Part shown: piece after piece, positions 1-43,104 of the stretch
Layout of the letters: the number at the start of each line of letters is the position of its first letter
Numbering within the stretch: position 1 is the stretch's first letter
Origin: a bacterium
GTDB lineage: Bacteria; Planctomycetota; UBA1135; GCA-002686595
Direction of reading: 5' to 3'
Assembly: GCA_030428965.1 (NCBI GenBank)
Contig: JAUIEE010000001.1
Span: 1 to 43,104 of the forward strand
Length of the DNA: 43,104 nt
Notes under the pieces: model-generated
What the model was told of the DNA's origin: nothing
What the model saw: the letters and a program-made list of their open reading frames with translations, nothing else
The model's database searches: none
Program-made: the position numbers and the translations under genes

Positions 1-1161
1 CTGTCCGCAGCTTTGTTGTGTGTCGGTACTGCGAACGTGCTTGCCGCAGACGTGGCTGACCCTACTCCGATCACCGTTTCGGAGGTGGTTTCAACGAGCA
101 TGGCACCCACGATTCCCGCCGCGGGCACCGTCTTCAGCCGCAACGAAGCGATCTGGACCGTCGACCTGAGCGGCATCCCCGCCCCGGTCCTGAACTTCCA
201 CCACGCGGAGTGGTCCGACGAGCTCACGACCCTGCCCCTGACCTTCACCGGCAGTTTCGACGGCGACGGAGTCTCCATCAGCGATGACGGCACGAACTGG
301 TATCGCGTGCTGGCGCCCGTATCCAGCCCCAGCGGAGTCTGGAACGCGGAGAGCATCGACCTCACCGCCGCGGCAGCCAGCGCTGGCATGACGCTCGGCC
401 CGAACTTCCGGATCAAGTTCCAGCAGTACGACAACTTCTCGCTCACCACGGACGGCCGCGGCTACGACGAGATCTCGATCTCTTCGGCCTCGGGCTTCTC
501 CGATTGGTACCGCTTCAGTCTGAGCGACGGGGAAGATGCGACCGTAGCCGTTCTGGCTTCGGCCGCAGGCGCGACGGCGACCGTGGACCTGTTCGCCGGG
601 GACGGAACGACCCTGCTCGGATCGGGGAGCCCGGCGTCCAACCTCTCGAGCGTGCTGCCCAGGTACATCGACGCGACCTCCGACGGCGGCGCGGACACCT
701 ACTACGCCCAAGTGAACTGCAGCGAAGGCGAGTATGCCCTGCTCGTCACCCGCTCGGCCACGTTCGACATCGAGAACAACAACTCCCAGGGCAGCGCCCA
801 GAACCTCCTGGGCTTCGACACCCTGCTGGGTCACGTCGATGCCGGCGCCGACGACTACTACGCGATCGGCGTTCCGAGCATCCAGCGCCTGCTCGTCTCC
901 GCCGAACTACCGGCCTCGGGCCCCTACTCCTTCGGGAATGGACTGATCACGGACGGGATGAGCGCCCTGCGCATGGAGCTCTTGGCCCCCGGCGGCGGCG
1001 TGGTGGCCAGCGGCAGCTCCTCGGTGCTCCTGGCCTCGGCCCAACCTGGGGTCTATCTCCTGCGGGTGTTCGCCACGGGCAAGGCCAGCGGCGAGTACGT
1101 TCTCAGCGTGGAAAGGCGGGGTGCGACCTACGTCGACGTCTCGCCCCAGGAAAGGCCCTAG
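1..1161 (+). CDS. Secreted protein with two pre-peptidase C-terminal (PPC)-like domains; the 5' end is probably cut by the window edge
   Basis: The frame is open from base 1, and the hydrophobic LCVGTANVLAA looks like the tail of a signal peptide. There are two PPC-like modules (DWYRFSLSDGEDATVAV...GEYALLV and DDYYAIGVP...GVYLLRVFATGKASGEYVLSV). Amino-acid composition is normal, unlike the overlapping shadow ORFs. Confidence 0.6.
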   Translation: MSAALLCVGTANVLAADVADPTPITVSEVVSTSMAPTIPAAGTVFSRNEAIWTVDLSGIPAPVLNFHHAEWSDELTTLPLTFTGSFDGDGVSISDDGTNWYRVLAPVSSPSGVWNAESIDLTAAAASAGMTLGPNFRIKFQQYDNFSLTTDGRGYDEISISSASGFSDWYRFSLSDGEDATVAVLASAAGATATVDLFAGDGTTLLGSGSPASNLSSVLPRYIDATSDGGADTYYAQVNCSEGEYALLVTRSATFDIENNNSQGSAQNLLGFDTLLGHVDAGADDYYAIGVPSIQRLLVSAELPASGPYSFGNGLITDGMSALRMELLAPGGGVVASGSSSVLLASAQPGVYLLRVFATGKASGEYVLSVERRGATYVDVSPQERP

Positions 1162-1194
1162 ACCAGGAGCCGGCCACGACGCTCGGGTGCCGAC

Positions 1195-1719
1195 ATGCAC
1201 CGGTTGATCCTCAACGACGAGCACTGCCCGCAGGTCCTGGACCAGCTGGCCTCGCAAGCGCAGCGCTTCCTCTGGATCGCGACGGCGGACATCAAGGACG
1301 TCCACGTCGAGGGTCCGGGGGGGCGCTTCGTACCTTTCCTCTCCGTCCTCGACGACCTGGTCAGGGACGGAGTCGATGTGCGCCTGATCCACGCCAAGGA
1401 GCCGGGCCCCCTCTTCCAGCGTGACTTCGACCGCTTTCCTGCGCTCATCGAGAGCGAGCGCTTCGAGCGCATCCTGTGTCCGCGCATGCACATGAAGGTG
1501 TTCATCGCGGACGCCAGGTTGGCCTACATCGGATCGGCCAATCTCACCGGGGCGGGGGTCGGCGCCAAGGCCGCCCACCGCCGCAACTTCGAAGCCGGCA
1601 TCCTCACGGACGACGAGGCGACGATCGAAGCCCTCATGAACGAGCTCGACACCCTGTACCTGGGTGAGCACTGCCGGAAGTGCGGACGACGGGAGCACTG
1701 TCCCGACCCGATCGCCTGA
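1195..1719 (+). CDS. Phospholipase D-like (single HKD motif, Nuc-like) nuclease/phosphodiesterase
   Basis: Complete HKD signature HMKVFIADARLAYIGSAN (H-x-K-x4-D-x6-G-S-x-N). At 174 aa it matches single-domain Nuc-type PLD proteins that act as dimers. It has a Cys-rich C-terminal tail, CRKCGRREHC. Confidence 0.75.
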   Translation: MHRLILNDEHCPQVLDQLASQAQRFLWIATADIKDVHVEGPGGRFVPFLSVLDDLVRDGVDVRLIHAKEPGPLFQRDFDRFPALIESERFERILCPRMHMKVFIADARLAYIGSANLTGAGVGAKAAHRRNFEAGILTDDEATIEALMNELDTLYLGEHCRKCGRREHCPDPIA

Positions 1720-2369
1720 AGCCCCTCTTCCGGACGCAGCGGCTCGACAAGCACGCTGGCGAGAACCTAAGCTGCCACGATGACCCGCCTTCGTGGAGAC
1801 GCCCCCATGCACGCCACCTTCGCCTCTTGTGCCCTCGCCCTCGCCCTGGGCTCCTGCGCCACCTCACCTCCTCCACCACGCCGAAGAGCAGCGAGGCACC
1901 CACCGCAGAATCTCCAGAGCCGGCCGTCAAGGTCCTGAAGTACGAGGTGAGCATCGCTGCCCCTGTGCAAAAGGTGTGGGACACGATGTTCAGTCCCGAC
2001 AGCTACACCGAATGGACGTCGCCCTTCATGCCGGGCTCCTACTTCGAAGGCTCCTGGGATCAGGGCGAGCGCATCCACTTCCTGGCGCCGGGCGGCAGCG
2101 GGATGGTGGCCGAGATCGAAGCGAGTCGCCGGCACGAGCTGATTTCGATCAAGCACGTGGGCTTCGTCGTCGGGGGAGTGGAAGACACCACCAGCGACGC
2201 CGTACGCAGCTGGGCCCCGGCCTACGAGAACTACTACTTCGAGTCCGTTCCCGAGGGGACGATCGTGCGCGTCGAGCACGAGGTCCCCACCAGCTTCGGC
2301 CCCTTCATGGACCAGATCTGGCCCAAGGCACTCGAGAAGGTGAAGAGCCTCGCCGAGGCCGCGCCCTGA
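1680..2369 (+). CDS. SRPBCC / AHSA1-family (Activator of Hsp90 ATPase homolog 1-like) protein; N-terminus unresolved, possibly a frameshifted lipoprotein
   Basis: The C-terminal ~145 aa (VKVLKYEVSIAAPVQKVWDTMFSPDSYTEWTSPF...) show the typical SRPBCC/AHSA1 pattern. The first ~85 aa of the listed ORF are Arg/Pro-rich junk that overlaps the PLD gene. A lipoprotein signal sits in a different frame at 1807 (see findings). Confidence 0.6.
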   Translation: MRTTGALSRPDRLKPLFRTQRLDKHAGENLSCHDDPPSWRRPHARHLRLLCPRPRPGLLRHLTSSTTPKSSEAPTAESPEPAVKVLKYEVSIAAPVQKVWDTMFSPDSYTEWTSPFMPGSYFEGSWDQGERIHFLAPGGSGMVAEIEASRRHELISIKHVGFVVGGVEDTTSDAVRSWAPAYENYYFESVPEGTIVRVEHEVPTSFGPFMDQIWPKALEKVKSLAEAAP

Positions 2370-2742
2370 GGAGGGCGGAGACGCAAGCCACCCCGATGGC
2401 GAGTTCGAGGGCGGTCGCCCCCAGTAGACCCGGGGAAGGCATGCCGTCGAGCCCAAGGCTGAGGAGGCGGGACAACCCGTAGGCGAGGTAGACCGCCGCT
2501 GCAATCAGGGTCGAGGTCTGCGTGAAGGAGGGGACGAACAGGCTCACCCCCATCAAGGCACCCAGCACCATCAGGGCCCCTCCGGGGGCACGGACCTCGC
2601 TGAGCAGGCTGGGATCAGCCCCGAGCTCGATGCCGTTGAATCCGTGGAACCAGGCCGGTGCGAAGAGAATCGAAGCACCGATGACCAGGGCGATGAGGCT
2701 GCTGGAGCCGAGCAGGAAGCGAAGAGGCTTCTTGGACTGCAT
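2305..2742 (-). CDS. Small integral membrane protein (DUF4345-like, 4 predicted TM helices)
   Basis: The internal ATG at 2742 (MQSKKPLRFLLGSSSLIALVIG...) starts a hydrophobic four-helix protein. The longer ORF up to 2868 overlaps the NmrA gene end. The 3' end overlaps the convergent SRPBCC gene by about 65 nt. Confidence 0.55.
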   Translation of the reverse strand: MQSKKPLRFLLGSSSLIALVIGASILFAPAWFHGFNGIELGADPSLLSEVRAPGGALMVLGALMGVSLFVPSFTQTSTLIAAAVYLAYGLSRLLSLGLDGMPSPGLLGATALELAIGVACVSALLRARPRRGSSPSRVPWARSGP

Positions 2743-2776
2743 GGTCAGGTTGGGGTAGGAGGTGGAAGAGTTGGGA

Positions 2777-3619
2777 TCAGGCCTGGTGGACCGGGGCGTT
2801 CCAGACCCCGCTAGCGGCGACTGTGCGGGCGTAGTCCCGGAAGTCACGCGGCGCCCGGCCGAGGGCACGCTGCACGCCGTCGGTCAGTCGGGCGTTGCGT
2901 CCGTCGAGCACGGTCGTGAAGAGGTAGTCCAAGAGTTCGATTTGCCCGGGCGGCAGGCCGGCCTGGGCCAACCCCGCTTCGAAAGCCTCCCGGGAAACGC
3001 TCACGAAGCGAATCTCACGGCCGGCCGCCTCGCTGATCTCCGACACGGTATCGGCGAAGGTCATCAGGCGAGGACCGGTTACCTCGTAGACCTCCCCATC
3101 GTGTCCCTCCTCGGTCAGGGCGGCGACCGCCACGTCGGCGATGTCCTCGATGTCGATGAAGGGCTCGAGGACCTCACCCGCGGGAAGGGCAACCTCGCCG
3201 ACCTGCACGAGCTCGGTGAAGGCGCCCTCGCTGAAGTTCTGGGCGAACCAGCTGGCCCGCACGACGGTCCACTCCAGGCCGGAGGCCTGCACGATGCCCT
3301 CGCAGCGCTGGGCCTCTTCTTCCCCCCGTCCCGAGAGGAGCACCAGTCGGCGCACCCCTTTCTCCCGGGCCAGCTGCGTGAAGGCCGTGATGGCACCGGG
3401 AGCGGCGGGGACCGCGAGGTCCGGGCTGTAGACGACGTAGACCGAACCCACCCCGTCGAGGGCCGGCCCCCAGGTGGACCGATCGTCCCAGTCGAAGGGA
3501 TTGTCCGTCGTACGGGAGGCCCGGCGGACAGGGTGGCCCAGGGCTTCGAGGCGGTCGGCGACGCGGCGGCCGGTCTTGCCCGTAGCGGCAGTGACGAGGG
3601 TCGGAAGTTGGCTCTGCAT
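2777..3619 (-). CDS. NmrA-like / atypical SDR NAD(P)H-binding protein
   Basis: N-terminal Rossmann motif LVTAATGKTGRRV (GxxGxxG-type variant). The length and pattern fit NmrA-family proteins, and it is divergent from an AraC regulator, a common pairing. Confidence 0.75.
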   Translation of the reverse strand: MQSQLPTLVTAATGKTGRRVADRLEALGHPVRRASRTTDNPFDWDDRSTWGPALDGVGSVYVVYSPDLAVPAAPGAITAFTQLAREKGVRRLVLLSGRGEEEAQRCEGIVQASGLEWTVVRASWFAQNFSEGAFTELVQVGEVALPAGEVLEPFIDIEDIADVAVAALTEEGHDGEVYEVTGPRLMTFADTVSEISEAAGREIRFVSVSREAFEAGLAQAGLPPGQIELLDYLFTTVLDGRNARLTDGVQRALGRAPRDFRDYARTVAASGVWNAPVHQA

Positions 3620-3732
3620 GGGATTCTCCTTTCGAGAAGGGGTCGAAGTGGGTCAGCGCGCTCCTGTGCGCTCGGAGAGTACTTTCGGCCATCCACGGCG
3701 GCCGCGCCATGCCATCGCGTGCACCTTTCTTT

Positions 3733-3763
3733 GCCGTTCGTCCATTCCGACTGGACGAACGGC
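3733..3763. promoter_or_regulatory. Perfect 12-bp inverted repeat (GCCGTTCGTCCA-N7-TGGACGAACGGC) in the AraC/NmrA divergent intergenic region
   Basis: Read directly from the sequence. The arms at 3733-3744 and 3752-3763 are exact reverse complements. The repeat ends 24 nt upstream of the AraC ATG at 3787. Confidence 0.5.
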
Positions 3764-3786
3764 CAAGACCATCCGATACTGCTCCG

Positions 3787-4755
3787 ATGGAACCGCCGAC
3801 CGAAATCCCCCCCGCCGACGACCCCCTGGGCGAGGCCCTCCACCTCCTGCGGCTGACCGGCTGCGTCTACGCTCGCTCCGTGTTGAAGAGCCCCTGGGGG
3901 ATCGACCTGCCTCCCCTCGAAGGCCACATGATGTTCCACATCGTAACCGCCGGTCGCTGCTGGCTGGAGGCGGATGGCACCGAGGCCCTGCTGCTCGAAC
4001 GCGGCAGCCTGGCCCTCGTGCCCCACGGCCTCGGTCACAGGCTCGTCGACGAACCGGAACGCCCCTCGGTCGACTTCTTCGACCTGCCCATCGAACGGGT
4101 CACCGAGCGCTACGAACGACTGTCCTGGGGAGGTGGTGGCGAGGAGTGTCACCTGATCTGCGTCGTCGTCCGCTTCGACCACGCCGCGGCCGAACGCCTG
4201 ATCGATGCGCTCCCGCCTGTGCTGCACGTCGATGCCTGGGAAGGCGGCAACGACCGCTGGCTGTCCGACACCCTGCGCTTCATCGCCCGGGAAGCAGAGG
4301 CCCTGCGCCCCGGGGGCGAGACCGTCATCACGCGCCTGGCCGACATCCTCGTCATCCAGATGGTTCGTCACTGGATCGAATCGACCAGCGACGTGGACGG
4401 CGGATGGATCGCCGCCCTGCGGGACGAGCAGCTGGGCCGCGCGATCGCCGCCATGCACCGCGCGCCAAGCACGGACTGGACGCTCGACTCCCTGGCTCGT
4501 ACGGCCGCCATGTCCCGCTCGGCCTTTGCAGCGCGCTTCACCAACGTCGTGGGCGAGCCGGCCATGCGCTACCTCAAGCGCTGGCGCCTACGCCTGGCGC
4601 GCATGGCCCTACGCGATTGCGAGGACCCGCTAGGGGTCGTGGGCGAGCGCTTCGGCTATCGCTCCGAGGCGGCCTTCTGCCGCGCCTTCAAGCGCGAGTT
4701 CGGCGTTTCACCGGGCAGCGATCGACGCAAGCCCCCTTCTCTACTACCGACCTGA
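3787..4755 (+). CDS. AraC-family transcriptional regulator with an N-terminal cupin-type sensor domain
   Basis: C-terminal double HTH (LDSLARTAAMSRSAFAARFTNVVGEPAMRYLKRWRLRLA...GYRSEAAFCRAFKREFGVSP). The N-terminal domain is cupin-like. The start is placed at the internal ATG 3787 (MEPPTEIP...). Confidence 0.8.
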   Translation: MEPPTEIPPADDPLGEALHLLRLTGCVYARSVLKSPWGIDLPPLEGHMMFHIVTAGRCWLEADGTEALLLERGSLALVPHGLGHRLVDEPERPSVDFFDLPIERVTERYERLSWGGGGEECHLICVVVRFDHAAAERLIDALPPVLHVDAWEGGNDRWLSDTLRFIAREAEALRPGGETVITRLADILVIQMVRHWIESTSDVDGGWIAALRDEQLGRAIAAMHRAPSTDWTLDSLARTAAMSRSAFAARFTNVVGEPAMRYLKRWRLRLARMALRDCEDPLGVVGERFGYRSEAAFCRAFKREFGVSPGSDRRKPPSLLPT

Positions 4756-4787
4756 GGTGCTACGAGCCCTCGAGCCGCCGGCTGGGA

Positions 4788-6263
4788 CTACTCGAAGCGC
4801 ATCGCGGGAACGTCGATCACCTGGCTCTCGACCGGCTCCCCCAGCAAGAAGGCCCGCACGAGGGAGACGTACTCGGGCGACAGCATCTCGAAGGAGTCGT
4901 GGCTGACGCCGATTACCTCGAGATGGACCGCATGGGGCCACCCGTCGATGAGCTCGGTCACGTTCTCCGGCGGCGTACGCACGTCGAGGCTGCCGGTCAC
5001 GAGCAACATGGGAACCGGGCTCTCGAAGGAGGAGCGAAAGGACTCGCCCAGGTCGGGCTTGCCCACGGCTCGGCGCAGCTTCGAACTGAAGGGAGCGTTG
5101 ATGGCATCCCCGAGCAGGTTCGTCGGGTCCGCCGCCTCCCGCTCGATGCGGCGCACGCGGCCCTCCGAGGCCCAGGACGCACAGTCCATCATCACGGTCA
5201 TCATGGACCCCACCTCGCCGCTGCGGTTCGCCAGGGCCTGGGAAGCCAGCTCGCTCCAATCTCCGTCGCGCATGCGCACCAGCGAGCCGGGGATGCGTGA
5301 GATCTCGCGCAGACCGCCGAGCGCGTTCGAGAGCTCGCGCCGCAGGTCGTAGGGCCCCACGGTCACCTCGACCTCCCCACCCGGGCCCTGAACCCGGGTC
5401 GTCACCGGCTCCTTCTCCAACAGGGCCAGGAGCCCTTCGACGGTGCCCACCAGGTCGGGCAAGCTCTCCCCGTAGCGCGCATCGGCAGCCACCAACTCCG
5501 CGAGCTGCTCGAGATGCCGCTGCACGGTACTCGGCAGCTTGAGGGTGTGGTCCGGCCCCTCGACCTTGGTCAAGATCGCACGGGCCACGTGATCGCCGTG
5601 ACGACGCAGGTAGGCGAGACCCAGATGGCTACCGTAGCTCCCGCCCCAGACAACGATGCGCTCGAACCCGAGGGCCCGGCGCAGGTCGTCGATGTCGTCG
5701 GCGCTCTCGAGGGTGTTGAAGTGCTCGAGTCCGACGCCCTTGTCGCTCCAGTACTCGTGGCCCTCGCTCGCCATCTCGGCAAAGGCCTCTTCGTCCTCCT
5801 CCTGGGTCAACGCGCGATCGAGGGGCAGCGGGTAGGAGAGATCCGGTCCGTCGGCCAGGTTCGGACGACTCAGCCCGGTTCCACGCTGGTCGAGGGCGAT
5901 GACGTCGCAGTGATCCAGAACAGGAAGCAGTGGATGGGCGGCAAAGGAAGCGGCGTGCTCGACTCCGGAGCCTCCGGGCCCTCCGACCAACCAGAAGACC
6001 GGAGGACCCGGTTCGGAGTTCTCGGTCTCGTACAGCACGAAGGCCAGCTCGACGGTCGCCTCGCTGTCGGAGCCGCGCTGCTCGGGTACGACGATGCGAC
6101 CAAGTCGCCCCTCGAGGCGTGCCGGTCCACTCCGTGTGGGGTAGTGCCCCAGGAAGGGTTCGGGATCCCAGCGCACCTCGGACGCGCCGGAGTCTTGTGC
6201 CTGGAGTGCGGTGGCGAGGACGAGCCACGCGAACAGGTGCAGGAGGGTCTTCATGGATCGCAT
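4788..6263 (-). CDS. Secreted alpha/beta hydrolase (S33 prolyl/tripeptidyl aminopeptidase-like)
   Basis: Signal peptide MKTLLHLFAWLVLATALQAQ, oxyanion-region WLVGGPGGSG, and nucleophile elbow GGSYGS. Candidate acid and His residues lie in SLDVRTP and GVSHDSF. The start is ATG 6263 or 6254, 5 nt downstream of the permease stop. Confidence 0.75.
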   Translation of the reverse strand: MRSMKTLLHLFAWLVLATALQAQDSGASEVRWDPEPFLGHYPTRSGPARLEGRLGRIVVPEQRGSDSEATVELAFVLYETENSEPGPPVFWLVGGPGGSGVEHAASFAAHPLLPVLDHCDVIALDQRGTGLSRPNLADGPDLSYPLPLDRALTQEEDEEAFAEMASEGHEYWSDKGVGLEHFNTLESADDIDDLRRALGFERIVVWGGSYGSHLGLAYLRRHGDHVARAILTKVEGPDHTLKLPSTVQRHLEQLAELVAADARYGESLPDLVGTVEGLLALLEKEPVTTRVQGPGGEVEVTVGPYDLRRELSNALGGLREISRIPGSLVRMRDGDWSELASQALANRSGEVGSMMTVMMDCASWASEGRVRRIEREAADPTNLLGDAINAPFSSKLRRAVGKPDLGESFRSSFESPVPMLLVTGSLDVRTPPENVTELIDGWPHAVHLEVIGVSHDSFEMLSPEYVSLVRAFLLGEPVESQVIDVPAMRFE

Positions 6264-6268
6264 CCGTT

Positions 6269-8680
6269 TCAGGACAGTGAGATGGAGGCACGACGCGGAG
6301 CCTTGCGCCAGGTGGCCACGAGCCAGGTCCCGGCATAGGCCACCAGCGGCATCACGAGCAGCGTGATCGCGATCTCGCGCCAGGGCATCACGAAGTCGAG
6401 GGAGAGGGCCGCCAAGCGCTGAAAGCCGATCATGGGCATCAGGCCGGCGGGAATCGCCAAGGCACTCCCGAGGAAGGCCAGGTAGCCGGCTCGGGTCGCT
6501 GCGTGGGCCCGCAGGAGAGCCGGGGCCGCGCCGACGGTATGCAGAATGGCAGCATCCTCGGTCGACTCGACCGAGGACAGCGCCGTCGCGACGAAGATCA
6601 CGATCAGGCCGGTGACGATGCACAGCGCGAGCACCAGGGTGTAGAAACCGGTGATCGGTTCCATGCGCAGGGCCTCGGCGTCGATGGTGTTGCCCGGTGA
6701 GCCTGCGGCCGCGGCCAGACCACGGGCGCGTTCCGCCATGGCCTCGGTCACGGGACGATCCAGTCGCACGAGCCAGGGAAGGAGGCTGTTGCGGGGCGGC
6801 AGGCCGGCATGGAGCCCCAGGGCGTCCAGATGGTCCAGGGACAAGAGGGCCCGGGGCTCGCGTAGGCGCTGGGTGGCCACGCTCCCGGAAACGGGGACCA
6901 CGCCGATGGCGTCCGAGCCGCTCCCGAACAGGGAAACGCTCGCCCCGGCTCTCTCTGCGGTCACGGTCACGATCTGGCCGGCCCGAAAATCCCGAACGGC
7001 CGCTTCGACTCCGAACACCTCGAGCAACTCCTCCCCGCCGCAGGCGATCCAAGCGTCGAAGGGCACCCGCTCACCGTCGCGAATCGCGTCGGCGAAGTGG
7101 GCTCGAACGAGGGAGCCGTCGCAGTAGACGGCCTGGAAAGGAGCCGCGGCCAGGACCGTGAACTCCCGCTCCAGTTCACGGGCCACGGCTTCGGCCGCGG
7201 GCCCCTCGACCAGAATGACGTCGTCCCGGAGAAAGGGATCGAGGACACGGGTCAGGTCTTTCACGCTGGCGATCAGCGCCGCCATCATCACGCTCACCGA
7301 CAGGCCGGCCATCACGGCGGTCACCGCGGGGCCGTTGCGCGCGCGAAAGCGTCCCGCATCCCGCACGGCCAGGCGCCAGGCGATCGGGAGCGGCCCGGCC
7401 CAACTCGCCAAGCCGCCGAGAATCCAGGGACTCGCCGCCCCGAGGCCCAGCGCGAGCAGGATCGACCCGGACAGAATCAGGAGGGCCGCCATGCGGGTTC
7501 CCCCGAAGGCACCGGCCAGAACCAGCAGGACGCCGAGCGCCCCGAGCCCCAGGCCGGCGAACAGCCAGCCCCGGGAGCTGCCCGCAACCGGCCGGCGTCC
7601 ACTCAAGGCCACTCGAATCGGGAGTCGCACGGCCCCGCAGGCGGGAAGGGTCGCGGCCAGAACCGCGGTCACGATGCCGAGCACGAAAGCACCGGCAACG
7701 AAGGGCCCGTTCATGCGCCCCGTCCAACCGTCCAGGTAGGGATGGAGAGCACGGGCGCAAGCGGCACCGACCGCGATCCCGAGGGCGCCTCCGACCGCGG
7801 CCAACGCCGCCGCGGAAACGAGCAGAGCCGCGACCATCCCGGAACGGGGTGCTCCGTTCGAGCCGAGCAGGCCGAGCTCTCGCTGTCGCCGGCGCATGCC
7901 CACGGCAAAGGCCGCCGCAACGACCAGGGCAGCCTCGAAGAAGGCGAAGCTTCCCAGCACGAAGATCAGGAAGGCCTCGAACGGATCGTCCGCGCCAGTT
8001 CGACTGCGCAGATCGACCTGGGCTCCTTGCGCTTCCCATTGGGCGGCAATCGATGCGGCTTCGGCTTCCGGCAGTTCGACCAAGATCGAAGGACGACCAA
8101 CGGGACCCTCGCCGTCGTAGGGGCGCAGGACGACCGCGGAGTTCAGGTTCTCCGGATCCGCGACTCGACCCGTGACAAGGACCGTCCTTCCGTCGATGGC
8201 GACGGACTCCCCGAGCGTCACCCCCAGCCCCTGGATCAAGACCTCGGACAGGGCGACTTCACCGGCCTTCCCGGGGGCTCGCCCCGCGTTCATGACCAAG
8301 AGCCCGGCCGCGAGCTCTCCCGGCTCCAGGGCATGGGGCTCGAGTCGAAAATCCCTGGCACGCAGCCTGCGACCCGCCGAGATCACCTCGACCGTACCCC
8401 GTACCACGGTCGTGGTACGCGCGTGCTCGGGAAGGCTCTCGAGCGCACGCTCCATCGTCCAGCCGCCGCCGGGGCGCATGCGCAGCGTGGCTTGCCCCAT
8501 GGCCTCGACTCGCTGCTCTTCGATCGTCTGGCGGGTCACGAACAGGAGCGCACTGCCTCCGACCATGGCGGCGACAGGAACCGCGATCAAGAGGACGACG
8601 AGCAGCGAGCGACCGCGGTGCCACGCAAGCTGGCGCAGCTCGACCCGCGCCAGGGCCCGCAGGGCGTTCCAGGAAGACAC
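6269..8680 (-). CDS. ABC transporter permease with two FtsX-type domains (MacB/YbbP-like)
   Basis: Two repeats, each a TM helix followed by a large extracytoplasmic loop and three TM helices, with FtsX-like C-terminal helices. The start is placed at GTG 8680, 5 nt after the ATPase stop. The listed ORF start at 8794 overlaps the ATPase gene. Confidence 0.75.
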   Translation of the reverse strand: MSSWNALRALARVELRQLAWHRGRSLLVVLLIAVPVAAMVGGSALLFVTRQTIEEQRVEAMGQATLRMRPGGGWTMERALESLPEHARTTTVVRGTVEVISAGRRLRARDFRLEPHALEPGELAAGLLVMNAGRAPGKAGEVALSEVLIQGLGVTLGESVAIDGRTVLVTGRVADPENLNSAVVLRPYDGEGPVGRPSILVELPEAEAASIAAQWEAQGAQVDLRSRTGADDPFEAFLIFVLGSFAFFEAALVVAAAFAVGMRRRQRELGLLGSNGAPRSGMVAALLVSAAALAAVGGALGIAVGAACARALHPYLDGWTGRMNGPFVAGAFVLGIVTAVLAATLPACGAVRLPIRVALSGRRPVAGSSRGWLFAGLGLGALGVLLVLAGAFGGTRMAALLILSGSILLALGLGAASPWILGGLASWAGPLPIAWRLAVRDAGRFRARNGPAVTAVMAGLSVSVMMAALIASVKDLTRVLDPFLRDDVILVEGPAAEAVARELEREFTVLAAAPFQAVYCDGSLVRAHFADAIRDGERVPFDAWIACGGEELLEVFGVEAAVRDFRAGQIVTVTAERAGASVSLFGSGSDAIGVVPVSGSVATQRLREPRALLSLDHLDALGLHAGLPPRNSLLPWLVRLDRPVTEAMAERARGLAAAAGSPGNTIDAEALRMEPITGFYTLVLALCIVTGLIVIFVATALSSVESTEDAAILHTVGAAPALLRAHAATRAGYLAFLGSALAIPAGLMPMIGFQRLAALSLDFVMPWREIAITLLVMPLVAYAGTWLVATWRKAPRRASISLS

Positions 8681-8684
8681 CCGG

Positions 8685-9401
8685 CTAACCTCGCAGCGGA
8701 AGGACCGGCGAACCGGAACCGGTTTCGGGAGCGCAGGTCTCGTCGACCAGCCTGCCGTCGCGCAGGTAGAGAACTCGATCGGCCCAGGCGGCATGGGACG
8801 GGTCGTGGGTCACGAGCACCGCGGTCAGGCCGCGCTCGCACTGATCACGCATCAGGCGCATGACGAGCTCGCCGGTGACCGAGTCGAGAGCTCCCGTGGG
8901 CTCGTCGGCCAGCAGCATCCGACGCGGGCCCACGAAGGCCCGCGCGATGGCGACGCGCTGACGCTCGCCGCCGGAGAGATCGTCCGGAAACCGTCCGGTC
9001 AGACGCTCCAGCTGCACCCTTGCCAGGGCTTCGTTGGCTTGTTCACGCGCCTCGCGGCCGGGAGTCCCGTCCAGTTCGAGCGGCAAGGCCACGTTCTCCA
9101 GGGCGGTCAACCCGGGCAGCAGGTTGAAGTCCTGGAAGACGAATCCGATCGTCCGTCGGCGTAGTGCGGCAAGCTCCGCAGCCCCAAGGGTGGCGAGGTC
9201 CTGACCCTGCAGGTGAACGCGACCGTCGCTCGGCTGATCGAGCGCGCCCGCCAGGGACAGCAGGGTCGACTTGCCCGAACCGGACGGCCCCATGATGGCC
9301 ACGAACTCGCCCGCACGGATCTCGAAGGCCACCGGACCGAGCGCTCGCACGGCCCGCTCCCCGTCGCCATGCACCCGGGTCACGTCCTCGAAAGCGAGCA
9401 T
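8685..9401 (-). CDS. ABC transporter ATP-binding protein (MacB/LolD/FtsE-type)
   Basis: Walker A GPSGSGKST, Q-loop FQDFNLLPGLTALENV, signature [14 protein letters not shown], Walker B MLLADEPTGALD, and H-loop THD. The start is ATG 9401 (MLAFEDV...). Confidence 0.9.
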   Translation of the reverse strand: MLAFEDVTRVHGDGERAVRALGPVAFEIRAGEFVAIMGPSGSGKSTLLSLAGALDQPSDGRVHLQGQDLATLGAAELAALRRRTIGFVFQDFNLLPGLTALENVALPLELDGTPGREAREQANEALARVQLERLTGRFPDDLSGGERQRVAIARAFVGPRRMLLADEPTGALDSVTGELVMRLMRDQCERGLTAVLVTHDPSHAAWADRVLYLRDGRLVDETCAPETGSGSPVLPLRG

Positions 9402-9412
9402 CGTCGTCGCAC

Positions 9413-9946
9413 TCAAGGCCGCCTCCCCCGCAGTCGCGCCTCGCACAGCTCGATCCACTCGAGCTCGGCCTTGACCTTGAGGATCAGCGCATCGAGCAGC
9501 AGCAGCCAAGGCAGCTCCGCCTCGGGGTCCGCCCTCCTCTTGTGCTGGGTCAGCTCCTGCAGGCGCTGCATGCTCGCCGCCCGCTGGATCTGGAGGATCT
9601 CCGCCACGTCGACCTGGTCGGCGGCGACGGCCAGCAGGACCTTGATGGCCAGCTCGTCCCGGGCGGGAGGATCGTCGAGCACCGGCTTGCGGTACCAGCC
9701 CTCGAGCGTGCTGCGTCCTTCGACCGTCAGGTTCCAGGTCTGCCGTTCGCGCTCCCCCTCCGAGGAGCTCCGCGAGGGCCCGGTCTCGACCAGGCCGTCC
9801 CGCTCGAGCCGGGCCAGGGTCGTGTAGACCTGCCCCACGTTCAGAGGCCAGGCCCCGGCGGTGCTCTCTTCGAAGGCCGATTTCAGGCCATAGCCGTGGG
9901 CAGGTTCCTGGGCCAGGATGGCCAGAAGGCTGTTCTTGACGGTCAT
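9413..9946 (-). CDS. PadR-family transcriptional regulator (with a C-terminal PadR_C-like domain)
   Basis: The winged-helix core LAILAQEPAHGYGLKSAFEE...GQVYTTLARLERDGLV is the classic PadR pattern. The start is ATG 9946 (MTVKNS...). It is the first gene of the ABC operon. Confidence 0.85.
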   Translation of the reverse strand: MTVKNSLLAILAQEPAHGYGLKSAFEESTAGAWPLNVGQVYTTLARLERDGLVETGPSRSSSEGERERQTWNLTVEGRSTLEGWYRKPVLDDPPARDELAIKVLLAVAADQVDVAEILQIQRAASMQRLQELTQHKRRADPEAELPWLLLLDALILKVKAELEWIELCEARLRGRRP

Positions 9947-9976
9947 GGGGAGGGGCTCCGGATGCGGAATGCCCAC

Positions 9977-9995
9977 GCATACGCAGTATGCATAC
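9977..9995. promoter_or_regulatory. Overlapping palindromes (GCATAC-gca-GTATGC and GTATGCATAC); candidate PadR operator
   Basis: Read directly. The site lies 31-49 nt upstream of the PadR ATG on the minus strand. This is an AT-containing palindrome in otherwise GC-rich DNA. Confidence 0.4.
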
Positions 9996-10223
9996 CCGGT
10001 ATTTCTCCAATCCGAAGGAAGCCGGCGAAATCGTCGGAATCCCCGCCCAAGCGGGCTCCCCGCCCCGCCATCTCGGCACGATTCGAGGCCTGCCCGACGT
10101 CTCGGGCCAGGGGAACCGGGCCGGACCGGCGCAGGAGTCCACCGAATCGGGCTCCCTCCCCCACAGCAGAACTGCGCCGGCCCCTCGAGCGCCAAGCAGG
10201 CGTAGTCGTGCCTGGCTACGGGA

Positions 10224-11795
10224 TCAGCGCGTCCTCAGCTGCAGGTCGAATCCCTTGGGCGTGCGGCGCGCCGCGAAGACGAGGGTGGACTCGAAGGGAT
10301 CACGCTCACCCAGCTCGGGTTCCCCCTGGGCACGCAGGACCAGGGCCCGCAGGTGCTCCAGCTCGGCGTAGACCAGGGCGCAGGCACCGCCGTTCTGGTC
10401 CAGAGCGCCCTGCAAGCCGGAGCCCCATTCGAGCCCGGCTCCCTCGGCACGTCCCAGGGCCCGCAGCCCGCGCACGAGCGTGTCCCGACTCATGCTGACC
10501 AGCATGCGGTGCGGCAGGATGGACAGCCCGCCGAAGTCGCCGGTCGAGTCGGAATCCCCCAGGAGGAAGGTCTCGGACCCTTCCAGCTCGATGGCGTCCG
10601 CTTCCCCGCCCCCCATGTACATGAGGGCTTCCACGGCATCGAAGAAGCGATCCCCATCGACCAGACCTGCCAGCAGCGCGAAGCCCTCTTCGACGTTCTC
10701 GGCGAGCTCGCCCTGGTCGTCCAGCACGTTGTAGAGGGCGAACAGCCCCGACAACTGCTTCAAGACGTCCTCCACAGGGTCGATTCCGGAAACGGCTTCG
10801 GCGGCGGCCAAGCCCTGGTCCACGGTGGCCAATCCCTCTTCCTCCTGGTCGAAGGCGCCGCGCAAGGTGTCGTAGAACGCACCCAGGTTCCAGTGCAGCG
10901 CCCACACGCTCCAGGTCCCGCGGGGAAGGTCGGCCGGCAGCGTCGGCGGCAGAGCGACGAAGGTGTCGGCCAGGCGGGCCGCCAGGGTGTCGGGCGGAAT
11001 GCTGAGCCGGGCGCGCACCTGAATCTGCGTGCCGGGGAAGACGTCCGCGCTCACGAAGAGGGAAGTGCCCTTCTCCAGCCCCAGGAGCCCGGTCGGATCG
11101 GGCAGCACGCCGTCCACCGCCTTGCGCAACTCCTCTTCCGCCTCGGCCACCCAGGGCGTGAAGTCCACGAAGGCTTCGACTCCGTTGCTGCGTCCGCCCC
11201 CTGCGGCGAGGTAGCCCTCGACCAGGGGAGAACGCTTGCCCAGGGTGAGTCCCGACAGGCTGTCGGTGAGCATGCTCAGCACGTCCTCGGGCTGCTTCCC
11301 GGAGAAGAGCCCCAGGGCGAGCGGATGATCGACGAACGCCAGCACCTTGCCCGGCGCCTGGGGCCAAGCGCCGACCTGCACGCTGGCTTCGCCGACCTGC
11401 TGGGTGACCTGACTGCCGCCCTCGAGCCAACCGCTCAGGACCTTGGCCAGGGCGTCGCGGTCGGCCGGGGGCTCGGTCAAGAAGCCGGTCGCGTCGACCC
11501 GGGAGAAGAGCAGCGCTTCTCCGCGCAGCTCGCTGATGACCTCGAGCAAACCGTCGAAGTCGGTCTTTGTCGCCCCTTCGTACTCGCGCTCCAGGCTCTC
11601 CAGAGCGTGGGCTCCGTCCCGAGTGCCGCACAGGTTGATCCAGTCGTTGCGTTCGGCCCGGGAGCGCAAGGCGCCGGGATCGGAAACGTGGACCAGAGCG
11701 AAGGCCTCGTCGGGCACGGCGGCGAGAAGCGAGCGATCTGCCGGAGGTTCGCTCGAACCTGAAAGACCCAGAGAGAGAAGAAGAAGCGTGTTCAT
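10224..11795 (-). CDS. Secreted hypothetical protein (~520 aa, acidic, no family recognised)
   Basis: ATG 11795 gives the signal-like N-terminus MNTLLLLSLGLSGS. Composition is normal (D/E/L/A/G-rich), whereas the two overlapping alternative ORFs are Arg/Pro/Gly junk. Confidence 0.6.
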   Translation of the reverse strand: MNTLLLLSLGLSGSSEPPADRSLLAAVPDEAFALVHVSDPGALRSRAERNDWINLCGTRDGAHALESLEREYEGATKTDFDGLLEVISELRGEALLFSRVDATGFLTEPPADRDALAKVLSGWLEGGSQVTQQVGEASVQVGAWPQAPGKVLAFVDHPLALGLFSGKQPEDVLSMLTDSLSGLTLGKRSPLVEGYLAAGGGRSNGVEAFVDFTPWVAEAEEELRKAVDGVLPDPTGLLGLEKGTSLFVSADVFPGTQIQVRARLSIPPDTLAARLADTFVALPPTLPADLPRGTWSVWALHWNLGAFYDTLRGAFDQEEEGLATVDQGLAAAEAVSGIDPVEDVLKQLSGLFALYNVLDDQGELAENVEEGFALLAGLVDGDRFFDAVEALMYMGGGEADAIELEGSETFLLGDSDSTGDFGGLSILPHRMLVSMSRDTLVRGLRALGRAEGAGLEWGSGLQGALDQNGGACALVYAELEHLRALVLRAQGEPELGERDPFESTLVFAARRTPKGFDLQLRTR

Positions 11796-11922
11796 GGGCC
11801 CAGCATACGGAGCTCGCCGGTGGCCGAGCCGGAACACCCCTCAAAACTGCGGGCCCTTCCCCGCGAAAGTGCTCCCCTGCACCTGAACGGCAGCTCGCCA
11901 CCGCGGAGAGGACTCGAGCAGC

Positions 11923-14835
11923 CTACTCGAGGAGGGCCTGCGCCTCCTCGCTCCAGAAGGCCGCGTCCTCCGGCCGATCCGCCGCTTCACTCAGCCTCGA
12001 GAGCAAGCGGGCGAGAGGTCTGCGCACGCTGGCCGAGTATCCGACGGCCTCTTCCCAGGCGGCGATCAGAGTCTCTTCCGCTTCGTCCAGGGACAGCCGC
12101 CCGGCCATCGCGGCGAGTAAGGTCCAGCGCGGCGGTGGAGCCGCACCGCGCTCTTCGTGGTCCTGGGACACGCGCTCCAGGAGGTCGCGGGCCGTTTCCT
12201 CTTCCTCGTTCTCGAGCAGCGCATCGATCAGGCACAGGCGATCGGTGGTGAGGATCGGAGAATCGGGCGGAAGGGTGCGCTCGTGGTAGGCGAGCAAGAT
12301 CCGGATCGAATCCGCATGGGGACCGAAGTGCTCGAGCTCGGCCAGATTGGCGGTCATCTTGCGCGCCACGTCCTGAGCGTAGGCGTGCTCGTCCCCATAG
12401 ATCCCGGTCCACCCCTCCAGGAAACGAGCGTGTAGATGGGTCGCCTTGTCGATGCGCCGCTGGTCGTGAAAGAGGCGCGCCAAGAGACCGGCACTGATCA
12501 ACGTTTCGCTGTGATCTTCGCCCAGCACCCGCCTGCGCGTCTCATAGACTTCGAGACCAAGATCTTCCGCCTCCTGGTCTCGACCGCTCATGCGGTACTG
12601 GCCCGCGAGATCGTTCTTGACGAGCAACGTCTCCGGATGGTCTTCCCCGTAGATCTGGACGTAGGCGTCCTGGACGGTTAGGCGGAGCTGCTCGCCGCGC
12701 TCGCCCTGCCCGGACTTCGCGCAAACCGCGGCGAGGTTCACCATCGCGGAAAGCGTGTAGACGTGCTCGTCCCCCAGCGACTGGGCCAGCCCCTCGGTCG
12801 CATGGACGGAGTGTTGCTCGGCCTCCTCGAGCTGCCCCAGCATGAGATAGACCAGCGCGAGGGCGTCTTCCGCCACGAGAGTGCGCGAGTCCTCGGGCCC
12901 GTACAAGGCGAGCAGGTTCCCGTAGGCGTCGCGCTGGAGGGCAAGGGCTTCCTCGTACCGTTGGAGATCTTGCAGGAGGCCCGCCAGGTTCTTCTCGACG
13001 GCGAGCCGCGTCCCGTGAGCCGGTGCCAGGACCTGATCACAGAGCTCCAGGGCCTCGCGATACAGAACCTCGGCCCGCTCGAACTCCTCGAGGCCCCAAT
13101 GGAGCCCGGCGAGGTTGTGCAGGGCCTTGATCGTGTCCGGGTGGCTGTCACCAAAGGCCCGACGGCGACGCTCGAGGACCTCCTCCAAGGCCTCCTGGGC
13201 CTCGTCGAAACGTCTGGCTCCGAGGGCGGCGAGGCCCAGGCTGTTGAGGGCGATCAGGGTATCGTCGGCATCGGGATCGGAGTGCCTGCGGCGGTGACTC
13301 AGCACGCGCTCGAAGGCTGAAGTTGCCTCGTCGTACCGATAGGCATCCAGATGGACGTGCCCCAGGAGCTGAAGCGTATCGATCGCGGCGAGGTGCTCGG
13401 GTCCGTAGACCGCAGACGCCCTTTCGAGGATCTCGGTGACCACCGCCAGAGCTTCGTCCGGCCTCTGCTGCTCGTTCAGGGCGATGGCCACACTGCGATG
13501 GGCTCGCAGGGCATCCAGGCTGTCTTCACCCAGCTCCTCCTGGAAGATCCCCAGCGCCTTCTCGGCATGCAAGAGCGACTCCTCGGGATGGGAGATCGAG
13601 AAGTAGGCCGAGGACATCGTCTCGTGGATCGAAGCGGCAACGAGCGGACGACCCCCGAGCTCGTCGTCGATGCGCGCGGCGGTGTCGTCCAGGATCGAAC
13701 GCAAGAGCGTCACGTCGGCACCCTGGGCGACCGCCGGATCGATCCCCATGAGCACGGCCTTGAAGAAGTCGGCCGTACTCTGGGCGCGTCGCCCTTCCTC
13801 ACGGGCTGCCAGGAAGCCGCGCAGAGTTCCGACAAAACCAACGACCAGCGCCAGGAAGACCGCCCCTACCCCGGCCATGATGCCCTTGTTGCGCCGGGCA
13901 AACTTGCGTAGCTGGTAGGCGGCGCTGGGCGGACGCGCCTGAATCGGCTCGTCGGACAGGTAGCGCCGAATGTCATCCGCCAGGGCCGAGGCGTAGGGGT
14001 AGCGCCGTTCGGGCTCCTTCTCGAGCGCCTTGCCGACGATCGTCTCCACGTCCCCACGCAGGGATTGGTTGACCGAGCTGAGGGGCTTGGCCTCTTCCTC
14101 ACGCACCACCCGCAGGGCCTCGATCACGGCCGGATCGTCGGCGGCGTAGGGCATCTCGCCCGAGACGAGCTCGTAGGCCACGACGCCGAGCGAGTAAATG
14201 TCGCTACGTGCGTCGATGGTCCGCGGATCCCCCCTGGCCTGTTCCGGACTCATGTAGGGGATCGTGCCCATGATCTGGCCGATGTCGGTGTGCAGGGTCG
14301 CCGCCTGCACGTCCGAGTCCGTCGCCCGCGCCAGGCCGAAGTCCAGGATCTTCGGCTGCCCCTCATCGTCGACCAGGATGTTCTCCGGCTTCAGGTCGCG
14401 GTGGATGACCCCGCGCTGATGGGCATGCTGGACTCCATCGCAGATGCGCGCCAGGAGCTCGAGGCGGGCCCGCGTCCCCAGGTCGTTCTCCGACGCGTAG
14501 CGGATCAGGGGCACGCCGCGGATCAGCTCCATGGCGAAGTAGGGCTGCACGCCACCGGCGCTCTCGAACACTCCGGCCTCGTGTATTTGTGCGATGCACG
14601 GATGCTGCAGCATCCCGAGCACCTGGGCTTCGAGCTCGAAACGGCGGCGCATGTCGTCGCTCAACACCCCTGCCGTGACGACCTTCAGAGCAACCTTGCG
14701 CCGCGGATTCTCCTGCTCGGCCTCGAACACGGCCCCCATCCCGCCCTTGCCGAGCAGCCTCAGGATGCGGTAGCCACCAATCTGACGGGGATAGCCTTCG
14801 GGGACTCCCTGGTCTGCGGGAATGTCGAAATCCAT
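11923..14835 (-). CDS. Ser/Thr protein kinase with one TM helix and a long C-terminal TPR (TPR_12-like) array
   Basis: Kinase motifs GKGGMGAVF, VALKV, HRDLKPENILV, DFGLAR and PYMSPE. A TM segment (IMAGVGAVFLALVVGFVGTL) follows, then about 600 aa of repeated TPR-like units. The start is ATG 14835 (MDFDIPADQ...). Confidence 0.9.
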   Translation of the reverse strand: MDFDIPADQGVPEGYPRQIGGYRILRLLGKGGMGAVFEAEQENPRRKVALKVVTAGVLSDDMRRRFELEAQVLGMLQHPCIAQIHEAGVFESAGGVQPYFAMELIRGVPLIRYASENDLGTRARLELLARICDGVQHAHQRGVIHRDLKPENILVDDEGQPKILDFGLARATDSDVQAATLHTDIGQIMGTIPYMSPEQARGDPRTIDARSDIYSLGVVAYELVSGEMPYAADDPAVIEALRVVREEEAKPLSSVNQSLRGDVETIVGKALEKEPERRYPYASALADDIRRYLSDEPIQARPPSAAYQLRKFARRNKGIMAGVGAVFLALVVGFVGTLRGFLAAREEGRRAQSTADFFKAVLMGIDPAVAQGADVTLLRSILDDTAARIDDELGGRPLVAASIHETMSSAYFSISHPEESLLHAEKALGIFQEELGEDSLDALRAHRSVAIALNEQQRPDEALAVVTEILERASAVYGPEHLAAIDTLQLLGHVHLDAYRYDEATSAFERVLSHRRRHSDPDADDTLIALNSLGLAALGARRFDEAQEALEEVLERRRRAFGDSHPDTIKALHNLAGLHWGLEEFERAEVLYREALELCDQVLAPAHGTRLAVEKNLAGLLQDLQRYEEALALQRDAYGNLLALYGPEDSRTLVAEDALALVYLMLGQLEEAEQHSVHATEGLAQSLGDEHVYTLSAMVNLAAVCAKSGQGERGEQLRLTVQDAYVQIYGEDHPETLLVKNDLAGQYRMSGRDQEAEDLGLEVYETRRRVLGEDHSETLISAGLLARLFHDQRRIDKATHLHARFLEGWTGIYGDEHAYAQDVARKMTANLAELEHFGPHADSIRILLAYHERTLPPDSPILTTDRLCLIDALLENEEEETARDLLERVSQDHEERGAAPPPRWTLLAAMAGRLSLDEAEETLIAAWEEAVGYSASVRRPLARLLSRLSEAADRPEDAAFWSEEAQALLE

Positions 14836-14958
14836 GGACAGACGATAGCAGAGTCCGGTTCGCCTGCGGGCCAGTTGCCGGGAGGCCCGCCCCTCGCACG
14901 ACTCCTTCGGGGGCAAGGGGCGGCGTTCGACCCCGGCGTGCGACAGCCGCGCCGCAAG

Positions 14959-15402
14959 CTACCTGACGTCGCTCGCCTGCTCGAACTCCAGGCGCAGGCG
15001 CCGCGTCAGCTCCACGAGGCGCTCTCGTAGGGGCTCCCAGTCCGACGCGGTCCGCTCCAGCTCGTCGAGACCGGCGTCGAGCTGGGAGCGCAACTCCTCG
15101 ATCTCCTTGCGTCGTCCATTCCAGGCCGCGCGTCCCTCCTCTCCCAGGGAGGGCACGCGCGCTTCGACGTCACGCTCCAGGACGGCGAACTCCTGTCGTC
15201 GCTCGCGCAGTTCTGCGAGGAGCTCGTCGCGGCTGAGATCGCGGTAGGTGGACGGACCATCGAAGAGGTCGATCAGTCCATCGTCGATGGACTCGCCTAC
15301 CGCGAGGGGGGGCACGGGATCCGAGCAGGCGACGAAGGTCAGCAGGATCAGCAGTGCGAGGGGAACCAGGAGGCGACTCTTGCCGTCATCGGCCGCCCTC
15401 AT
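14959..15402 (-). CDS. Small lipoprotein with a coiled-coil-like C-terminus, translationally coupled to dps
   Basis: ATG 15402 gives MRAADDGKSRLLVPLALLILLTFVAC, a lipobox-like FVAC. The rest is charged and helical (ELRERRQEFAVLERDVEAR...). Its ATG overlaps the dps TGA as ATGA at 15399-15402. Confidence 0.55.
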   Translation of the reverse strand: MRAADDGKSRLLVPLALLILLTFVACSDPVPPLAVGESIDDGLIDLFDGPSTYRDLSRDELLAELRERRQEFAVLERDVEARVPSLGEEGRAAWNGRRKEIEELRSQLDAGLDELERTASDWEPLRERLVELTRRLRLEFEQASDVR

Positions 15403-15869
15403 TTCTCCGTCAGGGCACGCAGCATCCACTGGTGCTTCTCCACGGAAGCCGAGATACCGATGGCCAGGTCTTCACTGATCGGGTCCAACTCGCCGAGCTG
15501 ACCGATCGCGCCGCGCATCTTCCTGACGGCGAGGTCCATGCGGTCGGCCAGCTCCTTGGCCGCTCCCAGCGCCGGCAGGTAGCCTTCGGGAAAGGCGGGA
15601 AGGGAGCTCTGCGCGGACACCGTTCCGGCGCGGCCGTCCGCCGGGTCGCCCAGGGTCAGGATGCGCTCGGCCACCTCGTCCGAATGCAGGCGCAGGTCGG
15701 CCACGATCTCGTCGAGTTGGAGGTGGATGGCGCGGAACTCAGGGCCGCGCAGGTTCCAGTGGGCCTGCTTGCCCATGAGGGCGAGGTCGATCAGGTTGCT
15801 GAGCTGACTCTGCAGCAGCTCCACGGTGCGTTGGCGGTAGGTCGGATCCATTCCATAGGGTTCGGTCAT
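15399..15869 (-). CDS. dps: Dps (DNA protection during starvation protein, ferritin-like)
   Basis: Signature GKQAHWNLRGPEFRAIHLQLDE with ferroxidase-site His/Asp/Glu spacing. The length is 156 aa. An AAGGAG ribosome-binding site lies about 7 nt upstream of the ATG. Confidence 0.9.
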   Translation of the reverse strand: MTEPYGMDPTYRQRTVELLQSQLSNLIDLALMGKQAHWNLRGPEFRAIHLQLDEIVADLRLHSDEVAERILTLGDPADGRAGTVSAQSSLPAFPEGYLPALGAAKELADRMDLAVRKMRGAIGQLGELDPISEDLAIGISASVEKHQWMLRALTEK

Positions 15870-15935
15870 GACTTGTCTCCTTGATTCTTGATTGGACGCG
15901 GGTCGAGTACGGGCATTGGCGGGGGCGCCCCGGCG

Positions 15936-16562
15936 TCAGAAGGCGGCCTGCACGGGACGGCACACCCGTTCGAAACGCAGGTTCGCGGACTGCCAGTCGA
16001 TCACCTCGAAGAAGCCCTGCAGGTACTGGGCGCGTCGGTTGCGGTAGCCCAGGTAGTAGGCGTGTTCCCAGACGTCGCAGACCATGAGGGGCGCCGCGCC
16101 CTGGAAGCCCGCGCCGTGATGCCCCTCGACGGACGTCACGATCAATCGGTCCCCGATCGGTTCGTAGGCGAGGATGCCCCAGCCCTCCCTCTCGACGCCT
16201 TCGCACACGCTGAGGAACTGCCGGCGCAGGCCAGCCATGCCCCCGAAGTCGCGCTCCACGGCCCGCGCCAGCTCGCCCACAGGCTTGCCGCCCCCGGCCG
16301 GACTCATCGAGGTCCAGTAGAGGGAGTGCAGCACGTGCGAACTGCCGTGAAACGCGAGCCTGCGATGCAGCGCGGGGAGCTCGGCCGTGCGGTTCTCGCT
16401 GCGCGCCCCGGCGATGGCGGCGAGGGTGGCGTTGAGCTTGCTCACATCGTCCGCGTGATGCTTGTCGTGGTGCAGCTCCAGCATCTCGGCCGTGAGAAAG
16501 CCGTCGAGAGCATCGGGCGAGTAGGGCAGGGAAGGCAGTTCGTAGAGGGTCGGTTTCATCAT
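15936..16562 (-). CDS. Fe/Mn superoxide dismutase
   Basis: YELPSLPYSPDALDGFLTAEMLELHHDKHH at the N-terminus and DVWEHAYYLGYRN near the C-terminus. Metal specificity cannot be read from the sequence. The start is ATG 16562 (MMKPTLYEL...); the rest of the 526-aa ORF is upstream read-through. Confidence 0.9.
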   Translation of the reverse strand: MMKPTLYELPSLPYSPDALDGFLTAEMLELHHDKHHADDVSKLNATLAAIAGARSENRTAELPALHRRLAFHGSSHVLHSLYWTSMSPAGGGKPVGELARAVERDFGGMAGLRRQFLSVCEGVEREGWGILAYEPIGDRLIVTSVEGHHGAGFQGAAPLMVCDVWEHAYYLGYRNRRAQYLQGFFEVIDWQSANLRFERVCRPVQAAF

Positions 16563-16756
16563 GGGGTGAATTGAGGTTGGCGCTACGTCCGCGACCCGGT
16601 AGGGGCCGTCTTGCGGAAGGAGAGTGGAGAGGGCCGTCAGCTCCGTGGAGTCAACGGGGTTGCAGAGCCGGACCGCCTGGGTCGCTCCGGGAAACGCTTG
16701 GGGCGGGAGCCATCGACGGGGCGCATTCCACGAGTGCTGCCGGGTTCGCCGACCCC

Positions 16757-17230
16757 TCAGGACGAGCGGCTGTCTCCCGCGACCTCGCGCATGCCGCGAA
16801 TCTGTTCGTGGATCTTGCAGATCTGGTCGTACTGGAGAGACAGCAAGGGATGAACGGCGGTACCGACGGTTTCCCTGTCGAGGGCTTCGTAGGCGGATTT
16901 CAGGCGCTCCTCCGAGCGCTCGACTTCCGCCAGGAGCGCGTAGCCCGTATCCGGTGAGACCGTGCTGCGCAGGTCCATCCACCAGTGATGCGCCTTGCCG
17001 AACCAGGTCCCCGAAGTCGGGATGTTCTCCGCGGGCTCCGGCACCTTCTCCTTGAGCTCTTCGACGAAGCGCGCCCGCTGACCGCCGAGCTCGTAGAACA
17101 TGGACTTCAGCGTCGGGTTCTCGGTGATCGCCGCCGCGCGACGGAAGCCGCTGGCGGTGTCCATGTTGATCTGGATCAGCTCGTTCAGATGCTCCATCGC
17201 CGCGGGTTTCAGTTCCATCCAAGTCGCCAT
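16757..17230 (-). CDS. PA2169/DUF2383-family four-helix-bundle (ferritin-like) protein
   Basis: The pattern LNELIQINMDTASGFRRAAAITENPTLKSMFYELGGQRARFVEEL...LLAEVERSEERLKSAYEAL matches this family. The start is ATG 17230 (MATWMELK...). Confidence 0.65.
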   Translation of the reverse strand: MATWMELKPAAMEHLNELIQINMDTASGFRRAAAITENPTLKSMFYELGGQRARFVEELKEKVPEPAENIPTSGTWFGKAHHWWMDLRSTVSPDTGYALLAEVERSEERLKSAYEALDRETVGTAVHPLLSLQYDQICKIHEQIRGMREVAGDSRSS

Positions 17231-17359
17231 CTTCAAAGCGGACCTCCTTGTCGGTGTGGGTTGAGGGCGTGCCCGACGCTTCGACGCCGAGCCACGTGAC
17301 AAGGAGCAAGGGGCATGCCAACCCTCTCCTGGGCCCCTGGGAGACCGATTTCGGGCCTG

Positions 17360-17402
17360 ATCGGGTGGGGTGACCCGATGTTGATCGGGTCCACAGACCC
17401 GA
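17360..17402. repeat. Four alternating copies of a 7-mer (ATCGGGT / ACCCGAT / ATCGGGT / ACCCGA) able to form three overlapping hairpins or palindromes
   Basis: Read directly: 17360-17366, 17373-17379, 17384-17390 and 17397-17402. The repeats sit in the 198-nt spacer between the nei stop (17429) and the DUF2383 start (17230). Confidence 0.6.
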
Positions 17403-17428
17403 CGCTGGCCCGCCCGGCCGCTGCGAGC

Positions 17429-18214
17429 CTAGGACTGGCAGCTCGGGCACCAGTAGGTGACGCGACGGCGAGCGCCCAGGGTGGCCGCTTCGATCCGCGC
17501 CCCGCATCGATGGCAAGCTTCACCGCCGCGGCCGTACACCCAGTAGCGTCCCCCATCCCCCGCGTTCCGGGTTGTGCGCAGGTGCGGCCCCAGGTTCTCC
17601 TGCAGGAGCTCGCGGGCCTCTCGGTAGACGGTGGCGAGCTGCGCATCGGCGACGTGGTCTAGCCGGCGCAGGGGGTGGATCCCGTGCAGGAAGAGCAGCT
17701 CGCACTTGTAGACGTTGCCGATGCCGGCGGCGACCCCTTGGTGCAAGAGGACGTCAACCAGAGGCACGTCAGGTTCCAGCAGAGCACGGGCACGCCGCAC
17801 GATCTCGCCTCCGTCGGGGGCTCGGTCTCCCAGGAGATCGGGCCCCAGGCGGTGACGTTGCCCCCGGGCGCGGGCTCCGTCTGCGCGGACACATTCCGAT
17901 TCCATCGCCTGGAAGCACACGAACACGTCGCGCTCGGTCGACAGCACGACCGATGCCTGCCGGGCGGGGCGCTTCCAGCGTTCGCCCTGGGCATAGCGAT
18001 GCCAGGAACCGTGCATGCCCAGGTGGGTGCGCACGATCAGGTCCCCCTCGATGTCGATCCACAGGTGCTTGCCCCGAGCGTAGACCCGATCGACCCGACG
18101 CCCCTCCAGCTTCAGGCCGGGATCGTCCTGGAGCAGGAAGTGCGCCAGGCGTTCTCCCTCGAGCCGGGGAGCGATCGCGCGGGCGATCTTGTGGATCGTG
18201 TCGCCTTCAGGCAT
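17429..18214 (-). CDS. nei: Fpg/Nei-family DNA glycosylase / AP lyase (endonuclease VIII-like)
   Basis: N-terminal MPEGDT provides the catalytic Pro2-Glu3. An H2TH region is present, and the C-terminal zinc finger is CHRCGARIEAATLGARRRVTYWCPSC. The gene overlaps the lhr stop by 8 nt. Confidence 0.85.
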   Translation of the reverse strand: MPEGDTIHKIARAIAPRLEGERLAHFLLQDDPGLKLEGRRVDRVYARGKHLWIDIEGDLIVRTHLGMHGSWHRYAQGERWKRPARQASVVLSTERDVFVCFQAMESECVRADGARARGQRHRLGPDLLGDRAPDGGEIVRRARALLEPDVPLVDVLLHQGVAAGIGNVYKCELLFLHGIHPLRRLDHVADAQLATVYREARELLQENLGPHLRTTRNAGDGGRYWVYGRGGEACHRCGARIEAATLGARRRVTYWCPSCQS

Positions 18215-21200
18215 GCAGGCCCCCGGCCTGGCGCCGCTCGCGCGCCTGGCGAATCGCGCTGGGGTCCGCCGCGTAGCCCTTGGGATCGCGGGTGTATCCG
18301 GCTCGCTCGAGGATCTGTCGGTAATCGCCCTCCCCGACGTCCACGCCGTCGATGGACTGCACGATCAACCAGCGACGGCCCAGGGCACGGGGCTCCTCTC
18401 CCAGGAGGGACAGGGCCCGTTCGAGGTGCTCCTTGCGGCCGAAGGTGGTCAGCTTGCGCCCGCCCGCCGAGGCGAACAGCACGGGCTCCCCGTCCGCCAG
18501 CACCAGTCGCGTCCCGCGCGCGCGGCGCGGGGCCGCCGCGTTCGGATCGCGATCCGGCCAGGGAAGCAGCGCGCCCCAGGGGTTGGCCGGGTCCGTCGGC
18601 GTCAGGGAGCCAAGGACCGGCTCGCGCAACCCGTCGGGCTCGATGCGCTCCAGGCGCAGACGATCGGCCGCGCCCGGCGTCGAGAACTGGGCCCCGGCCA
18701 GACCTTCGACGAAGTACCCGCGCCGCACGCGTCCCGTTTCCTCCATCGTGCGCAGCACCCGGTACAAGGGCCCCCAACCGCCGGGAACCTCGTCCGACTG
18801 GGCCGCGCTGCGACTGACGACGCCGTAGCGCTCGAGCAACACCTGGGCCCAGGCCAGCGCGCGCTCGGTCGGCGCGACACCCTCGCCCACGAGATCGCTG
18901 ACCCGCGACCAGCGGCCGCCGCCCAGCGTCACCCGCGTACCGGCGCGCCGTCCCCGAGACCGGGAGCGGGCCAGATAGCGCAAGGGCTGGAACGTGTCGT
19001 TGGTCACCTGGCCCGACCACACCAGATCCCACAGAGCCGGCTCGACTGCGCTGCGCTCGAAGCGTCCGTCCGTCAACAGGGCGCGCTCGAGCTCGGTCAG
19101 GAAGCTCGCTCCGCGCTCGGACAGGTGGTTCAAGATGGCTGCGTGCAACTCGCTCGCCGGCTGCTCGCTTCCTCCGGGCTCCACGAGCTGGGCGATGTGC
19201 TCGCGCCGGTACAACGCCACTCTTCCGTCCGTCGGCCCGAGCGCACCGCGACCGATCCAGACCACCTGCCCCTGGGCCGCCAGGAGATCCAGGTCGTCCA
19301 GGCGAAAGCCCGCGACGCGCTTGGGCAGGAGGCCCAGAACCAGCTCGTTCCAGCTCAGGGGCAGTCCCTCGAGCTGCGCCACGACCTCTTCCAGGCGCTC
19401 GCCGCCGCTGCGTGCGGGCGGACCCTTCGAGCTCGCCGTGCGGAAGCCGTGCCAGGTCTGCAGGAAGCGAGCGAAGGTGCCCGCATCGACCGGAGCCACC
19501 TCGTCCCGCAGGCGCGCGATCGTGCGCCGCTTGATGCGGCGCAACACCTCCGCGTCGCACCATTCGAGCTCGCTGCCCCCCGGACGCAGCTCGCCGAGCA
19601 CGAGCGTTCCCTCGGCCTCGAGCATCCGCAGCAGAGGTTCGACCTGGGACGAGAGCAGACCGTAGCGAGCGGCGATCTCCCGTTCGTGGAACGGACCGTG
19701 GGTGCGCGCGAAGCGACGCAGGATGGAGACCAAAGGCTCCGGGCCGCCATCCAGGAAGTCGCGCGGCAACCCGCCGGGCGGTGCACAGCCGAGGGCGTCG
19801 CGGTAGCGTCCGGCTTCCTCCGCAGCGATCCAGCGCTCCTCTCCCGCGACCCGGATCCGGATCGCCCGACGCTCGGCGTCCAGCTCGTCGAGCCAAGCTC
19901 CCACGGACACGGGGTCCTCCGAGCGCAGCGCGATCTCGTCCAACCCCAGATCCCCGACCCGGCGCAGGAGGTCGGCCACCTCGTCCCGGTCCCGCGCCTT
20001 GCGGCCGGGGGCCAGACCGGCCAGCTCGGCTTCGAGGTCCTCGATCACGTCCCCGTCGAGCAGCTCGCGCAGCTCGGCCTGCCCCAGGAGCTCGCGCAGC
20101 ATCTCACGGTCCAGGGTGAGCGCCTGTACCTTGCGCTCGGCCACCGGCGAGTCGCCGTCGTAGAGGTAGGCCGCCACGTAGGCGAAGACCACCGAGCGCG
20201 CGAAGGGCGAGGGTCGTGGGGTCTCCACACCGTCCACGCGAATGGAACGATCGCGGACTCCGCCCAGGATGGTGCGCAGCCCATCGAGGTCGAAGACGTC
20301 GTTCAGTGCGTGACGGTAGGTCTCGAGCACGATCGGGAAGCTCGGGTAACGCCGGGCAACCGACAGGAGCTGGCGCGCCTTGCGGCGCTGCATCCAGAGG
20401 GGGCTGCGCTGTCCCGGGCGACGCCTCGTCACGAGCAGGGAGCGCACCGCGTTCTCCCGGAACAGAGAGGCGAACAGGGAAGTGGAGCTGAGCTGCTCGG
20501 TCAAGAGCTCCTCGATCTCCTCGGGCTCGGGGAAGAGCTCTTCCACGGCCGGCAACTCCTCGGCGTCGGCGTAGCGCAGCACGATGCCGTCGTCGCAGTA
20601 CATGAGCGAGATCTCGGCGTCCGCCCGATCCGCCAGCTTGCGCTCGAGCGCCATGGCCCAGGGCGCGTGTACCCGGGTGCCGAAGGGCGAGAGGATGCAC
20701 ACGCGCCAATCGCCGAGCTCGTCCCGGAATCGCTCGACGGTAATGGAGCGGTCCGTGGGCAAGGCGCCGCAGTGCTCGCGCTGGTCCACGAGGTAGCCGG
20801 CCAGGTTCTGGGCGGCGAACCGGTCCAGGGGCAGCTCCGCCGCCAATCGCCGTGCGACCTCTTCGCGCTCGCCGCGCCCGTACTCCCGGACGAAGGCTCC
20901 CAGAGCGCGCCCGACCTCCACCGGTCGACCCGGCCCCTCACCGCGCCAGAAGGGCAGGCGCCCCGGTTCGCCCGGAGCCGGCGACACGAGCACGCGGTTG
21001 GCTTCGATCGCCTCGACGCGCCAGGTCGTGGCTCCGAGCAGGAACGTGTCGCCGGTGCGCGACTCGTAGACCATCTCCTCGTCCAGCTCACCGATGCGCG
21101 GTCCCGCTTCTTCTCCGCCGGCCACGTGCACCCCGAAGGCGCCCCGGTCGGGAATGGTGCCGGCGTTCGTGCGCGCGACGAGCGTGGCGCCCGATCGGGC

Positions 21201-22703
21201 CGAGAGCACGTCCGCCGCCCGGTCCCAGCGCAGGCGCGGGCGCAGATCGGCCAGTTCGTTGCTCGGGTAACGGCCCGAGAGCATCTCGAGCACGCCCTGC
21301 AGCGAGCTCTCCGGCAACTCCCGGTACGGGCCCGCGCGACGCACGAGCTCCCCCAGCTCCTCCGGCGTGCGAGGCGCATCGCAGCAGATCGCCACGATCT
21401 GTTGCGCCAGCACGTCGAGGCAGTTGGCCGGGACCTCGAGCGCCTCGATCTCGCCCTCGAGCATGCGCGCCGCCACGACGGTCGCCTCGAGCAGATCGCC
21501 CTTGAACTTCGGGAAGACGACCCCCCGACTCGTCTCGCCCACCTTGTGCCCGGCGCGCCCCACGCGTTGCAGCCCCCGGGCCACCGATCCCGGCGATTCG
21601 ACCAGGAGCACCTGGTCCACCGCCCCCATGTCGATCCCCAGCTCCAGGGAGCTGGTGGCCACGATCCCGCGCACGTCGCCGCGCTTCAGGGCGTCCTCGA
21701 TCGTGGCGCGCTTGGCGTGGGAGACGCTGCCGTGGTGGGCGAGCACGAGCTCCTCGTCGGCCAGCTCGTTCAGTCGCTGCGCGATGCGTTCGCACAGGCC
21801 ACGGCTGTTGACGAACAGGATCGTCGAGCGATGGGCGCGGATCGCTTCGAGGAGCTCCGGGTAGATCGCGGACCACAGGCCGCGCTCTTCCTGCGATCCC
21901 CCCTGCCCGTAGGATCGCTCTGTGCGCGCGAGCTGGGCCAGGATCGGACCTCCTTCCTCCGCGGGGGGGACAGGTGTCGGCGGCTTCTCCATGTCCGCCA
22001 CGGGGACACGGATCTCGATCTCCAGGCTGGGTCGGGCCGAAGCGTCCACGAGCTCCACCGGCCGACTTCCACCCAGGAAGCCGGCCACACGATCGAGGGG
22101 ACGCACCGTGGCCGAGAGCCCCACGCGCTGCGGCTCCTCCTCGGCGATCTCGGCCAGGCGCTCGAGGGAGAGCGCCAGGTGCGCACCGCGCTTGGTCGCG
22201 GCCAGGGCATGGATCTCGTCCACGATGACCGTCGTCACGGTCGTCAAGGTCTCGCGCTGGCGGGAGCCGAGCACCAGGTAGAGGGACTCCGGCGTCGTGA
22301 CCAGGATGTCGCCGGGGTCACGCGCCTGTCGCTGGCGCTCCCGCTGGGGTGTGTCCCCGGTGCGGACGTCGACCCGCAGGGGCCGCAGGGTGCGACCGGA
22401 ACGGGCCGCGGCCGCCTGGATCCCCGCCAGGGGCGTGCGCAGGTTGCGCTCCACGTCGGCTACCAGCGCCTTGAGGGGCGACACGTAGACGCAGCGCACG
22501 CCCTGGGGAGCGTCCGCGGGGAGGCGCGCGATGCGATCGATCGTGTGCAGGAAGGCCGCCAGGGTCTTGCCCGAACCGGTCGGCGCCACGAGCAGCACGT
22601 GGCGCCCCTTCTCGATCTCGGCCCAACCGCGCTCCTGGACCTCGGTGGGCGCCGCGAAGGCACCCTCGAACCAGGTGCGCGTAGCAGGGTCGAACGTTTG
22701 CAT
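18207..22703 (-). CDS. lhr: Lhr-family large ATP-dependent DEAD/DEAH-box helicase (full length, ~1500 aa)
   Basis: N-terminus FAAPTEVQERGWAEIEKGRHVLLVAPTGSGKTLAAFL, a DEIH box (VIVDEIHAL), SAT, and motif VI QRVGRAGH. The long C-terminal extension is typical of full-length Lhr. Confidence 0.9.
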   Translation of the reverse strand: MQTFDPATRTWFEGAFAAPTEVQERGWAEIEKGRHVLLVAPTGSGKTLAAFLHTIDRIARLPADAPQGVRCVYVSPLKALVADVERNLRTPLAGIQAAAARSGRTLRPLRVDVRTGDTPQRERQRQARDPGDILVTTPESLYLVLGSRQRETLTTVTTVIVDEIHALAATKRGAHLALSLERLAEIAEEEPQRVGLSATVRPLDRVAGFLGGSRPVELVDASARPSLEIEIRVPVADMEKPPTPVPPAEEGGPILAQLARTERSYGQGGSQEERGLWSAIYPELLEAIRAHRSTILFVNSRGLCERIAQRLNELADEELVLAHHGSVSHAKRATIEDALKRGDVRGIVATSSLELGIDMGAVDQVLLVESPGSVARGLQRVGRAGHKVGETSRGVVFPKFKGDLLEATVVAARMLEGEIEALEVPANCLDVLAQQIVAICCDAPRTPEELGELVRRAGPYRELPESSLQGVLEMLSGRYPSNELADLRPRLRWDRAADVLSARSGATLVARTNAGTIPDRGAFGVHVAGGEEAGPRIGELDEEMVYESRTGDTFLLGATTWRVEAIEANRVLVSPAPGEPGRLPFWRGEGPGRPVEVGRALGAFVREYGRGEREEVARRLAAELPLDRFAAQNLAGYLVDQREHCGALPTDRSITVERFRDELGDWRVCILSPFGTRVHAPWAMALERKLADRADAEISLMYCDDGIVLRYADAEELPAVEELFPEPEEIEELLTEQLSSTSLFASLFRENAVRSLLVTRRRPGQRSPLWMQRRKARQLLSVARRYPSFPIVLETYRHALNDVFDLDGLRTILGGVRDRSIRVDGVETPRPSPFARSVVFAYVAAYLYDGDSPVAERKVQALTLDREMLRELLGQAELRELLDGDVIEDLEAELAGLAPGRKARDRDEVADLLRRVGDLGLDEIALRSEDPVSVGAWLDELDAERRAIRIRVAGEERWIAAEEAGRYRDALGCAPPGGLPRDFLDGGPEPLVSILRRFARTHGPFHEREIAARYGLLSSQVEPLLRMLEAEGTLVLGELRPGGSELEWCDAEVLRRIKRRTIARLRDEVAPVDAGTFARFLQTWHGFRTASSKGPPARSGGERLEEVVAQLEGLPLSWNELVLGLLPKRVAGFRLDDLDLLAAQGQVVWIGRGALGPTDGRVALYRREHIAQLVEPGGSEQPASELHAAILNHLSERGASFLTELERALLTDGRFERSAVEPALWDLVWSGQVTNDTFQPLRYLARSRSRGRRAGTRVTLGGGRWSRVSDLVGEGVAPTERALAWAQVLLERYGVVSRSAAQSDEVPGGWGPLYRVLRTMEETGRVRRGYFVEGLAGAQFSTPGAADRLRLERIEPDGLREPVLGSLTPTDPANPWGALLPWPDRDPNAAAPRRARGTRLVLADGEPVLFASAGGRKLTTFGRKEHLERALSLLGEEPRALGRRWLIVQSIDGVDVGEGDYRQILERAGYTRDPKGYAADPSAIRQARERRQAGGLHA

Positions 22704-22721
22704 CGGAATCGGAAGAGGACC

Positions 22722-24251
22722 TCAGCCCGCCATCAGGGCGAGGACGGCTTCCAGGGTATCCGCCTCGCGAGCATCTTTGTCGGGCCGATAGCCCTTCAAC
22801 CGCGCAAAACGCAGGGCGACCCCTCCGGGGTACTGTGGGCTCTTCTGCACGCCGTCGAAGGCGATTTCGACCACGAGCTCCGGCCGCACGTGCACCACGT
22901 GACCGTCGCGGTGGGTTTCGCGGGCCAAGAGCGCGCGCGTTTGCTCCTGCAGGGTGGCGTCGGTCATGCCCTTGAAGGTCTTGCCGAGCATGACGAAGCT
23001 CCCCGTCTCCCCAACGCGCGCGCCCAGGTGCAGGTTCGAGAGCCACCCTTCCCGTCGGCCGCTGCCCCACTCCGCGGCCAGCACGACCAGGTCCAGGGTG
23101 TGGGCCGGCTTGAGCTTGAGCCAGCGCGCGCCCCGGCGACCGGCTTCGTAGGGAGCGTCCAGGGCCTTGGCGACGACTCCCTCGTGTCCACGGTCCAGCG
23201 CTTCGGCGAAGAACGCGCGCGCTTCGTCGGCCGCGTCCGTCACGCAGCGCCGGACGCGCAGAGGCTCGGGGACGAGCGCTTCCAGGACTTCCCAGCGTTC
23301 CTCGCCCGGTGCATCGATCCACGCTTCTCCATCCCGATACAGGAGGTCGAAGAAGATGGGCGTGAGCGGCGTTCGCTTGCGCTCCGCGGCCACATCGAGC
23401 CGGCGGCCGAAGCGCCCCATCGTGACCTGAAAGGGCTCCGGACGACCGTCGGCAGCGAAGGCCAAGACCTCCCCGTCGAGGATCAGCTCCCGGGCTTCGA
23501 AGGCCCGCACCGCTTCGACGACTTCGGGCACCGCCGCCGTGACGTCGTGCAACTTCCGTGACCAGGCGCGCACCTCGTCGCCCCGCTTGTGAACTTGCAG
23601 CCGCGCACCATCGAGCTTCCACTCGTAGGCGGCGCGCCCGAGCTTCAGGGTCACCGCCTCGACGTCGTCTCCCGTGCCCGCGAGCATGGGTTGGATCGGA
23701 CGCATGGGCTCGAGCCCGAAGGCTTCGATCGCCTCGAGTCCGTCCCGGAGACCGGCCAGGGCAACGTCGCGCAAGGAACCGCCGAGCATGGCCGCACGGC
23801 GCACGCGATCCGCGGGCAGGTTGCCGGACAGGGCCACGGCTTCGAGCAGCACGGCCTCCAGAGCCCCCTGGCGCAGCTCGCCTCCGATCAGCTTGCACAG
23901 GAAGCGTTGCTCCGACTCGGTGCACCGCGCCAGGAGCTCGCCCAGGGCCTCGACCTTGCGGCCCTTGGAACCGGCTCCGGAGAAACCTCCGATGCGCGCG
24001 AAGGTGTCGTCTACCTCCGACAGGAGCACGCTCGTTTCCGCCGCCGCCTCACCGGGCAAGGCTTCCTTCACCAGGGACCACCCGATCCCCACCTTGCCCT
24101 GGCGCAGCTCGCCCGCGAAGAACGCCAGACCGATCTCCAGCTCCTCCCCCCGCAGACGACCCAGGAGCTCGGCCAGGAGAGCGGTCTTCTGCTTGCGCGA
24201 GCGGGTCCCGGCAACCTGCTCGCTGGTGTGGACGAGGTCGTGGAATTGCAT
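22722..24251 (-). CDS. ATP-dependent DNA ligase (LigB-type, with an N-terminal DNA-binding domain)
   Basis: Adenylation motif I is EWKLDGAR (KxDG). Also present are LDGEVLA, FDLLY, EGVVAK and WLKLKP, and an OB-domain tail. The start is ATG 24251 (MQFHDLV...). The stop lies 18 nt upstream of lhr. Confidence 0.9.
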   Translation of the reverse strand: MQFHDLVHTSEQVAGTRSRKQKTALLAELLGRLRGEELEIGLAFFAGELRQGKVGIGWSLVKEALPGEAAAETSVLLSEVDDTFARIGGFSGAGSKGRKVEALGELLARCTESEQRFLCKLIGGELRQGALEAVLLEAVALSGNLPADRVRRAAMLGGSLRDVALAGLRDGLEAIEAFGLEPMRPIQPMLAGTGDDVEAVTLKLGRAAYEWKLDGARLQVHKRGDEVRAWSRKLHDVTAAVPEVVEAVRAFEARELILDGEVLAFAADGRPEPFQVTMGRFGRRLDVAAERKRTPLTPIFFDLLYRDGEAWIDAPGEERWEVLEALVPEPLRVRRCVTDAADEARAFFAEALDRGHEGVVAKALDAPYEAGRRGARWLKLKPAHTLDLVVLAAEWGSGRREGWLSNLHLGARVGETGSFVMLGKTFKGMTDATLQEQTRALLARETHRDGHVVHVRPELVVEIAFDGVQKSPQYPGGVALRFARLKGYRPDKDAREADTLEAVLALMAG

Positions 24252-24339
24252 CGGCAGGTGAGCGCTGGGGCAGTTCTCTAGATCCCCCATCGTCGCCGCT
24301 CGAGGTCGTCGTGCCCATGGGCCGACAGCCCCGCGCGCC

Positions 24340-24783
24340 TCAGGCTTGCATCTGTTTGCGCGCGGCCCGGAACGAGCGGATGCACAGGAACAGGAAGACC
24401 CCGCACAACAGGGCCATCAGCCAGACGAACAGGAAGCTGCGCTGGTTGAGGCTCGGGTCGTCGTCCAGGAACTTGCCGATCCCCATGGATCCGCGACCGG
24501 CTCCGGCCAGGAAGCCGAGCAGCCCGACCACGGCGGCGGCATGCATGGCGTGCTTGCGAACCGACTCCATGAGAGCCACGAGGCCCAGCAGGACGAGCAG
24601 GCCCCCCACGAAAGCGGGAATCAAGGCCGTGACGGAGGCGACCCCCGGACCTTCTTCCTCGACGACGGCACCGACCTCCTCCGCGGCAAGGGCCGGGTCT
24701 TCCCCGGAGCTCGACGAGCCGGTGTAACCCACGACTCCGAGGACGATGAGCAGGAGCCCGATGACGAGGGTGATCTTGGCCAT
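24340..24783 (-). CDS. Small integral membrane protein (4 predicted TM helices, acidic loop)
   Basis: ATG 24783 gives MAKITLVIGLLLIVLGVVGY, followed by three more hydrophobic helices. I recognised no family. Confidence 0.5.
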   Translation of the reverse strand: MAKITLVIGLLLIVLGVVGYTGSSSSGEDPALAAEEVGAVVEEEGPGVASVTALIPAFVGGLLVLLGLVALMESVRKHAMHAAAVVGLLGFLAGAGRGSMGIGKFLDDDPSLNQRSFLFVWLMALLCGVFLFLCIRSFRAARKQMQA

Positions 24784-24981
24784 GACGGAGGATGCTGAGG
24801 ATAAGAAGGGGAAGCGGTAGGCCGGATCCGCCGGCAACGCGGGGGCATCTTAGCCTGGAGCGAGCATGGGGGCCCTTTTCTCCGTCCGGATCGGGCCAAC
24901 CACACGACTCTTTCCATTCATGAACAGAGTCGCGAGCCTTGCCCCTGTAGGCTGGGAGCCCAACCCAACCGGAGGCCTCGC

Positions 24982-25809
24982 ATGATGCTCAGTTCCCTGT
25001 CCTTGCTCCTGCTCCCGCTCGCCGCGAACACGACGCCGAACCACGAGGAGATCGAGCGAGCCGTGCTCGACTACGCCGAGTCCTACTACGAGGTGCGCCC
25101 GGACTACGTGGAGCGCTCGATCCATCCCGAGCTGGCCAAGATCGGCTACACCTGGCGGGAAGGTCAGTGGAGCACGCACCCGATGGACTACGACGGTTTC
25201 GTCAAGATGGTCGCGTGGCTCCAGAGCCAGGAAGACAAGCCCGCGCCGGGCCCCAAGGAAGTCGTGATCCTGGACGCCATGGATCAGACTGCGCTGGTGC
25301 AGCTCACCGGTTCCTGGGGGATCGACTACATGCAGCTGGCGCGCTTCGACGGGCGCTGGCAAACGCGGCACGTGGTCTGGCAGACCGTGCCGATCGACCC
25401 TTCGGAGGAGGCGATCGAGGCCGACCGTGCAGCGGTCGCCCGCGCAGCCCAGGACTACCTCGATGGGCTCTACCAGGCTCGGCCGGAGCTGGTCGAGAAG
25501 AGCGTCCACGCGGAGCTGGCCAAGCTGGGCTTCACTCGTAAGGAGCCTGGCGAAGCGTACGAACCGAGCGTCATGACCCGAGCCGAACTGCTCGCCATCG
25601 CCGGCACGTGGAACGCCGAGGGCGACAAGGTGGACGCCGACACCCCGGGGAAGGTCGAGGTGCTCGGCGTCATGGATCGCGTCGCCTGCGTGAAGCTCAC
25701 GGCCCTGTGGGGCGCGGACTACATGCACCTGACCAAGGACGAGGACGGGGTGTGGAAGATCCGGCACATCCTGTGGCAGACGCTGCCGCCCCGGGCATCC
25801 AACGGCTGA
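24982..25809 (+). CDS. Secreted protein made of two tandem NTF2-like (putative lumazine-binding / SnoaL-like) domains
   Basis: Signal peptide MMLSSLSLLLLPLAA. The two halves are clearly homologous: RPDYVERSIHPELAKIGYT vs RPELVEKSVHAELAKLGFT, and GIDYMQLARFDGRWQTRHVVWQTVP vs GADYMHLTKDEDGVWKIRHILWQTLP. Confidence 0.7.
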   Translation: MMLSSLSLLLLPLAANTTPNHEEIERAVLDYAESYYEVRPDYVERSIHPELAKIGYTWREGQWSTHPMDYDGFVKMVAWLQSQEDKPAPGPKEVVILDAMDQTALVQLTGSWGIDYMQLARFDGRWQTRHVVWQTVPIDPSEEAIEADRAAVARAAQDYLDGLYQARPELVEKSVHAELAKLGFTRKEPGEAYEPSVMTRAELLAIAGTWNAEGDKVDADTPGKVEVLGVMDRVACVKLTALWGADYMHLTKDEDGVWKIRHILWQTLPPRASNG

Positions 25810-25818
25810 GGTCGGGCT

Positions 25819-25836
25819 CCTTCTCTATATAGAAGG
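25819..25836 (+). terminator. Short hairpin (CCTTCT-ctatat-AGAAGG) 10 nt after the NTF2-like gene stop; a weak terminator candidate, or an AT-rich -10-like element
   Basis: Read directly: a 6-bp stem and a 6-nt loop containing TATATA. No U-tract follows. Confidence 0.25.
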
Positions 25837-25879
25837 GCAGGCCTCGAGGCTCACGTCACTCCGTTGGGTCGAAGAAAAA

Positions 25880-25895
25880 GCAACCATTGGGTTGC
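25880..25895. promoter_or_regulatory. Inverted repeat GCAACC-ATTG-GGTTGC; candidate ArsR-family operator, distal copy
   Basis: Read directly. It has the same half-sites as the second copy 46 bp downstream. Confidence 0.5.
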
Positions 25896-25925
25896 CCATA
25901 AGGCCCTACGGACTTAGCCTAATGA

Positions 25926-25941
25926 GCAACCTGGAGGTTGC
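25926..25941. promoter_or_regulatory. Inverted repeat GCAACCT-GG-AGGTTGC; candidate ArsR-family operator, proximal copy, overlapping the ribosome-binding site
   Basis: Read directly: a perfect 7-2-7 palindrome. The centre and right arm contain GGAGG, 5 nt upstream of the ATG at 25945. Confidence 0.5.
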
Positions 25942-25944
25942 CTG

Positions 25945-26403
25945 ATGGCTGAAGCAAACCAAGACCGCATCGAGAAGATCGTCGAGCTCCGAGCCCCCGT
26001 CTCGCGCGTGTGGCGCGCCCTTACCGACCATGTGGAGTTCGGATCGTGGTTCCGCGTCCAGCTCGACGGCCCGTTCCGAGTGGGCGTCGTCAACAAGGGC
26101 AAGATCACCTACCCCGGCTACGAGCACATGGTGTGGGAGTCCCGCACCGAGAAACTCGAGCCCGAACGCCTGTTCGTGTTCTCGTGGCCGCCCGGCACGG
26201 TCGATCCCGACCACTCCTACGACCCCGAGGCCAAGGTGCTGGTGGAGTTCCACCTGGAGCCCAGCCGGACGGGAACTCGCCTCACGATCATCGAGTCGGG
26301 CTTCCTGCAGTTCCACGAGTCCAAGCGCCTCGAAGTCCTGCGCATGAACCGGCAGGGATGGGACATGCAGGCCGACAACATCGCCGCCCATGTCGCCGAC
26401 TAG
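25945..26403 (+). CDS. SRPBCC / AHSA1-family protein
   Basis: RIEKIVELRAPVSRVWRALTDHVEFGSWF plus ...GWDMQADNIAAHV is the typical AHSA1-like pattern. The gene is co-transcribed with an ArsR regulator, a very common pairing. Confidence 0.8.
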   Translation: MAEANQDRIEKIVELRAPVSRVWRALTDHVEFGSWFRVQLDGPFRVGVVNKGKITYPGYEHMVWESRTEKLEPERLFVFSWPPGTVDPDHSYDPEAKVLVEFHLEPSRTGTRLTIIESGFLQFHESKRLEVLRMNRQGWDMQADNIAAHVAD

Positions 26404-26722
26404 GGCTCGCAAGCGAGGGCCGGCCCCCGTGTTCGCGGCCCTGGGCGACGCCACGCGCCTCGAGCTGGTCGCCCGCCTCAGCGACGGCGAGCGACGTTCG
26501 ATCACGGAGCTCACCGAGGGTCTCGCGCTCACCCGCCAGGGCGTCACCAAGCACCTGCGGGTCCTGACCGACGCGGGCCTCGTGAACCGCCAGCGCGTCG
26601 GTCGAGAAAGCCGCTTCGCCCTTCGCCCCAGGGCCATCGGCGACGCCAGGGCCTACCTCGACCGCGTCTCCGCCCAGTGGGGCGAGGCCATCGAGCGGCT
26701 GAGGCGAATCGTCGAGGAGTGA
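26390..26722 (+). CDS. ArsR/SmtB-family transcriptional regulator
   Basis: Winged HTH FAALGDATRLELVARLSDGERRSITELTEGLALTRQGVTKHLRVLTDAGLV. It overlaps the SRPBCC gene by 14 nt. Confidence 0.85.
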   Translation: MSPTRARKRGPAPVFAALGDATRLELVARLSDGERRSITELTEGLALTRQGVTKHLRVLTDAGLVNRQRVGRESRFALRPRAIGDARAYLDRVSAQWGEAIERLRRIVEE

Positions 26723-26929
26723 GGCGAGGAACGTGGGAGGCTGCGCCCGGGTTGGCGTGCGCGCGGAAGGCCCCCACGTGGCTGCTCCCAAGAAAGAAGA
26801 CGATCTCCGCGTTCGCCGCGCTGCCCCTCGCCGCTGGGGTAAGAGAACGCGATCCCCAACTCCCGCAACACTTCTGACCACACGTAGCAACAAGAGCGGG
26901 AGGAGGGGATCGTCGGCTTCCGGCCCGCC

Positions 26930-29900
26930 TCACTCCCCGACAGACACGAGCCGTCCGCCTGCCGCTCCGCCCCCTGGTCCAAGCTCCACCCGCAGGTCGG
27001 CCGCAGCGATCAGGGAGCCCCGGTGCTCCGCCGCCACGATCAGGTGTCCCCGTTCCGCCAGCCGCAGCAACACGCCGGCTAGCCGGTGCACGTCGGACTC
27101 GTGCAAGCCCGTCGCCGGCTCGTCCAGGAGCAACAGCGCCCGCCCCTTCTTGCGCAGGAGCAACCGGGCCAGCCCCAAGCGCTGACGCTCGCCCCCGGAC
27201 AACTCGCTGCTTCGACGCCCCAGCGACAGGTAACCGAGCCCCACCTCGTCCAGGGCTTCGAGGCCCTGACGCAACTTGCCGAGAGGCAGGTCCTCCCGCA
27301 GCTCGTCGCAAGGCGCTTCCAGGAAGCGGGCCACGTTGCGCCCCTCCCAGAGGACCTCCAGCACACTCGTCCGATAGCGCGCGCCACCACAGTCCGAGCA
27401 TGCCACGGCCAGGTCGGCCAGCACGTCCATCGCGATCTCCTCCCGTCCGCTGCCCTTGCACGCCTCACCGCGCCAGGCCGGACTCAGGTAGGAGAAGGCC
27501 GCCTTCTTGGGCTCCGGTCCGTCGACGCAGCTGTGGTAGAGCGCCTGCAACGACGGCATCAGCTCGAGCGAGCTCAACACGGTCTGCCCGACGCCGACGT
27601 CCCGCGAGCTGAGCCGCTCGTCGTAGACAGCCAGCGGAAAGTCCTCGCCTCCGTTCCGCGGTCTCTCGACCCATTCCACGCGCGCACACTCGACCGGCGC
27701 ACCGGCCGCCATCGACGCCCCGAGCACGTCGAACAAGAGCGAGCTCTTCCCGCTCCCCGACACGCCGGTCAGGCACACGAAACCTGCCCCGGGTAGCTCC
27801 ACATCGATCTCCGCCAGGTTGTTGGCCCGCGCAGCGACGATGCGAAAGCGTCCGGTTCCCGCAGCGGACCTGGCACGGCGCCTGGCCACGGTCCCATCCC
27901 CCCGCAGCGCCTTGGCCGTTGGTCCCTCTCCCGCCAGCACGTCGCGCGCCGGCCCCATCTCGACGATGCGCCCGCCCGCTTCGCCGGCCCCCGGCCCGAC
28001 CTCGATCCAGTGGTCGGCCGCCCGAAGCACCTCGGCTCGATGGGACACGACCACCACCGTGTTCCCTTCGTCACACAGGTCCCGCAGCCGGCTCACGAGC
28101 CCCTCCAGGTCACGTGCGTGCAACCCGGCGCCCGGTTCGTCGAGCACGAAGGTCACCCCGGTCAGACCCGACCGCAACATCCCGGCCAAGCGCACCCGCT
28201 GCAGCTCCCCATCGGACAAGGTGCGGCTGCGGCGGTCGAGGGCCAGGTGTCCGAGCCCCAGGGCTTCGAGATCGCCCAGCTTGCCGCGAATCTCCGGCAG
28301 GAGCGCCGTCCCCACCGCAGCGTCTTCGCCCTCCAGCTCGAGCTGCGCCAACGCCGGCCCCAGCTCCTCCACCGTCCGTCCCAGGGCCGCCGGTAAGGTC
28401 CAGGACCCGACCTGAACCTGAGCGGCCTCTTCTCGAAGCCCCGATCCCCGGCAGAGCTCGCAGGGCTCGTCCACGAGGGCCGCCCGCCATTCCGCCGCCT
28501 TCTGACTCCCGGCCCGCCGTCGCGCCTCGCGCTCCACGAGGAACGCAAGGCCTTCCCAGGGCCCTTCGAAGCGATGCATGCCCTCGCGCTTGCCGCGCTT
28601 GAACGACCACTCGACCTCGAGGACCTCGTCCCCCGCTCCGCGCAAGGCGATCTCGCGCACCTCGGCCGTCAGCTCGGCCCAGGGCTTCTCCAGGTCGGCC
28701 GCCGAGCCCAGCCTCGCCTCGAGCGCCGCCTTCAAGGTCGCCACGTACTGCCCGTCGGCCTCGCTGAAGAAGCGCCCGGCCCGCGTCCCCTTCAGCGCTC
28801 CACCGGCCAGGGGCAGCGCGGGGTGCGTCACCAGTCGCTCTTCGGAACAGCGCGCCACGAAGGCTCGTCCTTCACAGGCCGGACAGGCTCCCAGGGTCTG
28901 CTCGCTGCTGAAGTGCGCGGCGCTCCAGCCCGTTCGCCTGCCGTTCAACCGCCCTGCCCGGGACCACAACAGACGCAGCAACGGTCCGATCTCGCTCTGG
29001 GTGGCCACGCTCGAGCGCTCCCCCGCCCGGGCTTGCCCCTGGCGCAGGGCCAGGGTCGGGCCCAAGCCCGTGGCCGTCTCCAGGAGCGGCCGCTCCGCCC
29101 GCCGCAGGAATCGACGCACCTGAAACGGAAGACTCTCGGCGTAGCGCCGCAGGGCTTCCGCGGCCAGGGTGTCGAAGGCCAGCGCAGACTTGCCGCTCCC
29201 CGAAACGCCGGCCACCACCGTCAGCTTCCCGTGGGGAATGGACACGTCCACCCCGGTGAGGTTGTGGGTCCGCACCCCCACCAGACGAATCGCCTCCGGC
29301 ATGGGAACCGCAGCCCGCGCTCCACGTACCTCCGAGAGGGGCCGCAGGTCCGGCTCCACGTCGTCCCGCGTAACGCCGTCCACCACTTCCGTGATCACGT
29401 CCGCGGCGGCCCACAGGTGTCGGTGGTGGGAGATGGCGACCACGGTGTGCCCAGCCTCGACCAGCGCGTCGATCGAGCGCAGCAAGAGCTCCACGTCCGA
29501 GGGGTGCAGCCCGCGGTCCGGCTCGTCGAGCAGCAGGAGGCTCGGCCTGGCATCGACCGTTCCCAGCAGGGTCGCCAGCTTGACGCGCTGGGCCTCGCCC
29601 CGGCTGAGTCGATTCGAAGCGTGCCCCAAGCCCAGGTAGCCGAGCCCCAGCTCCTTCATCGCCGCGCACAGGTTCCGAACGGGCTCGTCGGAGGCGAAGA
29701 ACTCGCAGGCCTCGCCCACGTCCATGCCCAGCACCTCGGCCACGTTCTTGCCCCGGTGCAACACCTCCAGCGTCTCGGCCGCGTAGCGCCCGCCCCCACA
29801 CGCGGGACAGTCCAGCTCCACGTCCTCCATCAGATGCAGCCCGACGCGCCGGAAGCCCAGCCCCGCGCAAGCCGCGCAGCGTCCCTCCTTGTTGTTGTAG

Positions 29901-31645
29901 GAGAAACGCCCGGCCCCCCAGCCCCGCTCGAGGGCCAGAGGCTCGGCGGCGAAGCGCTTGCGCACCAGGTCGAAGATGCCCGACCAGGTGGCGGGCGTGC
30001 TGCGCGGCGTGCGCCCGATGGGTCGGGCGTCGACCGCCTGGAAACCACCCTGGGGCGCGCCTTCCAGCTCACGGAACGAGCCGGCCGCTCCGCCGGCGAG
30101 GGCAGGCAGGAGGGTCCCGAACACGAGCGAGCTCTTGCCGGCCCCCGACGGACCGCAGACCACGTTGAACGCTCCCAGGCGCACGTCGAGGTCCGCGTCC
30201 CGCAGGTTGTGCAAGCTCGCGCCCCGGAGTCGCAGGTGGGCGTGCCCCTCGCGCCGATTCACCTTCCTCTTCGGCGGGGCACCCAGCGGACCTGCAAGCG
30301 CCTCGCTCGCCTCGAGGGGCCCACTCCCAACGATCTCGCCACCCTCGGCCCCGGCACCCGGCCCCAGCCGAACCAGATGGTCGGCGTGCCGCACCATGTC
30401 GGGATCGTGCTCCACGACCACCAGGGTGTTTCCGAGCTCCCGCAGCTCGTCCAGCACCGTCCGCAGGCCTTCCTGCCCCGACGGATGCAGCCCCAGGGTC
30501 GGTTCGTCGAACGCGATCAGCTGTCGTCCCAGGCCCGCCGTCAACTGCGCCGCAAGCCGCAGACGCTGGCCTTCTCCGCCCGACAGCGTGCCGCTCGGTC
30601 GTTCCTGGGCCAGGTGCCCCAGACCCAGCCGCTGCATGCGCACGAGCCGAAGCTCGATCCCCGGTCGCAGCGCCTCCCGGACCGCGGACTCGGGAAGGTC
30701 CCCCAGGGCCCGCCTCAGCTCCCGCACCGGCATGGCCAGGAGCTGCGGCAAACGCCACTTGCCCACCTGCGATTCCCGCCCGGCCCTCGCCAGACGCGAG
30801 CCTTCGCACGCGCTGCAGGCCACGGTCTCGACGAAGCGCAGGATGTTCGCGTTCCGATTGCGCTCGAGCGTCTCCTGGATGACGGGAACGAGCCCGCGGT
30901 AGTAGCCCTCCTCTCGGGGCCGCGCCGTGATCCCCTCCCAGCGCATGCGCGAGGCGATGCTGTGCTTGCCGAAGGGGACCTTGAGGGCCTTCGTCCCGTA
31001 GAGCACGACGCCCTGCTGCTCGTCCGTCAACCTCTCCCAGGGCGTGTCCACGTCGAAGCCGTGGGCGCGACAGATCTGGTCCATCACCTCCACGGTCACC
31101 TGGCTGTAGACCGTGTAGCCGTTCTTCAGGGTCGGCCGCAGGGCCCCCGCGCGAATCGACCTGGAAGGATCCGCGACGATCTTCTCGGGGGCGACCCGAT
31201 CCTCGAGCCCGAGCCCGCCGCAGGCCTCGCAGGCCCCGAGGGGATGGTTGAAGCTGAAGTGGCTGCGGGTCAGCTGCGTGCCTCCCGGGTCTTCGCCCTG
31301 CCGAGCGAACAAGAGCCGCAGGAGATCCAGGACCCCGCTCAGCGTTCCCACGGTCGAGCGCGAGCTGTCCGTCGCCGTCTGTTGCCCCACGACGATCGTC
31401 GCCGGCAGCCCGCGCACCTCGTCGAGCGCGGCCCGTCCCAGCTTCCCGTAGAACTGTCGCGCCCGCGCCGACATCCCGCTCAGGAAGCGCCGCTGCCCCT
31501 CCCGCACGATCGTGTCGACGACGAGTGAGGTCTTGCCCGATCCGGAAGGGCCGACGACCGCCGTCCAGCTCCCGAGCGGCAGGTCCAGGTCCACGTGCTT
31601 CAGGTTGTGCTCGTGAGCACCGCGCAGGGAGAGGACCGTGGCCAT
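26930..31645 (-). CDS. Tandem-duplicated UvrA-like ABC ATPase with four nucleotide-binding modules; both halves lack the UvrB-binding domain (class II-like)
   Basis: Four Walker A motifs: [36 protein letters not shown]. Four signature/Walker B pairs: [87 protein letters not shown]. UvrA-type Zn modules are present ([18 protein letters not shown]...[17 protein letters not shown], ...CSDCGGARY). The second half restarts with [19 protein letters not shown] near 29300. The start is ATG 31645 ([18 protein letters not shown]), which aligns with canonical UvrA N-termini. An alternative GTG at 31684 overlaps the MarC stop. Confidence 0.85.
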
Positions 31646-31680
31646 GGACGCAGCGTACTCTCTCCGGTGGTCGAACCCGC

Positions 31681-32310
31681 TCACCCCGGAGCCGTCAGGA
31701 AGAAAGCCCGGATGCCGGTGAGCACACCGGTCACGGCGACGGAGGAAAGGATCAAGCCCATCACGCGGCTGATCACGCTGGCCCCCCCCGGGCCAATGAT
31801 CTTGTTGACCCCGCTCGCCGCCAGCATGAGGACGAGGGTGATCAAGAGCACGGCGATCATGATCGCCGCCGTCGCCACCTGCTCCACCAGACTGAAGCGC
31901 GTGCTCTCCGTCATGATGACGGCCGCCAGCATGGAGCCCGGCCCTGCGATCGAGGGAATCGCCAGCGGGAAGATGGCCGTCTCCGAGTGACCGCGAGCCA
32001 GCCTCGTCTCCGCGTCCGGCTTGCTCTCCCCGAAGATCATCGAGAGGGCAAAGAGGAACATGACGATCCCGCCCGCGACCTGAAAAGCCGACCGGGGAAT
32101 GTTCATCGCGGCCAGCAAGTACTCGCCCCCGACCACGAAGGCCAGGAGCACCAGCGCCGAGACGAGGGTCGCGATCAAGGCGACGCGACGACGCCCCCGG
32201 GAATCGTAGTCCTTGGTGACCGCCAGGAAGACCGGGATCGTCCCGATCGGGTCGATGACGGCAAAGAAGAAGACGAAGGTGGAGACGAGCTGCGCGACGT
32301 ACGGGTCCAT
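31681..32310 (-). CDS. marC: MarC-family (UPF0056) integral membrane protein
   Basis: The pattern [19 protein letters not shown]...[16 protein letters not shown] matches the MarC family, with six hydrophobic segments. The start is ATG 32310 (MDPYVAQ...). Confidence 0.8.
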
Positions 32311-32462
32311 CGGGGCACGATAGCAGCTTCGGGGGCGCACAGAAGCTCGCCCCCCGAGACCCGAGCCGAGATCACGGGACGGGCGGCAACCGAGCAGATA
32401 GGATGGGCGCCACGAGATCGAGGACCGCAGCTCCACCACCCCCGAAACAGCCACCCCACGCC

Positions 32463-32822
32463 ATGGCCACCGCATCCCAGGACGAGCGCATCGCGAAGAT
32501 GACCTTCGCCAGCGTCTACCCCCACTACGTGAACAAGGTCGAGAGGAAGGGGCGCAGCGAACAAGAACTACTGAAAGTGATCCGGTGGCTGACCGGATTC
32601 ACCAAGGCCCAGCTCGACAAGCACATCAAGCAAGAGTCGACCTTCGAAGCCTTCTTCAAGGCCGCCAAGCTCAACCCCAACGCGTCCCTGATCAAGGGCG
32701 TGATCTGCGGCTACCGCGTCGAGGAGATCGAGAACCCTCTGACTCGGAAGACCCGCTACCTGGACAAGCTCGTGGACGAGCTGGCCCGGGGCAAGAAGAT
32801 GGAGAGCATCCTGCGGTCGTAG
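32463..32822 (+). CDS. DUF2200-family small protein
   Basis: [37 protein letters not shown]...[36 protein letters not shown] is the DUF2200 pattern. The start is ATG 32463. The gene is visibly less GC-rich and more Lys-rich than its neighbours. Confidence 0.7.
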
Positions 32823-32923
32823 GGCCGCGGCCCTAAGTCCACGACGGTTGCCCGGACCTTGGCGGCGAACGTGAGCCTACGGCCTCGCAAGGCACCAGGA
32901 GTTCAGCCCTCTCGTCGCCAGCA

Positions 32924-33991
32924 TCAGCCATTCCACTCGAAGAGAACGATCTCGGAGCAGAAGGCGGGCCCCATGGCGACCATGAGCCCCGGCGCTCCCG
33001 GCGCGGGGGCGCCCTCCTCCAGCACGTCGTGAAGCACCATCAGGACGGATGTGCTCGAGAGGTTTCCGTGTTCACCGAGCACCTTCCAGGCATGGCGCAC
33101 GTCACGGTCGTCGAGCCCGAGGCCCGTCCGCATCGCGGACAGGACCTTGGGCCCACCTGGGTGACAGACCCAGGAAGCCACGTCGCTCCTCGACATTCCG
33201 TGAGCATCCAGGAACGCGTCGACGTCCGATGCGAGGCGTTCCTCGGCGATGGTCGGAACGGCCGGTGAGAGCACGATGTCGAATCCGCGCTCGGAGATCC
33301 GCCACCCCATCACGTCCTCGGTGTCGGGATAGAACACTGAACGCGTATCGCGCACCCGGAGGCCTTCGATCCCCATCCGGCGAGCACGCTCTTCGCCAAG
33401 GATGACGACGGCGGCCGCTCCATCCCCGAAGAGACCCGAGGAGATCAAGTTCGCGACGGACGTGTCCTCCGCCTGAAAGGTCAAGGAGCACAGCTCGACC
33501 GACAAGAGGACCGCAACTTGATCGGGATAGGCCTTCACGTAGTCCACGGCCCGGGCGATCCCGGCCGCTCCGGCGACGCATCCGAGCCCGAAGATCGGAA
33601 TGCGCTTGATGTCGCTGCGAAAGCCCATCCGGTTGGCCAGGCGTGCATCGAGCGAGGGGCTCGCGATTCCGGTGATGGAGACGGTGAAGATGGCGTCGAT
33701 GTCCTCCGGCACCAGGCCGATCTTGCTCAGCGCCCCATCGACAGCCGCTTCGCCCAGATCTTGCGAGACGCGGATCCAGTGGTCGTTCGACTCACCGAAG
33801 GTGCGCGCGGAGCCATACTCTTCCAGAGGGAGCGCCAAGTAGCGTGACTCGACCTGGGTGTTGGTATGCAAGGAGGCCAGGCGCGACGCAGCGGCAGGCC
33901 GATCCGCCCAGATCTGTTCCAGCTTCTCGCGAATCTCCTGCTGGCTGTAGCGGTGCTCAGGAAATGCGCGCGATACGGATGCGATTCTCAT
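32924..33991 (-). CDS. Type III polyketide synthase (chalcone/stilbene synthase superfamily, alkylresorcinol/alkylpyrone synthase-like)
   Basis: The catalytic Cys is in IFGLGCVAGAAG, the His in WVCHPGGPKVL and the Asn in GEHGNLSSTSVL. The length is 355 aa. The start ATG 33991 overlaps the upstream stop as ATGA. Confidence 0.9.
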   Translation of the reverse strand: MRIASVSRAFPEHRYSQQEIREKLEQIWADRPAAASRLASLHTNTQVESRYLALPLEEYGSARTFGESNDHWIRVSQDLGEAAVDGALSKIGLVPEDIDAIFTVSITGIASPSLDARLANRMGFRSDIKRIPIFGLGCVAGAAGIARAVDYVKAYPDQVAVLLSVELCSLTFQAEDTSVANLISSGLFGDGAAAVVILGEERARRMGIEGLRVRDTRSVFYPDTEDVMGWRISERGFDIVLSPAVPTIAEERLASDVDAFLDAHGMSRSDVASWVCHPGGPKVLSAMRTGLGLDDRDVRHAWKVLGEHGNLSSTSVLMVLHDVLEEGAPAPGAPGLMVAMGPAFCSEIVLFEWNG

Positions 33992-34728
33992 GAAAACAGT
34001 CTCGGAATGAGGTAGGGCACTCTTCGGCGGTAGGCCTCGAAGTTCGTGCCATAGATAGCCGCAAACCGCCGCTCCTTGTAGAGCGGTCCGATTGCGCAGT
34101 AAGCACCCCAAGCGATCGCAATCGCGAGGTGATCCAGGGTCCACACCGGACCTGTCCACAGGACCAGGGCGAAGCCCAGGTAGATCGGTTGCCGGCAATG
34201 CTTGAAGAGGCCCGTCTCTGGTAGATCCGGGTAGCGAGGCCGTCGTCCGCGCCAGGCAGCCGTCCAGCCAATCCAACCGGTCTGGAGCCCCAGCCCCGCA
34301 TCGAACAAGGCCTTGGCGAGGAAGATCCAGGCAGCGGCGAAGGCCCCGATGTGAATCGTCTCCACGATCCCCGCGGGCCGCCACAGGACGATCCCGGACG
34401 GCGACCAGAGACCGAACGTCAGGCCGATCTGAAGTGCGGCGACGAGCGCATAGGTGGTCGGGGACAGCGAGCTCCGGAGGTCGGCCGGTGCCAGGGCTCC
34501 CAGCACCTTCCGGCCTCGCCGGGTCAGCAGGGCCGAGTGGACCAGGGGGAACTGGATCAGCAGGACCCCGTTGACGACGGCGGCAGCGGCACCATCGAAG
34601 GGCCCGATGCTCCTCTCCATGCCCTTGAGCAGCCCCATGGCCATGAGCGCGACCGCGAAGACGAACAGGCCATGGCACGCCAGTCCGTAGACCAGCGCGA
34701 GGGCACGATGTCGTTCTCCGGTGCTCAT
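33988..34728 (-). CDS. Membrane-embedded ICMT/PEMT-family methyltransferase (SrsB/BpsB-like)
   Basis: Multiple TM helices and the C-terminal motif region GLFKHCRQPIYLGFALVLW...YKERRFAAIYGTNFEAYRRRVPYLIP. An AGGAGG ribosome-binding site lies upstream of ATG 34728. The gene has ATGA overlaps at both ends. Confidence 0.8.
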   Translation of the reverse strand: MSTGERHRALALVYGLACHGLFVFAVALMAMGLLKGMERSIGPFDGAAAAVVNGVLLIQFPLVHSALLTRRGRKVLGALAPADLRSSLSPTTYALVAALQIGLTFGLWSPSGIVLWRPAGIVETIHIGAFAAAWIFLAKALFDAGLGLQTGWIGWTAAWRGRRPRYPDLPETGLFKHCRQPIYLGFALVLWTGPVWTLDHLAIAIAWGAYCAIGPLYKERRFAAIYGTNFEAYRRRVPYLIPRLFS

Positions 34729-35369
34729 GCCCCCTCCTTGACCAGGAAGGCACTGTATCCCGGTCCGCGCCGGGATTCCCGCAAGTGAACCGTCCAGGTG
34801 AAAGCCGTCCGCAAGAGCGCGGGTGACTCCCTGACCAGCAGCTGGACGGTCAGTCCCGATTCCCGGGCGTATTCGTGCAGCTCGTCTGGACGAACGAACA
34901 GCCGCGCATCGTGAGTACCCCGAGGTACGAGACCCAGCCCCTCCGCCACGGTGACGACGGCGACGCGGCTTCGCCAGGTTCGGTCGAAGGTGCTCAGGAA
35001 CATCCGGCCGCCGGGCCGCAACAAGCGCGCGGCCTCCCTGAGAGCCGCCGCGGGATCCGAGAGATGTTCGAGCACGTCGGGCACGACGACGAAGTCGAAG
35101 GCGGCGTCGTGGAGCGGACACCGGTACAGATCCGCACGGAGGAAGCGAACCGACAGCTCACACAACTCGGCCTGTGCCCGGGCGGCCCCGATGCTGGCTC
35201 GACCGAGCGCAGGGAGCGGAAGAAGAAGGTCCGACGCTGCTCCTGGGGACCACTCGACCCTCTCGGAATCGAGGGCAACGGCGCGGTCCTCCCGCGCTAC
35301 GACGCTTGGCGCAATGCATGCGCTGGTCGCAGCCATCATCACGATCAAGGCAAAGTGCTGCCCCATCAT
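34725..35369 (-). CDS. Class I (UbiG-like) methyltransferase-fold protein with a degenerate SAM-binding motif I and a hydrophobic N-terminus
   Basis: The C-terminal two thirds align by eye to UbiG-type methyltransferases (FDFVVVPDVLEHLSDPAAALREAARLLRPGGRMFLSTFDRT...VPRGTHDARLFVRPDEL). Where VLDVGCGGG is expected, the sequence reads RVEWSPGAAS. The N-terminus is MMGQHFALIVMMAATSAC. Confidence 0.55.
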   Translation of the reverse strand: MMGQHFALIVMMAATSACIAPSVVAREDRAVALDSERVEWSPGAASDLLLPLPALGRASIGAARAQAELCELSVRFLRADLYRCPLHDAAFDFVVVPDVLEHLSDPAAALREAARLLRPGGRMFLSTFDRTWRSRVAVVTVAEGLGLVPRGTHDARLFVRPDELHEYARESGLTVQLLVRESPALLRTAFTWTVHLRESRRGPGYSAFLVKEGA

Positions 35370-36493
35370 CTCGAGGCCTCCGGCTTGGAGCGGGCACGCA
35401 GGTGCACCCACACGCGGACCTCGTCGTCCATCGAGATGACCCCGAGCTTGTTCGGAACCGGAACGGCGTAGTCCGTGAGCAGCAGTGGCATTTCGCCCTG
35501 GATCACGAGCCGTCGGCTCTCGTCCACGTGCGCCGTGACGTCCATGCTGACTTCCTGGGTCACGCCCCGGATCGTCATCTGACCTGCCAAGCTTCCGGAC
35601 AGGCTCTGGGTCTCCGCATGGATCTCGTGGGGCGTGAGGCGGGTCGCAACGAACGTCATGCCCGCGAACTCGTTCGCTTGAAGGTGTTCGAGCATGGCTT
35701 CGTCCCGACCTTCGAGCCCGGTATCGAGAGTGCTCACATCGACCTCGACCTGCCCTTCGATGCCCTGATCGGGACGGGAAAGATCGAGGCGAAAGTGCCC
35801 ACGTACCCGGTTCGAGATGCCCGTGAAGTCGTGCAGGGTGCTCTTCGCGTCGAAGCCGACGCGGGACAGATCCTCCAGCAGCTCGAAGGTCTGCGTGCCT
35901 TCGAAGCGGAAGTCGCGGGACGGCAGCTTGAAAGCGAGAAAGCTCCGGCCTGACCTTGCCTCGCTGACGCCCACCTCGGGCATCGGCCGCTCGGCGGCTT
36001 CAGCGGCCCTTGCGTTCTCGGCCACCGGTTGTGCAGGTTCCTCGGCCTCGTGCTCGGCCATCGTTCGAGCGGGCGGACGATCCGCTGCGGCAACCCCCGG
36101 CCCGGGCGAGCCTTCGATCGACTCGAGGCGAGTGAGGACGGAGGCGAGAGCTCCTGAGACTTCGCGCGCTTCGAGCGCCAGAGGAAGGGCAGATTCCAGC
36201 TGCCTGATGCGCTCCTCGAGGCGTGCGCGCTCGATACCCTCGGAGCCGTCCCCGTCCTGCACGGCGCTCGCCAGGAGCCCGAAGTTCTCTTGAATGGAGG
36301 TGACCAGAGCATCGAGGTCACTGGAGAGGGTTTCGAGCCGGTCGTCGAGGAGGGCCAGCTCGTCGTCTCCGCCCTCCGCCGTCGGCTGGACGTTGACCTC
36401 GAAGTGTCCCTTGACCCGGTACCAGGCGTAGCTCCCGGCGACGGTCCACGCCAGGAGCGCAACCACGCCGACGGATTGCAGCGCTTTCTTCAT
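35366..36493 (-). CDS. Membrane-anchored protein with a coiled-coil/acidic linker and a C-terminal YceI-like lipid/polyisoprenoid-binding domain
   Basis: N-terminal anchor MKKALQSVGVVALLAWTVAGSYAWY. The C-terminal ~180 aa carry YceI hallmarks (FDAKSTLHDFTG..., VDVSTLDTGLEGRDEAMLEHL, GQMTIRGVTQEV). It is the first gene of the PKS operon. Confidence 0.7.
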   Translation of the reverse strand: MKKALQSVGVVALLAWTVAGSYAWYRVKGHFEVNVQPTAEGGDDELALLDDRLETLSSDLDALVTSIQENFGLLASAVQDGDGSEGIERARLEERIRQLESALPLALEAREVSGALASVLTRLESIEGSPGPGVAAADRPPARTMAEHEAEEPAQPVAENARAAEAAERPMPEVGVSEARSGRSFLAFKLPSRDFRFEGTQTFELLEDLSRVGFDAKSTLHDFTGISNRVRGHFRLDLSRPDQGIEGQVEVDVSTLDTGLEGRDEAMLEHLQANEFAGMTFVATRLTPHEIHAETQSLSGSLAGQMTIRGVTQEVSMDVTAHVDESRRLVIQGEMPLLLTDYAVPVPNKLGVISMDDEVRVWVHLRARSKPEASR

Positions 36494-36504
36494 ACCCCGC
36501 CCTG

Positions 36505-36520
36505 TGCAACTGGCGGGCCA
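36505..36520 (-). promoter_or_regulatory. Sigma-54 (-24/-12) promoter-like motif TGGCCC-GCCAG-TTGCA, proximal
   Basis: On the minus strand it reads TGGCCCGCCAGTTGCA, with the canonical GG-N10-GC spacing. The -12 element ends 11 nt before the YceI-like ATG, which would imply an essentially leaderless transcript. Confidence 0.35.
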
Positions 36521-36575
36521 AGCGGGCTGAAGGGACCGCTCTTTTGCCCGTGAAGGCGCCAGCTGTGGGCTTCCC

Positions 36576-36590
36576 GCACAAGGGTGGCCA
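36576..36590 (-). promoter_or_regulatory. Sigma-54 (-24/-12) promoter-like motif TGGCCA-CCCTT-GTGC, distal
   Basis: On the minus strand it reads TGGCCACCCTTGTGC, with the GG-N10-GC spacing and a conserved TGC at -12. The predicted leader to the YceI-like ATG is about 70 nt. Confidence 0.35.
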
Positions 36591-36654
36591 GGCCCGAGGC
36601 CCCTGGCAGGTCAAAGCTACCGACGCTGGACCGGTAGGAGTTACCGCTTTCGGC

Positions 36655-38733
36655 ATGGCGCTGCCGAGTTCCCACGGCGGGATGCCCTCCAGCAGGGCAA
36701 GAGACGGGGTGCGCGCCTGGCATGCCCCTTGCACTTGTCGAGCTGTGATCAGGCGAAGAGCTGACTGGACCCGGCTTGCCCTGCTGCTGCCCTGCTTGCT
36801 CGTGGCCGCGGTCGGCAGAGGTCTCTTGAGCGTGGACGTCGAGAACCTCGCGATGAAGTCCGTGGGCACATCGACGGGCTGGCTCGCCTCGCTTCGAGCA
36901 GAACAGTTCGGCCACGATCCGACTCTCTTCCTGCTGGCGAGCCCGCGAGCGCCCGAGGTCCTGGCACCGCTCGACGAACGTGAAGTCGGCCAGTGGATCG
37001 ATTCCCTGCGGGAGCGCCCCGAGGTGTCCGCCCTGCTCGACGCACCCTCTTCGAACCCGGGAGAGCACTGTGTTTCCGTCGCTCTCCGGACGGACGCGGA
37101 GGGGCGGTATGCGGCTTCCGTCGAGAGCTTGAGCGAAGCCGCACGCTCCACGGTCCCGCCGACCTACCGTATCTCGATCGGGGGAGTTCCCGCGGTCGAG
37201 GTGGCGATCGCCAAGGAGATGGGCGCGGAACGCTCCCACCTGCTTCCCATCATCGCAGGGGCCCTGGCCGCGGTGCTCCTGCTCCTCTACCGCAGTCCGG
37301 CCCTCGTCCTCGGCGCCCTGCTGGCCCCACTTGCCGGCGTGTTCTTGCTCGACGGGTTGCAGGGACTCCTGGGCCTCTCGGTGGACCCTGTTTCGGCCCT
37401 GCTGGGTCCGTCGGTCTTGACCGTGGGCGTGGCTTCCAGCGTACACGTGCTGGAGCGCTACAAGCGTTCCCTCCGAGAACAGGTCCCGAAAGCCCTGGCC
37501 AGCGAGCAAGCTGTCCGCCAGCTTCGGCTCCCTCTACTCCTGACGGTGGCCACGACGGTCGCCGGATTCATGGGCCTGCTCACGAGCCCGATACCGGCCG
37601 TGAAGAGATTCGGGCTGCTCGCGTCGGCGGGCATCGTGATCGTCGTCCTCATCACGCTGCTCTGTCTCCCCAGCTTGCTCCGTCTCCTGCACCGGCCGAC
37701 CGTGCAGGATCGCCAGCCGGTTGCCGAACCGGGCGTGGGCCGCTTCCTGCCGACGCGCAGGGCGGCCATCCTCATTCTGGGGGTGTCCGCCTTCCTCGGA
37801 CTGGCAGGGTCGCTCTTCCTCGCGGGAAACCGTGTCGACAGCGACCCGATCCACGTTCTGTCCGCGGACAGTCTCGCCAGACGCGATTCCATCCGCATCG
37901 CCCGCCAGCTCGGGGGCAGCGAGATCTTCGAGCTCCTCCTGCCCCCTGGAGGACCGCCCACTCCGATCGCCTCGATCCAGCTGGCGGCCAAGGTCTCGAA
38001 CCTCGATGGCGTCGTCGGACCCGCAGGGCCGCCTCGTACTTCCGCACAGGGCTACCAGCTCCTGACTTTCCTCCTCGCTCCCCGAGGATCGGCCGCACGG
38101 GAAGCGCTCTTTGCCCGCAGCGAGGCCCTCGCGTCGGAGTCCGGCTGGATCGGAGCTGGAGCCACCGGGCTCTCCGTGCGCGTCGCTCGGGATTCGAACG
38201 ACCTGGTTCGAGGTCAGCGGCGAGGCATTCTGCTGACGCTCGCGGCCCTGTGGTGCGTCATGTCGGTCGGATTCCGCTCGCCCTGGCTCGGGTTGCTCGG
38301 CCTGCTTCCCAACGTCCTCCCGCTCGTGATCCTCCAGGGCTCGATGGGGGCCGTCGGGCGTCCGCTCACCGTCGCTTCCTCCATGATCGGAGCCGTCATG
38401 CTCGGTCTGGTCGTCGACGACACGATTCACCTCCTCCACGCCTATCGCAAAGCCGCGGGAACAGCCCGGCAGCGGGTCGCCGAGGCCCTGGATGCCGTCT
38501 GGCGCCCGATCGTGATCACCACGGTGGTGCTCTGCACGGGCTTCTCGGCCACGTTGCTCGGAGAGCTGAGCGCGACCCGGGAGTTCGGCGCCCTTGCTGC
38601 TGCCACGCTCATCCTGGCGATCCTCGCGGATCTGCTTCTTCTTCCCGCGCTCCTCGTCTGGGCGCGTCCACGTTTGACCCAGCTGCAGAGCGGAGCCTCC
38701 ACATGTATCGAGAACGCGAGTACGACGTCGTAG
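36655..38733 (+). CDS. MMPL/RND-superfamily transporter (12-TM, two-repeat, lipid exporter-like)
   Basis: Two homologous halves each carry a TM bundle with MMPL-type motifs (PIIAGALAAVLLLLYRSP...VSALLGPSVLTVGVASSVH, and LPNVLPLVILQGSMG...MIGAVMLGLVVDDTIHLLH). The start is uncertain: ATG 36655 or in-frame GTG 36745. Confidence 0.8.
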   Translation: MALPSSHGGMPSSRARDGVRAWHAPCTCRAVIRRRADWTRLALLLPCLLVAAVGRGLLSVDVENLAMKSVGTSTGWLASLRAEQFGHDPTLFLLASPRAPEVLAPLDEREVGQWIDSLRERPEVSALLDAPSSNPGEHCVSVALRTDAEGRYAASVESLSEAARSTVPPTYRISIGGVPAVEVAIAKEMGAERSHLLPIIAGALAAVLLLLYRSPALVLGALLAPLAGVFLLDGLQGLLGLSVDPVSALLGPSVLTVGVASSVHVLERYKRSLREQVPKALASEQAVRQLRLPLLLTVATTVAGFMGLLTSPIPAVKRFGLLASAGIVIVVLITLLCLPSLLRLLHRPTVQDRQPVAEPGVGRFLPTRRAAILILGVSAFLGLAGSLFLAGNRVDSDPIHVLSADSLARRDSIRIARQLGGSEIFELLLPPGGPPTPIASIQLAAKVSNLDGVVGPAGPPRTSAQGYQLLTFLLAPRGSAAREALFARSEALASESGWIGAGATGLSVRVARDSNDLVRGQRRGILLTLAALWCVMSVGFRSPWLGLLGLLPNVLPLVILQGSMGAVGRPLTVASSMIGAVMLGLVVDDTIHLLHAYRKAAGTARQRVAEALDAVWRPIVITTVVLCTGFSATLLGELSATREFGALAAATLILAILADLLLLPALLVWARPRLTQLQSGASTCIENASTTS

Positions 38734-39977
38734 TAGCCGGTGCGGGACCGGCGGGCACTCATACGGCCTTGCGATTGGGACGTCTCGGCTGGAGAGTGGC
38801 CCTGATCGACCGCTGCGAGTTCCCGCGCAAGAAGCCTTGCGGTGAGTTCCTGAGCCCCGCCTGCCTGCCGCTGCTGGAGGAGGTGGGACTCCTCGAAGAC
38901 GTGCTGGCGTCCGGCGCGGCGCGTGTCCGGGGAATGGACATCGTGACGTCAGGGCACCGCGCGCGTGGAGACTATCGGTCGATGGGCACCTACTCCCCCC
39001 CTCGAGCGGGTGGAATCGGGATTCGCCGTGAAGTCCTCGACCATCAGGCCGTCGAAGCGGCACGGACCGAGCCGAACATCACGGTGCTTCTCGGCTGGCG
39101 CGTCTCGGGTCCGGTTTCCGGGCCTGAGGGTCGCACGATCGGGCTCTCGGTGATCGACCCGGAGGGCAAGAGAGTCCTGCTGCGTTCCCGCTTCGTCGTC
39201 GGAGCGGACGGACTGCACAGTCGCGTTGCACGCGGCCTGGGCTGGACCGGCAAGTACCCAGGTCCCGCTCGCTTCGCCATCGTCGCCCGCTTCGAGGGAG
39301 TCGATCGTCGCAAGGAAGCGGAGGTGCACATCGTCGGCGGCAACTACTTCGCGGCGTGCCCCATCGACGATGGCTTGTTCACCGCGAACCTGGTGGTCGA
39401 TGGGAATCGCCTCCCCAAGGGGTCCAGCGAGCTCGAACCCTTCTTCCAGCACCATCTTCAGGAAGCGCCGCTCCTCGCGGAACGACTGGCCGGCGCGCAC
39501 CTGAGCGACCCTCTGCTGACCTGCGGCCCGCTCCGGAGCGAGAATCGCCGCTGCACCGGGCCGGGTGCCGCCCTGGTCGGCGACGCGTGCGGCTTCGTGG
39601 ATCCGCTGACCGGGGAGGGGCTCTACTTCGCCATGCGAGGGGCCAGCATGCTGGCTTCGGCGCTCGACCGTGCCTTGGCGGATCCCGCCCGTGAGCCTTC
39701 GGCCCTGCGTCGGTACGACCGGGACAGAAGACGGGACTTTGCTCCGCGTTACGCTCTGGCGCGGCTCCTGCAGCGGGGCCTTCAGCGGCCAGGCGTGCCC
39801 GATCGGGTCGTCGGAGCCCTGGAGCGAATCCCGGCCCTCTGCGACCTCCTGCTCGGTCTGACCGGGGACTACCTGCCCGCGAGAGGCCTTCTCAGTCCTG
39901 GCGTGTGGCGAAGCGCGATTCAGCACGAACGCCCGGCTCCTCGGAACTTGTTCCGCTCGCTGCCGGACGGACAATGA
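38703..39977 (+). CDS. FAD-dependent oxidoreductase (geranylgeranyl reductase / aromatic hydroxylase-like)
   Basis: The dinucleotide fold is YDVVVAGAGPAGTHTALRLGRLGWRVALIDR, and GADGLHSRVAR and LVGDACGFVDPLTGEGL are present. ATG 38703 overlaps the MMPL gene end by 31 nt. Only the last 424 aa of the listed 994-aa ORF are real. Confidence 0.85.
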   Translation: MYREREYDVVVAGAGPAGTHTALRLGRLGWRVALIDRCEFPRKKPCGEFLSPACLPLLEEVGLLEDVLASGAARVRGMDIVTSGHRARGDYRSMGTYSPPRAGGIGIRREVLDHQAVEAARTEPNITVLLGWRVSGPVSGPEGRTIGLSVIDPEGKRVLLRSRFVVGADGLHSRVARGLGWTGKYPGPARFAIVARFEGVDRRKEAEVHIVGGNYFAACPIDDGLFTANLVVDGNRLPKGSSELEPFFQHHLQEAPLLAERLAGAHLSDPLLTCGPLRSENRRCTGPGAALVGDACGFVDPLTGEGLYFAMRGASMLASALDRALADPAREPSALRRYDRDRRRDFAPRYALARLLQRGLQRPGVPDRVVGALERIPALCDLLLGLTGDYLPARGLLSPGVWRSAIQHERPAPRNLFRSLPDGQ

Positions 39978-39984
39978 GCCAACG

Positions 39985-41478
39985 ATGTTTCGCTTCCGGA
40001 CCCTGACCCGGCGCTTTGGCGCCCTGTACGCCGTGGTTGCGACGATCCTGGTCGGAGTCGCCGCGGTCGTGACGATTCATCTCCAGGGCATCAGCGTCGA
40101 TGCCGAGCGGCTCATCGAGGAAGCGCGAGAGCAGGGGGTGACGGTCCGACTCATCACGGAGCTCGACTCCCTGCAAGCCCTGCTGGCGAGACCGGACGCG
40201 ATCGATGATGGGAAGCTCCAGATTGCTCAGGAGTTCCTGGACACCACGCGTTCGGAGCTCTCGATGCTCGAAGGGGACCAGGCGGACCCCTCGCGCCCGG
40301 AGCATCAGCGCTCCGAGGATCGTATCTTCGAGCACCTATCCGCCGACCTGGAGCGTCTGAACGGAATCCTGACGGCGTTCGACCTGGCTGAGGCCCCCGC
40401 GGCCCTGGAGCTCGTTCAAAGCTCCAGGCACTACGCCCAGGTGCTGCGCTCGGAGGCGAGAGAAGAGTCCATCGAAGCGAACCAGGACCTGCAGGGTAGA
40501 GCGAAGTCGACCCGCATCATCCTCGGCGCCACCTGGGTGATGGCGATTCTCCTCCTGGGCCTGGCCCTCGGCCTGATTCAACGGGGTGTCGTGCGTCCTC
40601 TCCGCACCCTGAGGGCGGGAGCAGACCGTTTCGGCCGAGGCGAGAGCGGCCATCGCATCCACGTGGCCAACGTGGACGAGATCGGTGACCTGGCCGTGTC
40701 CTTCAACACGATGGCGGACCGCCTGTCCAGGGCACGAGAAGATCTCGAAGAACGGGTCCGGCAGCGCACGCGGGAGTTCCTCCGTGCTGCGCGCATGGCC
40801 GACCTCGGGCTACTCGCCTCGGGCATCGCCCACGAGATCAACACGCCGCTGGCTTCGATTGCTTCCAGCGCGGAGGGACTCGAGCGGCGGTTGCAGAATG
40901 GCAACCTCCCTCCCCAGCTCCTGCGCGAGTATTCGCAGGTCATCAGCTCGGAGGCCTTCCGCGCGCGCGAGATCACGAGGCGCATGCTCGGCCTGGTCCG
41001 GCAGGAGGCCAGTGAGATCTCGAGGGTCTCGCTCAGCCTCGTCGTCGAGCAGGCCGAGTCCGCACTTCGTCACCGAGCAGCGCAGCGAGACATTCGGATC
41101 GTCTCGAAGCCCGTTTCGGAGGACCTGTATGCCAATGTCAACGCGGGTGAGCTCGTTCAGATCCTGGTCAATCTCCTGGCCAATGCCGTTGATGCTTCGA
41201 CGCAGGGAAGCTCCGTCGAGCTGCGGCTGGAGGTCGAGGACGATTGCCTCGGCTTCGAAGTCTGCGACCAGGGCAGCGGGATCAGCGAGCAGAACCTCGA
41301 ACGCGTCTTCGAACCCTTCTTCACCACGAAAGGGCCGGGCAGCGGCACGGGGCTCGGCCTGGCCTTGGTCGGAACCATGGTGGAAGGACGCGGCGGACAC
41401 ATCTCCGTCGACAGCGAGGTCGGGCGAGGGAGCACCTTCCGCGTGACTCTTCCCATGGACTGGAGCAAATCCGCATGA
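39985..41478 (+). CDS. Sensor histidine kinase (2 TM helices, helical periplasmic sensor, HAMP, HisKA, HATPase_c)
   Basis: TM1 ALYAVVATILVGVAAVV and TM2 IILGATWVMAILLLGLALGL. HAMP is at VVRPLRTLRAGADRF...DEIGDLAVSFNTMADRL. The H-box is LLASGIAHEINTPLASI, the N-box ILVNLLANAVDA, and the G-boxes DQGSGI and GSGTGLGLAL. Confidence 0.9.
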   Translation: MFRFRTLTRRFGALYAVVATILVGVAAVVTIHLQGISVDAERLIEEAREQGVTVRLITELDSLQALLARPDAIDDGKLQIAQEFLDTTRSELSMLEGDQADPSRPEHQRSEDRIFEHLSADLERLNGILTAFDLAEAPAALELVQSSRHYAQVLRSEAREESIEANQDLQGRAKSTRIILGATWVMAILLLGLALGLIQRGVVRPLRTLRAGADRFGRGESGHRIHVANVDEIGDLAVSFNTMADRLSRAREDLEERVRQRTREFLRAARMADLGLLASGIAHEINTPLASIASSAEGLERRLQNGNLPPQLLREYSQVISSEAFRAREITRRMLGLVRQEASEISRVSLSLVVEQAESALRHRAAQRDIRIVSKPVSEDLYANVNAGELVQILVNLLANAVDASTQGSSVELRLEVEDDCLGFEVCDQGSGISEQNLERVFEPFFTTKGPGSGTGLGLALVGTMVEGRGGHISVDSEVGRGSTFRVTLPMDWSKSA

Positions 41479-42836
41479 GGACACGGGTCTTGATCGTAGA
41501 GGATGACAACGCCCTGCGAAGCGTCCTCGAGCGCGAGGTTCGCGCCTTTGGTCATGCCACCGTCGGGCACGCCACCGGCGAGGACGCGCTGGCGTTCGTC
41601 CGTGACAACAAGGTGGACCTTGGCCTGTTCGACCTGAAGCTGCCCGGCATGTCCGGTCTGGAACTCCTCGAAGCCATCCAGGAGATCGTTCCCGGACTAC
41701 CCGTCGTCTTCCTCACGGGGCACGGAACGGTGCCCGATGCCGTACGGGCGATGCGCGCGGGGGCCCACGACTTCCTCGTCAAGCCCGCGCCACTCGATGA
41801 GCTGGAGATGACCCTCCAGAGGGCACTCGAGTACGGTCGGTTAAGAAGGGAGAATCAACTCCTGCGCACGCTGCTGGACCGCGATGTGGCGTCCGAGATC
41901 CTGGGACAAAGCCCGGAGGTGCATGAGCTTGTCCGCTTGATCAGAAAGGTCGCGGCCAGCGAGGCCAACGTCCTCATCTCGGGGGAGAACGGCACGGGCA
42001 AAGAGCTCGTGGCACGGGCCATACACGAGGCGAGCCCGCGAAGCGCATCGTCCTTCATCGTGGTCAACTGCGGCGCCATCCCAGCAGACCTGTTCGAGAG
42101 CGAGCTCTTCGGGCATCGCAAGGGAGCGTTCACCGGTGCCGACCGCAAGCGTCTTGGACTGATCGAGCTGGCGGAGGGCGGAACCCTCTTCCTGGACGAG
42201 GTCGGTGAGCTCCCGCTCCAGCTCCAGCCGGCGCTCCTGCGTGCCGTGCAGTTCGGAGAGTTCCGCCCCGTGGGTGGAGAGCGGACCGAGAAGGCCGATG
42301 TCCGCGTTCTCGCAGCCACGAACCGCGACCTCGAAGACGCCATCGGACAGAAGGAGTTCCGAGAGGATCTCTACCATCGGCTCTCGACCCTCAAGGTGGA
42401 AGTCCCCCCCCTGCGCGCGCGAGAGGGAGACGCGCCGTACCTGGCCCAGAAGTTCCTCGACCGCCAGAACGAGAGATCGGGGACGGAGGCACCCAAGCAG
42501 TTCTCCCCTGCGGCCCTGGCCCGCCTGGCCGACCATGAGTGGACGGGCAACGTTCGAGAGCTCGAGAACGTGGTCGTGCGCCTCGTGACCCTCGTCGAAG
42601 GGTCCACGATCGAAGCGGACGACGTCGATCGCCACGTCAAGTCAGTCGAGAGCAGACCGCGGTCCACGCTCGAGACCCTCGATCTTCAAACGCTCGAGAG
42701 ATCCGCAGTCGTGCAAGCACTCCGAGCCCACTCCGGACATCGCGAAAAGGCCGCAGCCGACCTCGGCGTGGCCGTGAAGACCCTCTACAACAAGATCCGC
42801 CAGCACGGTATCGGCCCCAGAGAATGGGACAGCTGA
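41475..42836 (+). CDS. Sigma-54-dependent response regulator (NtrC-family enhancer-binding protein)
   Basis: The receiver domain has LIVEDD and the phospho-acceptor region LFDLKLPGMSG. The AAA+ domain has GENGTGKE, the sigma-54 contact loop GAFTGA and FLDEVGEL. The C-terminus is a Fis-type HTH (AAADLGVAVKTLYNKI). Its ATG overlaps the kinase TGA as ATGA. Confidence 0.9.
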   Translation: MRTRVLIVEDDNALRSVLEREVRAFGHATVGHATGEDALAFVRDNKVDLGLFDLKLPGMSGLELLEAIQEIVPGLPVVFLTGHGTVPDAVRAMRAGAHDFLVKPAPLDELEMTLQRALEYGRLRRENQLLRTLLDRDVASEILGQSPEVHELVRLIRKVAASEANVLISGENGTGKELVARAIHEASPRSASSFIVVNCGAIPADLFESELFGHRKGAFTGADRKRLGLIELAEGGTLFLDEVGELPLQLQPALLRAVQFGEFRPVGGERTEKADVRVLAATNRDLEDAIGQKEFREDLYHRLSTLKVEVPPLRAREGDAPYLAQKFLDRQNERSGTEAPKQFSPAALARLADHEWTGNVRELENVVVRLVTLVEGSTIEADDVDRHVKSVESRPRSTLETLDLQTLERSAVVQALRAHSGHREKAAADLGVAVKTLYNKIRQHGIGPREWDS

Positions 42837-43015
42837 TCCGTCGCATCACCTAGGCAAGCGGCTCAGCAGCCTTCTTGGGAGCCTTCTTCCCGGCGAGCAT
42901 TCGATTCTCCCACACACGGTGGAGAGCGGCCGCGCTCCCCCCACGCACCTGCCCGATCGGGGTTGCCGGACACGAAAGGCGTCCTCCTGAACTGTGGGCT
43001 AGAATGGACACGAAT

Positions 43016-43104
43016 GTCCCTCCCTGCCTCCGATACTCGAATCCAGAGCCTTGCTTCCGAGATCTTCCAGGGTGCACTCGAGGTCGAGCTCGGCGAGCGT
43101 GAGG
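43016..43104 (+). CDS. Possible 5' end of an unidentified gene running off the window
   Basis: ATG 43016 opens a frame with no stop to the window end (MSLPASDTRIQSLASEIFQGALEVELGER). Composition looks natural, and a TAGAAT -10-like hexamer lies about 12 nt upstream. The fragment is too short to classify. Confidence 0.25.

What the first reader, a model, noticed from the sequence alone, without database searches (positions are those of the whole stretch)
26930..31684. Giant four-NBD UvrA-like protein: a head-to-tail fusion of two class II-type UvrA units, coupled to a MarC membrane protein
Canonical UvrA is about 940 aa with two ABC modules. This ORF is about 1570 aa and contains two complete UvrA-like units. 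The junction is near 29300, where the sequence restarts with the UvrA N-terminal signature [19 protein letters not shown]...[15 protein letters not shown]. That gives four Walker A, four signature and four Walker B motifs, all apparently intact.

In both units the segment that carries the UvrB-binding domain in E. coli UvrA is missing. The sequence goes directly from LLFARQGE...[18 protein letters not shown] in unit 1, and from LLWSRAGR...[16 protein letters not shown] in unit 2. This is the hallmark of class II UvrA paralogues such as DrrC of Streptomyces peucetius and UvrA2 of Deinococcus radiodurans. Those proteins act independently of UvrB and have been linked to tolerance of DNA-binding drugs.

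UvrA works as a head-to-head dimer, so a covalent tandem would be a single-chain pseudo-dimer whose halves can diverge. Some divergence is visible. The last Zn module has lost its first Cys (RGEACKGSG instead of GRCxxCxG). The second module has ISHH and lacks the LGPEGG loop.

The gene sits 35 nt downstream of a MarC-family membrane protein, or overlaps it as GTGA if the GTG start is used. I recall that duplicated UvrA paralogues have been mentioned in classification schemes, but I cannot verify that here. As far as I know their function is uncharacterised.
Basis: partly seen in the sequence, partly recalled or inferred. Interest (0 to 1): 0.7.

Follow-up and report, generated by a model that had tools for sequence, protein, structure and literature searches.

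The report
Tandem double UvrA-like DNA-scanning ATPase
This gene really does encode two complete UvrA-type DNA-damage-sensor units fused into one 1571-residue chain, both lacking the part that recruits UvrB; it belongs to a widespread but unstudied family, and its link to the neighbouring MarC membrane protein is a local coincidence.

Summary
Window 26930..31684 (- strand) is one uninterrupted frame. The likely start is the ATG at 31645, giving 1571 aa. Residues 1-757 and 786-1571 are each a complete UvrA-type unit, and the two halves align end to end at 35% identity (E 9e-103).

- Motifs: all four Walker A, Walker B, signature and H-loop motifs are present, and they are conserved in 120 homologues.
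- UvrB-binding domain: both units lack it. About 140 residues of class I UvrA correspond to 3 residues in unit 1 and 11 in unit 2, and Pfam UvrA_inter is absent although positive controls detect it.
- Not an artefact: 146 species representatives carry full-length relatives, including the cultured Saltatorellus ferox. In 66 of 68 complete loci the frame is uninterrupted.
- Wider picture: tandem UvrAs are common. All 150 best 50%-identity representatives are long tandem proteins, with class I+I, I+II and II+II architectures.
- MarC: the coupling is not supported. MarC is next to the gene in 0 of 80 related loci, and no neighbour is conserved.
- Missing Zn cysteine: this is private to the window sequence (119 of 120 homologues keep Cys).
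- New here: the insertion domain of unit 1 is the most conserved part of the protein. Units are positionally orthologous across the II+II and I+II tandems. Remoter relatives have lost one ATP site in unit 1 only.

The most likely function is a UvrB-independent, single-chain pseudo-dimeric DNA lesion or ligand sensor. I rate it a new member of a known but uncharacterised kind, of moderate interest.

The parts
26930..31645 (-). Tandem UvrA-like gene (1571 aa plus stop). An alternative GTG start lies at 31684.
   Evidence: Uninterrupted frame. The N-terminus from the ATG matches the family consensus. NCBIfam UvrA models hit in 4 stretches.
29375..31645 (-). Unit 1 (residues 1-757): NBD-I with Zn module 2 and insertion domain, then NBD-II with Zn module 3. 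It lacks the C-terminal LGPxGG tail.
   Evidence: AF2 model pLDDT 86.9, pTM 0.82. Foldseek TMq 0.87 to B. stearothermophilus UvrA 2r6f_B and 0.75 to UvrA2. Aligns with UvrA2 2vf7 in one stretch, 5-758.
31283..31297 (-). Unit 1 site where class I UvrA carries the UvrB-binding domain and Zn module 1 (residues 117-121).
   Evidence: Residues 6-117 align to positions 27-138 of chain 9gxk, and 121-372 to positions 278-527. About 139 residues of class I UvrA correspond to 3 here. No PF17760 hit at E<=0.01, while the control proteins hit it.
30806..31231 (-). Unit 1 Zn module 2 (C139, C142, C277, C280) enclosing the insertion/DNA-binding domain. This is the most conserved segment of the protein, with motifs NGYTVYSQV and [34 protein letters not shown].
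   Evidence: PF17755 match at residues 153-238. Information content 3.59 bits, the highest of all domains, and it holds the top sliding windows. Loop 227-243 has pLDDT <50.
29291..29374 (-). Inter-unit linker (residues 758-785), the least conserved segment. Its length is constrained and it carries a semi-conserved PLS..R..R motif.
   Evidence: 1.71 bits. Length 21-43 residues, median 28, in 120 homologues.
26933..29290 (-). Unit 2 (residues 786-1571): a complete second UvrA unit with a canonical C-terminal tail.
   Evidence: AF2 model pLDDT 91.4, pTM 0.88. Foldseek TMq 0.86 to 2r6f_B and 0.75 to UvrA2. Aligns with 2vf7 in one stretch.
28913..28954 (-). Unit 2 site of the missing UvrB-binding domain (residues 898-911).
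   Evidence: In unit numbering, residues 6-119 align to positions 27-140 of 9gxk and 131-380 to positions 287-527. About 146 class I residues correspond to 11 here.
28451..28885 (-). Unit 2 Zn module 2 (C921, C924, C1062, C1065) enclosing the second insertion domain, which is much less conserved.
   Evidence: These Cys residues are invariant in 120 homologues. The domain scores 2.81 bits. PF17755 gave two stretches across the protein.
27389..27469 (-). Unit 2 Zn module 3. The first ligand position is Gly1393 (codon ggt) in this sequence only; C1396, C1416 and C1419 are present.
   Evidence: 119 of 120 homologues have Cys at this position. The DNA reads tgg cgc ggt here against ggc cgc tgc in L001.
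29798..29878 (-). Unit 1 Zn module 3 (C590, C593, C613, C616).
   Evidence: All four Cys are invariant in 120 homologues.
31529..31552 (-). Walker A of unit 1 NBD-I (GPSGSGKT, residues 32-39). The other three are at 30131-30154, 29186-29209 and 27743-27766.
   Evidence: Regex positions. All four lysines are invariant in 120 homologues. These stretches are the only intragenic DNA repeats.
31681..32313 (-). MarC/NAAT-family membrane protein, 210 aa from the ATG at 32313. It is the upstream neighbour here, but not a conserved partner.
   Evidence: PF01914 E 4.9e-45. TIGR00427 131.7 bits against a cutoff of 99.2. Absent from 80 related loci.

Best explanation
The gene encodes a natural single-chain 'double UvrA'. 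Two complete UvrA-type ABC ATPase units arose from an old duplication and are joined by a linker of about 28 residues. Neither unit has the UvrB-binding domain.

Most likely the two units pack against each other through their ATP-binding-I domains, as the two protomers of a UvrA or UvrA2 homodimer do. That would give one DNA groove, four ATP sites, two Zn-finger hairpins and two insertion-domain clamps in a single polypeptide.

The protein would scan duplex DNA and use ATP binding and hydrolysis to test it for distortion or bound ligands. Because it cannot recruit UvrB, it would act outside the classical UvrABC incision pathway. It could strip or destabilise non-covalent DNA binders, as Ecm16 and DrrC are proposed to do, or it could mark the site for another factor.

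The covalent link allows the halves to specialise. Unit 1 carries a hyper-conserved insertion-domain loop and is probably the substrate-reading half. Unit 2 is the faster-evolving partner.

Shown here: the architecture, the motif integrity, the fold of each unit, the absence of the UvrB-binding domain, the family distribution and the asymmetric conservation. Inferred: intramolecular dimerisation, DNA as the substrate, UvrB independence in vivo and the nature of the lesion or ligand.
For: - Tandem architecture and motifs.
- Both units fold as full UvrA protomers (pLDDT 86.9 and 91.4; TMq 0.85-0.87 to 2r6f).
- Each unit aligns with class II UvrA2 (2vf7) in one stretch but with class I UvrAs in two stretches, skipping about 140 residues.
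- Pfam UvrA_inter is absent, while controls detect it at E 7e-44 and 3e-14.
- All four Walker A lysines and 15 of the 16 Zn cysteines are invariant in 120 homologues. The 16th is Cys in 119 of 120. Walker B Asp/Glu and the H-loop His are invariant in three NBDs and near-invariant (112-117 of 120) in unit 2 NBD-II.
- The family is real and old: 146 species representatives from several phyla, and 66 of 68 complete loci have one open frame.
- Asymmetry: unit 1 scores 3.23 bits against 2.80 for unit 2, and the unit 1 insertion domain is the most conserved segment. Remoter II+II tandems have a degenerate unit 1 distal ATP site with unit 2 intact.
- Linker length is constrained to 21-43 residues.
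- Both units keep the Phe equivalent to C. thermocellum UvrA F66. That residue sits in the ATP-binding-I element at the dimer interface and inserts into DNA (alignments; conservation; role from PMC12796330).
- Precedent for UvrB-independent, ATP-dependent action of class II UvrA, with the insertion domain setting substrate specificity: Ecm16 (PMC9328131; PMC10192343).
Against: - The full chain could not be modelled (1200-aa limit), so intramolecular dimerisation is not tested. The protein could instead form dimers of tandems.
- No conserved neighbour gives a functional hint.
- No drug-biosynthesis context is conserved.
- Sequence scores are higher to class I UvrA than to the characterised class II proteins, so transferring function from Ecm16 or DrrC is by architecture only.
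- The most conserved loop is modelled with low confidence.
- Whether the host also has canonical uvrA, uvrB and uvrC could not be checked.
Confidence: 0.6

Rival explanations
1. It is a self-resistance or drug-tolerance factor of the DrrC/Ecm16 type. On this view it is tied to a local natural-product cluster (the type III PKS-like gene and MMPL transporter just upstream) and works together with the MarC-family membrane protein.
For: Both units have class II architecture. MarC lies 35 nt upstream on the same strand with no terminator-like site between. A type III PKS-like gene at 32924..34753 and an MMPL gene at 36544..38733 are nearby. UvrA-like genes mark gene clusters for DNA intercalators in actinobacteria (PMC10413001).
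Against: MarC, the PKS, YceI and every other window neighbour are absent from all 80 related loci. The best de novo neighbour cluster occurs in only 7 of 80 loci. Relatives at 76-79% identity sit in quite different contexts. Type III PKS products are not typical DNA intercalators (general knowledge). The family is spread as a lone gene across several phyla.
Confidence: 0.12
2. It is the organism's working NER damage sensor, a long UvrA like the curated 1809-aa chlamydial type, and feeds lesions to UvrB and UvrC.
For: NCBIfam UvrA equivalog models score above their cutoffs (1156.6 against 1147; 1148.8 against 729.8). Public annotations call relatives 'excinuclease ABC subunit A'. Related tandems with I+I or I+II architecture do carry UvrB-binding domains.
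Against: The cutoffs are passed only by summing two partial units; the best stretch covers profile positions 265-904. There is no UvrB-binding domain or Zn module 1 in either unit. The score against PRK00635 is 695, far below its cutoff of 3054. Class II proteins do not complement uvrA (Ecm16, PMC9328131).
Confidence: 0.08
3. It is an assembly or annotation artefact: two adjacent uvrA2-like genes joined by a lost stop codon or frameshift, or a collapsed repeat.
For: The window appears to be a metagenome-type contig. One private oddity exists, Gly for Cys at residue 1393.
Against: The halves are only 35% identical, and there is no long DNA repeat. There are 120 homologue clusters of 1491-1870 aa, nearly all matched over 98-100% of the query. 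Full-length relatives occur in 146 species representatives, including a complete genome of a cultured strain. 66 of 68 complete loci have a single frame across the junction.
Confidence: 0.01
4. It is a component of an anti-phage defence system, because it matches the PADLOC mad3 and mad8 profiles of the MADS system.
For: mad3 E 5.5e-105 and mad8 E 7.6e-46.
Against: UvrA-type I+I tandems hit the same profiles more strongly (527-593 bits), so the match reflects generic UvrA/ABC similarity. MADS is an 8-gene operon in which MAD6, MAD7 and MAD8 are required for detection (bioRxiv 10.1101/2023.03.30.534895). No such operon surrounds the gene here or in relatives.
Confidence: 0.01

Closest known systems
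Class II UvrA: D. radiodurans UvrA2 (PDB 2VF7/2VF8)
   Same: Each unit aligns with it in one continuous stretch (5-758 and 6-789). Both lack the UvrB-binding domain and Zn module 1, and both keep the insertion domain and Zn modules 2 and 3. Foldseek TMq is about 0.75.
   Different: UvrA2 is a single unit of about 840 aa that forms a homodimer. Here two diverged units (35% identity) are covalently joined. Unit 1 has lost the C-terminal tail, and its insertion domain is hyper-conserved. Sequence scores to class I UvrAs are higher than to UvrA2.
Ecm16 / DrrC (class IIa UvrA self-resistance proteins; PDB 7SH1)
   Same: The architecture is the same. These proteins show ATP-dependent, UvrB-independent action on DNA, with the insertion domain deciding substrate specificity (PMC9328131, PMC10192343). 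This is the best functional precedent.
   Different: They are encoded inside biosynthetic clusters for intercalators in actinobacteria. The window family has no conserved cluster context and is not actinobacterial. It gives the weakest PDB sequence match among the UvrA-type structures (367 and 298 bits).
Canonical class I UvrA homodimer (e.g. 2R6F, 9GXK, 3PIH)
   Same: It has the highest sequence and structure similarity per unit (520 and 439 bits; TMq 0.85-0.87). The ATP-site motifs are the same. The Phe of the DNA-inserting ATP-binding-I element is kept in both units.
   Different: The UvrB-binding domain and Zn module 1 are missing in both units, so the hand-off to UvrB that defines NER cannot occur in the known way.
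Other tandem ('long') UvrA proteins, including the curated chlamydial model NCBIfam PRK00635 (1809 aa)
   Same: They also have two UvrA units in one chain. The 150 best 50%-identity representatives are almost all of this kind. II+II and I+II tandems share positional orthology with the window protein.
   Different: Many carry one or two UvrB-binding domains (I+I 61, I+II 6, II+I 2 by spacing; PF17760 confirmed in two). The window protein scores 695 against PRK00635's cutoff of 3054. The I+I tandems show no positional orthology and so look like independent fusions.
Heterodimeric or half-degenerate ABC systems (analogy only, from general knowledge)
   Same: Covalent or hetero-pairing of NBDs allows one ATP site to degenerate. 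This is seen in remoter II+II tandems, where the unit 1 distal site is lost.
   Different: Those are mostly membrane transporters. In the window's own subfamily all four sites remain consensus.

Membership tests
UvrA, class I (NER damage sensor; NCBIfam TIGR00630 / PRK00349) | Two ABC nucleotide-binding domains per protomer with Walker A, Walker B, signature and H-loop | tested here: met
   Present twice over, so four NBDs. Conserved in 120 homologues.
UvrA, class I (NER damage sensor; NCBIfam TIGR00630 / PRK00349) | UvrB-binding domain (Pfam PF17760) with Zn module 1 inserted in signature domain I | tested here: not met
   No PF17760 hit at E<=0.01, while controls P0150 and P0190 give 7e-44 and 3e-14. 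About 139-146 class I residues correspond to 3 and 11 residues in the two units.
UvrA, class I (NER damage sensor; NCBIfam TIGR00630 / PRK00349) | Insertion/DNA-binding domain (PF17755) flanked by Zn module 2, plus the C-terminal Zn finger (module 3) | tested here: met
   PF17755 E 2.8e-25 in two stretches. All CxxC pairs are present except the first Cys of unit 2 module 3.
UvrA, class I (NER damage sensor; NCBIfam TIGR00630 / PRK00349) | Score above the curated equivalog cutoff over the full profile | tested here: inconclusive
   1156.6 against 1147 and 1148.8 against 729.8, but only as the sum of four stretches. The best stretch covers profile positions 265-904.
UvrA, class I (NER damage sensor; NCBIfam TIGR00630 / PRK00349) | Loads UvrB at lesions; needed for UvrABC incision | not testable with these tools
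   This needs biochemistry or genetics.
Class II UvrA (UvrA2 / DrrC / Ecm16) | UvrA fold lacking the UvrB-binding domain and Zn module 1 | tested here: met
   Holds for both units. Each aligns with 2vf7 in one stretch.
Class II UvrA (UvrA2 / DrrC / Ecm16) | Single unit of about 750-850 aa acting as a homodimer | tested here: not met
   1571 aa with two diverged units in one chain. The family length range is 1491-1870 aa.
Class II UvrA (UvrA2 / DrrC / Ecm16) | Belongs to the same clade as the characterised class II proteins | tested here: inconclusive
   Bit scores are higher to class I (520 and 439) than to UvrA2 (454 and 374) or Ecm16 (367 and 298). The nearest positional relatives include I+II tandems. 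No proper phylogeny was made.
Class II UvrA (UvrA2 / DrrC / Ecm16) | Gene sits in a biosynthetic cluster for a DNA-binding drug (class IIa self-resistance subset) | tested here: not met
   No conserved neighbours in 80 loci.
Tandem (duplicated) UvrA paralogues | Two complete UvrA units in one open reading frame, conserved across species | tested here: met
Chlamydial long UvrA (NCBIfam PRK00635, 1809 aa) | Score at or above the curated cutoff of 3054 bits | tested here: not met
   695.3 bits.
MADS defence system (PADLOC mad3/mad8) | Part of an 8-gene mad operon with MAD6-8 present | tested here: not met
   No such neighbours were found. The profiles hit UvrA-type I+I tandem proteins more strongly.

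The most novel reading that the evidence does not exclude
The tandem is an obligately asymmetric, UvrB-independent DNA surveillance machine. Unit 1, through its hyper-conserved and probably flexible insertion-domain loop ([23 protein letters not shown]), would read one specific and widespread DNA lesion, structure or partner protein. Unit 2 would serve as the structural and ATPase partner. Sister clades have already let the unit 1 distal ATP site decay. This would define a separate repair or tolerance pathway shared by Planctomycetota, Myxococcota, Acidobacteriota and Bacteroidota. It would also provide a natural single-chain UvrA in which the four ATP sites can be mutated one at a time.
Probability: 0.3. 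Interest if true: 0.6.

Novelty: new member of a known kind. Interest (0 to 1): 0.4.

Why it matters
UvrA works as a symmetric homodimer, so the separate roles of its four ATP sites and two DNA-clamping domains are hard to dissect.

A natural covalent tandem breaks that symmetry. Each site can be changed alone, and evolution has already run part of the experiment: one half is more conserved, and one site has been lost in sister clades.

The family is widespread in environmental phyla. It is auto-annotated as 'excinuclease ABC subunit A', although it cannot bind UvrB in the known way, so genome-based inferences about NER capacity can be misled.

If it acts like Ecm16 or DrrC, it would be a chromosomal, cluster-independent determinant of tolerance to DNA-binding compounds.

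None of this is a new principle. The value lies in a well-defined, testable family, with a cultured host (Saltatorellus ferox) available.

Tried and rejected
1. Assembly artefact or collapsed repeat: rejected.
2. Functional coupling to MarC: rejected. tblastn of all window neighbours against 80 related loci found none. De novo clustering of flanking ORFs found nothing in more than 7 of 80 loci. The gene tables of two close relatives differ completely.
3. Defence-system reading from the PADLOC mad3/mad8 hits: rejected by a control with UvrA-type I+I tandems.
4. Plasmid-borne relatives: only single-unit class II UvrAs of about 815 aa were found, and no tandems.
A full-chain model would exceed the same limit, so unit 1 alone was searched and the two units were modelled separately. 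The intramolecular dimer could therefore not be examined.
6. Literature on duplicated or 'class III' UvrA: five full-text searches found no paper describing tandem UvrAs. Goosen & Moolenaar 2008, Timmins et al. 2009 and Davidson et al. 2008 are not held. My recollection that a review lists duplicated UvrAs as a separate class remains unverified.
7. A first sub-alignment from locus coordinates failed because of frame differences. It was replaced by aligning each window unit to the full-length homologues.
8. Promoter and terminator scan of 26500-33000: nothing found, so it is uninformative in this high-GC genome.

Full report
**Observation**

The - strand of window 26930..31684 is one open frame of 1584 codons from a GTG. 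The ATG at 31645 gives 1571 aa. Its first residues ([10 protein letters not shown]) match the N-terminal consensus of the family, so this is the likely start.

The motif scan finds Walker A at residues 32, 498, 813 and 1294. It finds signatures at 354, 680, 1143 and 1482. There is a DEP Walker B in each of the four nucleotide-binding domains (NBDs). The second unit begins with [11 protein letters not shown] at residue 786, which is nt 29290.

BLASTP of residues 1-780 against 781-1571 gives one colinear alignment of about 800 columns, 35% identity, E 9e-103. At the DNA level only the four 44-nt Walker A segments resemble each other, at 61-75%. The duplication is therefore real and old, and it cannot be a collapsed repeat.

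**Is the fusion real?**

A search of 5.8 billion clustered proteins returned at least 120 clusters of 1491-1870 aa at 53-80% identity. Nearly all are matched over 98-100% of the query. They come from Planctomycetota, Nannocystales and other Myxococcota, Eisenbacteria and Chlamydiales MAGs, and are named 'excinuclease ABC subunit A' or 'AAA family ATPase' where named at all.

A scan of one genome per GTDB species found 146 species representatives with full-length relatives at 34-80% identity. These add Acidobacteriota/Holophagales, Bacteroidales and Krumholzibacteriota, as well as the complete genome of the cultured planctomycete Saltatorellus ferox Poly30. In 66 of the 68 loci that hold the whole match, a single uninterrupted frame spans it. 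An artefact is excluded.

**Architecture of each unit**

Against class I UvrA structures, each unit aligns in two pieces:
- Unit 1: residues 6-117 align to chain positions 27-138 of C. thermocellum UvrA (9gxk), and residues 121-372 to positions 278-527.
- Unit 2 (unit numbering): residues 6-119 align to positions 27-140, and residues 131-380 to positions 287-527.

The roughly 140 class I residues that form the UvrB-binding domain and Zn module 1 are thus replaced by 3 and 11 residues. Against class II UvrA2 of D. radiodurans (2vf7), each unit aligns in a single stretch.

Pfam finds UvrA_DNA-bind twice and no UvrA_inter at E<=0.01. The same scan detects UvrA_inter at 7e-44 and 3e-14 in two control tandem proteins.

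AlphaFold2 models of the two units, built with 48-row alignments, are confident: pLDDT 86.9 with pTM 0.82, and pLDDT 91.4 with pTM 0.88. Their best PDB matches are UvrA (TMq 0.85-0.87 to 2r6f), UvrA2 (about 0.75) and Ecm16.

Both units score higher against class I UvrAs (520 and 439 bits) than against UvrA2 (454 and 374) or Ecm16 (367 and 298). 'Class II' here describes architecture and is not shown to mean clade membership.

In 120 homologues, all four Walker A lysines are invariant. Fifteen of the sixteen Zn cysteines are invariant too, and the sixteenth is Cys in 119 of 120. Walker B Asp/Glu and the H-loop His are invariant in three NBDs and near-invariant (112-117 of 120) in unit 2 NBD-II.

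The window sequence is the one sequence with Gly at position 1393, the first Cys of Zn module 3 of unit 2. Its DNA reads tgg cgc ggt where a 79%-identical relative reads ggc cgc tgc. This is a private change or a consensus error, not a family trait.

NBD-II of unit 1 does read ISHH and does lack the LGPxGG...GGxIV tail present in the other three NBDs. That feature is conserved in the family.

**MarC**

The upstream gene (31681..32313, - strand) is a MarC/NAAT-family membrane protein (PF01914, E 5e-45; TIGR00427 above its cutoff). It ends 35 nt before the ATG.

tblastn of MarC and ten other window neighbours against the 80 related loci (flanks up to 8 kb) found MarC in none. Nothing else was conserved either, even at E 0.01. 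Clustering all flanking ORFs of those loci gave no family present in more than 7 of 80. Gene tables around relatives at 79% and 76% identity show unrelated contexts: ABC-2 permeases and an SNF2 helicase in one, BrxL, chaperones and an IS110 transposase in the other.

The gene is a loner, and the MarC adjacency is local.

**The wider picture**

An exhaustive HMMER search with unit 1 against 1.84 billion 50%-identity representatives listed 150 best hits. Almost all are 1450-2340 aa tandem UvrA-like proteins. Summed scores favour tandems, so single-unit proteins rank lower by construction.

I classified each unit by the spacing from the NBD-I Walker A to the Zn-2 knuckle. The result was 61 I+I, 36 II+II, 6 I+II and 2 II+I. 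Another 36 lacked four regex Walker A motifs. Pfam confirmed the UvrB-binding domain in two controls. NCBIfam holds a curated 1809-aa long-UvrA model (PRK00635). The window protein scores 695 against its cutoff of 3054.

Unit-level BLAST shows positional orthology:
- The window's unit 1 is closest to unit 1 of the II+II tandems (mean 632 bits), then to unit 1 of the I+II tandems (441), ahead of any unit 2.
- The window's unit 2 is closest to unit 2 of the II+II tandems (465) and I+II tandems (400).
- The I+I tandems show no such signal.

So one old fusion underlies the II+II and I+II tandems, and the I+I tandems look independent. PLSDB plasmids carry only single-unit class II UvrAs.

**Asymmetry**

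Across 120 homologues, unit 1 is more conserved than unit 2 (3.23 against 2.80 bits per column). Identity to the window is 59-85% for unit 1 and 49-75% for unit 2.

The most conserved stretch of the whole protein is not an ATP motif. It is the insertion (DNA-binding) domain of unit 1, residues 150-270, with NGYTVYSQV and [34 protein letters not shown]. The insertion domain of unit 2 is among the less conserved parts. The core loop 227-243 is modelled with pLDDT below 50. Parts of these motifs recur in unit 1 of other tandem clusters, including I+II ones.

In remoter II+II clusters one ATP site is degenerate while unit 2 stays canonical. That site is built from unit 1's NBD-II Walker A, Walker B and H-loop together with unit 1's NBD-I signature. 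By the naming in PMC12796330 it is the distal site.

The inter-unit linker is the least conserved segment, but its length is constrained (21-43 residues, median 28).

Both units keep the Phe that corresponds to F66 of C. thermocellum UvrA. That residue lies in the ATP-binding-I element at the dimer interface and inserts into bent DNA.

**Mechanism**

These facts fit a single-chain pseudo-dimer. The two units would pair through ATP-binding domain I as UvrA protomers do, giving one DNA groove and four ATP sites, with unit 1 as the substrate-reading half. Because neither unit can bind UvrB in the known way, the protein should act outside UvrABC incision.

The best precedent is Ecm16. It needs ATP hydrolysis, prefers drug-bound DNA, works without UvrA, UvrB, UvrC or UvrD, and cannot replace UvrA (PMC9328131).

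Intramolecular pairing, the substrate and the downstream step are inferences. The full chain exceeds the modelling limit, and no conserved neighbour points to a partner.

**Rivals**

- A DrrC-like self-resistance role tied to the nearby type III PKS/MMPL genes and MarC is weakened by the lack of any conserved context.
- A role as the cell's NER UvrA is contradicted by the missing UvrB-binding domains, although automatic annotation would call it UvrA.
- A defence role suggested by the PADLOC mad3/mad8 hits is rejected. UvrA-type I+I tandems hit the same profiles more strongly, and no mad operon is present.

**Novelty**

Tandem UvrAs are abundant in databases, and one lineage has a curated model. 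I recall, but could not verify, that a review of bacterial NER lists duplicated UvrAs as a separate class. The papers are not held, and five full-text searches found nothing on tandem UvrAs.

The window protein is therefore a new member of a known but uncharacterised kind. The points added here are:
- the size and spread of the II+II family;
- positional orthology with the I+II tandems;
- the hyper-conserved unit 1 insertion domain;
- one-sided decay of an ATP site in sister clades;
- the lack of any conserved partner, including MarC.

Interest is moderate (0.4).

Noticed in passing
window 17429..24290 (- strand): A DNA-repair cluster lies 2.6 kb downstream on the same strand. It holds an ATP-dependent DNA ligase (22722..24290), a 1498-aa Lhr helicase with all Lhr winged-helix modules (18207..22703) and an Fpg/Nei-type glycosylase overlapping the lhr stop (17429..18214). 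It resembles the damage-induced mycobacterial lhr-nei2 operon (PMC9841417, PMC11323726), with a ligase added. It is not linked to the tandem UvrA in other genomes: Nei and the ligase gave no hits, and Lhr gave only two weak partial hits, in the 80 loci.
   Followed up: partly
window 27467..27475 (- strand; residues 1391-1393): The window protein reads W-R-G (tgg cgc ggt) where 119 of 120 homologues read G-R-C. This removes the first Cys of the last Zn module. It is either a private change or a consensus error, and reads are needed to tell.
   Followed up: partly
proteins P0131, P0140, P0145, P0151, P0163, P0165, P0174, P0180, P0203, P0211 (remote tandem II+II clusters): In these relatives one ATP site is degenerate. 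Walker A, Walker B and the H-loop of unit 1 NBD-II, and often the signature of unit 1 NBD-I, have decayed. The corresponding motifs of unit 2 are canonical. This one-sided loss of an ATP site is only possible in a covalent tandem.
   Followed up: partly
PADLOC profiles mad3 (PDLC04135) and mad8 (PDLC04140): These defence-system profiles hit UvrA-like proteins generically. The window protein scores 350 bits, and UvrA-type I+I tandems score 527-593 bits. Lone hits to them are not evidence of a MADS system.
   Followed up: yes
window 31681..32475 and 32403..32822: The longest MarC ORF (264 aa from 32475) has a 54-residue N-terminal extension of odd composition that overlaps the divergent DUF2200 gene. 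The Pfam match starts at Met55, so the real start is probably 32313.
   Followed up: partly
window 32924..38733: There is a type III PKS-like protein of 609 aa whose synthase domains start only at about residue 259. It is followed by a YceI-domain protein (35366..36493) and an MMPL/RND-type transporter (36544..38733). This may be a small lipid or polyketide locus. It is not conserved next to the tandem UvrA.
   Followed up: no
NCBIfam PRK00349 / TIGR00630 scores for the window protein: The UvrA 'equivalog' cutoffs are passed only because two partial units add up (1156.6 against 1147). Annotation pipelines will therefore name this UvrB-binding-deficient protein 'excinuclease ABC subunit UvrA'.
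   Followed up: yes
L083 13009..14070; L081 15081..18257: Close relatives of the gene sit next to an IS110 transposase and a BrxL gene in one contig, and next to a SWIM-SNF2 helicase in another. This shows how variable the context is.
   Followed up: no

Follow-up and report, generated by a model that had tools for sequence, protein, structure and literature searches.

A likely 'Saltatorellus ferox'-type alkylresorcinol locus of Planctomycetota, with two divergent operons, predicted sigma-54 promoters and a fused gene

The closest described relative of the locus analysed here is the pentacistronic operon of 'S. ferox' Poly30 (Poly30_13900-13920 and two upstream genes), which encodes a lipid/isoprenoid-binding protein, a lipoprotein, the methyltransferases mtr1 and mtr2, and a type III polyketide synthase (PKS) that directed the formation of C15/C17 alkylresorcinols in a heterologous host; no new product was seen when mtr1 and mtr2 were added (Milke et al. 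2024, PMC10896814). That report makes no mention of a divergent RND-FAD-kinase-activator operon, of sigma-54 promoters or of export.

Our analysis of the window (the whole stretch of DNA, 43,104 nucleotides) suggests, with somewhat better than even confidence, that the region described below belongs to this 'S. ferox'-type alkylresorcinol locus of Planctomycetota and consists of two divergent sigma-54-driven operons with a common central pair of activator-binding palindromes. The system is of a known kind: its minus-strand operon is the 'S. ferox'-type type III PKS operon. A sequence-only reading had singled out four components as additions to described systems; two of these, the lipid/isoprenoid-binding first gene and the second methyltransferase, are already known for 'S. 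ferox' (PMC10896814), whereas for the exporter/regulator operon (HAE3/MMPL RND transporter, FAD oxidoreductase, histidine kinase and NtrC-type activator) we found no description in the searchable literature. What appears new here is a conserved partner operon for probable export and sigma-54 regulation, the biosynthetic half having been published in 2024. The features are as follows (homologous contigs are numbered with the prefix L).

32924..33991, minus strand: type III PKS, probable long-chain alkylresorcinol synthase (Pfam Chal_sti_synt_N and Chal_sti_synt_C)
33988..34728, minus strand: multi-pass membrane methyltransferase of the ICMT/MddA superfamily, equivalent of 'S. ferox' mtr2 (NCBIfam MddA, profile A3, mtr2Sf)
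34725..35369, minus strand: chimeric ORF, remnant of a lipocalin-like lipoprotein plus remnant of a UbiG-like class I SAM methyltransferase (mtr1) with SAM motif I deleted (homologue comparison)
35200..35225, minus strand: 26-nt piece of the methyltransferase N-terminal DRFFRSLRSVG motif, out of frame (giving LLPLPALGR), between both deletion junctions (blastn)
35226..35369, minus strand: lipoprotein remnant with signal peptide, lipobox Cys18 (SAC/IAPSVV, cleavage at the slash) and ~30 mature residues (comparison with L083)
35366..36493, minus strand: YceI-like lipid/polyisoprenoid-binding protein with N-terminal hydrophobic anchor, long helical region, Ala/Pro/Glu-rich linker and C-terminal YceI domain (Pfam)
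36505..36520, minus strand: predicted sigma-54 (-24/-12) promoter of the YceI-PKS operon, TGGCCCGCCAGTTGCA, separated by 11 nt from the ATG (pattern search)
36608-36622 and 36632-36646 (the latter perfect), unstranded: tandem 15-bp palindromes CGGTA-N5-(T/G)ACC(G/T), candidate activator sites common to both promoters
36718..36733, plus strand: predicted sigma-54 promoter of the MMPL-FAD-kinase-activator operon, TGGCATGCCCCTTGCA, a perfect match to consensus, separated by 11 nt from GTG 36745 (pattern search)
36745..38733, plus strand: RND transporter of HAE3/MMPL type, 662 aa, probable lipid exporter (Pfam, NCBIfam)
38703..39977, plus strand: FAD-dependent oxidoreductase of the halogenase/geranylgeranyl-reductase-like branch, probably a ring hydroxylase (FAD_binding_3, 9e-23)
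39985..41478, plus strand: sensor histidine kinase with two transmembrane segments, a ~145-aa periplasmic domain, HAMP, HisKA and HATPase_c (domain search)
41475..42836, plus strand: NtrC-family sigma-54 enhancer-binding response regulator (Response_reg, Sigma54_activat at 3e-68, AAA_lid_14, HTH_8)

All eight ORFs are found at the coordinates given earlier, and the ATGA overlaps at 35366-35369, 34725-34728, 33988-33991 and 41475-41478, the 31-nt MMPL/FAD overlap and the 7-nt FAD/kinase gap were read directly from the sequence. Pfam and NCBIfam searches assigned type III PKS, YceI, MMPL, FAD_binding_3, kinase and Sigma54_activat domains, and the ORFs, domains and junctions proposed earlier are real. 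One start codon had to be moved: ATG 36655, the start previously implied for the transporter gene, lies upstream of the conserved promoter at 36718-36733, and protein conservation begins at GTG 36745 with the N-terminal pattern (M)xxR(R/K)xDWxRLA. The version of the locus found in relatives contains nine genes, versus eight in the window.

The Cys138-His277-Asn310 triad of the window PKS was invariant in alignment A1 (13 homologues). Its best PDB match was M. tuberculosis Pks11 (4JAO; E 3e-105, full length), followed by the alkylresorcinol-forming CylI, and identity to the 'S. ferox' enzyme was ~50-60% over OCR-intact segments. The Pks11 match, together with the match to an operon whose PKS makes alkylresorcinols, upholds the designation of the locus as one for phenolic lipids made by a type III PKS. 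Pks11 carries the name alpha-pyrone synthase and makes alkylpyrones; since this is the closest solved relative, and given the limited identity to the 'S. ferox' enzyme, the ring type of the window product is uncertain, with a long-chain alkylresorcinol synthase being the probable assignment.

The neighbouring membrane protein had been assigned to the ICMT family. Membership of the ICMT/MddA superfamily stands, whereas a Pfam search of this protein returned no match at all. More specifically, it matched NCBIfam MddA below cutoff (2e-26), and the sole match of profile A3 (7 sequences), spanning the C-terminal SAM-binding region, was the Methanosarcina ICMT structure (Ma-ICMT, 4A2N; E 0.003). The protein contains at least three strongly hydrophobic segments, carries RQPIY in place of RHPxY (invariant in the A3 alignment), and matched mtr2Sf with E 2e-40.

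The ORF at 34725-35369 had been described as a degenerate methyltransferase apparently unable to bind SAM. SAM motif I is indeed absent, but the ORF is not an evolved addition; as judged by comparison with its homologues, including alignment A2, it is the wreck of two genes, a lipoprotein and an intact mtr1, that two deletions have joined. Residues 1-48 correspond to the N-terminal part of the relatives' 138-140-aa lipoprotein (the remnant being 65% identical to residues 16-46 of the L083 lipoprotein, with the Cys and CIAPSV motif invariant or nearly so in the 37-member family), and residues 59-214 align with positions 82-237, the C-terminal two-thirds, of the 237-aa methyltransferase in its intact form (E 1e-69). 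Consistently, matches to class I methyltransferase models were restricted to their C-terminal part (Methyltransf_11 profile positions 33-94, UbiG 83-203), and the fragment matched mtr1Sf with E 3e-17. The 26-nt island is 88-92% identical to methyltransferase nt 69-94 of L091 and L083 by blastn, and the blastn offsets imply deletions of ~340 nt and ~145 nt, each 1 mod 3, which jointly compensate and thereby restore the reading frame. All 106 database homologues are intact methyltransferases that cover only 34-90% of the chimera, most of them ~55-78%, and the fused protein was found neither among them nor in any other assembly. Absence from other assemblies would also fit a metagenome assembly artefact, the true genome having an intact lipoprotein and mtr1, and L001, a 1.7-kb contig and the sole independent one from this strain, stops short of the junctions. 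However, two deletions with an out-of-frame island between them and a jointly restored frame would be an atypical assembler error, and no repeats flank the deletions, making an artefact extremely unlikely.

The fusion of two broken genes, taken as genuine, might instead mark the onset of pseudogenisation in a decaying, non-functional relic, whose other genes look intact because the deletions are recent. Two independent deletions within one operon, the uniqueness of the chimera among 106 homologues, retention of the lipoprotein in every other cluster-bearing relative, and repeated gene loss from the PKS operon of close relatives (methyltransferases were lost in L084, L089, L090 and L026) all agree with such decay. 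We nonetheless consider it unlikely, as the other seven genes are full length with intact catalytic motifs, both promoters and the palindromes fit consensus, and the ORF, its frame restored, still terminates at the ATGA junction with the downstream gene, as it should if selection still acts on expression of the downstream methyltransferase and PKS. Loss of the lipoprotein may have crippled the lipid relay in the window's genome. The relatives' lipoprotein (AF2 pLDDT 90.8) gave top PDB matches that were all lipocalin-like lipid binders, at weak scores (E 5e-3, TM 0.45-0.6).

The YceI-like gene is the first of the operon in all cluster-bearing relatives, and its product has a conserved N-terminus, MKKALQSVGVVALLAWTVAG, and a YceI domain at residues 208-366 (Pfam 5e-18). 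The transporter, 65% identical to its L083 orthologue, has at least 10 hydrophobic segments and matched Pfam MMPL (6e-21) and Sterol-sensing (9e-10), as well as TIGR00921 HAE3 (5e-43) and HpnN-like (2e-22) models, all far below equivalog cutoffs; by analogy, it is a probable lipid exporter. The FAD protein retains GAGPAG, GADG and GDACGFVDP motifs, matched GG-red-SF (2.5e-35) and QhpG (2.5e-32), both below cutoff, and is 26-34% identical to FAD genes located directly 3' of the PKS in Acidobacteriota loci. Its best PDB matches were flavin halogenases (8ZOP, 4e-28); both halogenase motifs are absent (the catalytic Lys is Val, and WxWxIP reads YFAACP), and it is probably the ring hydroxylase.

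The kinase and the activator are 62% and 70% identical to their L083 orthologues, the kinase lying at the same position, and the activator displays a GAFTGA motif and the Walker A sequence GENGTGKE. The proposal of a regulated locus gains from the shared intergenic region, which contains two conserved predicted sigma-54 promoters along with candidate sites for the activator. Five sigma-54 pattern matches were found in the 43-kb window versus 0.76 expected, two of them within the 250-bp intergenic region, and no sigma-70-like promoter was found anywhere in 32400-43104. In 7-8 loci, both boxes keep their position and strand: the distance to the start codon is 11-12 nt for that of the YceI-PKS operon (in L002, L026, L083, L084, L086, L087 and L089), and that of the MMPL operon lies 9-12 nt from a GTG in L002, L026, L083, L084, L086 and L087. 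Because both promoters end only ~11 nt before the start codon, the mRNAs would be almost leaderless; an SD-like AGGAG between the -12 box and the YceI ATG in five of eight loci fits poorly with a leaderless sigma-54 transcript. Four loci share the tandem palindromes, whose position is unchanged in L083, L084/85 and L086; they precede both of the predicted start sites by ~100-120 bp. L002, L087 and L089 have a different palindrome type paired with a different activator recognition helix. The palindromes probably bind the cluster's own NtrC-type activator.

The divergent operon adjoins the PKS operon in about ten Planctomycetota contigs, the full arrangement being found in L002, L009, L021, L026 (without methyltransferases), L083, L084/85, L086, L087 and L089, and the window and L083 share 52-76% identity in each of their eight orthologue pairs, as expected for co-inheritance. 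Conservation of the gene neighbourhood is not universal: two PKS homologues, one with 82% identity (the closest of those on long contigs) and one with 63%, occur by themselves, and the module is therefore not strictly required by the PKS. Such stand-alone homologues, the location of the activator gene elsewhere in the neighbourhood in L009, L021 and L026, and the commonness of RND-plus-two-component modules would suit an unrelated RND efflux pump with its own regulator, merely inherited beside a separately regulated PKS operon. This we hold to be very unlikely, as adjacency and divergent orientation persist over a 55-76% range of PKS identity, with entirely different genes on the outer flanks, the YceI promoter is also of sigma-54 type with palindromes in common, the pathway's only flavoprotein sits within the plus-strand operon, and an independent case of YceI and PKS beside a divergent MMPL gene is found on Acidobacteria contig L045.

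For two operons working together, we propose that the membrane histidine kinase would sense an envelope or periplasmic cue and phosphorylate the activator, which, judging from the conserved motifs, would bind the tandem CGGTA-N5-TACCG sites and switch on both sigma-54 promoters, including that of its own operon. The PKS would condense long-chain acyl-CoA with three malonyl- or methylmalonyl-CoA to 5-alkylresorcinols, as shown for the 'S. ferox' homologue. Ring hydroxylation by the FAD enzyme and ring methylation by the ICMT-type methyltransferase, with one further methyl from the UbiG-like enzyme in intact relatives, would be expected to give a hierridin- or alkylquinone-like compound. RND transporters are encoded beside the biosynthetic genes of their lipids, along with periplasmic lipid-binding proteins, in the cases of mycobacterial MmpL7/LppX (PDIM) and the hopanoid transporter HpnN. 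By analogy, the transporter would move the lipid out of the inner membrane and onto the anchored YceI-like protein and, in intact relatives, the lipocalin-like lipoprotein, for delivery to the outer membrane or medium; in the window's genome, the two deletions turned the lipoprotein and UbiG-like methyltransferase genes into a single open chimeric ORF.

A Mycobacterium smegmatis type III PKS-methyltransferase-oxidoreductase operon reportedly makes polyketide quinones that act as alternative respiratory electron carriers. If the products here were likewise membrane-resident quinones, the YceI and RND proteins would handle them inside the envelope, with no export of a structural or signalling lipid. 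This would agree with the ubiquinone-like tailoring set (the UbiG-like part matching TIGR01983 at 1.5e-21 and the FAD enzyme matching the UbiH/UbiF/COQ6 family TIGR01988 at 1.9e-23), the proximity of the PKS to mycobacterial Pks11, and the polyisoprenoid binding for which YceI proteins are known. A dedicated RND transporter and two periplasmic lipid-binding proteins point instead to movement out of the inner membrane, the repeated loss of methyltransferases is hard to square with an essential redox head group, and Ubi hydroxylases match the FAD protein less well than do the GG-reductase family model, QhpG and halogenase structures. We thus regard respiratory quinones as quite unlikely and favour an exported alkylresorcinol-type lipid.

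Among known systems, AtoSC/ZraSR-type NtrC systems with divergent sigma-54 promoters resemble the regulatory half: the kinase and activator best match AtoS/ZraS and NtrC/AtoC, with GAFTGA and upstream palindromes ~100 bp from the -24/-12 boxes. The scores, however, are all below equivalog cutoffs, and the window promoters end only ~11 nt from the start codons. The transporter matches MMPL, HAE3 and HpnN models but is much shorter, at 662 aa, than MmpL or HpnN, and the associated carriers have YceI and lipocalin-like folds rather than the LppX/LprG fold. Pks11, the closest solved structure, uses long-chain acyl starters, in a genomic context unlike that of the window. The loci srsABC (Streptomyces griseus), hidABC (hierridin, Cyanobium) and mtr-fdo-t3pks (Gimesia maris) likewise combine a type III PKS, a methyltransferase and a flavoprotein that tailor alkylresorcinols by methylation and hydroxylation, and SrsB is annotated as ICMT family, the superfamily of the mtr2-like protein. 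They are single three-gene operons that all lack YceI, lipoprotein, RND transporter and two-component system; in G. maris, the methyltransferase bears no relation to either of those in the window, and the similarity of Fdo to the window FAD protein is only weak (31% over 81 aa). The srsABC-like layout once proposed does not hold, as the flavoprotein, a member of the halogenase/geranylgeranyl-reductase-like branch, is encoded in the divergent operon. The 'S. ferox' operon differs in PKS sequence (only ~50-60% identity) and in its separate, full-length lipoprotein and mtr1, fused and truncated in the window; it has the same gene order, a PKS in the methylmalonyl-accepting, Pks11-like clade, and counterparts (mtr1Sf, mtr2Sf and t3pksSf) that the window proteins match.

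Eight ORFs, found by ORF search and translation, lie between 32924 and 42836 and form two divergent units, in a window whose G+C content is ~65 to 72%. Their arrangement and junctions (ATGA overlaps at all three minus-strand junctions; a 31-nt overlap, a 7-nt gap and an ATGA overlap on the plus strand, all read in the sequence) agree, apart from some corrections, with those given in the sequence-only reading. Pfam and NCBIfam matches identify the genes as follows:

32924-33991, minus strand: type III PKS (Pfam, NCBIfam)
33988-34728, minus strand: MddA-like (ICMT-superfamily) protein with no Pfam match (NCBIfam, 2e-26)
34725-35369, minus strand: protein that class I methyltransferase models match over their C-terminal two-thirds only (Pfam, NCBIfam)
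35366-36493, minus strand: YceI-domain protein (Pfam, NCBIfam)
Plus strand, from 36745: MMPL/HAE3 RND transporter (Pfam, NCBIfam)
Plus strand: FAD_binding_3 protein (Pfam, NCBIfam)
Plus strand: HAMP-HisKA-HATPase histidine kinase (Pfam, NCBIfam)
Plus strand, 41475-42836: NtrC-type sigma-54 activator (Pfam, NCBIfam)

The cluster holds no acyl-AMP ligase or ACP gene, and an Rfam scan of the whole window returned no RNA families. Just beyond the PKS, at 31681-32822, lie genes for a MarC-family membrane protein (minus strand) and a DUF2200 protein (plus strand) whose 5' ends overlap by ~70 nt, followed at 26930-31684 (minus strand) by a gene for a UvrA-like ABC ATPase that, at 1584 aa, far exceeds canonical UvrA in length and contains two stretches of UvrA DNA-binding type; these flanking genes bear no relation to lipid synthesis.

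The PKS matches both the N- and C-terminal Chal_sti_synt domains of Pfam (66.7 bits each versus a cutoff of 27), and its Cys138/His277/Asn310 catalytic triad is invariant among the homologues in our PKS alignment. Its best solved relative is Pks11 of M. tuberculosis (E 3e-105), and CylI, which forms alkylresorcinols, comes next (5e-61). This places it in the lipid clade; membership of a non-lipid clade had been named beforehand as evidence against a phenolic-lipid product. More generally, the enzymes nearest to it take long-chain acyl starters (Pks11, CylI and the t3pks of 'Saltatorellus ferox' Poly30), and homologues are labeled 'alkylresorcinol/alkylpyrone synthase' by JGI; those at 60 to 86% identity come almost only from Planctomycetota MAGs.

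The 'S. ferox' enzyme belongs to a 'putative pentacistronic operon' with the order lipid-binding protein, lipoprotein, mtr1 (UbiG-like methyltransferase), mtr2 (ICMT-like protein) and PKS (Milke et al. 2024, PMC10896814). Among named database matches, our search for the 'S. ferox' protein returned MAG accessions only, and sequences of 'S. ferox' and Gimesia maris from the supplement of PMC10896814 were used instead; they are OCR-noisy, so that identities are rough. With these queries, the window PKS is ~50 to 60% identical to t3pks, the ICMT-like protein matches mtr2 at E 2e-40 and the methyltransferase fragment matches mtr1 at E 3e-17. Thus, the minus-strand operon is not new: the YceI protein as first gene and the second methyltransferase, which the sequence-only reading had regarded as additions to described systems, are already part of the published operon. 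In Corynebacterium glutamicum, the 'S. ferox' PKS produced pentadecyl-, heptadecyl- and heptadecenyl-resorcinols together with ring-methylated forms, and adding mtr1 and mtr2 did not change the products (PMC10896814). By homology to that enzyme, the window PKS would make an alkylresorcinol or alkylpyrone.

The window copy differs from its relatives at 34725-35369. Related contigs (designated L002, L009, L083, L086 and L087) carry nine genes, with a lipoprotein (138 to 140 aa) and an intact 237-aa UbiG-like methyltransferase, including motif I (VxLGCGGG), between the YceI and ICMT-like genes. The window ORF is a chimera of the two: residues 1 to 48 correspond to the lipoprotein signal peptide, the lipobox Cys and the first ~30 residues, and residues 59 to 214 correspond to methyltransferase residues 82 to 237 (E 1e-69). 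It therefore lacks the first 81 to 83 residues of the methyltransferase family, including VxLGCGGG and VxGxDxS (SAM motif I and the post-I acidic residue), both of which are present in all relatives. At the DNA level, comparison with L091, the contig bearing the closest intact methyltransferase, resolved three collinear pieces:

Fusion nt 44-90: lipoprotein nt 26-72
Fusion nt 145-170: methyltransferase nt 69-94 (the DRFFRSLRSVG motif, out of frame, read as LLPLPALGR)
Fusion nt 225-635: methyltransferase nt 294-704, in frame

This collinearity indicates two deletions, of ~340 and ~145 nt, each shifting the frame by one; with both, the frame is open again down to the ATGA at which the next gene begins. 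The SAM-binding half is thus missing because of deletion, and the protein is no specialised SAM-free paralogue. One could instead regard the chimera as an assembly artefact: the exact protein is encoded in no other assembly, and its architecture occurs in none of 106 homologues from a collection of 5.8 billion proteins; set beside this is the exact restoration of the frame by two separate deletions. A further alternative, that the locus is decaying in this genome, has to be weighed against the same structure. Methyltransferase loss is recurrent in the lineage, as L084/85, L089, L026 and L090 run from the lipoprotein straight to the PKS, L090 being the closest PKS relative (86%); among the cluster-bearing relatives compared, only the window also has a broken lipoprotein. 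On the other side stands the open frame itself; a reasonable idea is that it may be kept so that the ICMT-like gene and the PKS stay translationally coupled to it. The window ORF is deletion debris, and for annotation it carries a warning that a 'cofactor-less enzyme homologue' can simply be debris held open in a translationally coupled operon.

The ICMT-like protein of the window (33988-34728) had no match to Pfam ICMT/PEMT, and four orthologues had none even at E 10; phmmer found nothing in the PDB, and the NCBIfam MddA model scored 92.7 bits (cutoff 270). A profile of the protein matched only Ma-ICMT (4A2N), weakly (E 0.003), and the RHPxY...EE cofactor region of 4A2N aligns, yet reads RQPIY...KERR and is invariant in seven orthologues. 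The YceI domain scored 66.3 bits (cutoff 23.7) over profile positions 6 to 149 of 150 in Pfam, which assigns 35366-36493, by domain, to the predicted YceI-like lipid/polyisoprenoid-binding family. The small lipoprotein of the relatives forms a narrow family of 37 clusters, all ~140 aa long, in which the lipobox Cys is invariant and which has no Pfam entry. Its AlphaFold2 model is confident (pLDDT 90.8) and has eight to nine strands; BACUNI_01346, ToxS and apolipoprotein M with sphingosine-1-phosphate, the best PDB matches, albeit weak (E 5e-3, TM 0.45 to 0.6), all bind lipids and are lipocalin-like. On this model, intact relatives would encode two predicted periplasmic beta-barrel lipid binders, the YceI protein and the lipoprotein.

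We then compared gene neighborhoods by tblastn and gene calls. The layout with activator, kinase, FAD and MMPL genes on one strand and YceI to PKS on the other recurs in L002, L083, L086, L087 and L089; in L084/85 the FAD gene follows the activator, and in L009, L021 and L026 the activator lies nearby rather than in the block. All eight window proteins are 52 to 76% identical to those of L083. On the outside, the neighboring genes change from contig to contig, and the conserved block is therefore exactly these genes. These data bear on the rival explanation that the plus-strand unit is an unrelated neighboring operon, for which speak two PKS homologues (82% and 63%) that lack the neighboring module; the expectation of conserved neighborhood thus held for the divergent layout in related contigs and failed for these two. 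In ~70 Acidobacteriota loci the PKS (~55% identical) is the only cluster gene, most having after it an FAD gene with 26 to 34% identity to that of the window and the same KxCGE motif. In an Acidobacteria MAG contig (L045:2900-5014), the gene immediately preceding the PKS encodes a short secreted YceI protein, and an MMPL gene is divergent to them; the triad of YceI, RND and type III PKS is thus not confined to Planctomycetota. On L087, a MAG contig of 7 Mb, the activator (436-1800) was called as 196 aa only, with a ~760-bp gap before the kinase; its receiver domain may be frameshifted or truncated.

The transporter has an MMPL domain in two stretches (75.2 bits, Pfam cutoff 20.5), a Sterol-sensing match of 39 bits and at least 10 hydrophobic segments, and scores below the HAE3, HpnN and actII cutoffs; the gene starting at 36745 is assigned on these domain matches to the MMPL/HAE3 branch of the RND superfamily. 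Neither Milke et al. (PMC10896814) nor a 2025 review mentions the transporter, the two-component system or sigma-54, and the literature searched yielded nothing relevant on YceI or MMPL with type III PKSs or alkylresorcinols. The divergent operon is thus conserved and undescribed in the searched literature.

For the flavoprotein, the best PDB matches are flavin-dependent halogenases (8ZOP, 4e-28; CmlS; CndH). Alignment to 8ZOP and CndH replaced the catalytic Lys by Val75 and WxWxIP by YFAACP, and in the absence of both the protein is no halogenase. FAD fingerprints are present (GAGPAG for GxGxxG, GADG and GDACGFVDP; FAD_binding_3, 81.5 bits), and the nearest NCBIfam models, below cutoff, are the geranylgeranyl-reductase family and QhpG. 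From its sequence we take the protein to be a ring hydroxylase, a counterpart of SrsC, HidB or Fdo; a reductase is a possible alternative chemistry. In the srs system, the monooxygenase is encoded by srsC and a methyltransferase of the ICMT family by srsB (PMC6669644). Because the FAD gene sits in the divergent operon, it was left out of the published mtr1/mtr2 co-expression, and the missing flavoprotein may explain the lack of a new product.

The activator carries receiver, AAA+ Sigma54_activat (with GAFTGA) and HTH_8 domains (229, 91 and 29 bits in Pfam). A pattern search for sigma-54 boxes gave five matches in the 43-kb window versus 0.76 expected. Two of them, with the TGGCAC-N5-TTGCW pattern, GG-N10-GC spacing and the right orientation upstream of their genes, lie in the 250-bp intergenic region, where two palindromes were also found by pattern search:

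36718-36733, plus strand: sigma-54 box, MMPL side, TGGCATGCCCCTTGCA, perfect match
36520-36505, minus strand: sigma-54 box, YceI side, TGGCCCGCCAGTTGCA
36632-36646, between the promoters: 15-bp palindrome CGGTAACTCCTACCG
36608-36622, between the promoters: 15-bp palindrome CGGTAGCTTTGACCT

Both boxes occur at the same places and orientations in L002, L026, L083, L084, L086, L087 and L089, ending 9 to 12 nt before the start codon (YceI ATG, MMPL GTG) in nearly all, with the MMPL gene of L089 (26 nt) as exception. Conservation of the MMPL protein, (M)xxR(R/K)xDWxRLA, begins at GTG 36745, and ATG 36655, the start assigned in the sequence-only reading, lies upstream of the promoter; the gene therefore starts at 36745. 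With usual sigma-54 geometry, leaders of 0 to 2 nt are predicted, and thus near-leaderless mRNAs. AGGAG/GGAGG motifs resembling an SD sequence occur in the 11- to 12-nt spacer before the YceI ATG in about five of eight loci (window 36494-36504; L002, L026, L083, L084, L087); they fall outside the mRNA if the start follows sigma-54 geometry, which does not fit a leaderless reading. No such motifs occur in the MMPL-side spacers. A scan of 32400-43104 found no sigma-70-like promoter and terminators at chance level, and the literature searched yielded nothing relevant on leaderless mRNAs with sigma-54 in planctomycetes.

With arms of only 5 nt, the palindromes escaped a repeat search of the intergenic region; they lie ~100 to 120 bp upstream of both predicted starts. 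L083, L084/85 and L086 share the tandem motif and its position, and in L002, L087 and L089 a CTTG-N9-CAAG type takes its place. When the C-terminal 60 residues of the activators (window, L002, L083, L084, L086, L087, L089) were compared, the recognition helix read KTLYNKL(E/A)RY with CTTG-N9-CAAG versus KTLYNKI(R/H/K)QH with CGGTA-N5-TACCG. This co-variation is suggestive, and the pattern also follows phylogeny. Both promoters would depend on sigma-54 and the cluster's own activator. Elsewhere, a third perfect box at 17305-17320 (minus strand; TGGCATGCCCCTTGCT, 15 nt shared with the MMPL promoter) precedes a ~60-nt leader with AAGGAGG and genes for DUF2383 (PA2169-like; 16757-17233, minus strand) and an Fe/Mn superoxide dismutase (15936-16547, minus strand), which looks like a sigma-54-dependent oxidative-stress operon. 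The 15-mer might be read as the mark of a further regulon member, against which stand the normal leader of this promoter and the genes behind it.

Taken together, the locus is of the published type, with a regulatory and export half so far undescribed, in a partly degraded copy. The overall model that we hold to be probable, if with reserve, is a sigma-54-regulated 'S. ferox'-type alkylresorcinol locus with an export half. The two-component system would fire back-to-back promoters, giving nearly leaderless mRNAs; the ring would be hydroxylated by the FAD enzyme and then O-methylated; and the RND pump would export the lipid, handing it to the YceI protein and the lipoprotein. More tentatively, 'Saltatorellus'-type Planctomycetota could possess a dedicated, signal-inducible envelope-lipid pathway, in which an alkylresorcinol-derived lipid passes by a periplasmic relay (short HAE3/MMPL RND pump, anchored YceI, lipocalin-like lipoprotein) to the outer membrane or outside. 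As a corollary, the flavoprotein of the divergent operon would be the missing enzyme, whose absence would explain the inert mtr1/mtr2. In a rival account the products are a membrane-resident polyketide quinone; the putative hydroxylase and methyltransferases bear on it from one side, the adjoining pump and lipid binders from the other. The link between planctomycetal alkylresorcinols and genes dates from 2024, when the roles of the methyltransferases and oxidoreductase were left open (PMC10896814), and a 2025 review still calls the function of these lipids unclear. That the operon is adjoined by a conserved putative exporter, a pair of predicted periplasmic lipid binders and a sensor/sigma-54 switch bears on the inducing signal, the destination of the lipid and the part of the FAD enzyme in methyltransferase action.

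Compared with known systems, the locus shares gene order and homology with the 'S. ferox' operon, except that its lipoprotein and mtr1 persist only as one fused remnant. The methyltransferase of Gimesia maris is unrelated to either methyltransferase-like protein of the window, and its Fdo is similar only weakly to the window flavoprotein. The phenolic-lipid interpretation of the sequence-only reading is supported by the PKS clade and by synteny; its equation with an srsABC-type operon is not, since there PKS, methyltransferase and flavoprotein are co-transcribed, whereas the window FAD gene is second in the divergent plus-strand operon. The proposed relay would be to Gram-negative bacteria what the MmpL/LppX routes are to mycobacteria.
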